Origin: Ruditapes philippinarum
Taxonomy: Eukaryota
Direction of reading: 5' to 3'
Assembly (NCBI RefSeq): GCF_026571515.1
Contig: NW_026857847.1
Location: forward strand, 1 to 64,000
DNA length: 64,000 nt
Shown: positions 1 through 64,000 of the stretch, piece after piece
Layout of the letters: each line of letters starts with the position of its first letter
How positions within the stretch are numbered: position 1 is the stretch's first letter
The notes under the pieces: generated by a model
What the model was told of the DNA's origin: nothing
Databases searched by the model: none
Seen by the model: only the letters and a program-made list of their open reading frames with translations
Program-made: the position numbers and the translations under genes

Positions 1-125
1 GAAAATTATTTGTCCAGAAAGTCAAGAAACGAAAACTTATTCTGTAAATATTTTTGTTTTAATTTATTTAACTTCTTACTTACATAGGCATGCGACCGAC
101 GTCCTCTTTTGTTACATGCACTTAC

Positions 126-2915
126 ACGATGGTCTTTGCGGCATTTGCCTGCCGCCTGTTCATCTGAGCATGCTTTTGGTTTCTAAGACAAAATGTCATA
201 CATATCCATAAAGTATATGTGTAAGTCAAAGATAAATACTATAGGTTAAAAGTAATCAGACTCGAAGAAATAAAAAAATATAATATATTATAATTGGAAT
301 AGTTAATACATGCCGAGTGTTTTAAACGGACTCATTTTGCAACAATTTTTTGGAACTGTTAATTATCGCTTTTGGATATATCATATAAATATGACAATTT
401 GAAACGGGGTAGCCAACACTATAGAGCCTGACCAGACATCCACATGTACAGGCTGGTCTGGCTGTATACTAGTGGCCAAGGCTTATCACTTTCTCTTAGA
501 ACAGGGTACAAGGGCTGTTAAATATAAATGCAACTAGGCCAATATCTCGCTTTTAACCATGTTTTGCATGTATCGCAAAGATGGTTGTGTAAGTTCTCCA
601 TTGATACAAAATATGTGTTAATCAGTTCATTCCATCTTTGACAATAGCTCGATTAATGCTTTTAACTCGTGTATACTAAAGCTAAAATGGTTGGCAAAGG
701 TCTCTTTACACTGACCAAATACGGTCCTGTATCAAGAACCGCTGTAATCTTGGTATACAGGCGAAATGCATATTGAATAAAATATGTCGGGTTTATGGGA
801 ACAATTAACTTTTTTCTTCATCTGCCACACGGTGGTGTTAGAGATTTAAAAGTGGTTTTGATTCAGTAAAAAATGCACCTCATGCACGCCGTCCGAAAAT
901 TGCAACTTCGCAAAGAAATGGTTGGAAAAGGAAAGGATTTTATTGCTATTGATACAAGATTCACAACAAGGTATATAGTTAAATGCGTTGGTATCTCTAC
1001 ATGAGCCGCTCATACAATCCTCAGAGGTGATTTAAAATGAAGAGGGTAAGTGCCAGACAGAAACCCCATCTCGTTACAAAAGAGCAAAAACTTGCTCCAG
1101 TAAGAATCTCCAAACAATTGTTGAAACAGTTCCTTAAATACAAAAATCGATCTTCGAAATATCATCACTGGCGATGAGACGTAGGTTCAGGTAAATAAAC
1201 ACAAACGAAAGATACATAACAAAATATGGGCAACCAAAGGAAGTCAAAGACGTTTGCATGTATCAACGAGCAGTGATCATCAGAAACCCCATCGATTATG
1301 TGCATGTATAAAGATCTATCACGCTGCCCGATCGTTAGAACTTTACAGGGGTGTTCAAATATGAAGGCAACTGGGTCAATTTTCAGAAGTGCTTAACAGT
1401 GCCAAAATAATCATCTCAATCCTTCAAAATACTCAACACCATGTGATATACAAAGTTTTAGTCTCTTTTGATCCAATTTTTAAATGCATTTTCATAATTT
1501 TTTTGAGGTATACTGTTCAGACACTTGAAAAATAGCCGAACCGTGATTTTTAGCGTTTGATATTATCTTCCAGCAAGGTGTTTTCTTGAGCGTCAGAAAT
1601 AGGAAAACGTCACAAGGGGCAAGATCTGGCGAATAAAGATTGTGAGGAAGTTCGAAATCGACAACCTTTTCCTGTTTCAGATATTCTCGTACAATGACCA
1701 TAAACACGATAATGTATTATTACACTAAAACATTTAGGCTGTTGTGTTCGTATTATCGTCATACAGATAATTTTAAAGCATATTTTGCTTGATTGCATCT
1801 CATGTTAAGTTATGGTGAAACAATAAAATAACAAGGAAAAAACTTGTTAGACCTATCTTCACAACAATAGAGACACCTGGCTATGTTTAGTTTTTCTGAT
1901 ACATAGTAGTAAATTATTTTTGAATCATTCAAACCAGTGCACACACTCAAAATAAGACAAGGTACGCCCCACTCAGGTCCTGCATTGTGTTGCAAAAGCA
2001 GGGAAAGGTCACATCATACATTAACACAATGAAGAAGGGTCTGAAATGTTCATTTAATTATTTATATTCATGCTCTCGATTGACAATCATTATTCAGAAT
2101 TTACGTTTCCCTACTAAAGTGTAAAAATACATACACGTGAATGTTGTGGCACATGAGGTGGTTGGCTACGACGTCCAAGTTCGTTCAACACCGCTCCAGC
2201 AAACTGACCGGCCGTACCTGATAGCATATCCAAGCCTGACTGATAATCTGAGTTCATATCCTAAACAAACAGATTTGTACTTGATAAACAATAAAATTAA
2301 ACTTCCTTTCGTGAATCGTTTCATAATTATCTAGAATTAATAAGAAAAGCCGAAAAGCAATTCAAATGAGTGAATGACGTATTTGGTGTCTTGTCACAGT
2401 TTCAAAAAAATACTTATTTGCTACCCACAGATAATGTCTTTTGCTTAATTTGCTTGGTTGGAAAATGCTATATTTAGTAAACTAGTATTTTTTATGGAAG
2501 TCAAAATACATGTACTATTTTGTTTACATTTTGCTACCTTTACAACACATCACTGCATGTTCAGTGCTACTTTCTTCAGTTGTTGAATATCTATCATGCT
2601 CTAAATCCATTATAAAGACACTTTCAAACAATCGTTGGACAATAAGAAAGAATTTTTAAAAACATACGGATTTCTAAGGCATAATGTGCCTTGAAGTTTT
2701 CTGGCTTTGCATTTAAACTCGCACCAGACCTGATGAACTTCTTTCTCTAACCGACATAGCACAACATTACAATAACATGTCTACGAATGTGATACCAGGG
2801 GAGTAGTCGAATAAATTGCCCATTTATACATCAAGATCGCCGACATATTAAAACTGTACAACAAATATTGAAATTAGTAAAATCTTACATTTCTCCGTTG
2901 GTCTCTACCGAACAT
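126..2915 (-). CDS. Gene D (5' part only): paralog of gene B, continuing beyond the left edge. Exons: 2915-2889, 2260-2135, 182-126
   Basis: MFGRDQRRN|DMNSDYQSGLDMLSGTAGQFAGAVLNELGRRSQPPHVPQHSR|KPKACSDEQAAGKCRKDHR, with splice sites at the same positions as gene B. The exon 3 length difference (57 vs 48 nt) preserves frame. Confidence 0.78.
507..1715. mobile_element. Mariner relic in gene D intron 2, 3' half inverted
   Basis: TIR-like taCAAGGGCTGTTAAATATAAATGCAACT at 507; N-terminal transposase remnants on +; second TIR at about 1344 in the same orientation, followed by YSPDLAPCD on the minus strand. Confidence 0.8.
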
Positions 2916-4584
2916 CGTTTATGCCGAAAAAATACGATAACATTAGAAAAATGAAAAACGGCGAATGATCTTTGACCTTTGTTGACAATATAACAATATT
3001 TACTATATTAATTATAAATAATGAATTTTCACCATCTTCAAAATATTTCAAGGAAACAAAAGTCTGTATCATTTGATATTCTCTTCCGCGATAAAAAAAA
3101 ATTCAAATCATTTTGTTCTGGTTTCAACCACTTAACTTAACATAACTTAATATCTTCAATTATATTTGTATCAACTGATGAGATTAACTTTAAATGAGGA
3201 TGGGGTGGTTTTGTGACTAATTGTCTCATTCATCGGTTGATAGTTGACTTCCTTCAATCCAAATATACAACTAAAAGTATGTTAAAAATATAAAATACAT
3301 TGAAATATTTTCCTGTATTTGTATCAATTACTGGGTCCATCTTATTAAAACATATCTAACACTTGTAGTTAAAGAGTCATTTTGGCAAGTTGTATGACTA
3401 AGCTTATATAACGAAAGTGGCAATGCGAGTATGTTGTATTATCAGCAATTATTGATACATGGTCATATAACCTATCAATAGAAATCTTTATAAATAACAC
3501 AGTACTGCAAAATCATTATTGTTCGAGGGTCACTAATTTTCGAGTTTTGTAGTTGTTGTTTTTTTGTTAATATATCAATCCACGAATGTAAGATCCAACG
3601 GAAATTTATTTCATTTTCTAACTACTACTGATACAAGGTATTACATTTTACTTTGCACAAAAAGACAATCCACGAATTAACGATTCCTGGAAAATGTCTA
3701 TTTTTAAATTAAAAATAACAACAACAAAAACAACATTTATGTCATGAACGCGAAAGTAGAGGAACTGAATTGAGTTCAAAAAGCATAAAAACATGAGCAA
3801 TTTTGAGTCATTATTCACAATTATAATAATTATTCTGGAAAAGAACGGAGAAAATATATAATCTGAAAATTTGCAGATAGCTATAGGTTATTGGTCTAGA
3901 CAAACAATTTCGACAAGTTGCTTAAGAAAGAATCTCCAAACAATTGTTCAAACAGTACCCTAAATATAACAATCGATCTTTCGCAAATATCATCACTTGA
4001 GATGAGACTGAGCCTACTCGAAAGATACATAACAAAATATGGGCAACCAAAGAAAGTCAAAGACCATGCATAACAAAACGCACCATGAGCACCAAAATGG
4101 TCATGTATGTAATTTTCTTTGCTATTCAAATTGGCGTACCAAAGGGTAAATCTGTAAATGCCAAGTTTTACAAAGGCAAGGTCTTTCATAGATTAAAGAA
4201 ATATTTTAAAAACCGTCGACAATGCTTCGTCACAAAAAGCGGCCATTTACGAGTCAGGAAACAGGAAAAAGGTTGTCGACCTTCCTCACACTCCTTCGCG
4301 AGATGTTGCCCTCGTGACTTTTTCCTATTTCCGACGTTCAAAAAACACCTGGTTGGAAGAAAATATCAAATTGGAAAAAATGTCGGTTCGGCTATCTTCC
4401 AGTACCTGAACAGTATACCTCGAAATGATTTTAAAAATGCATTTAAAATTGGATTGAAAGACTAAAACTATGTTTATCACATAAACTGCGGCGCAGGAGT
4501 GTAATAAAGTCATTTAATAAAAACGATATTACACTAGTGTAATAACACTTTGACGTCATTTGCGCTATATAGAAACATAGCGTT

Positions 4585-4797
4585 ATTGTTTTTGGGTTTT
4601 ACGTCACATCGACACAGTCTATGTCATAATTATGGCGATGTTCCTGCTTCACAGGTGGAGGAAGATCTCAGGTGCCCTTCCGTGCATTATTTCAGGCACG
4701 AACCGGCACCTGAGTAGAACCACCGACGTTCCGTAATCTAGCTGGATAGCTTCCTCACATGAAAGAATCCAAAGTCCCTGTCGGGATCCGAACCCAC
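4585..4797 (-). mobile_element. tRNA-derived SINE (truncated head) with target-site duplication
   Basis: B-box-like GGTTCGGATCC on the minus strand at about 4785-4795; flanking direct repeats aaacatagcgtta / aaacataacgtta; related copy at 61860-62118. Confidence 0.65.
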
Positions 4798-4894
4798 AAA
4801 CATAACGTTAAAGAGCGCTTATGAAAGCGTTACACTAAAGGCGCGTTATTAAAAAAATACTCATTTTAACAGTTCTTATTTTATATATGTGATA

Positions 4895-5058
4895 AATAGA
4901 ATATTATATTTGTGTAGAGTCAATACTTAATTAATTGAACGAGTTGAACGAGTTAAATAAAACAATATTATGCTCGCCAGAGGCTTGCATAATATGATTT
5001 TATTCAACTCGTTCAATAAATTTAGTATTTAACAACACTCATTTAATATCCTCTATAT
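4895..5058. mobile_element. Short palindromic MITE (related copy at about 51880-52020)
   Basis: attgaacgagttgaa...taaaa...attatgc / gcataat...ttttattcaactcgttcaat symmetry in both copies. Confidence 0.6.
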
Positions 5059-8000
5059 TTATCATGGTGGTGAGTATTTTGAAGAATTGAGATAATTATT
5101 TTGGCATTGTCTGTTAAGCACTTCTAAATTTTGACCCAGTTGCAATCATATTTGAACACCCCCGTAAAGTATGAACGATCAGGCAGCGTGATAGATCTTT
5201 ATACATACACAAACTCGATGGGATTTCTGATATCCACTGCCCGTTGATTCATGCGAACCTCTTGTTGGAGTCTGAAAATATAATTGTTGTATATCATGGA
5301 ATTACAAATGCACATTTATCTTTGTTATGTCTCCATGTGTGTTTAAATGGAAATATGCGAGTATTCGGGGGGTGAAATATATATTTCGGCTCTTATGATT
5401 AAATTTAAATAATTATTGACACCCCACTATGGGATTACGATTTGGCAATGCTTATAAATATTTGGAAAGTTTTTAGAAGAAAAAAAAAACTGACGTCAGA
5501 TATTGGCAGAACCGTATAAGTGTACAACAGAAAATGAAGCTTTGGTGACATGCGATAACTAAATAAAAAAACACCAGCAAGTGATTATTCAATATAAAAA
5601 TATAAAAATCTGGTTATTGTCTATTTTTAGTCTTTATTCATAACAAATAATGTTTAGATTTTGAACAGTGGTGTCTGTAAAGTGCAGAGTATACAGTCCT
5701 TGCATGGTTAATATTTTATCATTTGCATCATCTTTAATTTGGTATTATATGTTTGATGTTATTTGTATAAATAATTAAATGTTCTGTTGGGATTAATGTA
5801 CAATTGCTAATCTATTGTAAATAATGTACTCAAAGCTATCACGATACGAATACCTTAAATACAATGATTTATTGTATTTGGTTTTGAACATTTAGTTAAG
5901 TTCAGGGGTAATAGTTTTATCTAGGATCAATAGTGAAACAATATATTGCATCTTACGAACCCTAGCTAAAGATACTTCAGCGAACAGGTTTTATAGAATT
6001 GCTAGACCTGTTCGCTGAAGCCAACCCCGTATCGAAAGTCATCCAGACCCGTGACATTTTTATGTCATGCTGTAATTCAATAAATTTTCGTGATCTGGAC
6101 AAAAACTATCTTAATACAGGTAGTTAGATATATTTGGGACCCTTCAGTCTATATTTTTGAACGCAGAATGTTAGATTAATGAAATATTGCCTCAAAGTTT
6201 ATCAGCGGGTTCACATTTCATAAAATTCTCCGCCATTGCTGCCCTAATTATCACGTGACCAGCGAGAATTTAGGTTCGGATACCTTTGCATGACATTTGG
6301 TGATACGTGGCCTTAATGCTATTTTTAATTGAAAACATGGCTTTGCAATTATGAATAACGGTGTATTTATTCAATAAAAGACATTGTACCAAAAACATGG
6401 TTGGATTTATATTGTTTTGAGTGATGATTCATGAATTATTTGTTTGTTTTTATATAAAATCATACACTTACTAAAAATAGTGTATGGTCCGTTACTAAAA
6501 ATAGATGTTAGAATTTGAAAAACATGAAGTCCCGCGAGATCTTATTTGAAAGCAGACTCCATATTGGTAAACATTCTCTACATATTTCTCTAAAAATAGT
6601 AGGGTACACAATGTCATTGAAGTTTCATTTAAAAACAAAACATGAATTAGTTCAAAATTGACTTGTTTATCAAATGGTATTTTTATTTGACCCAAATTTG
6701 ATTAATAAGGGTGATTTTAATAGGTTTTAATGTACGGCGCACGAACTGTCAAATTCTGGTTGCCTTTGCAAATAGGAATGACCCATAACTTTACTGTCGC
6801 AACGTCAAAATAAAAGCGACATATAAAGTTTTGGAAGCCAGAACTATACGAACCCATGCAATATGCATGACATTGATAGTGATCACTTGTAACAATCATG
6901 ATCAACTAATGAATGGGAAAATGGAGCAGTTCTCTCTTAGCTGCAATCCAAGACTACTTCTGTGATTTTTACTACACAGTTCTTACTGACAGTTAAGCCC
7001 AATTTATTTAAAGTCAAATAAAAGGCAGCAATGTTTGGATCTAGACAGTCCCCTTGCTGTTCAAAGTTTATTGAGAAGCTAACAGATATTGGAGACATCT
7101 ACTTTAAGATACACACTTCCCGATTAATTGGCGTCCGCCTCGAAGCGCGACGTCCCTTATGGAATGAAATCAGATTTTGTGAAAGAGCTACTTTTCGGAT
7201 CTTTTCGTCGGTCATAAAAGCCGATCTTTCCGATTGGTATGAGGGCATTTGATTATCAAAAATGAAATGTCGCGAACAATGATAGCAACTGGAGAATTTC
7301 GCAATGCAAACATATTCAAATGAAATAATCTTTTCCGTCCATAAGTTGCGCTCTTCGGGTTTTTTTATTTATCATTCTGTAGTGGGTTATAATCGTTTGT
7401 TATTGTTGTACATGTATCCGAAAGCTGTAAATATAATGATGACCTTAAAGTCCGAAAATCTATTTATAGAGGGATGTACTATTCGCTGGTCTCCTTTCGG
7501 TAATTCCTGGTCTCTCCCGGTCTATTTTGACCGGGATTTACTAGAGACCGGACAATAGTATCACACGTTTATTGTCCGGTCTCTCCCGGTTTTGGAGTAG
7601 ATGTTTGATATCGTTACAGACAAATAAGTTTGTTTCCAAAATGAATGTTTGTCACTTAGTTTGGTTACAATAATTAATAAACACAGATCAACTCTCAAAA
7701 TTGATTATTATTATAATACATAAACATACAATTAAAGAAAAACAACAACAATCATTGAATAAAAAGGTATATTTTTATGGTATAAATATGACACCATCAA
7801 CTTTGAAACATTTTATTTAATTTTATATTCGTGTAAAGTAAAGATGCTCAGGAATCATTCTAAGTTACAAATTAGATTTTATGAATTATTCAATTGATTG
7901 ATAATCTTAAAAAAATGATAACGAAAAATACAAATGTACATGGCTTAAGAATAAACAATATAATATATTGAAAGATATTAGCCATAATTTACTGGCTTTT

Positions 8001-9638
8001 TACAGTTAATTTTTATCTTATAATCGTCGGTCAATATGACAATTTAATTCTTAAAATTTATTTTACAATTTTAATTTAAAAAAAAGTAGTACACGTAAAA
8101 ACTCAGTATTAAAATAGCACATAAAACACAAAAAAAAAAGAAAGAAAAAGAAAACAATATTCATAAGATATGTAAAGAAAATTTCAAAATAGATATTACA
8201 ATTATTGTATAATAAAACAGTAATCCTCAACATGATCAACATGGTAATATAACCAGTGTCATATTATTACTATGTGTGAACAGATACCGTAAGAGGGGGT
8301 CTTCGCTAATAGCGATAACATAATAAGGGACAATACACCAGTGTGGTGTTGATCATGCCTTACACCAGGGTCTTATACTCCACGTAATAACTCTTACCAC
8401 GGAAAATTTTGTTTCCAGTTTATCATTTGCCTGGCAAACGATATATCACATAGTGTTTTGTTGCTCGTTCCTTAACAGTACGATAAACTGCTACGTTTAC
8501 GGTTTTTTGACACAATGTTTCGAGATGAGCTAAGGAAAATATATTCTTTAAAATGTTTTAAAAAGGGCAGAGCACGTGATCCAGCTAAAGGAAAAAAAGG
8601 AGCAAATATCTCTTTATAAACTTAATATGTAACGTTTGGCGTTTCTGAACTCAGCTGTATAAATTTACTGTAAGTAATAATTGATATTAAATTATTGAAA
8701 TGAAGTGTTCCCCTAACTAAGTGTTCCCTTGGGTTGATATCTGATTACTAATCCGCGCAATCACGGTATGCCAAGTTATCACGATATCACTTTTATATAT
8801 ACCTACATGGTACAAATATTAAAATATTTTTTATTCAGGTACACAGTCACTTAAAACTTGGTTTAACAATAGTTTGATTATTTAAGCAGTATTTTAATCA
8901 TGCTTTTGAAATTATAAACTACAAGAAGAAGAGGGGACTATGTTAGAAACGCACGTAATGGCAAAACCCACATTGGCCGAAAGACAGATAATTTGAAAGC
9001 ATCAAATATACCTTTTGGGTTTGTTTACGATGACTCATTTGTTTTATACGTCCATGTATTTGTAGTGTTTTTTTTACCGTATAACAAAATGAAATTGACG
9101 TTTTACGTAATTTGTATTACGTATTTATGTTAAACTGAAGTGACTAGTTTAGAGTCATGTCTATGTCCTCGCTAGGGGTTTGACATTAATGGAAGATAAA
9201 TAGATAGATAAGAGAGTAGGTATAGGTATAGATAGATTAACGAACATTCAAAAATAGATGACACTTTCACTTTCGCATTATTTAATTTGGTTTTTTATCG
9301 GACATTATTAATGTACAATCACATATATGGCACAATTATTTAAGTCGTCAAAACGTTAAACTTGAAACTGGATATCAATTTTAGGTCACTTAAATGTTGG
9401 AATAAATCTTGGCATTTTTTTATATGTTCCCTAAATAGTTTCTATTTTCAAGTGTTTTTAAACTGTGTATGTCACTATAAAATTGCATCAATTTCCACAG
9501 ATATCAACTAATGTAATTGCACGCATACAAATCAAATTATTTATACCCGAATACAATTCAAATGAAAAATTCAGAGAAATAAATAGAGTCTTCATCACGT
9601 GGAATAAGTGTTTCTATATGGTCTTTGCCATGCAACTA

Positions 9639-12600
9639 TCATTCTTTGATTTGCACGGTGGAGATCATGACGTCACCATCAATACGGAGTGTATCAATAC
9701 AGCTGAAGGTCTTGATCCTGTGATTAAATTCCACAAAATGCTGATCATCAACTGCGACCTGAAAATGTAGCCATTTCAATGAATATTCGTTTCCATTATT
9801 TATCACGTCTTATGTAACACTTGATTTAACATTGTAGCTGAATTTACCTTTTTTATAAAAAGATTTATTCATAATGAGGAAGTTATCCGTTTCTTTTTAT
9901 TTAGTTAAGATTATACAAATTAAGCAAGACTCGGGTAGGAAACTTGTTCCTGGGTTTGAACTCCCCCGGGGCCACTGCTCTCTATAAATCATTATATTTA
10001 TTTGTATGGGTTAAAGTAGTTCGCTTAGGAGCGCTTTATGTTTGTCGAGTATGAGATCAACAACAAAAATAACAACAACAGCATCGTACATATGGGGCAA
10101 TGTTTGGGTATTAATCGTTCCTTTGAGCTTTGATATAGAATCAAAATTAAAAACATGTAGTGTACATGGTATGTATATACCGGTATGTGAATCTCTAATA
10201 CAAGAAGACATCGGCATTGCCAGAAATTAATTGACATTGATTACCTTGAAACAATCACGGTCAACCAAGATAATGATCTGAAATTCTTTTTCTCGTTGGA
10301 ATGGAAAACACGGAGCAGATCTTTCCTCCTGTCTGCTATCCCATGCTCCTTCCTTGTGATTTCTTACTACGCAGTTTGTACTGACAGGTGTACCCCACTT
10401 AAATCTAACATCAAATACCATGGCAACAAATTTTGGATCGCGACTCTCTCCTTGTTGAAGATATATCGAGAAGCTGAAAAAGTTTAAGTGAAATTATTTC
10501 ATAGTTTATCTATGCTATATTTAGGCATTTAAAAGGGTATAAGATATAAAATAATGGCAAATTAATCTGACAAGGAAAAGGACATTTCAAGTAAAATAAT
10601 TTTGGTAATTGTGTAAGTTGAAACATTCGAGTGTTCCATGGTATTCTTCTTTTTCACTCGACCACCTTTTATCGGTAGAATGAACATTTACTAGCTTGGT
10701 GTATGCTGTCTACTTGTTTCCAGCAGCGACTGGCCTGTGTATGTGCAAAGAGAGTTCCGTTTCAGTAAATTTCGCAAAGAGAGTACCGATATGGATATGC
10801 ACCGTGCTCACTGTTCACTGTTTTAATTCTCATTACCAGGAGTTTAAAATACATGAGTTAAAATCATAATTAGTTTAAAACTTCTACTTATATGGATTTA
10901 AAAACTCCTAATTTAGAGTTTCTAAGTGGAATTTATTTTTTTTTTCATTGAACAAATTTAACATTCTATATTGAAAATAACTTATTATCAGGAGTTTGTA
11001 AATTCCTTAATAAGATCAAATTTAAGAATTACTTCTCTCTTTTATAGACTATAACTTATATAGAGTTCCCCTATAGTTTTCTCGTTTAGGGCACACGCTG
11101 TCTTTTACTTAGGGACCATTCGTCGCTTGTCACGGAATAGCATAAAAGTGTCGCATAGAAGTTTTCATAATGAACGCAGCATGAACACATCTGCGGATGT
11201 TACAAAACTTCACCATGTGTCATGTTTAAATGTTGAATTCTACTTAAGCCGGTACTTGGGGGAGTGGACGGTAATTGGCAGTACCGTCTATGAACAAGGC
11301 TGAATCAAGCCTGCCTGCAACGATTTCAATTTTGTTGTGTTGGGTGTTCTTACGGAATCCGTTTTCTCTATTTGTTAAGAAGCACTTAAATCATAATTAG
11401 GAATTTGTATAATCCAGCAAGGACTTCATAATCCGCATGTAATAACTTATTCCCAAATAAAATTGTAAAATTCAGTTTAATATGCTTTATTTTTTATTGG
11501 ACAGTGTGTCTTTAGCAGATGCCAACAAAAATTATAAACTTTTTGTAGTTATCAATACATGTTAGATCACCACAGCTAAATGGCATCCATGATGCCGGTA
11601 ATACGGTGTGGAAGCATCATTCATCTATAATTCCAAAAATAAACATCAGATCTATAAATAAGTAAGGTATTTACCTTTTGGCGTTAGAGTTTGGGATCCC
11701 ACACACCAAAATGATCTTGCCCTCATGGAGACCATGGATGTTTTTAATGTAAGGAGCTTGTGACTGAAAAAAGAAAACACATTACATGTCAAAACAAATG
11801 ATCAGATAATACAGAATGAGGCTTTTGATAATATATCACAAGTCATTTATCGCCTTTTTGTCAAGCAAGCACGTCCCATCTCACTAAGAAACTTGAAGAC
11901 AAAGAATAGCAAATAAAATACAGCTGCAGAATATTTAGTATTTGTATGATTCGAGGAATTACTGATTATTGAATATAAACCATATTTCTAAACAATATAG
12001 AATAAATGTACGTCTTTGTAGTATAACAATTATAGATGATATAATTGCAATTTAATCAACGTGTTTTCATACTTGAACGTGATTTATAAAATCATTTTAC
12101 TATTTGGAGAATAAGGATTGTAAATAGTTAATAATGTTTTATAATTGAACGTGTTTTGTATATTTCATGAATAATTGAAAATATCTTTCAAATATTTGTC
12201 ACATGTACAAATTCATATAGATTCTACTGAACTATTACATACAGGAAATGTTGGTACAGGGATATATGACCTTGTAGTCAAGGTGTCTGTCGGTCAATCC
12301 AGTGTGTTTAAATCTTATTGTGGTCACGGTCATATTTCCTCATGCGGAACTAGTAGATTTTAACTTGATTTATTTTCGTTCGAATCTGAAGAAAACCATA
12401 AGCTTACAGACACACTTTTGACAAAATTATTTGCTCATGGAAACAACAATTTCGAACCAACGATCAATCAGTGAAGAGGCAGGCACCTTAACGACTTGGT
12501 CGCCTCTTCTTGATAAGACATTAGTGTAGATTATATCTGTGGAGTATGGTATGGTAGTGTATGGTTTGGTATGGTATGGTATGGTATGGTATGGTATGGT

Positions 12601-14741
12601 ATGGTATGGTATGGTATGGTTCGGTTCGATATAGTACAGTATAGTACAGTAAAGTACAATATGTTATCCATTGTAGTATGGATACGATACGGTACGGAAC
12701 GGTAAAGTACAGAATGGTATAGTATAATATGAAACGTTAAATATCACTTCATATTTATAAATACGAACTATTTTAATGACAACAATGTCTCGTTAAAGAA
12801 CTCTTAAATAAGCAATCCTAAAATCCTATTTATACAACTTTCCTCGTGAATACCTGCAGGAATTCCTCTTCCCATTGGTCGATGAAAGGGAGACGAATCT
12901 TGTAGCTGTATATTGAAATTATATAATTATAGATATTTTATTACGAAATTATTTGACGATAATCGCAAACAGTTCTATTCTCTTTTTTGTCATATTTATA
13001 TATTTACGCCACTTACTTGTCTGAATTCTTCGGGAGATGTTGGGCGAGAAAAATCATCCATTTCTTTCTGAAAAAGAAATAAAACACACTTTGCAAATTC
13101 AGTACCAAAAAGTTTTAATTGGCGACATTTTGATGATCTTCTCAAGGGTCAATTTTCATTAGACGTGATACAAATGTATTAACAGTACGATTGACCAATG
13201 ACAATATTGATGATTAATTTAAGAGCATTATTGAGAGTATGCGATTATTTGCCATATAACCTGTATAAACGGATTTGTGACTAAATGACCGAAATTGCAT
13301 AGCGGGAATTAAATGGCAAACAACTGTTTAATCTTGGTCATATAGCTCAAAAGTAATATAACGAGTTAATAACACTGCATTTCATTTTGAACGGATATCA
13401 CTTTATAAAGTCGCCTTATTTGTACACGCAGCATTATTATAATGAGGGTCGTTACAAACGTACTAGTTTGTAAGCAAGTACACCGGACGAGACTGACTTT
13501 TGATGTCGTAAAACAATAAATTTATCATTCTTAGCATCATTACCAAAATAACAAATGAGTTTTTTTATCATCAGAGTCTGAGTATGTTTATGAAAATCAT
13601 TATCATATACCGTAAATGGGGAATGTCCAAATCCGGACTTCTCGCCAATAGGCCGATCGGCTTGGATTATAACTTTGTCGACCTCACTTAGGAACGACCC
13701 TGCCAAATTTGTCACATTAGCAGCAATTTTGAAGCATCTCTCACGCCGTGACGCCTTTTCCTAAAAAGGCATTGTTTCAGTTAGACCAGAAACAAGGAGA
13801 ACAAAAGCGACACTACGAAAACTCATGCCAAATATTTCAGGTCAAGACTTTATCGTTTAAGAGATTGACGATGATTTTTTTTTTTTTTAATTATTTTTTA
13901 TCATATACCGTAACAGGAGAATGTCCAAATTCGGACTTCTCGCCAATAGGCCGATCGGCTTTGATTGCAACTTTGCTGACCTCACCGAGGAACGACCCTG
14001 CCAAATTTGTCACTCTAGCACCAATTTTGAAGCATCTCTCACGCCGTGACACTTTTTCCTAAAAAGGCATTGTTTCAGTTAGACCAGAAACAAGGAGAAT
14101 AAAAGCGACACTACGAAAACTCATGCCAAATATTTCAGGTCAAGACTTTATCGTTTAAGAGATTGATGATGATTTTTTTATTTTTATTATATTTTTTATC
14201 ATATACCGTAACAGGAGAATGTCCAAATCCGGACTTCTCGCAAACAGGCCGATCGGCTTGGATTGCAACTTTGCTGACCTCACCGAGGAACGACCCTGCC
14301 AAATTTGTCACTCTAGCACCAATTTTGAAGCATCTCTCACGTCGTGACGCCTCTTCCTAAAAAGTCATTGTTTCAGTAAGAGAACAACAACGACACTACG
14401 AAAATTCATGCCAAATATTCAGGTCAAGACTTTATCGTTTAAGAGATTGAAGATGATTTTTATGACATTTATTTTTACATTTAAGGTAAACCAGTGAACA
14501 CCGTGGAACAGGGTCAATTTTGACCCCAGGGATATAATTTGAACAAACTTGATATTGGTCAATTTTACAATGTGTCATGCCAAATATCTAAGCTGCAGCC
14601 TTTGTGGTTTTAAAAGGAGGCGTTTTAAACAATTCATTATATACATATAAGAAGAAACCAACGACCTCATGACATCAACAACAACAAAAACAAGAACACG
14701 ATATATGGTCTTACCTCTTTGTTGTTATTCAATCCGTACAT
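9639..14741 (-). CDS. Gene C: divergent single-CRD galectin, ~203 aa. CRD exons (confident): 11763-11675, 10473-10245, 9758-9639. N-terminal exons (tentative): 14741-14715, 13067-13017, 12905-12854, 12286-12243
   Basis: CRD: SQAPYIKNIHGLHEGKIILVCGIPNSNAKS|FSIYLQQGESRDPKFVAMVFDVRFKWGTPVSTNCVVRNHKEGAWDSRQEERSAPCFPFQREKEFQIIILVDRDCFK|VAVDDQHFVEFNHRIKTFSCIDTLRIDGDVMISTVQIKE*. The upstream GT-AG exons join in frame as MYGLNNNKE|KEMDDFSRPTSPEEFRQ|LQDSSPFHRPMGRGIPAD|TLTTRSYIPVPTFP. The 12286 acceptor has a poor pyrimidine tract, so that exon is the least certain. Confidence 0.8.
11065..11345. repeat. Dispersed repeat; inverted partner at 15527-15812
   Basis: ttttctcgtttagggcacacgct...gaacacatctgcggatgtt...catgtttaaatgttgaattct.cttaagccggt is the reverse complement of the 15.5-15.8 kb segment. 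Confidence 0.8.
12545..12622. repeat. (TATGG)n microsatellite with degenerate pentamer tail to about 12725
   Basis: Directly visible. Confidence 0.9.
13600..14465. repeat. Tandem repeat, ~298-bp unit x ~3, in gene C intron 1
   Basis: tcatataccgtaa..gg.gaatgtccaaat.cggacttctcgc recurs at about 13603, 13901 and 14199, with high identity across the units. Confidence 0.9.
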
Positions 14742-16063
14742 TTTTAAGACAAAAGAATATCTTTTCTTGATCCGAAGAGTATCTTTTATGGTCTATGAGT
14801 TGTGACTATCACTGGGATTTTTTACCATAAATTTTCTTTTTAAGCAATTAGTTTTTCCCCATTTTATCATAGAATAAAAACCTACTTATTTTTGTTTCCT
14901 AATGGAAGAAAATTTTAAGACGAGAATCTGATTTCAAGATCTGGTATTTAAGTTTTCACTAATGGTGGAGAAGGAGTATTTAAGGCACGTGCATGATCAA
15001 TTATAAAGTAATTATCAACAAAGTATTTCGCTACTTGTCTTGGAAAATTGTTCATTAAGTTTCTGAATTCATTTTCGATTTTCATTGAATTATTAGGCTC
15101 AATGTTTCAATGTTTTAATCACGTAAACAGTCATTTCGTTTATGGTCATAGGATGGGCAAACTAAAGGGAAATGTTTTTCTTCCTCAATTTCATGTAGAT
15201 CACAAAAGTTAAGCACCCGAGGAAAAAAATCCACAACTGAAGTACGCAATTTTCTTGAGAAGTTCACTTCTGTGGGGGAGGGGGGAGATTTATCTTTTAA
15301 AAGAGATATACGTTCGAAATTAAGAAGCATTTCTCACACTGTTCAACAACGAATTTCCTACTGATATGTAATTGATATTTTTGAAAGAATTGTGTAATAT
15401 CATAGATTAATAATAAAAAGTTTCTGCCTGTCATGTGGTCATGTGTAATTGCTTGTTTGCAATATAACTCTCTGCTAGCAATTGGTGTTATATAAAATAG
15501 ATAAATACAGAATCCCTAAAGAAAGGCCAACACGGCAAAATTGAAAATGTTGCAGGCTCGGTTTGATTGAGCCTGTTCATGGACGGTACTGGAAAGTGCA
15601 AGTTACGCCCCCTAGCACCGGCTTAAGCAGAATTCAACATTTAAACATGAAATAGCGAAATTTTGAATTTAGAAACATCCGCAGATGTGTTCATACGGTG
15701 GTTATCATGGAACCTTCAACGTGACACTCCCATGCCATTCCATGAAAAGCGGCGTATGGTCCCCAAGTAATAAAAAGCGTGTGCCCTAAACGAGAAAACA
15801 ATGGGCAGAACTAAATAAAATGGAATTTTGAAAGGGGATCAGATGTTATGAAGCTTGCGTATCACAGATAAGACGTCAAAAGACAAATTTAAAAAGCAGG
15901 CAACATATTCTAAGGGTAATTCAACATTATTCAAGTAGGAATTTTGGAACCACCCAACTAGCTGCGTGTACAATTGACCTTACTGGGCCATGTACAGTAT
16001 ATAACCTGTTTAAAGATTTTTGAAAAAAAAAACAACAATTATACTGAAACGCAGCTACAAATT

Positions 16064-16065
16064 TT

Positions 16066-16122
<57 letters not shown>

Positions 16123-16137
16123 TTTCTTTCTTTCTTT
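16064..16137. repeat. (TTTC)n microsatellite
   Basis: Directly visible. Confidence 0.95.
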
Positions 16138-16544
16138 TCCTGCATTAAAGTGAGTGTTATATAAATAGCCGAAATGGTAATAATGAGGAACCAAATTTGA
16201 TTGAATATAGCGAGGTACCACGTGCAAACTAAAAGCAATACTTAAAGTAATATAAATCTCTATTAAAGTCAACTTATGATAATTAATATTTTTACTGGAA
16301 GTAGAAAATAAAAAGTGATTAAAACAAACTGTACATTTAATTTACATTTTTTTTATTTTCATTGTCAACATAGCCAATATATGTAATTCAGTTATATTTT
16401 CATATACTTCAGATACCCAAAAAACAGAACGTTTATTATATTTAACTAAATTTAAAATTTCATCATGCCATTAAATTTGAAATCAAACCAATAAAAAATT
16501 ATTGCTTAATGGCAGTGTTCAGAAAAGTATTAGAATAATTGTAG

Positions 16545-17390
16545 TTTTTACAATAAGTGTGATTAAATTGTAGTCTTAAGAATGGTTGTGATCAAAATGG
16601 TAGTCTTCAGAATTGCTGTAATCAAAATGGTAGTCTTAAAAATAGTTGTTATCAAAACGGTAATCTTAAGAATTGTTGTAATCAAAATGGAAATCTTAAA
16701 AATGGACTATAGTTGTGATCAAAATAGTAGTCTAAAGAATATTGAATCAAAATAATAGTCTTAAGAATTGTTGTGGTCAAATGGTTGTCTTAAAAATAGT
16801 TGTGATCAAAATGGTAGTCTTGAGGATAGTTGTGATCAAAATGATAGTCTTAAAAATAGTTGTAATCAAAACGGCAGTTTTAAAAATAGTTTTAATCAAA
16901 ACGGTAGTCTTAAGAATTGTTGTGATCAAAATGGTAGTCGTGAGAATAGTTGTGATCAAAATAGAAGTCTTAAGAACTGTTGTGATCAAAATGGTAGTCT
17001 TAAAAATAGTTGTGATCAAAATGGTAGTCTTGAGGATAGTTGTGATGAAAATGATAGTCTTAAGAATAATTGTGATCAAAATGGAAGTCTTAAGAATTGT
17101 TGTGATCAAAATGGTAGTCTTAAAAATAGTTGTGATAAAAATGGTAGTCATGAGGATAGTTGTGATGAAAATGATAGTCTTAAGAATAATTGTGATCAAA
17201 ATGGAAGTCTTAAGAATTGTTGTGATCAAAATGGTAGTTTTACAAATAGTTGTGATCAAAATGGTAGTTTTACAAATAGTTGCGATCAAAATGGCTGTTT
17301 TACAAATAGTTGCGATCAAAATGGAAGGACTTTAGAAGTGTTGGTATTCTTGTAGAATTGTTGTGATCGTAAAGGGAGTCTTAAAATAGT
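16545..17390. repeat. 30-bp minisatellite (tgtgatcaaaatggtagtcttaagaatagt)n, ~27 units
   Basis: Directly visible periodicity with degenerate edges. Confidence 0.95.
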
Positions 17391-17753
17391 TTTTTTTTTC
17401 AAAACTTATTGTTTGAAATAAAAAATGATCAAATCAAATATCTAAAATAAGAGTGTGCAAAAAGGTAGTCCAATTATATTGGTAGTGTTAGGAAAGTGAA
17501 CGTGTAAACAGTGATCAAGATGGTAGTGAATAGAATAGAAGTGGACAAATTTAAAATAGTAGAAGTAAGTTTGTGTGAGCCATTATATTATAATGGTTAC
17601 TTAAAAAAGAATTAAAATAAATGCAGTGATTGTAATGATACTGAAAGTATAATGATTATAATTCTCGTTATCACTACCGTTTCGAAATTAATTAGTCACG
17701 ATTTTTTCTTCCAATCATTTCAACAAGCAAAAATAAATAATAATTTAATAACA

Positions 17754-17759
17754 TTTATT
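17754..17759 (-). promoter_or_regulatory. Candidate polyadenylation signal of gene B (AATAAA)
   Basis: tttatt on the plus strand, 30 nt downstream of the stop codon; such hexamers are common in AT-rich DNA. Confidence 0.35.
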
Positions 17760-17788
17760 AAGATGCAAGAGGCGTTTTTATCTCCATT

Positions 17789-20700
17789 TCAAGTCTGTAT
17801 CCTAACCTGGGTAAGTGTGACGTCACCATCAATGCGAAGGGTATCGACACGGTCGAGTTGCCGGATCCTGTGATTGAACTGCAGCATATGCTTGTCGTTC
17901 ACGGCCACCTATAAATAAAATGTACCAGAAAAGGTATATACTCACTAAATATCGGCCCCTTACTATTTCTCTCAGAATTTGCAAGTCTTTAAGAACAACG
18001 AAGGATCAAATGTGTTGAGTTTAGATATCTACAACTTTAAATTGTTATTATAATTAATGTATAATCACCAACATTCACATCAGCTTATTCCCAGTGTAAG
18101 ATACAGAGTAACGTCAGCAGAGAGGCCCTTTGCAGAACCATAACCTTTTAACAACAACCAATTTTCCCACATTGATATTTGACTCTGAATTTATCTTCTG
18201 TAGAGCAACATCTCTTAGATACAACCAAAACAGTAACCTCCCAAAGGATTTTGCTGTGCAGAGACTGTTCTGTACGAACTTATTCATGACGTAAAACTAG
18301 GTGTTTGACGGCAGACGTTATCCGATTAGGGGTGTCACGGTAAGTAAAAATGTTAAAATCAAACTACCAAAGGAACCTTCCTGAGAAGTTTGGATGAAAT
18401 TGGCTTAGCGGTTTATGAGGAGATGTCGTTTAAAGTAAAAGTTAACAGATGGACGCCGAACGAAAAGCGATCACAAAAGCTCTGTCACCATGTCACTTTG
18501 TGACAGGTGAGCTAAAAATACAAACACAATGAAATATCTTATCATAATTAAACAAAAGTAATAATTAAAACTTATCTAAAATGCTTCATCTGAACCTCGG
18601 TTTCCGGTTTTTTAAATTTTTTGACCGATTCATTACTCAAATCCGACAGAAGCCGTTTAAACGGATAAATGCGTGGCACTCCTATATCAGATTGTGCCGG
18701 CTATTGATATTCAATCAAATGTTGAATATTCCAAAACATTTCAATAAAACAACGTCTCCGATAAGTAAAGTTACATTGAAAACTTAAAATGTGCAATTCT
18801 TTAAGGACCACAAAGATCAAATGCGTTTAGTGAAAATATCTTCAACCTATTATTTAAAAAAGTATCAGTTTTAAATTAGATTCAAAAACATTCACATCAG
18901 CTTATTTCCAGTGTCAGATACGGAGTAACCTCTGCAGAGATGCCCTCTGTAGTACTATAGGCTCTTAACAACAAACATGATCAAATTTTCCTTTTGACAG
19001 CAGATGTAATTATATTGATATTCAATCAAATGTTCCTAAACATTTCAATAAAACAACATCTCCAATAAGCAGAGCAACATGTAAAACTTTTACCTTAAAA
19101 CAGCCTTGTTCAACCAAAATGATCATCTCGAAATGTTCACCAGTTTTAAACGGGAAATACCCAATCTGCCTCTCTTCCATACCCCACCCACCATCTTTAT
19201 GGTTTCGTACAATGCAATTCCTATCATAGCCGTAAGAAAATCGTACATCAAAACAAAATGTGATTAATGAAGGTTGAAACTTGTCGCCATTCTGCAGGTA
19301 AACTGTGAACCTAAACAGATATATATATATATATATATAATGTCTTAATGACATGAAACTGTTTGTGTCCTTGCACGTGCGTGTGCGCGCGAGAGATAAT
19401 ATGTATGTGTTTCTACGAAAGATTTACGTAACAACTCAAATGCTCACTTCCGGAAGTGGTAAAAACTATAATGCTGAGATACTTAACTAGTGTATTAGAA
19501 TATGTTGCTGGACTCTTTTTATGATATTTTACATTCTATGTATATTATTGTTTATGTGACTGATGCATCTAATAGGCCCAACATTTTCAAAAACTGTTCA
19601 ATAATAATTTTATGCTTATCTTATACTAAAGTTATCATGCATATTTTATATACGACTGAATATAATCTTTTCGATGTCAATTTCAATAGAAGTTACAAAA
19701 ATTATTAGTACAAACTCATACAAATTCGTTTCAGCTAGTTTCTTTGAATTATGTCGTTGAGGTCACAAGATTTGTCTAAGATATCTATTTTACGCTGACG
19801 TTGCGTTCTTAGAATGACGTCATTTTGCTGTTATAAATGAAGTTGTAAATTCATAATTATGCTACTGTAAGAAACACAGTGCGACATGAAAATATCAGTT
19901 TTCGTAATTTCTTTCCGAAATAAGATAATTACATGTCGTCACAAGCAAGAATATCAAGCTCTCGTGTTTACTGTATAGTGGAAATCCGGCAGAGCATCGT
20001 TACCGCCGTAAACAGTTACCCTCGAGCTAGATATTCATGTCTGTACCGACGCCCAATGTACCGGCCCCCGGTGTAAGATTAATATATTCTGTCGGAATGT
20101 ACCGATTATACCCGAGCTTCTGCGGTATTATCACTTTATGTAACACTGATAAAATGTATTTTGCATACCTTGTCGCCTTTGGTCGTGGTACTCCGCAGAT
20201 GAAGATTATATTATTTGGCTTGAGATGACCAGTTTTATGTATATATGGCATAACCTGTAAAGTGCAATATCATATCTATTTAAAATCGCAGACAAAATTG
20301 CAAAACCATCCGTAATACACCCACTACAAGCAATAAAATATGCAATAAAACTATTTCGACAAAAAAGAAAAACAGGCACATGCATCAACACTTTATTCAG
20401 ATAGTGATATTGTGAGGACAATAAAAAAGAAAAAACATACAATCAAAGTAAACAAAACTAAACAAAACGATGAGGTATAAAAACAGCAAAAAATAACAGT
20501 TCAGCAAACAAAAATGATAATATTAAAAAAAATAAAAATGATTTAAGTGATAAGAAAATAATGAGTAGCAACCAGATAATGCTAGGACCAAGGAAAGTCA
20601 GACTAATAGGCAGGTTGTTAGACGGGAAAGCAAGCACATATCACAAGGTAAAAATTATTTGTCCAGCAGTCAAGAACGAAACTTGTTCTGTAAATATTTT

Positions 20701-23700
20701 GTTTTAATTATTATTATAACTTATTACTTACATAGGCATGTGACCGACGTCCTCTTTTGTTACATGAACTTACACGATGATTGTTGCCTGCCGCCTGTTC
20801 ACCTGAGCATGCTTTTGGTTTCTAAGACAAAATGCCATACATATCCATAAAGTATATGTGTAAGTCAAAGATAAAGACTATAGGTTAAAAGTAATCAGAC
20901 TTGCAAGAAATAAAAACGTAAGATATATTATAATTGGAATTTATAACACATGCCAACTGTTTTAAACGGACCCATTTTGCAACTATTTTTTTTGAACTGT
21001 TAATTATCGCTTTTGGTAATATCATATAAATATGACAATTTGAAACGGGGTAGCCAACACTATAGAGTCTGACCAGGCTTCCACATGTACAAGCTGGTCT
21101 GGCTCTATACTAGTGGCCAAGGCTAATCACTTTCGGTTAGAACAGGGTACGAGGGTTGTTCAAATATGAATGCAACTAGGCCAATATCTCGCTTTTATCC
21201 ATGTTTTGCACGAACTATGTACATGTATCGCATAGATGGTTGTGTAAGTTCTCAATTGATACAAACTATGTGTTAATCAGTTCAGTCCATCTTTGACAAT
21301 AGCTTGATTAATGCTTTTTACTCGTGTATACTAAAACTAAAATGGTTGGCAAAAGGTCTCCTTACACTGACCAAATACGGTCCTGTATCAAGAACCGCTG
21401 TAATTTTGGTATACAGGCGGAGCAATGAAATTTCTCCTTCATCTGCCACACGGTGATGTAAGAATTTTAAAAGTGGTTTGGATTCAGTAAAAAATACACC
21501 AAATGCAAGCCGTCCGAAAACTGCAACTTCGCAAAGAAATGGTTGAAAAGGGAAAGGATTTATTACTATTGATACAAGTTTTACAACTAGGTATATAGCA
21601 AAATGCGTTGGTATCTCTGTAGGAGCCGCTCATACAATCCTCAGAAGTGATTTAAAAATGAGGAGGGTAAGTGCCAGATGAAAACCCCACCTCCCTACAA
21701 AAGAGCAAAAACTTGCTCGAGTAAGAATCTCCAAACAATTGTTGAAACAGTTCCTTAAATACAGCAATCAATCTTTCGAAAATATCATCACTGGCGATGA
21801 GCGTGAGTTCACTTAAATAAACCCAAGCGAAAGATATATAACAAAATATAGGCAACCAAAGGAAGTCAAAGACGTTCGCATGTATCGACGAGCAGTGAAC
21901 ATCAGAAACCCCATCGATTATGTGTATGTATAAAGATCTATTACGCTGCCCGATCGTTCAAACTTAACGGGGGTCTTCAAATATGAAGGCAACTGGGTCA
22001 ATTTTCAGAAGTGCTTAACAAACAACAAAATAGCCGAACCGAGATTTTTTCGCGTTTGATATTTTCTTCCAGCAAGGTGTTTTTTTGAGCGTCGGAAATA
22101 GGAAAAAGTCACAAGGGGCAAGATCTGGCGAATAAAGAGGGTGAGGAAGCTCGACAACCTTTTCCTGTTTAAAATATTCTCGTACAATAGCCGCTTTGTG
22201 TGAGGAAACATTGTCATGTAACAACCTGACACCACAGAGATCAGTTGCTGGTCGACGGCTTTTAAAATACTTCCTTTTATGAACGACATTGCCTTTGTAA
22301 AACTTGACATGTACAGATTTACCCTTTGATAAGGCAATTTGAATAGAAGGATCTTGATTGTTAAAGAAAATTACATACATAAACCTTTTGACACTCATGG
22401 TTCTTTTGCTACGCATCGTCTTATTATAAAAACATGCTTTATGTTCGTTAGGCATTTAATAATGTACTGAACTTATTTTAACAGTTCGAATAAAAATTGA
22501 AATAAAAGAGTTGAGAAAAAGCTGTTTAAGATAAAAATTATCGTAATGCACATTTTGAAATATTTTTAAAGAACCTAAATGATCACGCGATACAATGTAC
22601 TACATTTTAGCTGTAAACACGATAACTTTTTATTACACTTAAACATTTAAGCTGTTGTGTTTGTATTATCGTCAAACAGATCATTTTAAAGCATATTTTC
22701 CTTGATTATATCTCATGTTAAGTTATGGTGAAACAAAAGCAAAATAACAAGGAAAAAACTTCTTAGACCTATCTTCATAACAAATGAGACACCTGGCTAT
22801 GTTTAGTTTTTCTGATATACAGTAGCAAATTATTTTTGAATCATTTAAGCCAGTGCACACACTCGAAATAAGACAAGGTACGCCCCACTCAGGTTCTGCG
22901 TTGGGTTGCAATAATAGGTCACGGTCACATCATACATTTACACATTTAAAAAGGGTCTGAAATGTTCACTTAATTCATTATATTCATGCTCTCGATTGAC
23001 AATCATTGTAGAAATACGTACACGTGACTGTTGTGGCACATGAGGTGGTTGGCTACGACGTCCAAGTTCGTTCAACACCGCTCCAGCAAACTGGACGGCC
23101 GCACCAGATAGCATTTTCAATCCTGAATGATTATCTGCGTTCATATCCTAAACAAACAAGATTTGAACTTGATACATTTCCTTTCGTGAATCGTTTTATA
23201 ATTATCTAGAATGTTCCAAACAATACGATTATAGTATGTCATTGCGATAAAACAGTTATAGTATATGAAACTCGTTAGTTACGGGGATATAACACTGGCT
23301 GGGGCGACATCTCGGGATGTTTCTGCAAAAACGGCCTCGCCATATTTTAGCAGAAACACCCCTTGATGTCGCCCCAGCCAGTGTTATATCCCCGTAACTA
23401 ACTCTTTTCAAACTTAAAAACTCGATAACATTGTTTCGTTTATTTAAAGAAGGAAATAATATAATTATTATTTAGATTTAGTTTTTAATCTTCAAAACCT
23501 CTGTGCTCTACTTTCTATTTCACTATATTTTCATCGTTTTTTAGATGTATTTTGCTCAATTCACGTTAAAAACGAAAGTACATAAATTGGAATTGATTGA
23601 CTGTGTAAAGACAAGAAAATAAGCCGAAAAGCAAGTAAAATGAGTGAATGACGTATTTGGTATCTTGTCACAGTTTCCAAAAACAAAATATGAACAAGTA

Positions 23701-24215
23701 CTCATTTGTTACACAGTTTCAAAAAAGAAAACAAGAAAACAAGTACTCATTTGATATAACCATCAAATATTTTTTGCTTAATTTGCTTGGTTGGAAAATG
23801 GTTTATTTCGTGAACAAGTATTTAATAATTATGGAAGTCAAAATGCATGTACTATTACTAGTACTTTCTCAAACTTTTAATATCTTTACGACACTTCACT
23901 TCATGTCCTGCGCTACTTTTGTCAGTTGTTGAATATCTAACAACATGCTCTTAATTCATTATAAAAACATTATCAAACACACCTTGGACAATGAGGAAGA
24001 ATTTTTAAAAACATCTGGATTTTTAAGGCATAAAGTTTTGCAGTTTAAACTCGCACTAGGCCTTATACACTTCTTAATTTAGCCGACATATGCATTAATG
24101 CATGTCTACCAACTTGATAGCAGAAGAGTACTTTAGTCATTAAAACAACATCGCCAACATATTAAAATTGAATTAAGTAGAAACTTACATTTCTCCGTTG
24201 GTCTCCACTGAACAT
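17789..24215 (-). CDS. Gene B: single-CRD galectin with ~67-aa N-terminal tail, ~207 aa. Exons: 24215-24189, 23147-23022, 20821-20774, 20254-20169, 19310-19094, 17908-17789
   Basis: GT-AG introns in frame: MFSGDQRRN|DMNADNHSGLKMLSGAAVQFAGAVLNELGRRSQPPHVPQQSR|KPKACSGEQAAGNNHR|VMPYIHKTGHLKPNNIIFICGVPRPKATR|FTVYLQNGDKFQPSLITFCFDVRFSYGYDRNCIVRNHKDGGWGMEERQIGYFPFKTGEHFEMIILVEQGCFK|VAVNDKHMLQFNHRIRQLDRVDTLRIDGDVTLTQVRIQT*. CRD exon lengths (86, 217, 120 nt) are identical to gene A CRD2 using exon B. Confidence 0.88.
18360..18518 (+). mobile_element. 3' fragment of the 42241/53809 element family in the last intron of gene B
   Basis: accaaaggaac...gtttggatgaaattggc...atcacaaaagctc...gacaggtgagctaaaaa matches 43160-43325. 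Confidence 0.75.
21148..22425. mobile_element. Mariner relic in gene B intron 2, 3' half inverted
   Basis: TIR taCGAGGGTTGTTCAAATATGAATGCAACT at 21148; HTH/IITGDE-region remnants on +; minus-strand ORF 22015-22455 with LHDN...HPLYSPDLAPCDFFLF. Confidence 0.85.
23255..23410. mobile_element. Palindromic element in gene B intron 1 (part of a copy-specific insertion; related piece at about 48320-48460)
   Basis: ttagttacggggatataacactggctggggcgacatc ... gatgtcgccccagccagtgttatatccccgtaactaa is a perfect inverted repeat. Confidence 0.8.
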
Positions 24216-24434
24216 CTTTTATGCCGACAAATTACGATAAAATTGAAAAATGAAAAAAGGGCGAATGATCTTTGAAATATGTTGATTAGATAACACTATT
24301 TACTACATGAATTAAAAATAATGAACTTTACTAACTTCAAAATATTTCAAGGAAATAAAAGTCTGTATTATTTGATATTTTCTTCCGCGATAAAAATAAA
24401 ATTCAAATTATTTTGTCCTGGTTTTATCACTTAA

Positions 24435-24761
24435 AGGGACTCCACTGAGGTTTTTTGATATGATGGGGACTGAACATAATTTAGGTTTATACCATTAATC
24501 AGTGTGCAGAATTGCAGATCATTCGCGCACTTCGTTTTTCCATAATAATAATATAAAATGAAAAAAGTGACCCAAAATGAAAAACTTTTACACGCTTTTA
24601 ACTCTAATCGGACTACGAAAAGTATAAAATTCGATTTTCAAATTATTTCCAGGTATATTTCTTAACTATTTTTGCATGTTTTTCGGGTTAAAGTGGCCTA
24701 GCTCATCTATGTAGGAACAATTTTTTTATGTTTTTAGGTTTTTTACCTCAGTGAAGTCCCT
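24435..24761. mobile_element. MITE with TTAA target duplication and AGGG-initiated TIRs (Kolobok-like)
   Basis: ttaa|agggactccactgagg ... cctcagtgaagtccct|ttaa; absent at the paralogous site near 3130. Confidence 0.8.
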
Positions 24762-26122
24762 TTAACGTAGCGTGACGAAACTTGATATCTTCAATCACAT
24801 ATTTCGTGAATCAGATATGTGGGTGGGGTGGTTTTGTGACTTAAGTGTTTGATTCATCGGTTGATAGTTTATTTCCTTAAATACAAATATGCAACTATAA
24901 TGATGTTTAAATTATACAAAACGTATAACTATTTCCGGTATTTGTCTGAATTTCTGAGTCCATCTCATTAAAAAATATCTTACACCTTTAGTTAGATAGT
25001 CCGTTGGCATATTATATGGCTACGTGTATATAACCAGAGTAGCAATGCATCCATGTTATATAACTAGCAATCATTGATACACGGTCATATAACCTATCAA
25101 TAGGAAACTTTATAAAAGAATTAATTCAATTCACTTATTTTCATGTCTGTTTGATTGATTGTTTGTTTTTCTATTTGTTTTTTTTTTCTTGTTTTTTTTT
25201 GTTTACAGATCAATTTACGAATGTAAGATCTAACGGAATTTTATTTCGTTTTCTTAATACTACTTATACTTTTTAAAAAAAACAGACAAACCACAAATTA
25301 TAGATCCCATGAAAATGTACATTTTAAATTAAAAAAAAAAAAACAAAAACAAAATAACAAACAAACAAAACAAAATAAATTTCCTGCACGTGAAATTTAA
25401 AATACTGAATTGAGATAAAAAAGCATAAAAACATGAGCAATTTCGGGTCATTATTCACAATTAGAATAAATATTCTGGAAAAACCCGGAGTAAACAAATA
25501 ATCTGAACACTTGATTTTGTTATATAGGTTAATGGTCTAGACAAACATCAATTAATGAAACTCTCTACACATTATTTTTGTCACGTCATGTCAAAATACA
25601 TTAAGGGAACCCCTTTAAGTGAATTGACAGTAATATCTTCATATTGATATAGAATGGTTTAGTCAGTTTTGTTTGTCCTAAATAAATGTAAACTATCCGT
25701 TAAATGTTTCTCATTTTAATACATTTGGACAATAATCAAAGAACGTGTATTCATTTGAGAAAATGCAGCTCTAAGTTCAAAACAGAGTACGGTTATCTCC
25801 CTTTACTTTGCACAATAAAAAATGATATTGAAAAAAAATCGAATTTTAGGCACCTAAAATAATGAACATAAAGCGATTTAAAAAGTCTAATGTACAGTTT
25901 AATTGACACTGGCACATACATTATCTGATCATTTTTTTTTTCAAATGAAGAGTAAGTATTTCAGCAAGGACTATCAGCATCCAAGGATGCCGCAGAAAAA
26001 AATCGAAATTTTGGTGTACAAAGAAATTTGAATAAAATCAAGAAAACAAAGCATTGAAAATTTTCAAGAAACAAATTTGTAGTGTACACATACGTGTTAT
26101 GTACCTTTCAAACTATTTTGTT

Positions 26123-26126
<4 letters not shown>

Positions 26127-26161
<35 letters not shown>

Positions 26162-26241
26162 GCGCGCGCGCCCGCGTGTGTGTATACCCGCCACCGGTTG
26201 ACCATATGGGCGTGTGTGCGTGCGTGCGTGTGTGTGTGTGT
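26127..26241. repeat. (GT)n/(GC)n compound microsatellite
   Basis: Directly visible. Confidence 0.9.
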
Positions 26242-26938
26242 TTATATATACTCGCCACCTGTTGTCCATATGGGCGAGTCCTCTAGAAGAGTCATTTTAT
26301 ATTTTGAAGTATAGTGTAAGATACAGATACAGAAAGATGCATTTCTTGTTTACGGACAGGCTATAGAAACACTTCATCCAAACATTTCGTACAACATTTT
26401 ATTTAATTTCATCAACACAGTTAAAACTAGGATTTCATAGAAATATACGTTGTTTTGCAATTCTTGTTAGAAATTGGATTACAGTGTAATGGCATTTTCC
26501 GGAATTAAATGCTTATCTTTCAGACATTGTCAAGACAATTTCATTTTTTTAATATCAATACCTAGTATTGTAATCACGTAAAAATGTCTATCATGTAAAT
26601 CAACGGATTTTGTGTGAATTACTGAACGCTTAAAAAGGAATTTATGTGTGTTATATATATAAAGGAATAGCTTCAAAATGGTATGAACATTTATGAAATC
26701 TATAAAGTATTTATGGTGATATTTATACAGAACTTTTTAGTATACATTTAATAAATAGGTGTAAAAAGCGCATGATTCACGTGATAATACTGAACACATC
26801 GCACATGGACAGTATTGCCAAAAAATCGTCACGCTTGGTTAGGTATAACAGTTATGACCATTATAGGATAGATATAACGGGAACTAACGGTTATCACGTA
26901 CTCTGCTTGATCGCTTGTGACTTTTGATCATATAAATT

Positions 26939-27934
26939 ATGAATGTTAAAGGCGGAACACCAAAACGAAAAAAAGAATCCACCACTAGCTGTAGCGACTT
27001 AGACTCTAGTCTATAACGAACTCATTTAGCTCATTAAATGAAACAACAGAAGAAACAGACCCAATAAATAAAAGTTTAGGAAAAGACCTTCAAAAAAAAA
27101 CACAACCCCGATAACTCAAAGTCTCATCAAAGAAAACAAAAAAGTAAAAAACAAAAAACCGCGGCATCACCTGAATTGATAGAAACGAACGTGGAGATGA
27201 AACTAGAACAAAAACTAGACAAAATCGATGAAAAACTCAACAACGTTTTAACAAAAGATGACAGGTCATTCATCAGAGACATAATAAAAGACACATTTGA
27301 AGAAATGAAGGAACAATTATTAGGATCAGTCATCAAACGATTAGAAATTTTAGAAGATGAAATTTATAACAAATCAGCCTCCACTTCAAAACTTAATTCA
27401 GAGATAAGCGAAAACAAACATGTTATAGAAACAAGAATAGAAAAATCAGAAGAAAAGATGAACACTGAATTAAAAATATTAAAATTAGAAAACGAAAAAT
27501 TAAAAGAAAATGCAAATGATCAAGAACAATACAGTCGAAGGAATAACCTTCGTATCACGGGAATAAAAGAAGATTCTCCCCAACAGTCTTCATTACAGAC
27601 AAAAATACAATTCCAGAAAATGTGCAAAGACAATCTCGGATTGGTTGTTCTCGATGAAGAAATCGACATTGCACATAGAATTGGTCAGTTCAAGACAGGC
27701 AGCAACCGTCCAATAATTGTAAAATTCGTAAGAAGGCAAACGAAAATTAATATCATGAAAAATGCAAAGTCACTTAAAGGAACCAGAATATATTTGAATG
27801 AAGATCTTACACACTCCAATCAGCAAGCTTTAATGTCATTACGTTTAAAAGATCCCAAACGAATCGAAAAAGCATGGTCTTTCGAAGGCAAATTATTTGC
27901 CATATTTAAGTCAACGAACCCCTTAACCAGATAA
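26939..27934 (+). pseudogene. LINE ORF1 (coiled coil + L1-type RRM/CTD), frameshifted near the N-terminus
   Basis: Track ORF 27176-27934 has heptad-like E/K/L-rich sequence, then EQYSRRNNLRITGIKE, AHRIG, RPIIVKF and IYLNEDLT. An upstream ATG at 26939 reaches a stop at about 27015. Confidence 0.8.
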
Positions 27935-28734
27935 CACAACAACACGGCTGATCAAATTCTCAGAATATGACCAATGGCTTTCGCTCCCGTGGCCGGCTCG
28001 TGAGATTGGAGGAAATTCTTCCGAAAAATCTACAACGAATGTTTGGAACAGAAAATAAAACATAACACGTTGAAAACAAACAAACATATAAATACCAACA
28101 AATCAAATGAAGACTCTTAAGTGAAAAAGGTAAATACATGTACATCATGAGAAAAGAGAAATGTTTAACAAAAGACGCATAAAACTATTGTTATTGAACA
28201 TTAAACTTTGTTGAGTTAGCTTCTTTAAATTAACGTTTTATAGTTTAAGTAACTTTCTCGTATCACTCCTGTTTTTTTGTTTGTTTTTTTTAATCCCAAT
28301 TATAACATAGAAAGTTATACACGAATTTTGACACAAATATGTTATTTTCCTTTTCTGACACATTGTACATTCGTTTAGATATTTGTATAAAAACAATTTT
28401 AAATTTACAATGAAAAATAAATGAAATTACGCTGTTACCCCACAGATTATTTATAGACAGCTTTTCGTTTTCGACGCACATGATATTGACTGTAATATCA
28501 CATTATGAATACTAGAATATACATACATAAATTATATTAACATTGTTCAATCTTAAATAACATAATAACATTTGATTGTTTTTATTTTTATTTTTTTTCT
28601 CATTATTTCTGACCAAAGAAGGTTTATTAGTATGGGGTAATAAGCCATTTATACAAGATATTCCTTTGTGCTGTTTCTCTTCTCCCTTTCATGTTTTTCG
28701 ATAGAAGAGAAACATATTACAAGGGTATAGACAA

Positions 28735-29660
28735 TACGAATGTCAAATTGAATAAAAATATAGTTGCCTTGCGGTTAAGTTTATTAGATTTAATAGTGTG
28801 AATGTCAAAATAAATGTAATATGTTTTGTTGCGATTTAATTTATTACATTTGATAGTTTGAATGTCAAAATGTAGGTACAATTTTTCTGTTGGGTTTGAA
28901 TTTATTACATTTTATAGTATGAATGTCAAAATGTTGCGATTAAATGTATTACATTTGATATTAGGAGTGACAAAATAAATATAATATGTTTTGTTGTAGT
29001 TAATTTTTTTTTTTTTACATTTGAGAGTATGAATGTCAAAATAAATGTCAAGTTTTTGTTTTCGGTAAAAGTTACACCATTAAATAGTATAAATGAACGT
29101 CAAAACGAATATAGTATACTTTGCTTGTGGTTAATTTATTTAAAAGTATAAATGAACGTCAAAACGAATATAATATACTTTGTTTGCGGTTAATTTATTT
29201 AGATTATGGTACTATGATTGTCAAAATTTCAAATTGTCAAAATAAATACACTATATTTAGCTTGTAGTTGAACGTATTAAGACTGATAGTATAAAGGTAA
29301 AAATTAATGTAATATATTCTGCTTGCTGTATTTATGTTAAAATGAATGTGATATATTTTGTTTTCAGTTAAATCTACTAGATTTGATGGTATGAATGTCA
29401 AAGGGAATACAATGTATTTTGCTTGCGGTATTTATGTACAAATAAATGTAAAGTGTTTTGTCTTCAGTTAAATCGATTAGATTTGATAGTGTGAATGTCA
29501 AAATGAATGTAACATGATTTGTATTAGATTTGATAGCATGAATGTCAAACTGTATGTAATGTGATTTGCTAGCAATTACATTTATTAGATTTGATGGTAG
29601 GAGTTTTCAAAATGAGTGTAATATTTTTTGCTTGCTATTTAAATTAATTAGATTTGATAT
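28735..29660. repeat. Degenerate ~60-bp tandem repeat in the LINE inter-ORF spacer
   Basis: Recurring gaatgtcaaaataaatgtaat...tttattagatttgatagt units at roughly 60-nt spacing. Confidence 0.75.
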
Positions 29661-30357
29661 TAAGAAATATAAGATATATAAATGATTTTGATAGTACTGA
29701 TACCAAAATTAGATAGATAATTTTTTTTTCTGTTTCATCCTCTTATTCCAAATGTCACCTAAAATTCCTTCATAACTCATTTCAGAATAAAGTAACTTTA
29801 GTAATTATTGGACAATGACTTAATAAACATAAATATTTTTCTGTTAAAAAATTTTAATCCATAACATTTAGTTTTTTCTCTCCAAATATTCACATCTTTA
29901 AATGATATGTAAGAGTGTATGTTAAGTACCATAATAATATTCTCTTTCTGATATGTCATGTTGAATTATTTTGGTTTTTGTTGTTGTTGTTTCATTCATT
30001 TTTAAATCCTGATAGTAGATAAAAATGACGTAATGACTGTTTTAACATTGATTTGCACCGAATATATGTATATGTATGTCATATTTGGTTTACTTAGGAT
30101 TTAACTTAATAGCGACCAAGCTTAGATTAAAAATTTATTATTGTTATTTTAACATACCTGTAATGTTACCAAGCAATTCATTAGATATTAATAAAAAATG
30201 TCATAGTTCATTTACAATAGATAAAACATCAATTTAAACAATATTTAGTAGCGGTCATGTAATTCACAACTTAATCCTCTTTGCAGGAAGACGTTTATAC
30301 TTGAACAATTTTTAACTGCTTTGGTAGTATATAAATTTTCTTCATCGATTCAATTTA

Positions 30358-33300
30358 ATGTCTAAAACTACTATCTTTACTTATAATGTTAACGGAATTT
30401 CTGGAAAAGACAAGAGAATTGCTATTTTTCAATGGTTGAAAACACAGAAGGTTGACATAAGCCTTCTCCAAGAAGTGCATTTCAAACAGGCTGATAAAGA
30501 AAAGTGGGAAAAAGAATGGGATGGAACAATAATTAATAGTGGGAATTCAAGTAATCAGTTAGGCGTATCAGTTCTTTTCAGAAATGGTTTAAATATTCAC
30601 ATTCTAAATACTTTTGAAATTGAGATCGGACGTGTATTAGCACTTCATGTAAAGATTGAAAACAAAGAGGTATTTATCATAAATGTATACGGCCCAAATA
30701 AAGATGATATTGATATTTTCTGTAAATTAGAAGCCTTCATTAAAGACAGAAGTGATCACCTTTTTATTATAGGAGGAGATTTTAATGTAGTGCTAGAACC
30801 TAATATTGACAAACAAGGTGGTAACCCTCATACACATTTGAAATGTCGCAAAAAAAATAAAAAGTATACTTGAAACTTTTCAACTTAATGATATATTTCG
30901 GGTACAAAATCCGTTCACTAAAAGATTTACTTGGCGCTCAAAAGTACGGTTAAATATAGCGTGTAGATTAGATTATTTTGTTCTTTCAAATGATTTGGTA
31001 AATATTGTTGAAAAATCCGGCATAAAGCCTAGTTTTAAATCTGATCACTCAATAGCATATGTAACTTTAAATTTTGATCCTATAGTGAGAGGACCTGGTG
31101 TTTTTAAACTAAATAATAGTTTACTTTTAAATATGGAATTTAAAGACAGAATTAAAAATGCCATAACTGAAATACGTTCTCTTAATACAGACACAAACCC
31201 TTTAGTCAGATGGGAAGTTATTAAAAGTACAATACGAAATGAAACTATAAGATTTTCAAAATATAAAAAGAAAACAGAAACAGAACAAATTCAAAAACTT
31301 ATGACAGAAATCGAAAAAATTGAAACTGAGATAGCCTGCAATTTTGACGAAAATTTAAATAGAAATTTAGAATTGAAAAAATCAGAATTAGAACAATTTC
31401 ATAATGAAAATATCAATGGAATTATAACGAGAATAAAAAGTTTTAAATTAGACAAAGTGAAAAAAACATTAAATTGCTAAAAAATTTAGAGACTAGAAAT
31501 GCTGAAAGAAAACTTATTAATAATCTAAATGTCAATGGTAATGTTACGTCAAACTAAAATGAAATTCTGAATGAGCAAAAAAAATATTATGAAAGTCTGT
31601 ACAGTGAAAAGATACAAAGAGACTCAACATATGACTTTTATGATGAAAATAAAATCCCTAAACTAAACGACAACGAGCAAGTATTATGTGAAGGAATTAT
31701 TACAGAAGGAGAGTGTATCGAAGCAATTAAAACCATGAAAAATGGGAAAAGTCCTGGATCAGATGGTATAAACGTTGAATTTTATAAAATGTTTTGGAAT
31801 GAAATTAAAAAATGATCTAATAAATTCTCTTAATTATTCATTCGAAACTGAATATTTAAGTCAGTTGCAGGCACAGAGTTTTAATTACCTTAATCCCAAA
31901 ACCAAAAAAAAGATTTATCACTTCTTTCAAACTGGCGGCCAATAAGTTTATTGAACGTTGACTATAAAATACTGAGTAAAGTAATTGCTAATAGAATTAA
32001 ACGTGTACTAAATAACTTGATCGACAATAGCCAAACTGGATTTATTAAAGGCAGATACATTGGTGAAAATATAAGATTGATTTATGATGTAATCGAGTAC
32101 GCAGAACAAAACGAAAAACCTGGAATATTATTTTTTGCTGATTTTGAAAAAGCTTTTGATAGTTTGAATCATAATTTTATTTTAAAAACACTCGATCTAT
32201 TTAACTTTGGACCAAATTTAAAAATGTGGGTAAAATTGTTATACAAAAATCCAACAAGTTGTATTCTTTACAATGGTTTCTTGTCGGACTCATTTAATAT
32301 CAGACAAGGAGTCCGACAAGGCTGTCCTTTATCTCCTTACATTTTTATTTTAGCAATTGAACTCCTCTCCATAGCAATAAGAGAAAATACAAATATTAAA
32401 GGATTTAATATATTTGATATAGAAGTAAAAAACAGCATGTTTGCTGATGATGCAACAATATTATTAGATGGTACAAATAACAGTTTCAAAGAAATGTTAT
32501 ATATATTTGAACAATTTTCATTCATCTCGGGTCTAAATCTTAATTATAGTAAATGTACAGCTCTAAGAATAGGCCCACTGCGAAACCAGCACGACCTTAT
32601 ATATTGTAGAAAAAAATATAGTAATATTTCATGGACATCAGAAAGTGTCAAAACACTAGGAATAACATTTCATTCAAAAACTGACCATATCCTCAAATTA
32701 AATTACGATAACAGATTATCTCAATTCCAAATAGACATAAACAGATGGAAAGCTAGACATCTCACAACAATTGGTAATATCTCAGTATTGAAATCATTAA
32801 TAATTCCAAAATTAACTTTCCTGTTTTCTGTTCTACCCAATCCTCCAAATAAAACTGTAAATACAATTAAACAACAATGTTATGAATTTATATGGAGCTC
32901 AAAAAGGGATAAAGTCAAACGGGATGTAATAATACAGGAGTACAAAAACGGAGGTCTAAATATGATTGACATTCCTATATTTTTGAACTCAATAAAATCG
33001 AACTGGATAAAAAGAATAATAAACGATTCAAATGATGGGTTGTGGAAAGAAATAATAAAGAAAAATATAAATCATTTAGGTGGAATATCTATATTTAAAT
33101 GCAATATAAACACAAAAGATATATTGAAATTTAAAATCAAAAATAAATTTATACACGAAGTATTAGTAGCTTGGAGTGAAATCAATTTTAATGAAAATCC
33201 GAAAAATATTTCAGAACAAATTCTTTGGCAAAATTCAAACATAAAAAATAACAATAGCCTTCTCTATTTCAGACAGTGGAGAAACAAAAATATATACCAT

Positions 33301-34123
33301 GTAAAAGATATCTATGATATCTATGATATAAACGCAAAAAAAAAATTAAAACTTTTAGTCAATTAAAAACTGAATATAACATTCCTAATACTGAGTTTTT
33401 AAATTACCATAGACTTATCTCTTCAATCCCAACATGTTGGAAAAGAAAATTAGATAATGTCATTCTTTCTGTAACAACTGAGGAAATAAATATTTATGAG
33501 CCTTTAGAAAAACAGAAACACATCTCCTAAATAGAAAATTAACACAGGTTCAAAAAGAAAGAAAGCTAAAATACCAGAATGAAAAACTAAAATCCCAGTT
33601 AAAATGGGAGGCAGTATTTCCAGATAAAAATTTCAATTGGCAACAAATATATTTGAATGCGTTTGATATTTGTAAGGATAATATTTTGCAAAATTTTTAT
33701 TTTGATTTCCTACATAGAAATATTGCAACTTACAAATTTCTCTTTAGATGTAAATCAGTGGAGTCTAGTCTTTGTGATTTTTGTAATATGGAAATAGATA
33801 GCATAGAACATATATTTTGGACCTGTCAACAAACACAAATTTTCTGGAATGAATTGTTTAAATGGTTGGTTGAAATTGGTATACTTGCAACCCAAGACAA
33901 ATTTTTGTCCTTTTTTCATTCACGAAATAAAATTTTATCATATATTCTCTTATTTGCCAAATATTATATATATAGTTGTAAAACAAAAAAGAAAATACCA
34001 AATAATCTTGTGTTTAAAAGAAAATTGATTGATAGAATATCTTTAGAAAAATACATAGCATTTCAAAATGATTCTCTTGATGATTTCAACAGGAAGTGGA
34101 ATAACTTTCTAATAATGTTATAA
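30358..34123 (+). pseudogene. LINE ORF2 (AP endonuclease, reverse transcriptase, zf-RVT-like Cys motif), broken by frameshifts and a stop
   Basis: APE motifs TYNVNG, LLQEVH, NVYGPN, GGDFN, SDH; RT motifs NVDYKIL, QTGFIKGR, DFEKAFD, GVRQGCPLSP, FADD; C-terminal CDFC...EHIFWTC. Split into several track ORFs; in-frame TAA at 31555-31557. Confidence 0.92.
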
Positions 34124-34538
34124 GAACTGATTGATGATATGTCAGAAGTATATTACCAAAGCAGCCTTTCTTTCTTAATATTACCATTTTTTTATCTTAT
34201 CGTAGTTTTTTTATTCTCTTGCAAATTATCCTTTTATATTATAGCACCTCCCCAAATTGTCAGCATTTTTCCAACTGACTCAAGAATTTTTTTTTTAAAA
34301 ATTGATTTAACATAACTCTATCTTGTTTAAAATATAATATCCTTTCTCTTAACTTTTTCTTAAAGAGATTCACGTTTAAGCTCTTTGAAATTATTTTAAA
34401 ATGTCTACAACAACATATATATTAGTTTGTAACGTATGTTATGTAAAATAATTAATTGAAAAATGTAAAATGAATGTATTATGTAAAAAGGAAAAGTAAA
34501 TAAAAGGACCTTAAACGTGGTTCCAAAACAAAAAAAAA

Positions 34539-34576
<38 letters not shown>

Positions 34577-34579
<3 letters not shown>

Positions 34580-35800
34580 AGTATGTCGGCCACTACTGAC
34601 TAGTACAACAGTCAACCTCCTCCTCATAGAACCACGCCAGTTATTTAACATATACAATTGGATCCTGTTCCTCTTTTCACGTACAACTGCAGTAAATTGC
34701 CGTAGAGTTCAAGGCTGCTGTTAACGTTTGCGTAAACGTTGTCCAATGTAGTCAAAGGATTACAATCCGGAGAAACAGATTGCCAGGGAAGTACGTTAAT
34801 GTTATTGTGTTGGAGGTAGTCCCGAGTGATACAGGGGACATATGGCCTGACATTGTCATGTTGTAACGATAGTCAATGACGTTGGTTAAACATTGGAATA
34901 ATTACAGGTACAACCTGATTAATGTACCTTCTAGCCGTGAAGTTTACCTGACACACCACCGAATCAGATAGTTGCTCCCCACAACATTATACCGCCTCCA
35001 CCGTAAAGGTTAATCTAAGACAGTTATTCACGTAACGTTCATTTCGACGTCGGTATAACCGTACACGACCGTCAGCATTAAACAAGCTAAATCGTGACTT
35101 GGTACTAAAGACCACGATATTCCAGCGATCTTGAATATGTTGACGAGTCCAAAGGGGACGTTGCTGGCGGTGACATCTGTTTAGAATGACTCCATGGTAT
35201 GGTCTGCGACATCGCATTCCATGCTCCAACAGGCGTCTTCTTATTGTATAACGACTTGCAGGCATACAGGATTAACGACCACTTAGTTTGCCATAGATTC
35301 CGCAGTGTCAAATCTGTCACGTAATAACATTGACGTATAAAGACGTCCTGTCTCTTGGTCGTTACACGCGGGGCCCCTAAACGATGTCTATCGGCAGGTG
35401 TGACTGTTCCCTAACGTTGAACAAGCCGTGTTACTGTGGATCTTGAACAATTCAAACGCTTTGCGACCTCGTTACGACTCAAACCACATTCCAACATGGC
35501 TATCGCCCGAGCTCACTCTCATTAACATTATTTTGTTTGGGTGTTATGGAATGATGATTGTGTTTCGACTAACACATGTACATGATAATTTTTACAAATT
35601 TAAACCGCATGTTTATAGTGCATGGACTACACGAGAAGTTCATGACTGTATTTTCGGTTTGACCCCCGTGTGCAGTGAACTGTACCGATATTTTATGGGT
35701 AGATTAGATGTCCATTATGCACGTAAATTGCGATGTTTCATCTGCTTGTTTCCCTTAGTTTTTATAAAGTGACATTTTGGGGTGAATCGTCTTTTAAAGC
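34577..35800 (-). mobile_element. Degenerate Tc1-family DNA transposon (main part; its last codons lie at about 26555-26568, left of the LINE)
   Basis: Track ORF 34987-35265 (TIRRRLLEHGMRCRRPY...WNIVVFSTKSRFSL...GRVRLYRRRNERY) is typical Tc1 transposase. Removing the LINE restores the C-terminus SSGRHTRY*. TIRs were not located, so the outer boundary is approximate. Confidence 0.85.
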
Positions 35801-36312
35801 CCGGAACTAAAGTATTGTGTTTGAAAGTCACATTGGCACATATGTAATGTTCTACCTAAAGAGAGAGAAGGAATGACCCCCCCCCAGCCCAACATTATTC
35901 AGGCAGTTATCAAATAAGGCCTTTTAAATGGGGTTACATTGATCATCAAAGCGGAAAAGCATCCCATCTTAAATCAACAAGCAGTTCTGTTGATACGATA
36001 ATTATCCAGATGATTATCCTGCAGAGGTGACAAATGACGACTTATTTTCCTGCCGGAGTGTTTATCCCTAACCTTGCTAAATACCTTAAATGGACTTGTC
36101 CATCTTTCAATATGGACTAATCCATTCATCATTCTAGGGGGAAATTACAAGTATGTACCGACTGAAAAGCGAACAGTGTAGACCATGATTAGTTACCATA
36201 GATAATGCCAAATTATCTTGGTCTCTACCGTTGGCATAGGAATACATTAGATTCAATTGTCAACGGAAGGCTAAATGTTTAGGCTAACAGTATTTATATT
36301 CAGAAAAGGACG

Positions 36313-36760
36313 TAAGTCATGGCCTATCATAAGTCATGGCCTACTATAAGTCATGGCCAACCATAAGACATGGCCTATCATAAGACATGGCCTATCATAA
36401 GTCATGGCATATCATAATACATGGCCTATCATAAGTCATGGCCTATCATAAGTCATTGCATATCATAAGACATGGCCTACCATAAGACATGGCCTATCAT
36501 AAGTCATGGCCTACCATTAGACATGGCCTATCATAAGACATGGCCTATCATAAGTCATGGCATATCATAACACATGGCATATCATAATACATGGCCTATC
36601 ATAAGTCATGGCATATCATAAGACATGGCTTATCATAAGACATGGCCTATCATAAGTCATGGCATATCATAAGTCATGGCCTATCATAAGACATGGCCTA
36701 TCATAAGACATGGCCTATCATAAATCATGGCCTATCATAAGACATGGCATATCATAAGAC
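36313..36760. repeat. 17-bp minisatellite (taagacatggcctatca)n, ~26 units
   Basis: Directly visible head-to-tail units with no spacers. Confidence 0.95.
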
Positions 36761-36993
36761 GTATATCTATACAACAGAATTGTGGAAAAAAAATGTTCAG
36801 TCATTGTATGAATTGCTTGTATATCAAATTAAAACCGGATACAGATACATGTACACCTAATTTTGCTGCTAAGTCAGCGTACGGACGGACAGAGTGAAAA
36901 TAGGACAGCAGGACGGACGGACAATGGGTATACAATATGATATTCACCCCTTTAAGGGACATAAAACAATGACACAAAAACTATAAAAATTCT

Positions 36994-36999
36994 TTTATT
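36994..36999 (-). promoter_or_regulatory. Candidate polyadenylation signal of gene A (AATAAA)
   Basis: tttatt on the plus strand about 515 nt downstream of the stop codon, followed on the minus strand by T/GT-rich sequence. Confidence 0.35.
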
Positions 37000-37514
37000 G
37001 CACAAACTTTTGTGAATCCTTTACTCCATGAAAGATAGAAAAAATACTGGTGTAGGCTACTTTCTGTAGCATCTTGTCAAATTCAAACGTATAATATATT
37101 TGGCAGTCACCGACCTAAGTACAAATGTTTACCCGAAGAGTTTTACTTCAACATGTATGTGATAGCTGTTTACACATTTTCGAAATCGTAGGTTCTGTTA
37201 AATGTTGAAAGATTATAAACATATTGCGATTTTTCCCCTAGAAAATACTGAATCAATTTGATGTAATTCTTGGAGTACTCAAACTATTATCAGTACTAAT
37301 TATATATGAAAGTATATCAAGACTCAAATTCGCAATGTTAAAGCTAAAATGAAAATAAAATGAAAAAAAGAAAATAACATAAAAGCACTCTTTTTAGAAT
37401 ATAAATTTTAAGGAAAAATAAGATTGAAAAAGTGTCACATAGTGTCACATTAATTCACCAAAAACGCTTATAAAAATTGCCAGCATCTGACACTGAATGC
37501 GGTACGAGTCACAT

Positions 37515-40500
37515 TTAGCCCTGGAATCGAACCTGGGTTAGCCTCAAGTCACCGTCAATGCGAAGAGTGTCGATCAGGTTCAGCTGACGTACTCGATGGT
37601 TAAACTCTAGTAGATGCTGATTATTCACCGCCACCTGAAAGCAGACATTGATATTTTTAAAGAAAAAACAAACAGACATCTTTTTTTTCAATATTGTGAT
37701 ACATAAAAATATTTTAGATTCTGTTTAATCATTATTTAAGCTCAGAATTCAGGAAAAGTTAAAAATAGCTTCTTTGAACCACATTCGAGTCCGCTTCCTG
37801 GAACTAAACCAGCACTTGAATCAACCGGGAAAACACGGCCGTGTTCCTAGTAGGGTTCGAAGCCAAAATCCATACTACCTTAATTAACAAAATTAACAAG
37901 AGCTGTCGGTATGACAGCACGCTCGACTATTCTAAGTCAATCTGATGTACCTTGTTACTATAAATAAGTATTGTAAGTTTCAATTGAATATCTCAAGCAA
38001 TAATTGAGATATTTGACTTTACAAAAAAACTTTAACCAAAATTTCTAAGTTGCAAAGGGGCATAATTCTGTCAATATTGTAGGCAGAGTTATCCAACTTG
38101 TCAATCTGATGTACCTTGTTACTATGAATAAGTATTGAAAGTTTCAATTGAATATCTCAAGTAATGATTGAGATATTTGACTTTACAAAAAACTTTAACC
38201 AAAATTTCTAAGTTAAAAAGGGGCATAATTCTGTCAATATTGTAGGCAGAGTTATCCAACTTGTCAATCTGATGTACCTTGTTACTATAAATAAGTATTG
38301 AAAGTTTCAATTGAATATCTCAAGTAATTATTGAGATATTTGACTTTACAAAAAACTTTAACCAACGCAGACGCCGACGCGGACGCTGACGCCGACGCCG
38401 ACGCCGGGGCGACAACAATAGCTCTCATATTCTTCGAATAGTCGAGCTAAAAATGAAATTAAAATAGATCAGAAAATATTCAAGTTGGTTACGGATTTTT
38501 AAATTGACTTGACCTTAAATAGATGGTAAAAATCTTGGTAGTTTCGGTTTCAAAAGCTTGTGTTATAATCATTTACTGAATTAAAATTAAGGACACTAAT
38601 TGCTTACAATCTACTTACATTACTTCTTACAAAATGGTGATGTTAAGTAAAGTAATAACAAAAGTTTTTCAACACAGTATTTTGAAAATTTCAAAAATAA
38701 TTGAAATAATAATGCACATAATTTTACATAGAAATTTCACCAATATAGAAAATACCCAGATTTGACCTAAAATTATTTAGTTATATCATTTCAAAGTAAC
38801 AATAGTCTTCTTTAAAAGAACAATTACAGAAAGGCTAAAGTTCATCATTTTGTAAAGCAATATGCGCAGCAAGAGCTTGTAACCAATAAAGTATAGTTTA
38901 ATATCAAATATTCATTTTGTCACACAGTTTACAGTATAAATTGTATAAATATAATGATTAACGCAAGAACTAAGAATTATACAGCTATATATTTAGATAT
39001 ATCAATGATAGTGTTATGCTAGTTTTATTCTACTTCTATTTGTTCTATTTAAGAAAAAGTAAAGGGAACTAAATATCTAAAAAAAAATGTGCATGCACAT
39101 ATTTAATTCATGCTATTAGAAAGGTTATTTTTAACATCAACAAAATAACATGATCTCAATTTTCATCGTCGTTTTAACAACTATGTTTACATTATATGCT
39201 CTACAAACTAAAATCTTGCATTAGTCCACGGTTCTCCCACGAAAACATCATTTCAAAATAAAAAAAAACAACTAATTCCATGCAAATACTTTAAGCTGTT
39301 AATATGCGTATTTATGCGTTCAATTGTCTTTTCATGCGTACTTATGCGTATTAAAAAGTTGTTAACTTATAAGGCTTTTAAAAATCAAAATTAAAAGAAA
39401 GAAAAAATATAACAAGAAGCAAGTAAGTTTGCATATGCAAGCTTATCAAGTTATATTTGTTACATTTTATGAACATGAATTTTCCCTTATAGATGTGATA
39501 GTAAAATTTCATACAAATGTTAAATGATCCGGTACCAAACGGTTCGAGATGAAGACCAAATGAAATTTGGGATAAGAGCACGGATATGTCGTGACATTAT
39601 TATTGATAGATCGTCTTTTTGCGTGACGTTGGTTTTAGCAGACAAAGCAAGACTCGGCATTGAATCAGGCAAAGCGTGACTAAGCCATGAAACGGAGAAA
39701 AATTAACTGCTTTGAATCAGACAAGGTGGTGTTTTGCTTTTAAAACAGACAAAGCGTAATTTTGCTTTGAAATATTCCCAACAAAGCGTGACTGACTTTG
39801 CTGTAAAACAAAGAGCGTGATTTTGCTTTGAAACAGAAAAAGCGTGACTTCTTTTAAAACAGACATAATTAATCAGCAGAAAGCAAAGGTGAACCCAAAA
39901 ATGTTAAAAAAAAACACACACACACACAGAATTGATCAAAAGAGTTGGGTATTTATATCCAAAGGGTGACGATTTGGAAAATCCAATATGTAATGCTGCA
40001 CATAAGATACATAAGCCATCGGACAAGAAGTCTTTATAGATTTTATTTTTTAAATTCATTTATAATTCTCCCGTGAACTACTTTATGCATCAAACCGGAA
40101 ATATTTATATATATCTTTCGGACACAAAAACCTAAGTGGTTTGTGTGGAGATGTTGCGAATACATGTTTTTGTTTCTTTCTTTCTGCCTTTTGTTTTATC
40201 TTTCGTGGGGGAATTGTTTGGTTATCTACCTTGTAGCAATGTGGCTCAATCAAAATGATCATCTCAAAGTTTCCATTTGGCATGAATGGGAAATGGGTCA
40301 CGTGCCTCTCTTCTTGACCCCAGTTCCCTTGTTTGTGATTCCTTACGACAACATTCCGGTCATTGCCGTAATTAAATCTAGCATCAAAGCACATTCCGAT
40401 ATGGTGAGGCTCGTGCTGACTTCCCTGCTGAAGGTACACTGTAAATCTGGAACAAAAATCTCGTGCATTCATTCCACGTTGTGTCGCTAATCATGCTATG

Positions 40501-43500
40501 AATTTGAAAACTTAAAATACAATCGATCAAAGGTTATGCAAGCACTAAACTACGCAATGTGAAGTAAAATGGATAGTTCCCGTTACAATCGCCTTTACGT
40601 CCAGTATATGCTCTGAGAAAATAAAAAATATCGTGTTCAAAAGAAGATATAAAATCAGGATCGGTCAAAAATCAGGATCAGAATTTTAAGATATCTTATT
40701 ATGGTTAATAAATTTCATCACAAATATCAATATAAATGGCAACTAAACATTTCACTACCGGACTGTCCACAATATCTTACTCTCATAAACATTGCATGAT
40801 ATATTTTTGAATATCAGAAAGTCAATGCTAGTCGTTAGACATCAAATATTGTTAACCAAGTTTCGGAAAAATGCCTCCGATTTTCCTAGGAAAACATATT
40901 AAAGCACTGCATAACTTTCACAATTCTGACTTTATAATTCTTAAAACACGAGGTCATTGAGACCCGTCTTTTAATAAAACAGAAAATGCAGAAGTTGACG
41001 ATTGGAATGCAGTAAACATCAAGCTGTGTCGATACCTATCTATTATCCGTCTCTCGATCAAGTGAGGCAATGAAATTCGGATGAACTCCAAGAGCAGAAC
41101 AGGATTTCAAAAGCGTTCTTTTATAAAAATTAACACGTATGTTCCTTTAAATGAATAAAATGGTTCTGGAAATCGCTTGATTTTTCAGTATTAATAAGTT
41201 TGACTATGCAATTTTTAAAACTATCGGCGACTGAAATTCCCGTTCTATTTCTCAAGATACCAACTAATGATGAAAAAAGCATAAATCATGTGTTGTATAC
41301 GCAACCATCACAAACCCGCAAAAAATCAGCATGTTCCAGAACTTTCCGTAAGCAATCCGTAAGCGACCAAGAGCTAAAGCGACCAAAATTAAAAATTTTT
41401 TATTCGCGATACATAATGGGTATGGACAGTTCTGATGTTAGCGGAATTCTTGCGAGCTATATATAAATAAAAAACATATGCATTGCAAACATGTGTTAGC
41501 AGGTAAACTCTGGTTATCTAAAACAAACAAGCAAGCACTGAGTGTCATTAAACATACGAACACGTGAACTCCGTGCAGATTTCATACTACCTTAAAACAG
41601 TATGGCTCGACAAGAACAATCGCTTCAAAATACATATTTGGTTGAAAGGGGAAATAACCGCAGGGCAGCGTTCTTTCTTCCGGACCCCAAGAATTCGTGA
41701 GTAGGCTGTTTCTGACGATTACATTTCTGTCATTTCCATAGTTAAAACGAACATCAAAGTGAAATGCAATGTCGCCATATCCGCATTGTAAGTTGATTGA
41801 GAACCTTTGACAAACATGCACATGCCAATATTAATTCGTTAAAATTCGGCATATTCCGTCACTTTCCGTGTACAATACATATTTAATAAACGGCTACATG
41901 ACTAGGAGCAACAGAAAAGAATCTTATCAACCAAACGCTTCTTACATAGAAATACAAATAGGAAAAGTGACGACAACGAACTGATTATAAATAAAGTACA
42001 GTGAAACCTCTACAAAGTAACACCCTTTCGGACACAAAGTTTTTGCAGGTGTAATTCTGCAGAGGGTAGATTTTTAGTAATTGATTACTTCGGGTAGAAT
42101 TGATACTGTTGCTATACAGAGGTTATCGGTCTATAGAAGGCTATTCTATACTGGTTATTCTGAATCTATATAAACTCGTATAAATCATACCGTGAAAAGA
42201 AACTTAAACTGAGAAAACCGTTAACTAAACATTATAATAAACAAGAGGGCCATGATGGCCCTGAAGTCGCTCACCTGTATATAGGCCCCCCCGGAGCATG
42301 GCCAGTTCAAACCCCAGGGCTTTTATTGGAACAAACTTGGTAGACACCCATTAGAAGATGTTTCATGCTAAACATCTAAGGTTTAGCTCGTTGGGTTTTT
42401 TAAAAGAAGATTGTTCAAGCTTTTCCTTTACACATATATTTAAAAACAATGACACCCCTGGGGCAGTTTTGACCCCAGGGCTTTTATTTGAACAATCTTT
42501 GTAGACACTTACTAGGAGATTTTTCATGCTTAATATCTAAACTCTAGCTATTCGGGTTTTTTCGAAGAAGATTTTTAAGTTTTTGCTATACACATATAAG
42601 GCAAATCAATGAGCCCCCCCCCCCCCGGGGCGGGGCCAATTTTGACCCCAGGGCTCTTATTTAAACAAACTTGGTAGACATCCATTAAAACGTGTTTCAT
42701 GCTAAATATCTTAGCTCTAGCTCTTTGGGTTCTTTAAAAGAAGATTTTTAAGTTTTTACTATATTCATATAGGGAAAATCAATGACCCCCTGGGGCGGGG
42801 CCAATTTTGACCCGAGGGCTCTTATTTGAACAAATTTTGGAGACATATATTAGAACATGCTTCATGCTAAATATCTTAGCTCTAGCTTTTTGGGTTCTTT
42901 AAAAGAAGATTTTTTAAGTTTTTACTATATACATATAGGGCAAATCAATGACCCCCTGGGGCGGGGCCAATTTTGACCCCAGGTCTTTTATTTGAATAAA
43001 CTTGGTAGACACTCACTAGAAGATGTTTCATGCCAAATATCTAAGCTCTAGCTCTTTTGGTTTTTTAGAAGAAGATATTTAAAGTTTTTTCTTTTGGTTG
43101 CCATGGCAACCAGTGTTCTGCATGGAATTAAATTCTTTGAACAATTTTCAAAGGTGACCACCAAAGGAACATTCCTGTGAAGTTTGGATGAAATTGGCCT
43201 AGTGGTTTATGAGGAGATGTCATTTAAAGTAAAAGTTTACGGACGACGGACGGACGGACGACAGGCGGACGCCGGACAAAAATCGATCACAAAAGCTCAC
43301 CCTGTCGTGACAGGTGAGCTAAAAATTGAACATCGCGACCGACGGTTTTCTATCTCACACATTGTATAATTGAACAATATTCCTTACACAGTTGGAATAA
43401 ACGTCATGTCTTCCAAATAAAATTCTGTTTTTGAGACTTCTGTGCAGTGCCTTTGTCATAAAATTATTTGCGAAAATCAGAAACCATATATTTGTACCCA

Positions 43501-46500
43501 GCCGTAGTTTGGTTTTTTACAGCCAAATATCTAAATGCCAATATTATAGTAAGATTTTGATTAAAAAATGAACTGTCAAGAACAAAAAATATCTTGTATT
43601 GGTTGTTCCTCGGCAACCTTAAAGTTTGTGCATGTTGATATGAAGTGTATTCGCGAATTTCCTATGTAAACTAGCTGTGTAAAACCTACACTAATAACAA
43701 ATGAACCGCGTCACGACAAAACCAACATATTGGGTTTGCAACCAGCATGGATTCAGACCAGCCTGCGCATCCGCGCAGTCTGATCAGGATCCATGCTGTT
43801 CGCTACCAGTTTCTCTACTTGTAATAGGGTTTGTAAGCGACAGCATAAATCCTTATCAGACTGCGCGGATGCGCAGGCTGGTCTGGATCCATGCTGGTCG
43901 CAAACGCATAACGTTGGTTTTGTCATGTTGGGGCTCAAATATATTCTATAAAGAAAGCTGCATCATGAATAATCCTATATGACCCGATGCAACGGCAGTA
44001 CCGCCACCATAATCTCCGTGTGCACCTGATGCATGGACTAAATTATTGTTCGCTTAAATCAAAACAGTTATCATATTCTCGTGAAAATTCGTCACTTTTC
44101 GTCAAGTTACGTAACATAATAAACTTTAATCCAAAGCTGAAAATAACGATGTTTACCGAATGTAGACGAAATACTGCTTAACGTTTATAATAATGAATAT
44201 CTAATCGTTATTGCCACTAAATGTTAGATTCATATTTGTAATAAGTAGTTCGTTAATGAAATTTCATTGAAAATCAAAATAAAGATATTTGAATAAAGTT
44301 ATTTTTCTTTATATTCAGGACAAAACAGATTCGATTAATTCGTTTTATGAAATTAAATTACATGATTTGTTATTTGATTTGTTATTAAAATATTTTGTAA
44401 TTAAAATGAAAATTGTGTCATGATTACTTTTTAAATAGATTTTTAGCTCATGATTTAAATGAAGTAACCACGTGATTTTTACCTGCTTGGATTTGGATGT
44501 GGCACTCCGCTGATGAAGATCATCTTGTTTGGATAGATGCCTCCCATACCCTGAACGAATGGTACCGGCTGCAAAATAAACAGAAAGGACATGTTAGAGA
44601 CGAAATTTCGAAAATTTTCAAAGAAACAACGAAATGGTATACAGTATTAAAGAAACAAAAACGGAATGACAAAATTCGAAAAAATGCAAAGAAACAACGT
44701 TACTGTATACACTTTTAAAAGGACAAATTTAATAAGAAGAATCTTATGCACTAACGTGTATATACGAGAGTATAGAACCAATGTGCCGCCAATAGAACAA
44801 CTATGAATCAAAATGATTTAACCTAAACTTTATGCAAATCAATATGATGATAATAACAGATGCAAAAACGAACTTCTTTCTTTGTAATGTCAAAAAAAGT
44901 AAATGCTGATTACTTACCGGGTTGAATATTGGGCCGCCCCCGGGGTATGGATAACTGGCCCCTCCAGATGGCGGGTAGCCACTACCTCCACCATGCTGAA
45001 ACAAAAATTAGGGATCTATCATATCAACAAATATGCGCGTTGCGTTGTCAAATGCCGCAACGACGCTAAATGTCACTTAATATGTCGCACTGTTAACGCT
45101 AAATATCGCAACCGCCGCTAATTGTCTCAAAGTGTTTTGCCGTTAAATGTGGCAATGATTACGTTAAATGTCGCATCACTTTCCCTTACCGTTAAATGTC
45201 GCAGCACCGGCGTTAAATGTCGCTTTTGTTTTTTGTTTGTTTCATTCTACGCCTTTTCCCAACAGTATTTCAGTCATATAGGCGGGCAGTTTCCTAACCA
45301 TAGTTCCTGGAGAGTAACACCAGTACTAGACTACCTTCCACCGCGCTAAACTACCAAAGCATCTCCCGGAGATCGAACCTCACTTCATTCGAATTTTTAT
45401 ATCACAGGTACCCTCTCATTTTTTAACACATAGGTACCGTCAAAGCACGACATATGCTTTTAGGTGCGTTAATCGCTAAGTATGTAATATTTACATAAAA
45501 GTAATAAATATTACATACATACTTAACGATAAACGCAAATAAAAGCATATGTCGTGCTTTGAGGGTACCTTTGTGTTCAAAAATGAGAGGGTACCTGTGA
45601 TATAAAAATTCAAATGAAGAGAAGTAGCCAGTGCAGCTGCAAAACCGAAAGTAGAGTGTTTTTATGAATTTTACATTTATTTTTGACAATATACTACCAT
45701 TTGTCCGAAGATGATATGAACATATTAAATATGTATGATGCATATATAATCACACAGGTTCATTTCAGCCCGAAAAATATGTCGTGGTGATGGGCGAGGC
45801 AAGACATGTCGGTTTGTGAAGTTGCAGTACATGAAAATCGGGCACATGACAAATCAGCACATAAATAAAACATCATAGTGTTCCGTGGTATACATCTTTT
45901 CTACGTGTCATACCTCTTTTCCTTATGACAGTGAAAATTTACTGGATTGTTATCCATTGCAGGTTTGTTTTTAGCAGAGAATGACCTGTGCATGTTCAAA
46001 GAGGGTACCGTTTGAGCAGATTTCGCAAGGAAAGTACCGCTATGGATATGCACCGTGTAATTTCATGTATACCAAATGGTATCAAGTCAATACTAGCGTC
46101 AAGTGGATGATCTGGTGAATGATCTGGTGACTAGCTATTTATAAAATAGGAAAGGTTTTGTTGTGATGTACAAAGTTATTGGTTGAAATTGAAGTCATCT
46201 GAGTTGGTATTATAAATTGACGACCATAATTTATATGCCAAAAGGCCTCTAACTGTAAGGCATCTTTGTATACGTTTTTCATAACAAATTAGATGTCGTG
46301 ATTTTTAACTACGACATCAGTTTGAGATTGATCTAACACACTACAGTTTCATAGACATAAAGGCAGATTGAAAACAGTATAATAGAATTTGCTTTACACC
46401 GCTGGAACCTAAAATGATTTTACCAGTATCAACATACATGTTGCCAGGCTTCATGTACATCTGTGCAGACTTAACCGGCCCTGTACTTATGGCTGACTAA

Positions 46501-49500
46501 CTTTCGAAATGTCTGCCTTTTACATCCAAGATTGATAGACAGTTAAGAAAGGAAACTTGAAAAGTGAATTTACAAATTCAGCAGGTAAGCAGATATTTCT
46601 AAACATGTACAGTCTTACCAGCGTCAAAATTTTCGGCTGGTCAAGTTTAATCTATTTTTCTTGCAACCCATCACATTATATTTTTATTTCTAAAAGAATA
46701 AGTCGAATATAAAAATTTATATGCGTACTAAGGCAAAATTGCTCCCAGGTTAATATTTGAATACAAAGTGTGAAATATAATTATAATACTTAATTAAAAT
46801 GTTTATGTTTTGCAATATTAAAATAATTCCGTAAAATGCAAAATGTAAAATGTAAAAAATGAAGAAAAAAAAACAACATGAAACTCAAAATTTTCCAAAA
46901 CATTTACTTTTTGAAAATTGCATAGCGGATTTTAAAGGACATAACCTGATTTCCCGCTTGGTTTGCATTACTTTTGCTGTATATAAACCAATTCAAGACT
47001 AAACCTTATTATCAGTAACAATAAGGTAATGGCATAAAAAGGACGGACAACAATTTGTCCCTTTCTCGTAAGAGAAGGAGGAATCCGATTATGCGTGTAT
47101 TGTTGTCGCACTGTCACTTTCCTTTCGTGTCATCGATGCATGTATATGGTCGCATGGTCGAAAATCTCTAAGAGAAACGACAACGTTTTCAAAGGTGTAT
47201 TGGAACGGAACCAGCTAGTGCAAAATCTTAATGTTCTAAAACAATATTGAAATCGTAAAAAAAAGTTTTAAAATCGATAAAAAAATATTTAGCTTGTTAG
47301 GAAAAAACTTCTGATTTCTTCGAAGTATTAAGAACATCTAATAAGAAGGTACACAGTACAAATTATGTTTTCATTTTATATTTAGGTTTTTTAAGCTGCT
47401 TGTAATTAAGATTTTATTTCTCAACTCCTAATAATATTTTAAATTCTACAAATGAAACATTAAATACTTCTTATTTAGATGAATGTGTTATTACTAACAA
47501 GTTTATATCCCCTAAAATTTGCTTGTACCTAGTAACAACAAATAGTATTAAGGATTTTTATCTCTCATATTTAGAAGAATGAGAGTCCTAATTAGGCTTT
47601 TACAGCTCTTAATGAAAAAGTCTGTATTAGGCATTTAAACTCCTAAACAAAAGTAACAAAATCCTAAATAGGATCTCGTAATTACGATTTCAAAAGATTT
47701 TTTAAGACCATTAAGATTTTGCATCAGACGGGTCCGTACCTCAACACCTTTAAAAACGTTGTCATTTTAATAAAAATTTTCGACCATGCGACCACATACA
47801 TGCATCGAGGACATGTTGTTAGGAAAGTGACCGTGCTACCACATACACGCATCACAGGATTCCCCTTCTCATTCGAGAAAAGGACAAAGAATTGTCCGCC
47901 CTTTGAAAAAGGGCAGACTTTAAAATATACCATATTCTTATCGTAATTGATAAGTTGGCTAAATTTAACAGATAATATATTGGTTTATATACGACAGTAG
48001 TAACGCAAACCAAGCGGGGTATCAGGTAACGTCCTTTTAAGTTCGCTTTGAAATATTAGTTAGAGCAGATTTAATTTTTTGGAAAATTTTGAGTTTACAG
48101 TTTTTTCGACTTTTCATTCTATGTTTATGGCAGAATTATTCTAATTTTGCAAAACATGAACGTTTCTAAAACGTTTTATATGCGTCAGATATTGGAGACA
48201 TACTTCACACTTGATTATTAACGGTTTAACCTGGAGGCATTTTTGCCAAATATACTACTTGTAATGGGAAAGGTAATGTTATGTATGTAACATACATAGG
48301 AAAGTGCTAAGCTCGGAAGTAGCATCTCGGGATGTTTCTGCAAAAAGAAATCGCCTAACAGCCTCGACATTTCTTAGCAGAAACATCCCCTCGATGTAGC
48401 CCCAGCCAGTGTTATATCCTCGTAACAAACTCGTTTCATATACTAGTACTATAACTATTACATAATATGCATTTAGATATTGGGATATTAAACGGTAGTG
48501 TTATGACATTTAACGGTAAAGGTAAATGGTGCGACATTTAACGGTAGTTTTGCGACATTTAACATTTAACGGTAGTTTTGCGACATTTAACGGCAAAATG
48601 TTCTGAGACATTTAGAGATGGTTGTGACATATAGCGTCAACAGTGCGACATTTAGCGGGAAGTACGGCATTTAGCATCGTTGCGACATAAACAGTGCCAC
48701 AATGCGTAAGATTAGTATTTTATACTTGCAGTTTTAGAAAATGAAAAATACTTAACGCCTTTTTACATAATAGGGTGCTTCCCTGTTTTGTCTTTCTTCT
48801 TCTTCCTCTTTTCGTTTTATATTTTCGTTCCGCTTAGTTTATCACTTTTGTTGCTAACTGTCATAGTAAAACTTTAAATCTTTGAAAGATTTGCTCATTA
48901 ATAACTTCAATAAATGAACAAGCCATTAAAGTGGCATGGGCAGAGTAAATTGAAATTTAAATTACTAAGTCGAAACGTTTAAACCAATTAATTCTTGCAT
49001 CATTTTATTCGGAATTCACGATGCAAAGCTTAGAAATAACAAATATGTACTGGCGTTAAGTATATTTCTCTATGAAGTATTGAAAAAGCCACATTTTACA
49101 GATATGAAATTTCTATAAAGCTAATGAAGATAATTCTTTGCCAGTGCTACCAGTAAAGAGCCGTGCCAGCCGGCACAACTGTGAAGTTTGAGATTCGTTT
49201 ACGTTCTTTACATTTTGTTTTAAGGAGCAACGGATATATTTGGAAATTCAAAGCCAGGCAAGTCAATATGCTAACGTGAAAAGCTAACATATCGAAGTTG
49301 AAGTTATTTTATGCAGATTCATTAGGGGAGGCAGGGGATCTAAAAAGGAGTAATTCTAAAGTTCAGTGTGGCCAAAATATTCCAAATACTTAAAAAACAT
49401 GTACACCCGCAGGAAACCAGTTGCAGATATGACATACATGTACATTGAAGAAAATTACAATCTGCATTGCTCAAAAATAAAAACTGACAACAATTTATGT

Positions 49501-52500
49501 TTTCCCTCACCCATCAACAATCAGACTGAAATAAACCAATATGGACAATCTTGATTAAGGTGCAAGATACTCCAGAATTAACCTGATCCCTTTGAAAATA
49601 TCACTATCACACAGTGCAAACAATGGCAATTTTAAAAATGCACAATTAAATGTCGGTCATATGTTTAGATTTTTCACAAAATTTTATTCGCGCCAATTGT
49701 CAACGATTTATTTTCAACTTTCTAACAACCATTCGGAGAGTCAAAAATACATACAAAGCTACCATATATTTAGTTTCGGGTAAATATCCAAAATATCTGA
49801 TCATTTCCTACACACACACAAGAAAAAGAATTGCAATGACAGAGAAATATCAAAACTTTTCAGTGTCTTTACAATACAATGTCTATGTAAATAAAATTTG
49901 AATATGATGGCCACGATTTAATAAATGAAACATACTATTTGATTATACAGGTTTTAAACGTAAATAAGCGGAAGGCATGTTAGTTAAAAAAGGAGTTTAA
50001 ATGTGGGTTGCTTTTTTCAATACTTCACATACGGGTGGTGGATGTTGATGGGGTGGATGATGTTTGTGATGTGGTCTTTCATGGCCGCCGCTAAATTCAT
50101 TAAAAAGTGCCCCGGCAAATTGACCCAGCGCAGCCCCAATACCACCACCATGACCGCCATGCCGCCCCTGAAACACCAGTTCCGAACATGTTCTTTTCAT
50201 AAAACATTCATCATAAAATCGTAAAATTTCGGTAAACTTCGTCACTTTACGTAAAGATAAAAAATATATAAAGCGTTCGTTATACTTCTTGAAGCAAACT
50301 AATCGTGTCATGAACAAATATCAGATACGGAAAATGACGATGTTTGCCGAACTTGCACGACATACTGATGAGTGTATCTTAGTTGCAAAAAATGATTTTT
50401 ACATTAATAACACATGAAGCAAATAAAACAACACTGAAAATCAAAGTGTAATCGACGATTTAAGTTTAAAACAAACGAATTGAAACAATTCAAAATTTAT
50501 AGTGTTGCACGTTCTGAAATAAACAAAGTTGTTAATGGAAAGAAAAATACTGTAGCAAATTATTCACAAATGACCTATTCCATAATTTTAAAATATCAAC
50601 GAATCATTAAATTATAACACGCATAGGCTTGCAGTTAAAAATAAGTTTGGAACTGGATGGATTTCAAATTGCATTCAATCAAGCTTTCTTATTTTCATTT
50701 TTCTTTGCAAACTTTACTTTTCAAAAACGAGTAGAAATGTATTAAACAGATTCGTTATCACGATTTCTTCAGCATAATTTTGTTATACTTGATGCATGAA
50801 GAAAAAAAAACACACTTTCATAAGGACTATGTCAAATTAAAGTATGTATATAGTAGTGTCATGCAGTGTAACAAGCAACAAACACTTGGGTGTTACATGT
50901 GTTAGAACCTCTCCCGGTTCCTTGGGATTCAGACCTTATCCCCCGGTTTGAACCGCCCCACTACACGGTCTGAAATCTTTACTTTTTTAGACTTGATGGT
51001 ACATGGGATTCTTTACTCTTGAAGTAATGGTTTAAAACAATTTTTAATTTTAAGGCAGATGCTTCATTTGTTTGAAAACGTTAAAAAAAATGACCGTTTA
51101 CAGGGGCAGTTAAAGCCGGGGGATACTTCTGACCTCCATATGTCTGTGTGAAAATAAATTAGTCATAAGCACACATAAAGTTACTAACAAAAACAGTTAA
51201 AATCATGATAACATTGACAAAGCCCCATTTTCAAGCCGACCGTTTGGCCAATATTATAATAAAACTGTAACCAGAAAATATTAACTGTTGAATAATACTT
51301 TACACGGCATTTATTCCTTTTTCCATTTTTGCCGCTATAATTTTTCTGAAACTAAGGTAAACAAAATATAAACAGAATATATAAATAAGACCCAAATGAA
51401 AAATGATATTTACGTGGTTTTCAAACTTTCTGAAAGTTTAGAATGAAAGTGTTAGACATTCGGTCTGACATGTCATGTAATTTTGTTGACAAAAAAATAA
51501 ACGTTAACCAGAAAAAATAACTGTTGAACGATACTTTACAAAGCATGTACATGTTTCATGTTTCCTTTTTCTAATTTTGGCATTATAACTTTTCTGAAAG
51601 TTAGTAAAACAAAAACACTAATCTTACACGAGTGAACATAATCAGACTTAAATACAAATGGTATACTGAAATTTTCGTGGTTTGTCATAAGACGATTTAA
51701 TAAAAGAACACGTATGTAAAAAGGCTTATTCTTTCATGTAGTTTCATGAATGACTGTATTATTTCAAATTACCTAGATGATAGTGCTGCTGTTTAATAAT
51801 TATTTCATTTTTGTTGTCTGGTGACTTTGATCAAGCAAGTGTTCAATTTATTAAGTTAACACAGAATATATCTTGGAAAAAGGATATTAAACGAGTGTGG
51901 GTTCAATACTACATTTATTAAACAAGTTGAATAAAATCAAATTATGCGAAATTCTCGCGAGCATTACACTTGTACTAGTATTGTTAAATTCAACGAATTC
52001 AATAAATTTAGTATTGCATTACTCAAATATAATAATTATCACATACCCAAAGTAAGAACTTTTTACAGTGGAAAAGAATCACTTTTTCATTTACGCGCAC
52101 ATAGTGTAACGCAAACGCTTAGACCGTCTTTGCACAGTGTTTTGACAACTCAAAAGCAAAAGCGACACGGGTGTGTGATATGATATATAAGCTTTTACCT
52201 GTACACTTAAAAGTTTTCACTAAGTTAAACCCGGAAACCAAATAAATAATTCTATATTAATTCAAGAATTAGAAAAAGAAGACAGAAAGAAAGAAAGAAA
52301 GATCAAGATGATCATGATAATATCAAATGCTGACCTCTTTTATATTTACTTGAAAAAGAAATTTATTACACTTACTTCAAAACGAATGTTGTTCACTCGG
52401 ATGCCTTGCTCCACAGTGATGTGGGTCACACGATGTTTCTGCAGCCTGTGATTGAAGTCACAGAAATGTGCTCCGTTCACCGACACCTGAAATAATAGAA

Positions 52501-55500
52501 TATTGCATCATGTCTAAAAACCAAAATATGGTTCGAAATTTATTGAGTACAAAATGCGCTGAAGCATAGGCCGATCTGTGCAAGGTGCAAACTTAGTAAA
52601 AACTATAAAGCTTCATGTGTACGTCCAATGAAATATTGACAAAATTACCAAACTGGAATTCATGCGTCATGATTCACTGCATTAAGATAGAAAGGTGGCT
52701 GACCCAAGGAAATCAAACGAGGATTTTCCTCTTCCGCGTAACACCCCAGTTTAGAGAAATTAGTCTTAAAACTTTTGCCAAATCTGAGCTAAACCTATGT
52801 TAAAAATACAGTGTTTCTTTGGGGTCATCGTATCTTCGCAAAGGCGACCGTAAACAAACGTAGAAGGCCGAGGCAACGAAACGATATTTTATGTTTACAT
52901 TTGATCCTGCAAAGTGAGTTACTTGACGTTTTATTACAAAGTAGACGATTTCTCGACGAAAATTCAAAATTTTATTACTTACGGAATAGTGGTGAGGTTT
53001 AACGTGGATCACGACGTCACAATGGTGTCCTTTACGGAATGGAAACCCTCCGTGCCTTTCCTCCGCTCCCCAAGAATTGTTTTGACAGCTGTTTCTTACA
53101 ACCTGAAATACAGTTTAATAGTATAATATAGTATAATATTAAAAATAATGAACAATAATTATATGCATAAAAAACACATTAACACGTATGCCTCATAAAA
53201 AAACTTTCAGACAATTTGAAAAAAATGATTGTGAAGAGGACGTCAACATATGAAACTTTTTTATTCAAGGTATTTTTGCGATATGAAGCTTTTTTAATAC
53301 ACGTAGAAAAATAATCGGCAAAAAGTGAATTACAAACAGAGTACGGCAGTCTTTTATTTCAAGCATTATTTGCATTCACAATGTAAATTGTGAAATATTT
53401 GTAACTTTTAGTTATTAAAATTGACAATCTTTTGAAATATATAGTTAATTCAATGCAACGCTGGAAATGAAAAGAGTATCAGTTGAAAATAAAGTTGAAG
53501 AAAATAGATGTTTTACTTAAAATGATGTTACTTCTTACACTTATTTATTCATTGAAATGTCACTACGCAAATACACTGATATGATGCTGGCCCCAGACAC
53601 CGCCCGGGACTACTCTTTTAAACCTGAACCCTAAATTTTAAAGATAAACTATGCTCATCCTTAAGTAAAATATCTTAATCGCAGAAATTTATTGAAATCT
53701 ATGAAATTCTTACAGAATATGTCTAATTTGAATTTGAGAATGAATAAACTATTTATTAAAAACTGCGTTCCCTATTACAGGTCCAGTAAAGTTGGTCTTT
53801 TCTTTAAAACAAGAGGGCCATGATGGCCCTGAGGTCGCTCACCTGTATATAGGCCCCCCCACCCCCAGGACAATTTTTACCCAAGGGCTTTTATTTGTTT
53901 ATTTGAACAGACTTGGTAGACACCCATAAGAAGATGTTTCATGCTAAACATCTAAGTTCTAGCTCATTGGGTTTTTTAAAAGAAGATTTTTAAAGTTTTT
54001 ACTATACACATATAGTTAAAAACAATGACAGCCCTGGGGCAGGGCCAGTTTTGACCCCCGGGCTTTTATTTGAACAAACTTTGTAGATATTTACTTAAAG
54101 ATGTTTCATGCTTAATATCTAAACTCTAGCTATTTGGGTTTTTTCAAAGAAGATTTTTAAGTTTCTGCTATACACATATAGGGGAAATCAATGACCCCCC
54201 CCCCCCGGGCGGGGCCAGTTTTGACCCCAGGGCTTTTATTTGAACATACTTGATAGACACCCATTAGAACATGTTTCATGCTAAATATCTTAGCTCTAGC
54301 TCTTTGAGTTCTTTAAAAGAAGATTTTTTAAGTTTTTACTATATGCATATAGGGAAAATCAATGACCCCCTGGGGCGGGGCCAATTTTGACCCCAGGGCT
54401 TTTATTTGAACAAACTTGGTAGACACTCATTAGAAGATGTTTCATGCTAAATATTTTAGCTCTAGCTCTTTGGGTTCTTTAAAAGAAGATTTTTTAAGTT
54501 TTTACTATATGCATATAGGGAAAATCAATGACCCCCCGGGGTGGGGCCAAATTTGACCACAGGGCTTTAATTTGAACAAACTTAGTAGACACTCACTAGA
54601 AGATGTTTTATGCTTAATATCTTAGCTCTAGCTCTTTGGGTTCTTTAAAAGAAGATTTTTTAAGTTTTTACTATATGCATATAGGGAAAATAAATGACCC
54701 CCTGGGGCGGGGCCAATTTTGACCCCAGGGCTTTTATTTGAACAGACTTGGTAGACATTCACTAGAAGATGTTTCATGCTAAATATCTAAGCTCTAGCTC
54801 TTTGGGTTCTTTAAAAGAAGATTTTTTAAGTTTTTGCTATATGCATATAGGGAAAATCAATGTCCCCCCGGGACGGGGCCAATTTTGACCCAAGGGCTTT
54901 TATTTGAACAAACTTAGTAGACACTCACTAGAAGATGTTTCATGCCAAATATCTTAGCTCTAGCTCTTTTGGGTTCTTTAAAAGAAGAATTTTTAAGTTT
55001 TTACTATATGCATATATGGAAAATCAATGACCCCCTGGGGCGGGGCCAATTTTGACCCCAGGGCTTTTATTTGAACAAACTTGGTAGACACTCACTAGAA
55101 GATGTTTCATGCCAAATATCTTAGCTCTAGCTCTTAGGGTTGTTTAAAAGAAGATATTTAAAGATTTTTCTTTCTGTTGCCATGGCAACCAGAGTTCTGC
55201 ATGGAATTAAATTCTTTGAACAATTTTTAAAGGTGACCACCAAAGGAACATTCCTGTGAAGTTTGGATGAAATTGGCTCTGGTTTATGAGGAGATGTCAT
55301 TTAAAGCAAAAGTTTACGGACGGACGACGGACGGACGGACGGACGCCGGACGAAAAGCGATCACAAAAGCTCATCCTGTCACTTTGTGACAGGTGAGCTA
55401 AAAAAATGCTCGTTTTTTTAATGACACTATATATTCATATTGTGACCACCTATAGCTACGTAACTTCTACTTTGTGTTGAGTCAAAACATGTTTATTTTA

Positions 55501-58500
55501 CATTTATAAAGAGCCTGTGTAGTAATTATCAATATTTACTACTATCACGTTTGAGCATAGTTTATTTTTAATAATATTGTTTGGCCGGCTTTGAATCGAA
55601 CTTTGAACTATTAACTACAAGGCGGACGCTCTTCAACAAAACCACAATTGCTATACGTTTTGCATAGGCTAGTTTCAATACTCTCAAAGAAATTTTTAAA
55701 AAAAAACACGAAATATACGTGCATGAATTGTTAGGGGAGGTAACTCGAGTACTGAAATGACAGTAACTCAGAACTTGCAACTATAATTATTATTGTCAAG
55801 GGAGGCAAATTAGGTATTCGAAAAAATAAACCGTAAGGGGAGGCAACTCGCGTTTTTTGCACTTAAAATTCAATAAAAACTCACTTGATTATCAGTAAAT
55901 CTTGGATTAAAGACAAAGGCACAATCACTTCTTGGATCAATGCTTCCTCCAGCTTGAAGAGATATTAAGAATCTGAAATATAATATACATGTATATAGAA
56001 TTTGACTGAAATATAATTTATATTTTTATAGAATCTAACATGATCTTTCGTTTGATGTAATTTTTCATAAAACGAATTTAAGAAAACTTGTTTCCTTGAC
56101 GAATTTCACAAAAGTTTATATCAAATTACGGCGGATGTCAGATACTATTTAATGCATGACTAAATTTAACAATAACAATTTGTTTACAACTTTATTTACA
56201 TAAACAAACAGTTAATGTTTATAACAAAAGTGGCCGTTATATTTTACGTGTATACATGTCCAGGAAGAAATTCGTAATGGTTTTGTTGCATAGAAAACGA
56301 TAGAAGGAAGTCATGTGACAAAGTATACAATTTTAACATAAATTCACGAACCAAACATTTTACATATCCATATATTATCAGTTGTTAAGAGAGTTTATGA
56401 TTCAAATCAACTTGAGTTTAACAGATTTGTACAATATCTTGCATAGTAAACTTGAGTCACGCGTTGAACAAGTACAATAGGTCTCGCGCATGACTTTAAA
56501 GCGTATATAACTAGTTCCGATAAATAGAAGTACTAATTTACCCATTATGGTGCTGTTCCGGTGTGCCGGACACGTGGATCTGCAAGCCATCGTGCAAACC
56601 TCCAGGGATCGGACCAACGTATGGAATACCCTGAAACAGCGAAAAATAAAATGAAGGACAGTTCTATAAACATTGTTTCCTCTTTTTCTCTGCGTTTTTA
56701 CTATTTTATCATACCTGTAATTTTTAATTACATATTTAATTATTTAATGACTTTGGTCAGACCAATGTATTTTATACATTTAACTATGAATAACTGGTCA
56801 TGAACTATGAATAACTGGTCCGCTCGGAATTTTTAAAGATGAGATGTTACAAAAATAATTGATTCGTGCAGAAAACTCTTTACTGTTTAAAAACCGGACT
56901 TTCATATTTATCATTGAAAGATCTGTGATCTATTTGTCTAAAAACAAGAACAAAATATTTAATGACTTATTGTTTCCTCTTTATAAAACCCGGGTTAAAG
57001 CGTTTTGTAATAAACACTTATTAGAGTCATTCCTTTTCCTTCATTACATTTTTGTTGATTAATAGTTTTTATTGATCATATATCATTTCATTTACATGTA
57101 CATGTATATAGAAAAATCACAATAGTGAACGTTTAAAGGGACTCGTAGCTGTTGGTGATATGGTGGGACTGAAAGTATTTCTTTAAAATTTGTATACCAT
57201 TTGACTAAAGTTTAAAGTATTAACATGTGTGCTGAATTTCCGGTCATTTACTCACTCCAATTCTCCCGAATAAGCATTGTTATTGTGCAAAATGGCCTAA
57301 AATGAAAACTCGAATCGGGCTGACAATCCCACAAAATATTCGTGGGGGGGGGGGGGGGTCAGTATATTTTATTACTTTATCACCTTTTACTCTTTTTTTT
57401 TCATTTCAAGTGCCTCGGTTTATCTTGATAAGATTTTCAAATGTTATGTTATATGCTTTTAGTACCTCAGTGGAGCCCCTTTAATGTAAAAAAACCACGG
57501 AAGCATCAAATTATTTATATTTTTCACGCAGATGTATTCTCATTTATAAATTATCGACAGAACTGTTACAATTATCAACATAAAATCAATAACTTATAGT
57601 TAAATTCAGTTTCTTACTTTTTTCCACTTTTTTTGTATCAAAATAACAGAAATTCATTACTTTTGACAAAGATCTTTTTGTTGAATCATTGCCAATGCTC
57701 ATTTATTAAGGGTGTTAATAGCTAGAGTTTTAAAAAAAAATCCTTTTAAAATATTCTGATACCGTTTAATCAATCAACAAGATTCAACCTGTATTAAAAT
57801 TTTGATAACGATAATTCAACACAAGTACGCATACACTGAAGATAAACGGTGATAATCAATTGTAGTGAGTCGACACAAAACGTACTTAGCCCCTTTATTA
57901 AATATATTCTACGTCAAAAAGTTGTAAAAATATTCGTTTCCAAACAGTAATAAAATAATGCATCACTCGGTTGCACCCGGAAAGTGGCAATAAGAGAAAT
58001 TTCCATGAATCATCACCGACCCGAGAATCAATGCTTCGCAAAATTTCCCGCACTGTGGTAAAGCGTTGTTGACTGAAGTGCGGAACATAAAATATCGGCT
58101 AGTATTTCTACTTTTAACCCCTCTACAAACTATCATCAAATTAAAAATATATATATTTACAAACGGAAGAATGAATTTCACATTCGATAGTCTACTTGTT
58201 CGTTTTCGAATTAATGTAGTCTTTTTATAAATATAAATCTATATCTAAAACAACATGTATATTTATGGTATTCGTTTAAAAAAAATAACCTGTTAAAAAC
58301 TTCAATTATATCTAGATCACCAAGTTTATGTCACCAGGTCTCTAGGTAACAAATGATAATTTGTTTCGGCCTTCATCGTTTACTCACCCCTCTAGCTAGG
58401 TGAGTTAAGGTTAACTTTATATAAGTACATGTACATGTATATAACCGACATTATCAAACAAGGTCTCCGAATATTCAGTTCATTGTTAAAGCAATGATAA

Positions 58501-61500
58501 TACTGAGTACTTGAAGTGAATACATCTTACTTTTATTGCGACCTTTGCAACTTTTTGTCATTGTCGAGTCACACGTTAAGTCATATGATGATCTGAGTCA
58601 AACCACCGACCGTCCGTAAGCTTTAACACGTGAAATAAATGAGAGTTCCTTTCAAGATTCGAACCAAAGCGGTCAGATGCAAATGATTAAAGACATTGCA
58701 CAAAAAACAAAGGTGATTAATCTTTATCATGCTACAAGTGCAGACCAGTACCGGCATATCCATGTCTGCACTGTACGCTATTTAGTCAGTAGTTATTTTG
58801 TAATTGAGTAATTTTGTAATTTAGAGTTTTGACCTCTATTCTACGCCATATATATATATATATTTTATAGTTTAACAACCGCTGTGAGACTTAACAATCA
58901 GCATCCGCATACTTTCCTCAAAAAAAAAAATAGGGTTTAGAATAACACTTTTCGTAGCACAAATTATAGTGCTTTTGGCTTCTCAGAAAATAAGTTTTGT
59001 TTAGAAATGTCGTTTAAACCTCGTTCGCAGAATCTTAATAGGAGACAAAAATGAAGTATACCTAATGTTAACAGCAATTTGACAAATGTTAAGATCTTCT
59101 TATTTTATTTGGCAGCTAATAAAAAATCAGATATGAGCTTCCAGTTGACCAAGTTAATGACTTCCTGCTTTTTTCGAAAATGAAAGTTCTTTTCCAACTT
59201 TCGATTTCGTAACAAAGCCATTAAGGACAGGTCAAGCATTTTCCCGATTTACGAAACCTACATGGGCGTAGTTAGCATTCGGTTATTACGATGTACTATC
59301 CTCATTGCAACCCTCAGCCTTATAATATATTTATTAATTTTAATTAATTTCATATTATCTTCAGATATACATACAAATTTCTCTTTACAAAAGCAAAAAA
59401 GAAAAATAGAAATCCATATGATTAAATTAAAGAAAGAGAAAAAAAAATAGGAAAACAGAGTTCATAAAAGACGTGTTCGCTCCTACAAAATAATAAAAGA
59501 TATATTCAGTAAGTTTTCATGAATTTTCAAAGTGATTTAACCTGTCATTTCAATGCTTCAAAAATCATATGCAAGAGATTCTTAAAGGTAAAGGCCGGGA
59601 GCTTGTTTTTTTATTTCAATGTATAATTACTTACAGTGTCCTCCAGGTAAGTTCTTTCTCAAATTTAAGAATTTCTATTGGTCACTGTACATGTTATGTT
59701 GGTTTTTGACCAAACAAATCCTTAAGATCTGAGACTGAGCAAGAAAATGTGTTTATAAATTCAGACCATGATCTCTTTTAGTAAAAATAAGACTATATAT
59801 GGAATGATAATTTTAGTAATAAGTATTTATCAACGACCATTTACTTCAGATAATACACTCCCAATTTATTCCCCTTAACATATAGCCACATAGTTTGAAA
59901 GCAAAACATTAACCACATAATTATAATGGATTATATGTCCGTATTTTAAACCGAGACAATGTATGGTGTTCCGTTTGGACAATCGTAATATTGCTACGGT
60001 GTTGGATACGCACTGCGATGTTAAAGAAAAAATATACAGTCGTACAGTACTGTAGAGAAACAAGTCCTATCAGAACACCATAGCAATGATATAGCATTCA
60101 GTTTAACCACACGTTGTCGTCTGATTCGAGGAAAAATCATTGTTATAAAATATTGCTGAGGAAAAAAAACTTAAGTATAATCTTATATGCAATATATTGA
60201 CTCGCTATTGTTCAGCTAGTATATATTAGCCACTAGCTGAAAAGCCCCACCTAAATTCACCTGGCAGCATCATTATGTAATAGATTATGAAACCGAAACC
60301 TGTTTTGTTTAATCTATCTATCCATATATGGTAAACATTACAATATAGGAAATTACAATATAGGAAGGGCACATGTTTCATTTGATAAAAATATAAAGTG
60401 CCTCTTTAATTATCCTTGAAATACAGACAAACTTAATATAATTTACATGTATATATGTATTTATAATACATACTACCACATCAAAACGAAACTACGTTAT
60501 TTTTTACTCATTATTTTACGGTAAATTTTAAACCGGAAAATAAATGCCCCCGTTTTATGGTATTTTAAACGGAAGTGCATTAGTTTCAGGTATGTTTTAT
60601 ACTTATCTCGAAATTTCAACTAACTAACTTGAAATTTCGACTTCTGTAACTCGAGATTTCGACTTACTAACCCAAAATTACGACATTTTAACTCGAAATG
60701 TCGACTTATAAACTCGACATTTTGACTAACTTAATCGATATTTCGACTGATTTAGTGAGACGAAATTTTGAGTTAATAAGTCGAAATTTCGAGTTACGCA
60801 AGTCACAAAACTCACACTTGGCAATATTGCTCTTCCGTAATTTTGTCCCCTGAAAAGATAACAGAGTACCTTTTTAGCAGGGTCGTCGCGCGAAGTAATC
60901 TTATGTCAGGAAAGGAATGAAAGTTTATCTAACGGGGACAGGGAAGTGGAATAACACGTAGCAAATCTTAAGATATGATTTTGATAAATTAAGTAAAATT
61001 ACGTGCATTCCGCCACATTTTCCTCAATTAAAGATGTGGCAGTATCAGGATTTGGCAACTCCACCCTTAGGCTCAGATACCAAATACAAAACCACGGATA
61101 AAAAATAATTTTAAAAAATCCACTATCAAATCTATACTTATAGATAAGGCCTCAGAAATGAAAAGATTTCTCTTTATGTAGAAAGTACAAACATTATAAT
61201 AATGGATTTAGGGCACGTGAAATGAATATCACTTGAAGAAAATAAATATACTTGCCGCTGAATGTGAAATAATTTATAACAAAGTAAGCAGAATGTAAAC
61301 AAAGATGCATTTTCGACTTGGATACAAAATACTTAATCACTTTAACTGTACTAATTGCGAAAACGAAATCTTAAAAGAAACAAAAAGTGATACAGTTAAA
61401 TGGCCAGCTACTGACTTTCTTGAAAACTGTACCAAAGATAAATAATTTTGGGAAAAAAATAGCATTTTAGGGTTGACCTGCGGAATTTATGTAAAAGATT

Positions 61501-63763
61501 TGACTAGCTTTGAATTTGGACCAGTTCAATGAATAGTTTCATAGATTTAAAACTTAAAAACAAACATATTGACCTACCAATAGTACAGAAATTGGTCAGA
61601 CAGCACTGATATGCGGCCTGGCCCGGCTCTATACAAACTTGATTAAAACGCAAATCAGTTTCGGTTCCAGCAGGTAAAATGTAAAATATTTTCCAAGTCG
61701 AGCTTTTAAATGTACAAAATAGTAGCTTTCAATGAAAACTGACTTGAGGAAGTGACGGTGTTTCAAAAAAGTATGTTTCTTCGTGGTTTGTTAAACAACT
61801 TTGCATTTATTGTAATCATTTACATTTGTATTTGATATGCTGATGAAGAAGAAAATGGTGGTTGTACGCCGCACCTACATAGTATAGGCATATATGGTAA
61901 CTTATCAGCTTATACTGGTGGAAGAAGACCTAAGATGCCCATTTTTGCATTATTTCAGGCAACGGGCACCTAAGTAACAAACGGGCGCCTAAGTAAAACT
62001 CACTGACGTTCACATGAAATAATTCGAAGACGCTTGCGCGGCTTAAACCTTGAGCGGAACAGCGGTGAGAGGCAAGTGATTCGAAGTCAAGGACTTTGAT
62101 CACTTGACCACAGACGCGTCATCATCATGTATGATATATAGATAATTATCAAATAGAACTTCCGTTCAAGTAATCATTAGATAGTATATAGGTACTCATT
62201 AAATAGTTTTACATATATAGAACGTATATACGCGATCATTTATAAATATGTAGTTAGTATGTAAGAAATAAGTTTTCATCATCAATTCAAAGTATTTAAA
62301 TTCATATAATTCGTTTGACCCCCTTGTGACTGAAGGGTTGTTTTAAGGGTTTAAGGTATCAGAATTGCAACCACAGTTTATCTCTGTGTGACTGTAATTA
62401 AGAGGCCACTAAATGGTTTCGAATAAATTGAGTCTATGCATCTCTTAAGGCCTCAACAGACGGTAAGGTTTTGAAGTACAACACCAAGTAAAACAAAGAT
62501 GTACAAGCCAATCTTAATATGTGAAGGCTACTATTTCTTGAATTTGTAAACCTTAATACTAGATGTAAAGGATTTAGAAAATCTTGTACAACAGACCTCC
62601 CGCAATGACATTCCATAACAATTAGGGCTAAAAGGTAAACATAGTAGTAAGATAGGGTAAAAATGATGTTGAAAAACTCTTCAGGAGACCCAAAGTTGTG
62701 GTATGTTCGAATCCCAAATTATTCCGAAAATGATTATGTCACGGTATTGAACTGTTCTCTAATCAGGGGAGGTAGTTTGTAGGCGGTCGGATAGCTCAGT
62801 CAGTAGAGCCGCAGTACGGTATTCCTATGGTCCCAGGTTTGAGTCTCGGTCAGGCTGCACATTAAAAAAAAAAAATAAAAAAAATATGAAAATGGAGATG
62901 TTTCAATCATTACTCATGGTGTAAAAAAAAGGTGATAAAGTATTAAGGGATCAATTGGGAGAGAACTTTTTTTAGGGAAACCTCAGATCTTTCCTACAAT
63001 GCAGAATTACAGTCTTAATGCCAGTGCAGCTTTGAAAATTGTACATCCTATCTCTAATTAGTGTTGTACAACTAAATCCTACCGTTTGTTGTTTAGCATG
63101 TGAGGAGGTTTTGACGCTTTATAAAATATTGTAACACTTGAAATTACCCAAAATCATTTTTACTGTTTCGGCGCCAAATGACCAAAATTTTGTTGGTGCG
63201 CCGTAAAACCGAACAAAGCAAAAATAATTAGTTTCAAGTGTTTATGTCATTATGGTCCGTACACTATATCAAAATATACATGTAATACTAGTATGGTGAT
63301 CAACTTTAAAAGGCCTCATATAATGTTACGTTTTATGCAAACACTATGCTGAAAAGTTTAAGACAACAAAAAAACACATCCGTGAATTTGTTTAGAATAC
63401 AGTAATAAACACAACGATGTGTACTCATATACACTTGCTAATCGTTTTAAACACACTTGTCATCATTTATACTATACGTATTTAATTATCGTATGTAGGC
63501 CAAGCCTGAATATGAAATGTATGAAATGCATAGAGGCACAATTCTTTAATAGTTACATACTCATCTATTCAGATCTATGCTTAATTTATAACTTGAAACT
63601 GTCTCAAAAATAAACATAAATTTTAATTGATATTTAAATTACTACACTTCAATTTTATTTTATTTATAACAGCATAATTTCGTGTCATAAACAACGGTAA
63701 GCAACGATTAAAATCTGAAAAATATGTAAATAAAATTCTTACCGGATTGTGTACTGTAGCCAT
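37515..63763 (-). CDS. Gene A: tandem-repeat (two-CRD) galectin, ~353/354 aa. Exons (minus): 63763-63743, 56630-56542, 55972-55885, 53102-52983, 52486-52376, 50167-50033, 44995-44918, 44568-44483, [41804-41591 OR 40446-40230], 37634-37515
   Basis: All introns are GT-AG and phases join into one ORF: MATVHNP|GIPYVGPIPGGLHDGLQIHVSGTPEQHHNG|FLISLQAGGSIDPRSDCAFVFNPRFTDNQ|VVRNSCQNNSWGAEERHGGFPFRKGHHCDVVIHVKPHHYS|VSVNGAHFCDFNHRLQKHRVTHITVEQGIRVNNIRFE|linker exons|PVPFVQGMGGIYPNKMIFISGVPHPNPSR|W-exon|VAVNNQHLLEFNHRVRQLNLIDTLRIDGDLRLTQVRFQG*. Galectin motifs FNPRF, VRN, WGxEER, FPF and VxVNxxH..F.HR are present in both domains. No signal peptide, as is usual for galectins. Confidence 0.92.
37896..38453 (+). 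mobile_element. Second Helentron/pearl-like family with ~164-bp internal repeats (~2.6 copies) and (GACGCC)n
   Basis: aacaagagctgtc...gctcgacta 5' end, repeated gtcaatctgatgtaccttgttacta units, 3' end tagtcgagctaaaaa. Confidence 0.7.
40230..40446 (-). CDS. Gene A CRD2 sugar-binding exon, variant B (Cys-type)
   Basis: 217 nt (1+72 codons), acceptor ttttgttccag, donor AAG|gtagat. Encodes FTVYLQQGSQHEPHHIGMCFDARFNYGNDRNVVVRNHKQGNWGQEERHVTHFPFMPNGNFEMIILIEPHCYK with no stops. Confidence 0.9.
41591..41804 (-). CDS. Gene A CRD2 sugar-binding exon, variant A (His-type)
   Basis: 214 nt (1+71 codons), acceptor tgtcaaag, donor AAG|gtagta. Encodes FSINLQCGYGDIAFHFDVRFNYGNDRNVIVRNSLLTNSWGPEERTLPCGYFPFQPNMYFEAIVLVEPYCFK with no stops. 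Confidence 0.88.
42241..43325 (+). mobile_element. Non-autonomous Helentron/pearl-like element with 5 internal ~166-bp repeats
   Basis: 5' end aacaagagggccatgatggccctga..tcgctcacctg, tandem core units, (ACGG)n microsatellite, 3' hairpin gctcac...tgtc..gacaggtgagc followed by taaaaa. Confidence 0.8.
43700..43940. mobile_element. Palindromic MITE
   Basis: Nearly self-complementary (gacaaaaccaac...ccagcatgg...cagcctgcgcatccgcgcagtctgat / atcagactgcgcggatgcgcaggctgg...gttggttttgtc). Confidence 0.8.
45385..45618. mobile_element. Foldback/palindromic MITE
   Basis: tatcacaggtaccctctcattttt...aaagcacgacatatgctttta / taaaagcatatgtcgtgcttt...aaaaatgagagggtacctgtgata. Confidence 0.8.
46730..48250. mobile_element. 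Large diverged foldback element (~510-bp inverted arms, ~460-bp spacer)
   Basis: 46730-47240 is the reverse complement of 47700-48250 (e.g. cgatgcatgtat.tggtcgcatggtcgaaaat / attttcgaccatgcgacca.atacatgcatcg; cccgcttggtttgc / gcaaaccaagcggg). Confidence 0.75.
50033..50167 (-). CDS. Gene A His/Gly/Pro-rich inter-CRD linker exon (45 aa, phase 0-0)
   Basis: tttcag acceptor, gtatgt donor, 135 nt. Encodes GRHGGHGGGIGAALGQFAGALFNEFSGGHERPHHKHHPPHQHPPP; homologous to exon 2 of genes B and D. Confidence 0.82.
53809..55406 (+). mobile_element. Same element family with 8 internal ~166-bp repeats
   Basis: Termini nearly identical to 42241-43325; core unit anchor gaacaaacttggtagacac recurs at about 53905, 54072, 54242, 54408, 54573, 54740, 54906 and 55073. 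Confidence 0.85.
57137..57480. mobile_element. Related TTAA MITE in gene A intron 1
   Basis: ttaa|agggactc ... cctcagtggagcccct|ttaa, with internal similarity (gggactgaa, tataccatt, tgtgc.gaatt) to 24435-24761. Confidence 0.7.
60605..60800. repeat. Degenerate ~21-bp repeat (aactcgaaatttcgactta) with an inverted final portion, probably a MITE interior
   Basis: Repeated ctcgaaatttcgact motifs, followed by agtcgaaatttcgagtt. Confidence 0.65.
61860..62118 (-). mobile_element. Second, diverged copy of the same SINE family
   Basis: Shares ggtgga.gaaga..t.ag.tgccc...tgcattatttcaggca...ggcacct.agta with 4650-4720; tRNA-like head at the right end. Confidence 0.6.
62782..62883 (+). mobile_element. 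tRNA-like SINE head or tRNA pseudogene with A-rich tail
   Basis: A-box TAGCTCAGTCAGTAGAG and B-box-like GGTTTGAGTC, followed by an A run; the cloverleaf is not intact. Confidence 0.55.
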
Positions 63764-64000
63764 GTTATTTTGTTTTCCGAAAATACACACGTCAAGTTAA
63801 GTTTTAAGTATCGGCCTCTTATCCGAAACATGTGATGTCCTGGTCATGTGATGAGTATGGTGTCTTATTAGAGCCATAACAAAAGCATTGTCACGAGAGC
63901 TATTTTGTTCCAAGAAATGTAAATACTGGACAGTTAAAAGAAGTAACAGTTAAGACTGTCAAGAGCACCCCTTACTGTATCCCTGCCACTCCCCCTCCCA

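Follow-up and report, generated by a model that had tools for sequence, protein, structure and literature searches.

Gene B of Ruditapes philippinarum is an intact, spliced galectin gene that encodes an N-terminal tail followed by a single CRD, and it very probably originated from the 3' half of the neighboring two-CRD galectin gene, gene A. Sequence comparisons uphold the core of this proposal: the B tail appears to derive from a gene A-type linker exon, and the B and D CRDs appear to nest in the clade of the gene A C-terminal CRD with exon 2b. The best overall explanation, in which we have reasonable confidence, is that gene A was duplicated, that its linker was turned into a tail and that this tail may serve as a docking helix.

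The galectin cluster and the structure of gene B

The window (the whole 64,000 nt stretch analyzed, at the start of contig C6334) carries on its minus strand a head-to-tail galectin cluster in the order A - B - D - C. A second haplotig (C9468) carries the 3' part of A followed by B, D and a further partial D-like copy. Database proteins of Ruditapes philippinarum show 100% identity over the B middle exon and proteins of Mercenaria mercenaria are close; A, B, D and related genes of Mercenaria appear to be adjacent on one chromosome. The features of the cluster are as follows.

63743..63763, minus strand: gene A exon 1 (ATG, 7 codons, phase 0)
52376..56630, minus strand: gene A CRD1, four exons (56630-56542, 55972-55885, 53102-52983, 52486-52376)
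50033..50167, minus strand: gene A linker cassette exon (135 nt, phase 0-0), putative origin of the tails of B and D; some isoforms skip it
44918..44995, minus strand: gene A second linker exon (78 nt)
44483..44568, minus strand: gene A CRD2 exon 1 (86 nt)
41591..41804, minus strand: gene A exon 2a, alternative middle exon of CRD2 (214 nt) that retains the canonical His
40230..40446, minus strand: gene A exon 2b, alternative middle exon of CRD2 (217 nt) with Cys for the canonical His; B and D carry this type
37515..37634, minus strand: gene A last exon (120 nt, stop)
24189..24215, minus strand: gene B exon 1 (27 nt, ATG, 9 codons, phase 0), AG/GT ends and RNA contig of run X2
23022..23147, minus strand: gene B exon 2 (126 nt, phase 0-0), tail exon, homologue of the gene A linker cassette with a Gly-rich predicted amphipathic helix, exon 1-2 joint in X14 and X2
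20732..20821, minus strand: gene B exon 3 (90 nt, phase 0-0), cassette tail exon, joint 20821-23022 in RNA
20169..20254, minus strand: gene B CRD exon 1 (86 nt), AG/GT ends and open frame
19094..19310, minus strand: gene B CRD middle exon (217 nt), 2b type, Cys for the canonical His
17789..17908, minus strand: gene B last exon (120 nt, stop), stop reached by an X1 contig; RefSeq uses an internal GT after 17807 to join D
14715..14741, minus strand: gene D exon 1 (ATG, 9 codons, phase 0), with a counterpart on the other haplotig
13611..14356, minus strand: gene D, three tandem 150-nt tail exons (14356-14207, 14058-13909, 13760-13611), linker-cassette homologues
9639..13067, minus strand: gene D, other exons: 13067-13017 (tail) and 11763-11675, 10473-10245, 9758-9639 (CRD, 2b type, Val at the His site)
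84..2915, minus strand: copy C, the first three exons of a B-like gene (2915-2889, 2260-2135, 182-84), cut off by the start of the contig

Gene B (24215-17789, minus strand) has an open frame across six canonically spliced exons and encodes 221 residues, a length reduced to 191 when the 90-nt cassette exon 3 is left out. The five exons named in the first-pass annotation are all present with AG/GT ends and an open frame, but that list missed exon 3 (20821-20732), which occupies the position corresponding to the second linker exon of gene A and for which no sequence likeness to that exon was found. The CRD exons of 86, 217 and 120 nt have, as had been observed, the lengths of those of A CRD2, and also their phases, when A uses exon 2b (exon 2a being 214 nt).

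Gene B had been described as starting with a separate 9-codon exon, and RNA contigs from two runs of two studies (X14 and X2) bear this out: in them, a 1041-nt GT-AG intron is removed between the ATG exon and exon 2. X14 is recorded as RNA and has 26 nt on the short side of the joint, and X2 is RNA by guess and has 86 nt. An in-frame TAA lies two codons upstream of the ATG, and the 5' UTR is contiguous to at least position 24365 in the X2 contig. The exon 2-exon 3 joint is found in X1 and X2 contigs and in one X23 read, while the exon 5-exon 6 joint is found in one X1 contig that continues to the stop codon. For the raw-read runs X21 and X22, the depth over exon 2 was 0 and under 1, and no exon 1-2 joint was seen. 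This RNA evidence comes from six runs (X1, X2, X14, X21, X22 and X23) among the 24 listed, and the first read mapping was dominated by interspersed repeats (24 loose ends listed, with 1479 more beyond these). No transcript tying B exon 2 to an upstream CRD, which the first-pass annotation had named as the case that would speak against it, was present among the joints or loose ends listed (136 more loose ends lie beyond these).

Pfam family PF00337 (Gal-bind_lectin) matched the B protein of the other haplotig, whose CRD amino acids are identical, at 102 bits against a cut-off of 22.1. As this is its one Pfam domain, B does not have the two CRDs of a tandem-repeat galectin; it has the chimera-type domain order of an N-terminal non-lectin tail and one C-terminal CRD. 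The gene D model is open and encodes 321 aa, with three linker-like exon copies on the window contig versus two on the other haplotig. Copy C is either a paralogue or an extra haplotype. Its CRD was not found in the assembly searched and is represented here via a RefSeq model, the CRD of which has no exact mapping to the contig.

Origin of the tail and the CRD

The homology between B exon 2 and the gene A linker exon, proposed in the first-pass annotation, was assessed using a 20-column matrix built from three tandem-galectin linkers only (gene A of Ruditapes, Mercenaria and Mya). When the 35,615 stop-free 20-mers of the window were scanned, the gene A linker ranked first, followed by C exon 2, B exon 2 and two D exons. 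The score of B exon 2 had a shuffle p of 0.0005 (2000 shuffles), and p<0.05 was obtained for 10 of 11 tails or linkers other than A (2000 shuffles), the exception being the Mercenaria triple gene. The motif core reads GQFAGALFNEF in A and VQFAGAVLNEL in B. Alignment of the A linker exon with B exon 2 at the DNA level gave a codon-shuffle p of 0.002 (C, also 0.002; D, 0.026). The matrix rank and both B exon 2 p values support the proposed homology. A Pfam scan of three linker/tail exons returned 0 families.

In Mercenaria, Mya and Dreissena the motif is located between two CRDs, and oysters and Pinctada have a looser version of it; in clams, Dreissena and oysters it is a splice cassette. It is in register across Ruditapes B and D and Mercenaria B1 and I; it is degraded in one Mercenaria B paralogue, and another Mercenaria gene carries the linker-like exon twice. 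A matrix from the oyster and Pinctada linkers alone also found the clam motifs, often four residues out of register, and because of this shift the deeper homology of the oyster/Pinctada and clam linker motifs is only plausible.

Phylogenetic trees were built from full CRDs (67 rows of 116 CRDs, with 49 omitted for run time) and from middle exons (55 of 60 CRDs, leaving out lgn25, Mactra, Mercenaria B1, Solemya1 and the Dreissena fusion, which did not fit the exon-cutting pattern). In the full-CRD tree, the B clade (5 rows, 98/95) and the D clade (3 rows, 100/99) each include Mercenaria orthologues. B and D join at 94/85 (unstarred) inside a starred 2b clade (100/96), which includes the A 2b CRDs of Ruditapes, Mercenaria, Mya, Dreissena, Sinonovacula, Archivesica and unionids; within it, B+D branch at an open fork. 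A starred branch of this 67-row tree has the 22 N-terminal CRDs all on one side. The middle-exon tree recovered the same 2b clade (96/89). Three alternative placements were compared using AU tests of a 32-row subset. Grouping of B+D with N-terminal CRDs (p=0.027) and placement of B+D outside the lophotrochozoan C-terminal CRDs (p=0.015) were rejected, and a sister relationship of B+D to venerid A2b alone was not (p=0.235). The expectation that the B, C and D CRDs would fall within the CRD2/exon 2b clade thus agrees with both trees and the AU tests, with C entering via its RefSeq model only. An origin independent of galectin-3 is supported by the nesting of the B CRD in a clam clade, in trees that contained no galectin-3 sequence and had sheep galectin-9 as the vertebrate row.

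The direction of derivation, previously an inference, is now well supported by sequence comparison. Two-CRD genes with an A-type C-terminal CRD are found in bivalves, gastropods, a chiton and a brachiopod (Lingula), and because these genes are widespread and the motif lies between the CRDs of the outgroups Mya and Dreissena, the linker would have become the tail. Database searches with single exons and stored RefSeq proteins found B/D-like proteins in two venerids only (Ruditapes and Mercenaria), a result that is weak as a sign of absence elsewhere. A profile search of 1.84 billion representatives, clustered at 50% so that B-like genes elsewhere could be hidden, gave mostly multi-CRD proteins among the best 150 of 2526 matches, and within these it added one Mercenaria tail-plus-CRD gene and a Dreissena fusion.

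Probable route of duplication and possible role of the tail

The presence of B and D orthologues in both genera points to a duplication older than the Ruditapes-Mercenaria split, which is placed at ~179 My (PMC7831173). We propose that tandem duplication of gene A before this split gave rise to B and D. Probably the whole of gene A was copied and the CRD1 exons and exon 2a were then lost, and following the loss of CRD1 the linker would have become the N-terminal tail of B and D. Both the end of A exon 1 and the start of the linker exon are in phase 0, so deletion of the four CRD1 exons preserves the frame, the promoter and the start exon. A possible counterpart is gene F (contig C9932), in which a 7-codon A-like first exon is followed by an exon like the second linker exon of A and then by a C-terminal-type CRD; from its sequence, it looks like the outcome of a whole copy and a deletion. 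If B and D have kept the first exon of their parent, its phase and position fit without sequence likeness, while in gene F the likeness is present. Whole-gene duplication with in-frame loss of CRD1 is the route that we favor, by a modest degree of confidence.

The first-pass annotation had instead proposed a partial duplication, in which a copy limited to the region from A intron 5 to the 3' end acquired its promoter and its 9-codon first exon anew. This route is a credible one, to which we give a probability of somewhat over one in three. The 9-codon first exon is apparently common to B, D and Mercenaria B and I, while A has 7-8 codons. DNA alignment of the exon 1 regions of B, C and D with all of gene A found nothing beyond shuffles (for B exon 1, the best match scored 35 against a null of 32 +/- 3.5), so that the B and D first exons have no DNA likeness to the A exon 1 region. 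Furthermore, an HMM search around B and D in both haplotigs, including the A-B and B-D intervals, found no remnants of CRD1 or exon 2a. However, a partial duplication calls for a promoter and a phase-0 start exon that are both new, a whole copy plus deletion is favored by gene F and rat galectin-5 (PMC8699261), and in the ~179 My since the split (PMC7831173) a micro-exon could lose its likeness. The annotation's derivation of the tail from the linker and of the CRD from A CRD2 is therefore retained, while its partial route is less certain, as a whole copy with loss of CRD1 fits equally well or better.

As proposed here, the Gly-rich predicted amphipathic helix of the tail would dock B on partners, membranes or itself, and would most likely give avidity or localization in place of CRD1. 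AlphaFold places a helix at B residues 12-38 with a pLDDT under 50. The hydrophobic moment of the motif was above that of shuffles (p<0.05) in 9 of 12 homologues, the window B allele being one of the three without a significant moment (p=0.125). In a two-copy complex prediction, B tail residues 8-48 scored 0.03 against a mark of 0.32, a result that weighs neither for nor against binding. Because gene A splice-switches the helix and gene D has multiplied it, the sequences suggest that it is a functional module. That it is specifically a docking or clustering element is a tentative reading of these predictions, somewhat short of an even chance. A wider proposal, which we regard as speculative, is that the bivalve linker hides an old, splice-switched, amphipathic glycine-zipper-like helix, and that venerids co-opted and multiplied it, reaching three copies in D and two in a Mercenaria gene, to form the oligomerizing or membrane-docking tail of a second, independent chimera-like class.

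Alternatively, the tail may be a neutral leftover of the linker, with B and D being galectin-related proteins that use protein contacts and not sugar. The tail varies fast between haplotigs and in copy number, and much of the motif is lost in one Mercenaria paralogue. For tail exons 1-2, the haplotigs differ by 12 nt in residue-changing codons, mostly before the motif, versus 1 synonymous difference, and because of this ratio the tail fits weak constraint. In addition, the sugar-site His is replaced by Cys in B and by Val in D, and is replaced in 21 of 21 rows of the 2b clade. On the other hand, the motif has stayed in register between the Ruditapes and Mercenaria genes, the His change is also found in the A 2b form, which matches a deposited Manila-clam tandem-repeat galectin (B1AAP1), and the remaining sugar-site residues are kept. 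Of the canonical set (His, Asn, Arg, Asn, Trp, Glu, Arg), B retains Arg, Asn, Trp, Glu and Arg in its galactoside site; Asp stands at the second position, as it does in 54 of the 55 lophotrochozoan rows. We consider a neutral tail on a sugar-independent protein the less likely reading.

The B model is a galectin beta-sandwich that matches the galectin-3 and -8 CRDs at about 2 A, with galectin-3 as the top Foldseek match. The B CRD exons differ between haplotigs at 10 nt, all synonymous, with 0 replacement differences, a pattern that indicates purifying selection on the CRD. Judging from its site residues, B likely binds glycans weakly or with shifted specificity, like A CRD2b. Galectins are generally cytosolic or secreted by a non-classical route, and B, having no hydrophobic leader, would be cytosolic or non-classically secreted. 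With CRD1 absent, B alone would not cross-link two glycans, and B and D, as monovalent or clustered proteins, may act alongside A and in competition with it when clams recognize glycans.

A further alternative is that B and D form one secondary tandem-repeat galectin (B-CRD, linker repeats, D-CRD), made by splicing from within the B last exon. RefSeq models XP_060597369-72 on the window contig do fuse B to D via a GT within that exon, and the automatic RefSeq names of the proteins are 'galectin-3-like', 'galectin-8-like' and 'galectin-5-like'. However, gene D has its own 27-nt ATG exon on both haplotigs, RefSeq keeps B and D separate on the other haplotig and in Mercenaria, and one X1 RNA contig passes through the B stop. 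A single fused gene is thus very improbable; the RefSeq joining is a probable mis-fusion of two genes, and a minor B-to-D read-through isoform may exist. Least probable is the reverse direction, with an ancestral tail-plus-CRD gene and gene A formed by adding CRD1 in front, since its one opening, the fork at B+D within the 2b clade, is set against the wide occurrence of two-CRD genes with the same C-terminal CRD, the motif's place as a linker in Mya and Dreissena and the finding of B/D-like proteins in two venerids only.

Comparison with known galectins

The nearest precedent in origin, by analogy, is rat galectin-5, a single CRD described as derived from the galectin-9 C-terminal CRD by lineage-specific duplication and partial deletion (PMC8699261). 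Like galectin-5, B and D have a CRD from the C-terminal CRD of a tandem-repeat parent, and here the parent gene is their neighbor. Galectin-5 is reported to keep the parental 13-residue first exon, three CRD exons and a canonical site, and to be a monomer (PMC8699261). In contrast, B and D have kept and expanded the linker exons, with tails of 51-81 and about 175-220 residues, respectively, and the His is absent from their CRDs.

The comparison with galectin-3 made in the first-pass annotation holds for domain order, as B shares with the vertebrate protein an N-terminal non-lectin tail and one C-terminal CRD, but it does not extend to tail composition or exon structure. The galectin-3 tail is described as having nine collagen-like repeats (PMC6026190), whereas the B tail has no Pro/Gly collagen-like repeats, with a Pro fraction of 0.05-0.06 (5-6%), a Gly fraction of 0.10 (10%) and a predicted helix; Pro fractions of the D and Mercenaria tails are 0.03-0.08. 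Galectin-3 has a short S3-F3 middle exon (PMC10343441), while that of B ends inside the strand at model residues 150-155 and is thus of the long type, as in gene A. The term 'chimera-like' accordingly applies to the architecture of B only. For galectin-3 itself, descent from a tandem-repeat C-terminal CRD has been proposed (PMC10343441). The same source describes LGALSL/GRP and LGALSL2 as having a single CRD from a C-terminal CRD, an N-terminal extension and an altered binding motif, and B is similar; unlike LGALSL/GRP, B retains all site residues except His, and it would have a separate origin in clams.

Within the species, Manila clam galectin B1AAP1 (UniProt) corresponds to the gene A 2b form without the linker cassette, with 96% identity over exon 2b. 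It has two CRDs, while B and D have one CRD plus the cassette that the B1AAP1 isoform omits. We presume that B1AAP1 is McGal. McGal is described as microbe-induced and pathogen-recognising (PMC3950279).

Single-CRD galectins from the C-terminal half of tandem-repeat genes have already been inferred in vertebrates, and B and D are a well-supported new variant on this known route of galectin birth. A literature search of titles and abstract openings, covering few subscription journals, found no linker-derived tails or mutually exclusive CRD exons in bivalve galectins, and no answer on the source of galectin-3-type tails was found in the literature searched. In these clams, parent and offspring lie side by side and the tail can be traced to a linker exon. 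A linker of the kind usually seen as a passive spacer contains a conserved, alternatively spliced helical motif, and the mutually exclusive exons 2a and 2b of gene A swap the sugar site of CRD2, in a farmed clam whose tandem-repeat galectin has been linked to parasite recognition. If the tail is indeed an oligomerizing or docking module, these genes would offer a living example of a linker turned into a galectin-3-style tail.

Tail exons, copy C and the annotated B-D fusion

The two assembled haplotypes differ at a tail exon of gene D, and a third version of the 5' half of gene B lies at the start of the contig:

12905-12843, minus strand: tail exon of gene D, used by the RefSeq model of the other haplotig
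1-3900, minus strand: copy C, a third version of the B 5' half, interrupted by the contig start

At the matching donor of the D tail exon, the haplotype of the window has GA, not GT; in the other haplotig, an exon pair that includes the counterpart of this exon is present in three tandem copies. Copy C is 84-91% identical to both haplotigs, and its CRD was not found anywhere in the assembly. On the window's contig, RefSeq annotates B together with D as a single gene with two CRDs, joined from 17807 to 14356 using a GT within the last exon of B; this fusion is probably a mis-fusion or a minor read-through. Intron 2 of B also contains a fragment (22224-22078) that resembles a mariner-type transposase.

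Linker cassette and an extra exon of gene A

Two exons of this tandem-repeat galectin were considered:

50167-50033, minus strand: linker cassette exon with the linker motif, alternatively spliced
51351-51304, minus strand: extra Lys/Arg-rich exon of 16 codons, in some RefSeq isoforms

In clams, Dreissena and oysters, alternative splicing includes or skips the linker motif as a cassette (14 residues long in oysters), and a Pfam scan of the motif matched no families. The Lys/Arg-rich exon was not seen among the relatives examined.

Other single-CRD galectins

Three other contigs of the clam genome, C9932, C840 and C713, also carry galectins whose single CRD descends from a C-terminal CRD; it is of a 2a-like type on C9932 and of the 2b type on C840 and C713. 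The birth of single-CRD galectins from C-terminal CRDs has therefore recurred in the clam. A Mercenaria protein model (P0015) consists of three units, each a His-rich tail plus a 2a CRD. A Dreissena model (P0274) fuses an unrelated N-terminal domain, presumably SPRY-like, to the 3' half of A.

Alternative CRD2 middle exons of gene A

Gene A contains two mutually exclusive CRD2 middle exons, both phase 2 to 0:

41804-41591, minus strand: exon 2a, with the canonical His
40446-40230, minus strand: exon 2b, with Cys at the His site

Mercenaria and Mya annotations likewise include both isoform types. In a tree of middle exons, 2a clusters with other bivalve paralogues, separate from 2b (94/93), which suggests that the pair may be very old. 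These mutually exclusive exons are possibly a greater surprise than the linker-derived tails.

What the first reader, a model, noticed from the sequence alone, without database searches (positions are those of the whole stretch)
40230..41804. Mutually exclusive exons that would swap the entire carbohydrate-binding site of galectin CRD2
Seen: two paralogous, stop-free exons (214 and 217 nt, both 3n+1, entering in phase 2 and leaving in phase 0) lie between a single upstream CRD2 exon (44483-44568) and a single terminal exon (37515-37634). I found no extra N- or C-terminal CRD exons in the 1.1 kb between them, so this is not a third CRD. Including both shifts the frame to a TGA 20 codons into exon B, 154 nt before the last junction, which would be an NMD substrate. 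In the shared RFNYGNDRNV stretch all 10 residues are identical while 6 of 10 codons differ silently, suggesting an old duplication with both copies under selection. Established: this central exon holds all canonical galectin ligand residues (H-x-N-x-R, N, W, E, R). Inference: one gene makes two bivalent lectins with a constant CRD1 and a switchable CRD2, a small Dscam-like way of diversifying a glycan pattern-recognition receptor. Alternative splicing I know of in tandem galectins mostly changes linker length; I do not recall a binding-site MXE being described, but could not search.
Basis: partly seen in the sequence, partly recalled or inferred. Interest (0 to 1): 0.92.

Follow-up and report, generated by a model that had tools for sequence, protein, structure and literature searches.

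The report
Galectin binding-site exon swap, clam
The Manila clam's known immune lectin gene (the MCGal tandem-repeat galectin) has two alternative copies of the exon that builds the sugar-binding face of its second domain; both copies are expressed, the pair is also found in two other clam species, and it sits in RefSeq gene models but in no paper I could find.

Summary
Exon A (41804-41591) and exon B (40446-40230), on the minus strand, are homologous, open and in the same phase. Both match positions 29-96 of the galectin domain PF00337. They lie between one N-terminal CRD2 exon and one terminal exon.

Exact protein matches place the window in Ruditapes philippinarum. RefSeq isoforms X2 and X6 use exon A; X1, X3, X4 and X5 use exon B; none uses both. 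The published MCGal cDNA is the B form.

Two RNA-seq runs cover both exons at similar depth, and the intron between them has depth near zero. Including both exons gives a TGA 154 nt before the last junction. Skipping both also breaks the frame.

Mercenaria and Mya have the same A/B isoform pairs, and a tree separates an A clade from a B clade (99/94). Synonymous sites between A and B are saturated, so the duplication is old.

Exon A keeps the canonical His (HFDVRF). Exon B has Cys there (CFDARF), and that Cys is conserved across clams.

Limits:
- I never saw junction reads directly, because repeats swamped the junction table.
- Different glycan specificity is inferred, not shown.
- This is a two-way switch, not Dscam-like diversity.
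- I found no paper describing it.

The parts
44483..44568 (-). Constant N-terminal exon of CRD2 (PVPFVQGMGGIYPNKMIFISGVPHPNPS + AG of an Arg codon). Its donor serves either exon A or exon B.
   Evidence: Sequence. Exact tblastn match to RefSeq isoforms X1 and X2, residues 231-259.
41591..41804 (-). Alternative exon A, 214 nt, 71 codons plus 1 base. Galectin strands S3-S6 with HFDVRF...VRN...WGPEER (canonical His kept). The acceptor is ...gtcaaag|G, a weak AAG acceptor.
   Evidence: PF00337 positions 29-96, E 2e-17. Exact in RefSeq X2 and X6. RNA depth about 120 per base in X24.
40447..41590 (-). Intron between the two alternative exons, 1144 nt. It holds no galectin-like coding piece and has no RNA coverage.
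   Evidence: Depth about 0 in X23 and X24.
40230..40446 (-). Alternative exon B, 217 nt, 72 codons plus 1 base. It covers the same strands but has CFDARF (His replaced by Cys), a longer His-rich S3-S4 loop (SQHEPHHIGM) and a shorter loop after EER. The acceptor ...tttttgttccag|A is strong.
   Evidence: PF00337 positions 29-96, E 6e-11. Exact in RefSeq X1, X3, X4 and X5, and 69 of 72 residues match the MCGal cDNA. RNA depth about 90 per base in X24.
40384..40386 (-). TGA reached if exon B follows exon A in one transcript (codon 21 of B in the shifted frame), 154 nt before the last exon junction.
   Evidence: (frame 1 of exon B).
37515..37634 (-). Constant terminal coding exon of CRD2 (VAVNNQHLLEFNHR...RLTQVRFQG, then TAA). 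The 3' UTR continues below 37515.
   Evidence: (PF00337 positions 97-132). RNA depth 290 in the 37450-37649 bin of X24.
44918..44995 (-). Constant linker exon (HGGGSGYPPSGGASYPYPGGGPIFNP). Bounds come from tblastn and are approximate.
50033..50170 (-). Linker cassette exon rich in His, Gly and Pro. It is present in isoforms X1-X3 and absent from X4-X6, and it combines with either A or B.
52376..56630 (-). CRD1 coding exons, constant. tblastn pieces lie at 56630-56541, 55971-55882, about 53102-52992, and 52492-52376. CRD1 has VFNPRF, so it too lacks the canonical His.

Best explanation
This is the Manila clam tandem-repeat galectin gene whose B-form cDNA was published as MCGal. Its second carbohydrate-recognition domain is built from one N-terminal exon, one of two tandemly duplicated central exons (A or B), and one terminal exon.

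The central exon encodes strands S3-S6, the whole sugar-contacting face, so the choice gives two lectins with the same CRD1, linker and CRD2 frame but a different CRD2 binding face. Exon A keeps the canonical His (HFDVRF). Exon B has Cys there (CFDARF), a longer His-rich S3-S4 loop and a shorter loop after the EER motif.

Exclusivity is most likely enforced by reading frame. Both exons are 3n+1, so including both gives a premature TGA 154 nt upstream of the last junction, which would be a substrate for nonsense-mediated decay. Skipping both shifts the frame to a TGA three codons into the last exon.

Shown: the anatomy, expression of both exons, annotated A-only and B-only isoforms in three clam species, the old age of the pair, and purifying selection on both copies.

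Inferred: that NMD removes double-inclusion products, that the choice is regulated, and that the two forms bind different glycans.
For: - Anatomy and frames.
- Both exons are galectin positions 29-96.
- No hidden exons between them.
- RefSeq R. philippinarum isoforms XP_060597373 to XP_060597378 are exact A-only or B-only products of this locus.
- The cDNA ACA09732.1 (MCGal) is a B form.
- RNA-seq: in X24, exon A has about 124 and exon B about 93 reads per base. In X23 they have about 18 and 15. The A-B intron is about 0, and the terminal exon is deeper than either (bin depth 290 in X24 and 79 in X23).
- A second contig of the same genome, C9468, carries the same A-B tandem. There exon B differs by one synonymous base while the surrounding DNA is only about 91% identical.
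- Mercenaria X1/X4 (B) against X2/X3 (A), and Mya X1-X3 (B) against X4 (A), differ in exactly this exon. A Mya GenBank model strings an A-like exon and then a B-like exon in that order.
- The tree separates an A clade from a B clade with support 99/94, and Ruditapes, Mercenaria and Mya are in both.
- A against B: pS 0.86 (saturated) and dN 0.37.
- Both forms give confident galectin folds, mean pLDDT 90.4 and 89.8. Galectin-9 in the PDB matches at E 9e-60.
Against: - No junction-spanning read was seen. The single read-laying run returned only the 15 best-supported joints, all inside expressed repeats at 42050-43449.
- The RefSeq isoforms are computed models. I know only from general knowledge of NCBI's pipeline that alternative isoforms need transcript support.
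- No transcript contig of this species was found for either form.
- A+B depth is below terminal-exon depth (about 0.69 of it in X24 and 0.38 in X23). This fits mutual exclusion better than joint inclusion but is not quantitative.
- No docking/selector RNA pairing stood out.
- Nothing here measures sugar binding.
Confidence: 0.88

Rival explanations
1. One of the two exons is a decaying pseudo-exon left by a tandem duplication and is not used in productive mRNA.
For: Exon A has a poor AAG acceptor. Exon B lacks the canonical His. No junction read was seen directly.
Against: - Both exons are covered at similar depth in two RNA-seq runs, with an empty intron between them.
- Both are open and conserved in a 91%-identical second copy.
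- Both types are kept in Ruditapes, Mercenaria and Mya with saturated synonymous sites and dN 0.37.
- The cloned MCGal cDNA uses B, and RefSeq models use each.
Confidence: 0.03
2. Missed small exons between A and B make a three-CRD protein, or A and B belong to two overlapping transcription units.
For: Multi-CRD galectins exist in bivalves (review PMC5877582). More CRD2-like units lie downstream in the window at about 20 kb and 10 kb.
Against: - tblastn with the N-exon and C-exon peptides finds nothing between 40447 and 41590, and the three frames there are full of stops.
- RNA depth in the intron is about 0.
- No annotated isoform has three CRDs.
- The downstream units belong to a separate gene model, P0165.
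Confidence: 0.02
3. Transcripts that include both exons are a substantial product, so the pair works mainly as a switch for unproductive splicing and NMD that tunes galectin level, rather than as a source of two proteins.
For: Joint inclusion gives a TGA 154 nt before the last junction. I could not read the 41591>40446 junction count.
Against: - Each exon's depth is well below that of the terminal exon (about 0.2-0.4 of it), where equal depth would be expected under joint inclusion.
- Both exons are under protein-level purifying selection across species, which a pure poison-exon role would not need.
- A-only and B-only coding isoforms are annotated in three species.
Confidence: 0.07

Closest known systems
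MCGal, the tandem-repeat galectin of Ruditapes philippinarum (GenBank ACA09732.1, UniProt B1AAP1)
   Same: It is the same gene. The cDNA matches the window's exons with exon B in CRD2. The review PMC5877582 reports that it binds galactose and GalNAc, binds Perkinsus olseni and agglutinates Vibrio tapetis.
   Different: Only the B form was cloned. The A form, which carries the canonical His, and the exon pair itself are not mentioned in any paper I could search.
FGFR2 IIIb/IIIc mutually exclusive exons (from general knowledge, not tested here)
   Same: Two tandem homologous exons encode part of one binding domain, exactly one is used, and the swap changes the ligand-contacting part while the rest of the protein stays constant.
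   Different: That is an Ig domain of a vertebrate receptor kinase with proven tissue-specific regulators and proven ligand switching. Here the domain is a lectin, and both regulation and specificity change are untested.
Dscam1 exon clusters of arthropods (from general knowledge)
   Same: Tandem duplicated exons, spliced in a mutually exclusive way, in a molecule linked to immune recognition.
   Different: Dscam has dozens of variants per cluster and docking/selector RNA pairing. Here there are two variants, and no such pairing was evident.
Linker-length isoforms of vertebrate galectin-8 and galectin-9 (from general knowledge)
   Same: Alternative splicing of a tandem-repeat galectin. This gene also has linker cassettes: isoforms X1 to X6 differ in two of them.
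   Different: Those isoforms leave both binding sites untouched. Here the binding face itself is exchanged.
Oyster alternative oxidase CvAOXA/CvAOXB, from alternative splicing of a duplicated exon (PMC5589949)
   Same: A bivalve gene in which a duplicated exon is alternatively spliced to give two protein forms (title and abstract seen).
   Different: A different protein family, with no role in ligand recognition.

Membership tests
Galectin, tandem-repeat type (Pfam PF00337 twice, joined by a linker) | Two galectin CRDs in one chain joined by a linker | tested here: met
   The RefSeq isoforms that map exactly to the window align over their full length with tandem-repeat galectins. PDB galectin-9 matches at E 9e-60 over residues 5-305. 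The AF2 models show two beta-sandwich domains and a disordered linker at 146-162.
Galectin, tandem-repeat type (Pfam PF00337 twice, joined by a linker) | Canonical sugar-binding residues H-x-N-x-R ... N ... W-x-E-x-R in the CRD | tested here: not met
   Exon A has H-F-D-V-R, N, W, E, R (Asn replaced by Asp). Exon B has C-F-D-A-R, N, W, E, R (His replaced by Cys, Asn by Asp). CRD1 has V-F-N-P-R. So the motif is only partly kept. The fold and family are not in doubt.
Galectin, tandem-repeat type (Pfam PF00337 twice, joined by a linker) | Beta-galactoside binding | not testable with these tools
   The review PMC5877582 reports Gal/GalNAc affinity for MCGal, which is the B form. Nothing is known for the A form.
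Mutually exclusive exon pair from tandem exon duplication | Adjacent homologous exons of near-equal length with the same phase and compatible splice sites | tested here: met
   The exons are 214 and 217 nt, both 3n+1 and both AG...GT. They share 39 of 68 aligned residues and are 1144 nt apart.
Mutually exclusive exon pair from tandem exon duplication | Mature transcripts carry exactly one of the two | tested here: inconclusive
   Supported indirectly by A-only and B-only RefSeq isoforms with none carrying both, by a B-only cDNA, and by each exon being covered at about 0.2-0.4 of terminal-exon depth with an empty intron.
Mutually exclusive exon pair from tandem exon duplication | Including both or neither destroys the reading frame | tested here: met
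   Including both gives TGA at codon 21 of exon B, 154 nt before the last junction. Including neither gives AG+GTGGCGGTGA, which reads AGG TGG CGG TGA.
Mutually exclusive exon pair from tandem exon duplication | The pair is conserved in other species | tested here: met
   Mercenaria mercenaria and Mya arenaria have isoforms that differ only in this exon. The A and B clades are separated with support 99/94.
Dscam-type hypervariable exon cluster | Many alternative exons per cluster | tested here: not met
   Only two central exons lie between the constant exons.
Dscam-type hypervariable exon cluster | Docking-site and selector-sequence RNA pairing | tested here: inconclusive
   The inverted-repeat scan of 40100-44600 gave only short AT-rich pairs of 71-93% complementarity. 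No introns from other species were available to test conservation.

The most novel reading that the evidence does not exclude
The exon choice is a regulated, anciently conserved switch between two binding chemistries in one immune lectin. It dates from before the Venerida-Myida split and possibly before Unionida diverged. The A form has a His-containing CRD2 and the B form a His-less, Cys-containing CRD2 with a His-rich loop. On this reading the two forms recognise different glycans (for example parasite or bacterial against self), and the clam shifts the ratio by tissue or on infection. That would be the first lectin known to retarget its sugar-binding site by mutually exclusive splicing.
Probability: 0.4. 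Interest if true: 0.75.

Novelty: new member of a known kind. Interest (0 to 1): 0.55.

Why it matters
MCGal is a studied immune lectin of a major aquaculture species. It is reported to bind the parasite Perkinsus olseni and Vibrio tapetis (PMC5877582).

All functional work I could find used the B form. The A form is a second protein from the same gene that differs only in the sugar-contacting face of CRD2 and alone keeps the canonical His. In the two RNA runs read here it is expressed at about the same level as B.

Expression studies whose primers or probes sit in constant exons therefore sum two different lectins. Recombinant work has tested only one of them.

More generally, alternative splicing of galectins is known for linkers. 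A conserved exon swap of the binding face is a simple, testable way of changing lectin specificity after transcription, and three clam species are available for comparison.

Tried and rejected
- **Read laying.** The junction, loose-end and variant tables were filled by highly expressed repeats at 42050-43449 and 37850-38450, so no exon junction was displayed. Only depth and a few exon variants were usable.
- **Runs X21 and X22.** Exon depth is 0-5, no higher than some intron bins (39250-39649), so I draw no conclusion from their apparent excess of B over A.
- **The look-up of encoding contigs.** It was closed, so I could not fetch the Mya, Mercenaria or Dreissena loci to compare exon order, intron length or intron conservation.
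- **Search for transcript-contig fragments with the exon A open frame.** It found only relatives at 73% identity or less and none from this species. The full-length search likewise found no transcript contig of this species.
- **Inverted-repeat scan for docking/selector pairing.** Nothing convincing turned up.
- **Steric or U12-type exclusion.** Rejected, because the intron is 1144 nt and all the sites are GT-AG.
- **Assembly artefact putting two alleles in tandem.** Rejected. Two contigs of this genome, the RefSeq models and a Mya gene model all have A followed by B.
- **Eight literature searches.** None found a description of this exon pair.
- **Joined exons.** All full-length proteins used are database entries returned by the tools, and exon searches were done by reference, exon by exon.
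Full report
**Observation**

The gene runs on the minus strand. Reading 41950-40100 shows two AG/GT-bounded exons: A at 41804-41591 (214 nt) and B at 40446-40230 (217 nt).

Translated from their second base, both are open. A reads FSINLQCGYGDIAFHFDVRFNYGNDRNVIVRNSLLTNSWGPEER... and B reads FTVYLQQGSQHEPHHIGMCFDARFNYGNDRNVVVRNHKQGNWGQEER....

- The upstream exon 44568-44483 ends with AG, so either exon completes an Arg codon.
- The terminal exon 37634-37515 starts in phase 0 and ends in TAA.
- Each exon alone matches Pfam PF00337 positions 29-96 of 132: A at E 2e-17, B at E 6e-11.
- The two exons hit each other at E 1e-19 in a tblastn of the window.
- If B follows A, the frame gives TGA at codon 21 of B, 154 nt before the exon's end.
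- If both are skipped, AG joins GTGGCGGTGA and the frame stops after three codons.
- The 1144-nt intron between them holds no piece resembling the N-terminal or C-terminal CRD exons.

The exception is that neither exon has the full H-x-N-x-R motif: A has H-x-D-x-R and B has C-x-D-x-R.

**Identity of the gene**

A profile-free search with exon B and two word-index searches returned RefSeq proteins of Ruditapes philippinarum that are exact products of this locus. All of their exons map at 95-100% identity to the window.

- The gene has isoforms X1 to X6, XP_060597373 to XP_060597378.
- Aligned, X1, X3, X4 and X5 contain exon B, and X2 and X6 contain exon A.
- Apart from that exon they differ only in two linker cassettes. 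Both A and B occur with long and short linkers, and no isoform has both central exons.
- The cDNA ACA09732.1 (B1AAP1, 'tandem repeat galectin', known in the literature as MCGal) is a B form.

The full-length sequences used are database entries.

**Expression**

No indexed RNA run held the stretch, but four raw RNA-seq runs of the same species were offered. I laid them on 37450-43449. In X23 and X24 the picture is clean.

| Feature | X24 | X23 |
|---|---|---|
| Exon A, reads per base | about 124 | about 18 |
| Exon B, reads per base | about 93 | about 15 |
| A-B intron | about 0 | about 0 |
| Terminal-exon bin depth | 290 | 79 |

- Both exons are therefore expressed at similar levels. Each is well below the terminal exon, which fits one-or-the-other use better than joint inclusion.
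- The reads over exon A carry the letters of the second genomic copy at 41732, 41738 and 41764, and half the X24 reads over exon B carry its letter at 40290. They are real transcripts of this gene's alleles.
- The junction table was swamped by expressed repeats at 42050-43449, so I never saw a junction read. This is the main gap.
- X21 and X22 are too thin to use.

**Second copy in the same genome**

Contig C9468 carries the same A-then-B tandem about 1.1 kb apart. The region is about 91% identical in DNA.

- Exon B differs by a single synonymous base.
- Exon A differs by 9 bases, 6 of them non-synonymous, giving 4 residue changes.
- The splice sites are the same in both copies.
- RefSeq annotates A and B isoforms there too, XP_060552848 and XP_060552846.

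I cannot tell whether this is a divergent haplotype or a recent duplicate.

**Age and distribution**

- Mercenaria mercenaria isoforms X1 and X4 against X2 and X3 differ in exactly this exon. So do Mya arenaria isoforms X1-X3 against X4.
- A GenBank model of the Mya gene (P0005) strings an A-like exon and then a B-like exon, giving the same order as here.
- A maximum-likelihood tree of the central-exon segment, 46 rows and 73 columns, splits an A clade from a B clade with support 99/94. Ruditapes, Mercenaria and Mya are on both sides.
- Unionid CRD2s fall inside the B clade. Pteriomorph, gastropod and Lingula CRD2s fall outside A+B (92/88). With so few columns the finer branching is unreliable.
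- Between A and B, 39 of 68 aligned residues are identical, synonymous sites are saturated (pS 0.86) and dN is 0.37.
- The duplication therefore predates the split of venerid and myid clams, and both copies have been kept under purifying selection.

**What differs between the two exons**

- Aligned to human galectin-9, the swapped exon covers the His-Asn-Arg strand, the Asn strand and the Trp-Glu-Arg strand, which together form the sugar-contacting face.
- The A clade keeps His (HFDVRF, HLDVRF). The B clade has Cys or Val there (MCFDARF or MCVDARF in clams, VVDARF in unionids).
- B also has a 4-5 residue longer loop with a conserved HEP motif, and a shorter loop after EER.
- Both clades have Asp where vertebrate galectins have Asn. 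CRD1 of this protein has Val in place of the His.
- Both forms give confident models, mean pLDDT 90.4 and 89.8, and the CRD2 blocks are mostly above 90.
- The B form (MCGal) is reported to bind Gal/GalNAc, Perkinsus olseni and Vibrio tapetis (PMC5877582).
- That A and B differ in specificity is a reasonable inference from the position of the differences. It has not been shown.

**Mechanism of exclusivity**

- The intron is long and all sites are GT-AG, so steric hindrance and U2/U12 incompatibility do not apply.
- No convincing long-range RNA pairing was found.
- The frame rule, with decay of double-inclusion transcripts, is the simplest explanation. It is inferred.
- Exon A has a weak AAG acceptor and exon B a strong pyrimidine-rich one. 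This suggests B as the default and A as needing activation, which is speculation.

**Novelty**

Eight full-text searches found no description of this exon pair or of mutually exclusive exons in any galectin. The library lacks most subscription journals, so absence there is weak evidence.

The isoforms are already present in RefSeq for three species. The mechanism is a well-known kind: FGFR2 IIIb/IIIc is a close analogue, and an oyster example in another gene is PMC5589949. I class this as a new member of a known kind, of moderate interest. It is a concrete, testable case in a studied immune lectin, but it is not Dscam-like diversity.

**Tools**

Noticed in passing
window 9642-23147, minus strand: A separate downstream gene (RefSeq 'galectin-8-like isoform X2', P0165, 498 aa) is built from two CRD2-like units. 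Its central exons at 19309-19094 and 10472-10245 both fall inside the B clade and lack the canonical His (CFDVRF, VFDVRF). It looks like a gene born from B-type CRD2 duplicates.
   Followed up: partly
window 50033-50170, and an unmapped 16-codon cassette between 52376 and 50170: Two linker cassettes are alternatively included in RefSeq isoforms X1-X6 and combine freely with exon A or B: GRHGGHGGGIGAALGQF...PPHQHPPP, and FQKNYSGKNGKRNKCR. The gene therefore has at least six annotated protein forms.
   Followed up: partly
window 42050-43449 and 37850-38450: These intronic repeats have very high RNA-seq depth in all four runs (up to about 18,000). Most reads are only 90-95% alike, and many joints skip or go back by about 160-170 or 330-340 nt. 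This points to a tandemly structured repeat family transcribed from many genomic copies. It swamped the junction tables.
   Followed up: no
G000 contig C9468:154837-159391 (loci L002, L013) against window 38730-43303: A second copy of the whole region is about 91% identical in DNA. Exon B is nearly unchanged (1 synonymous base), while exon A has 4 amino-acid changes close to the binding motif (F14L, Y22F, N24S, L34Q). Reads in X23 and X24 carry only the C9468-type letters in exon A. Whether this is a haplotig or a paralogue is unresolved, as is whether exon A is under diversifying selection.
   Followed up: partly
proteins P0154, P0302, P0192, P0262, P0264 (Dreissena polymorpha): In the zebra mussel the orthologous gene's annotated isoforms are all B type, and A-type CRD2s sit in separate genes on another chromosome-scale contig. 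The exon pair may have been resolved into separate genes there. I could not check this because the locus could not be fetched.
   Followed up: no
G000 contigs C840:84930-85145 and C713:53109-53324: These are further B-type central exons, 75% and 67% identical to exon B, in the same genome. The search detected no A-type exon beside them. C840's locus ends close to the hit, so an upstream exon could lie off the contig.
   Followed up: no
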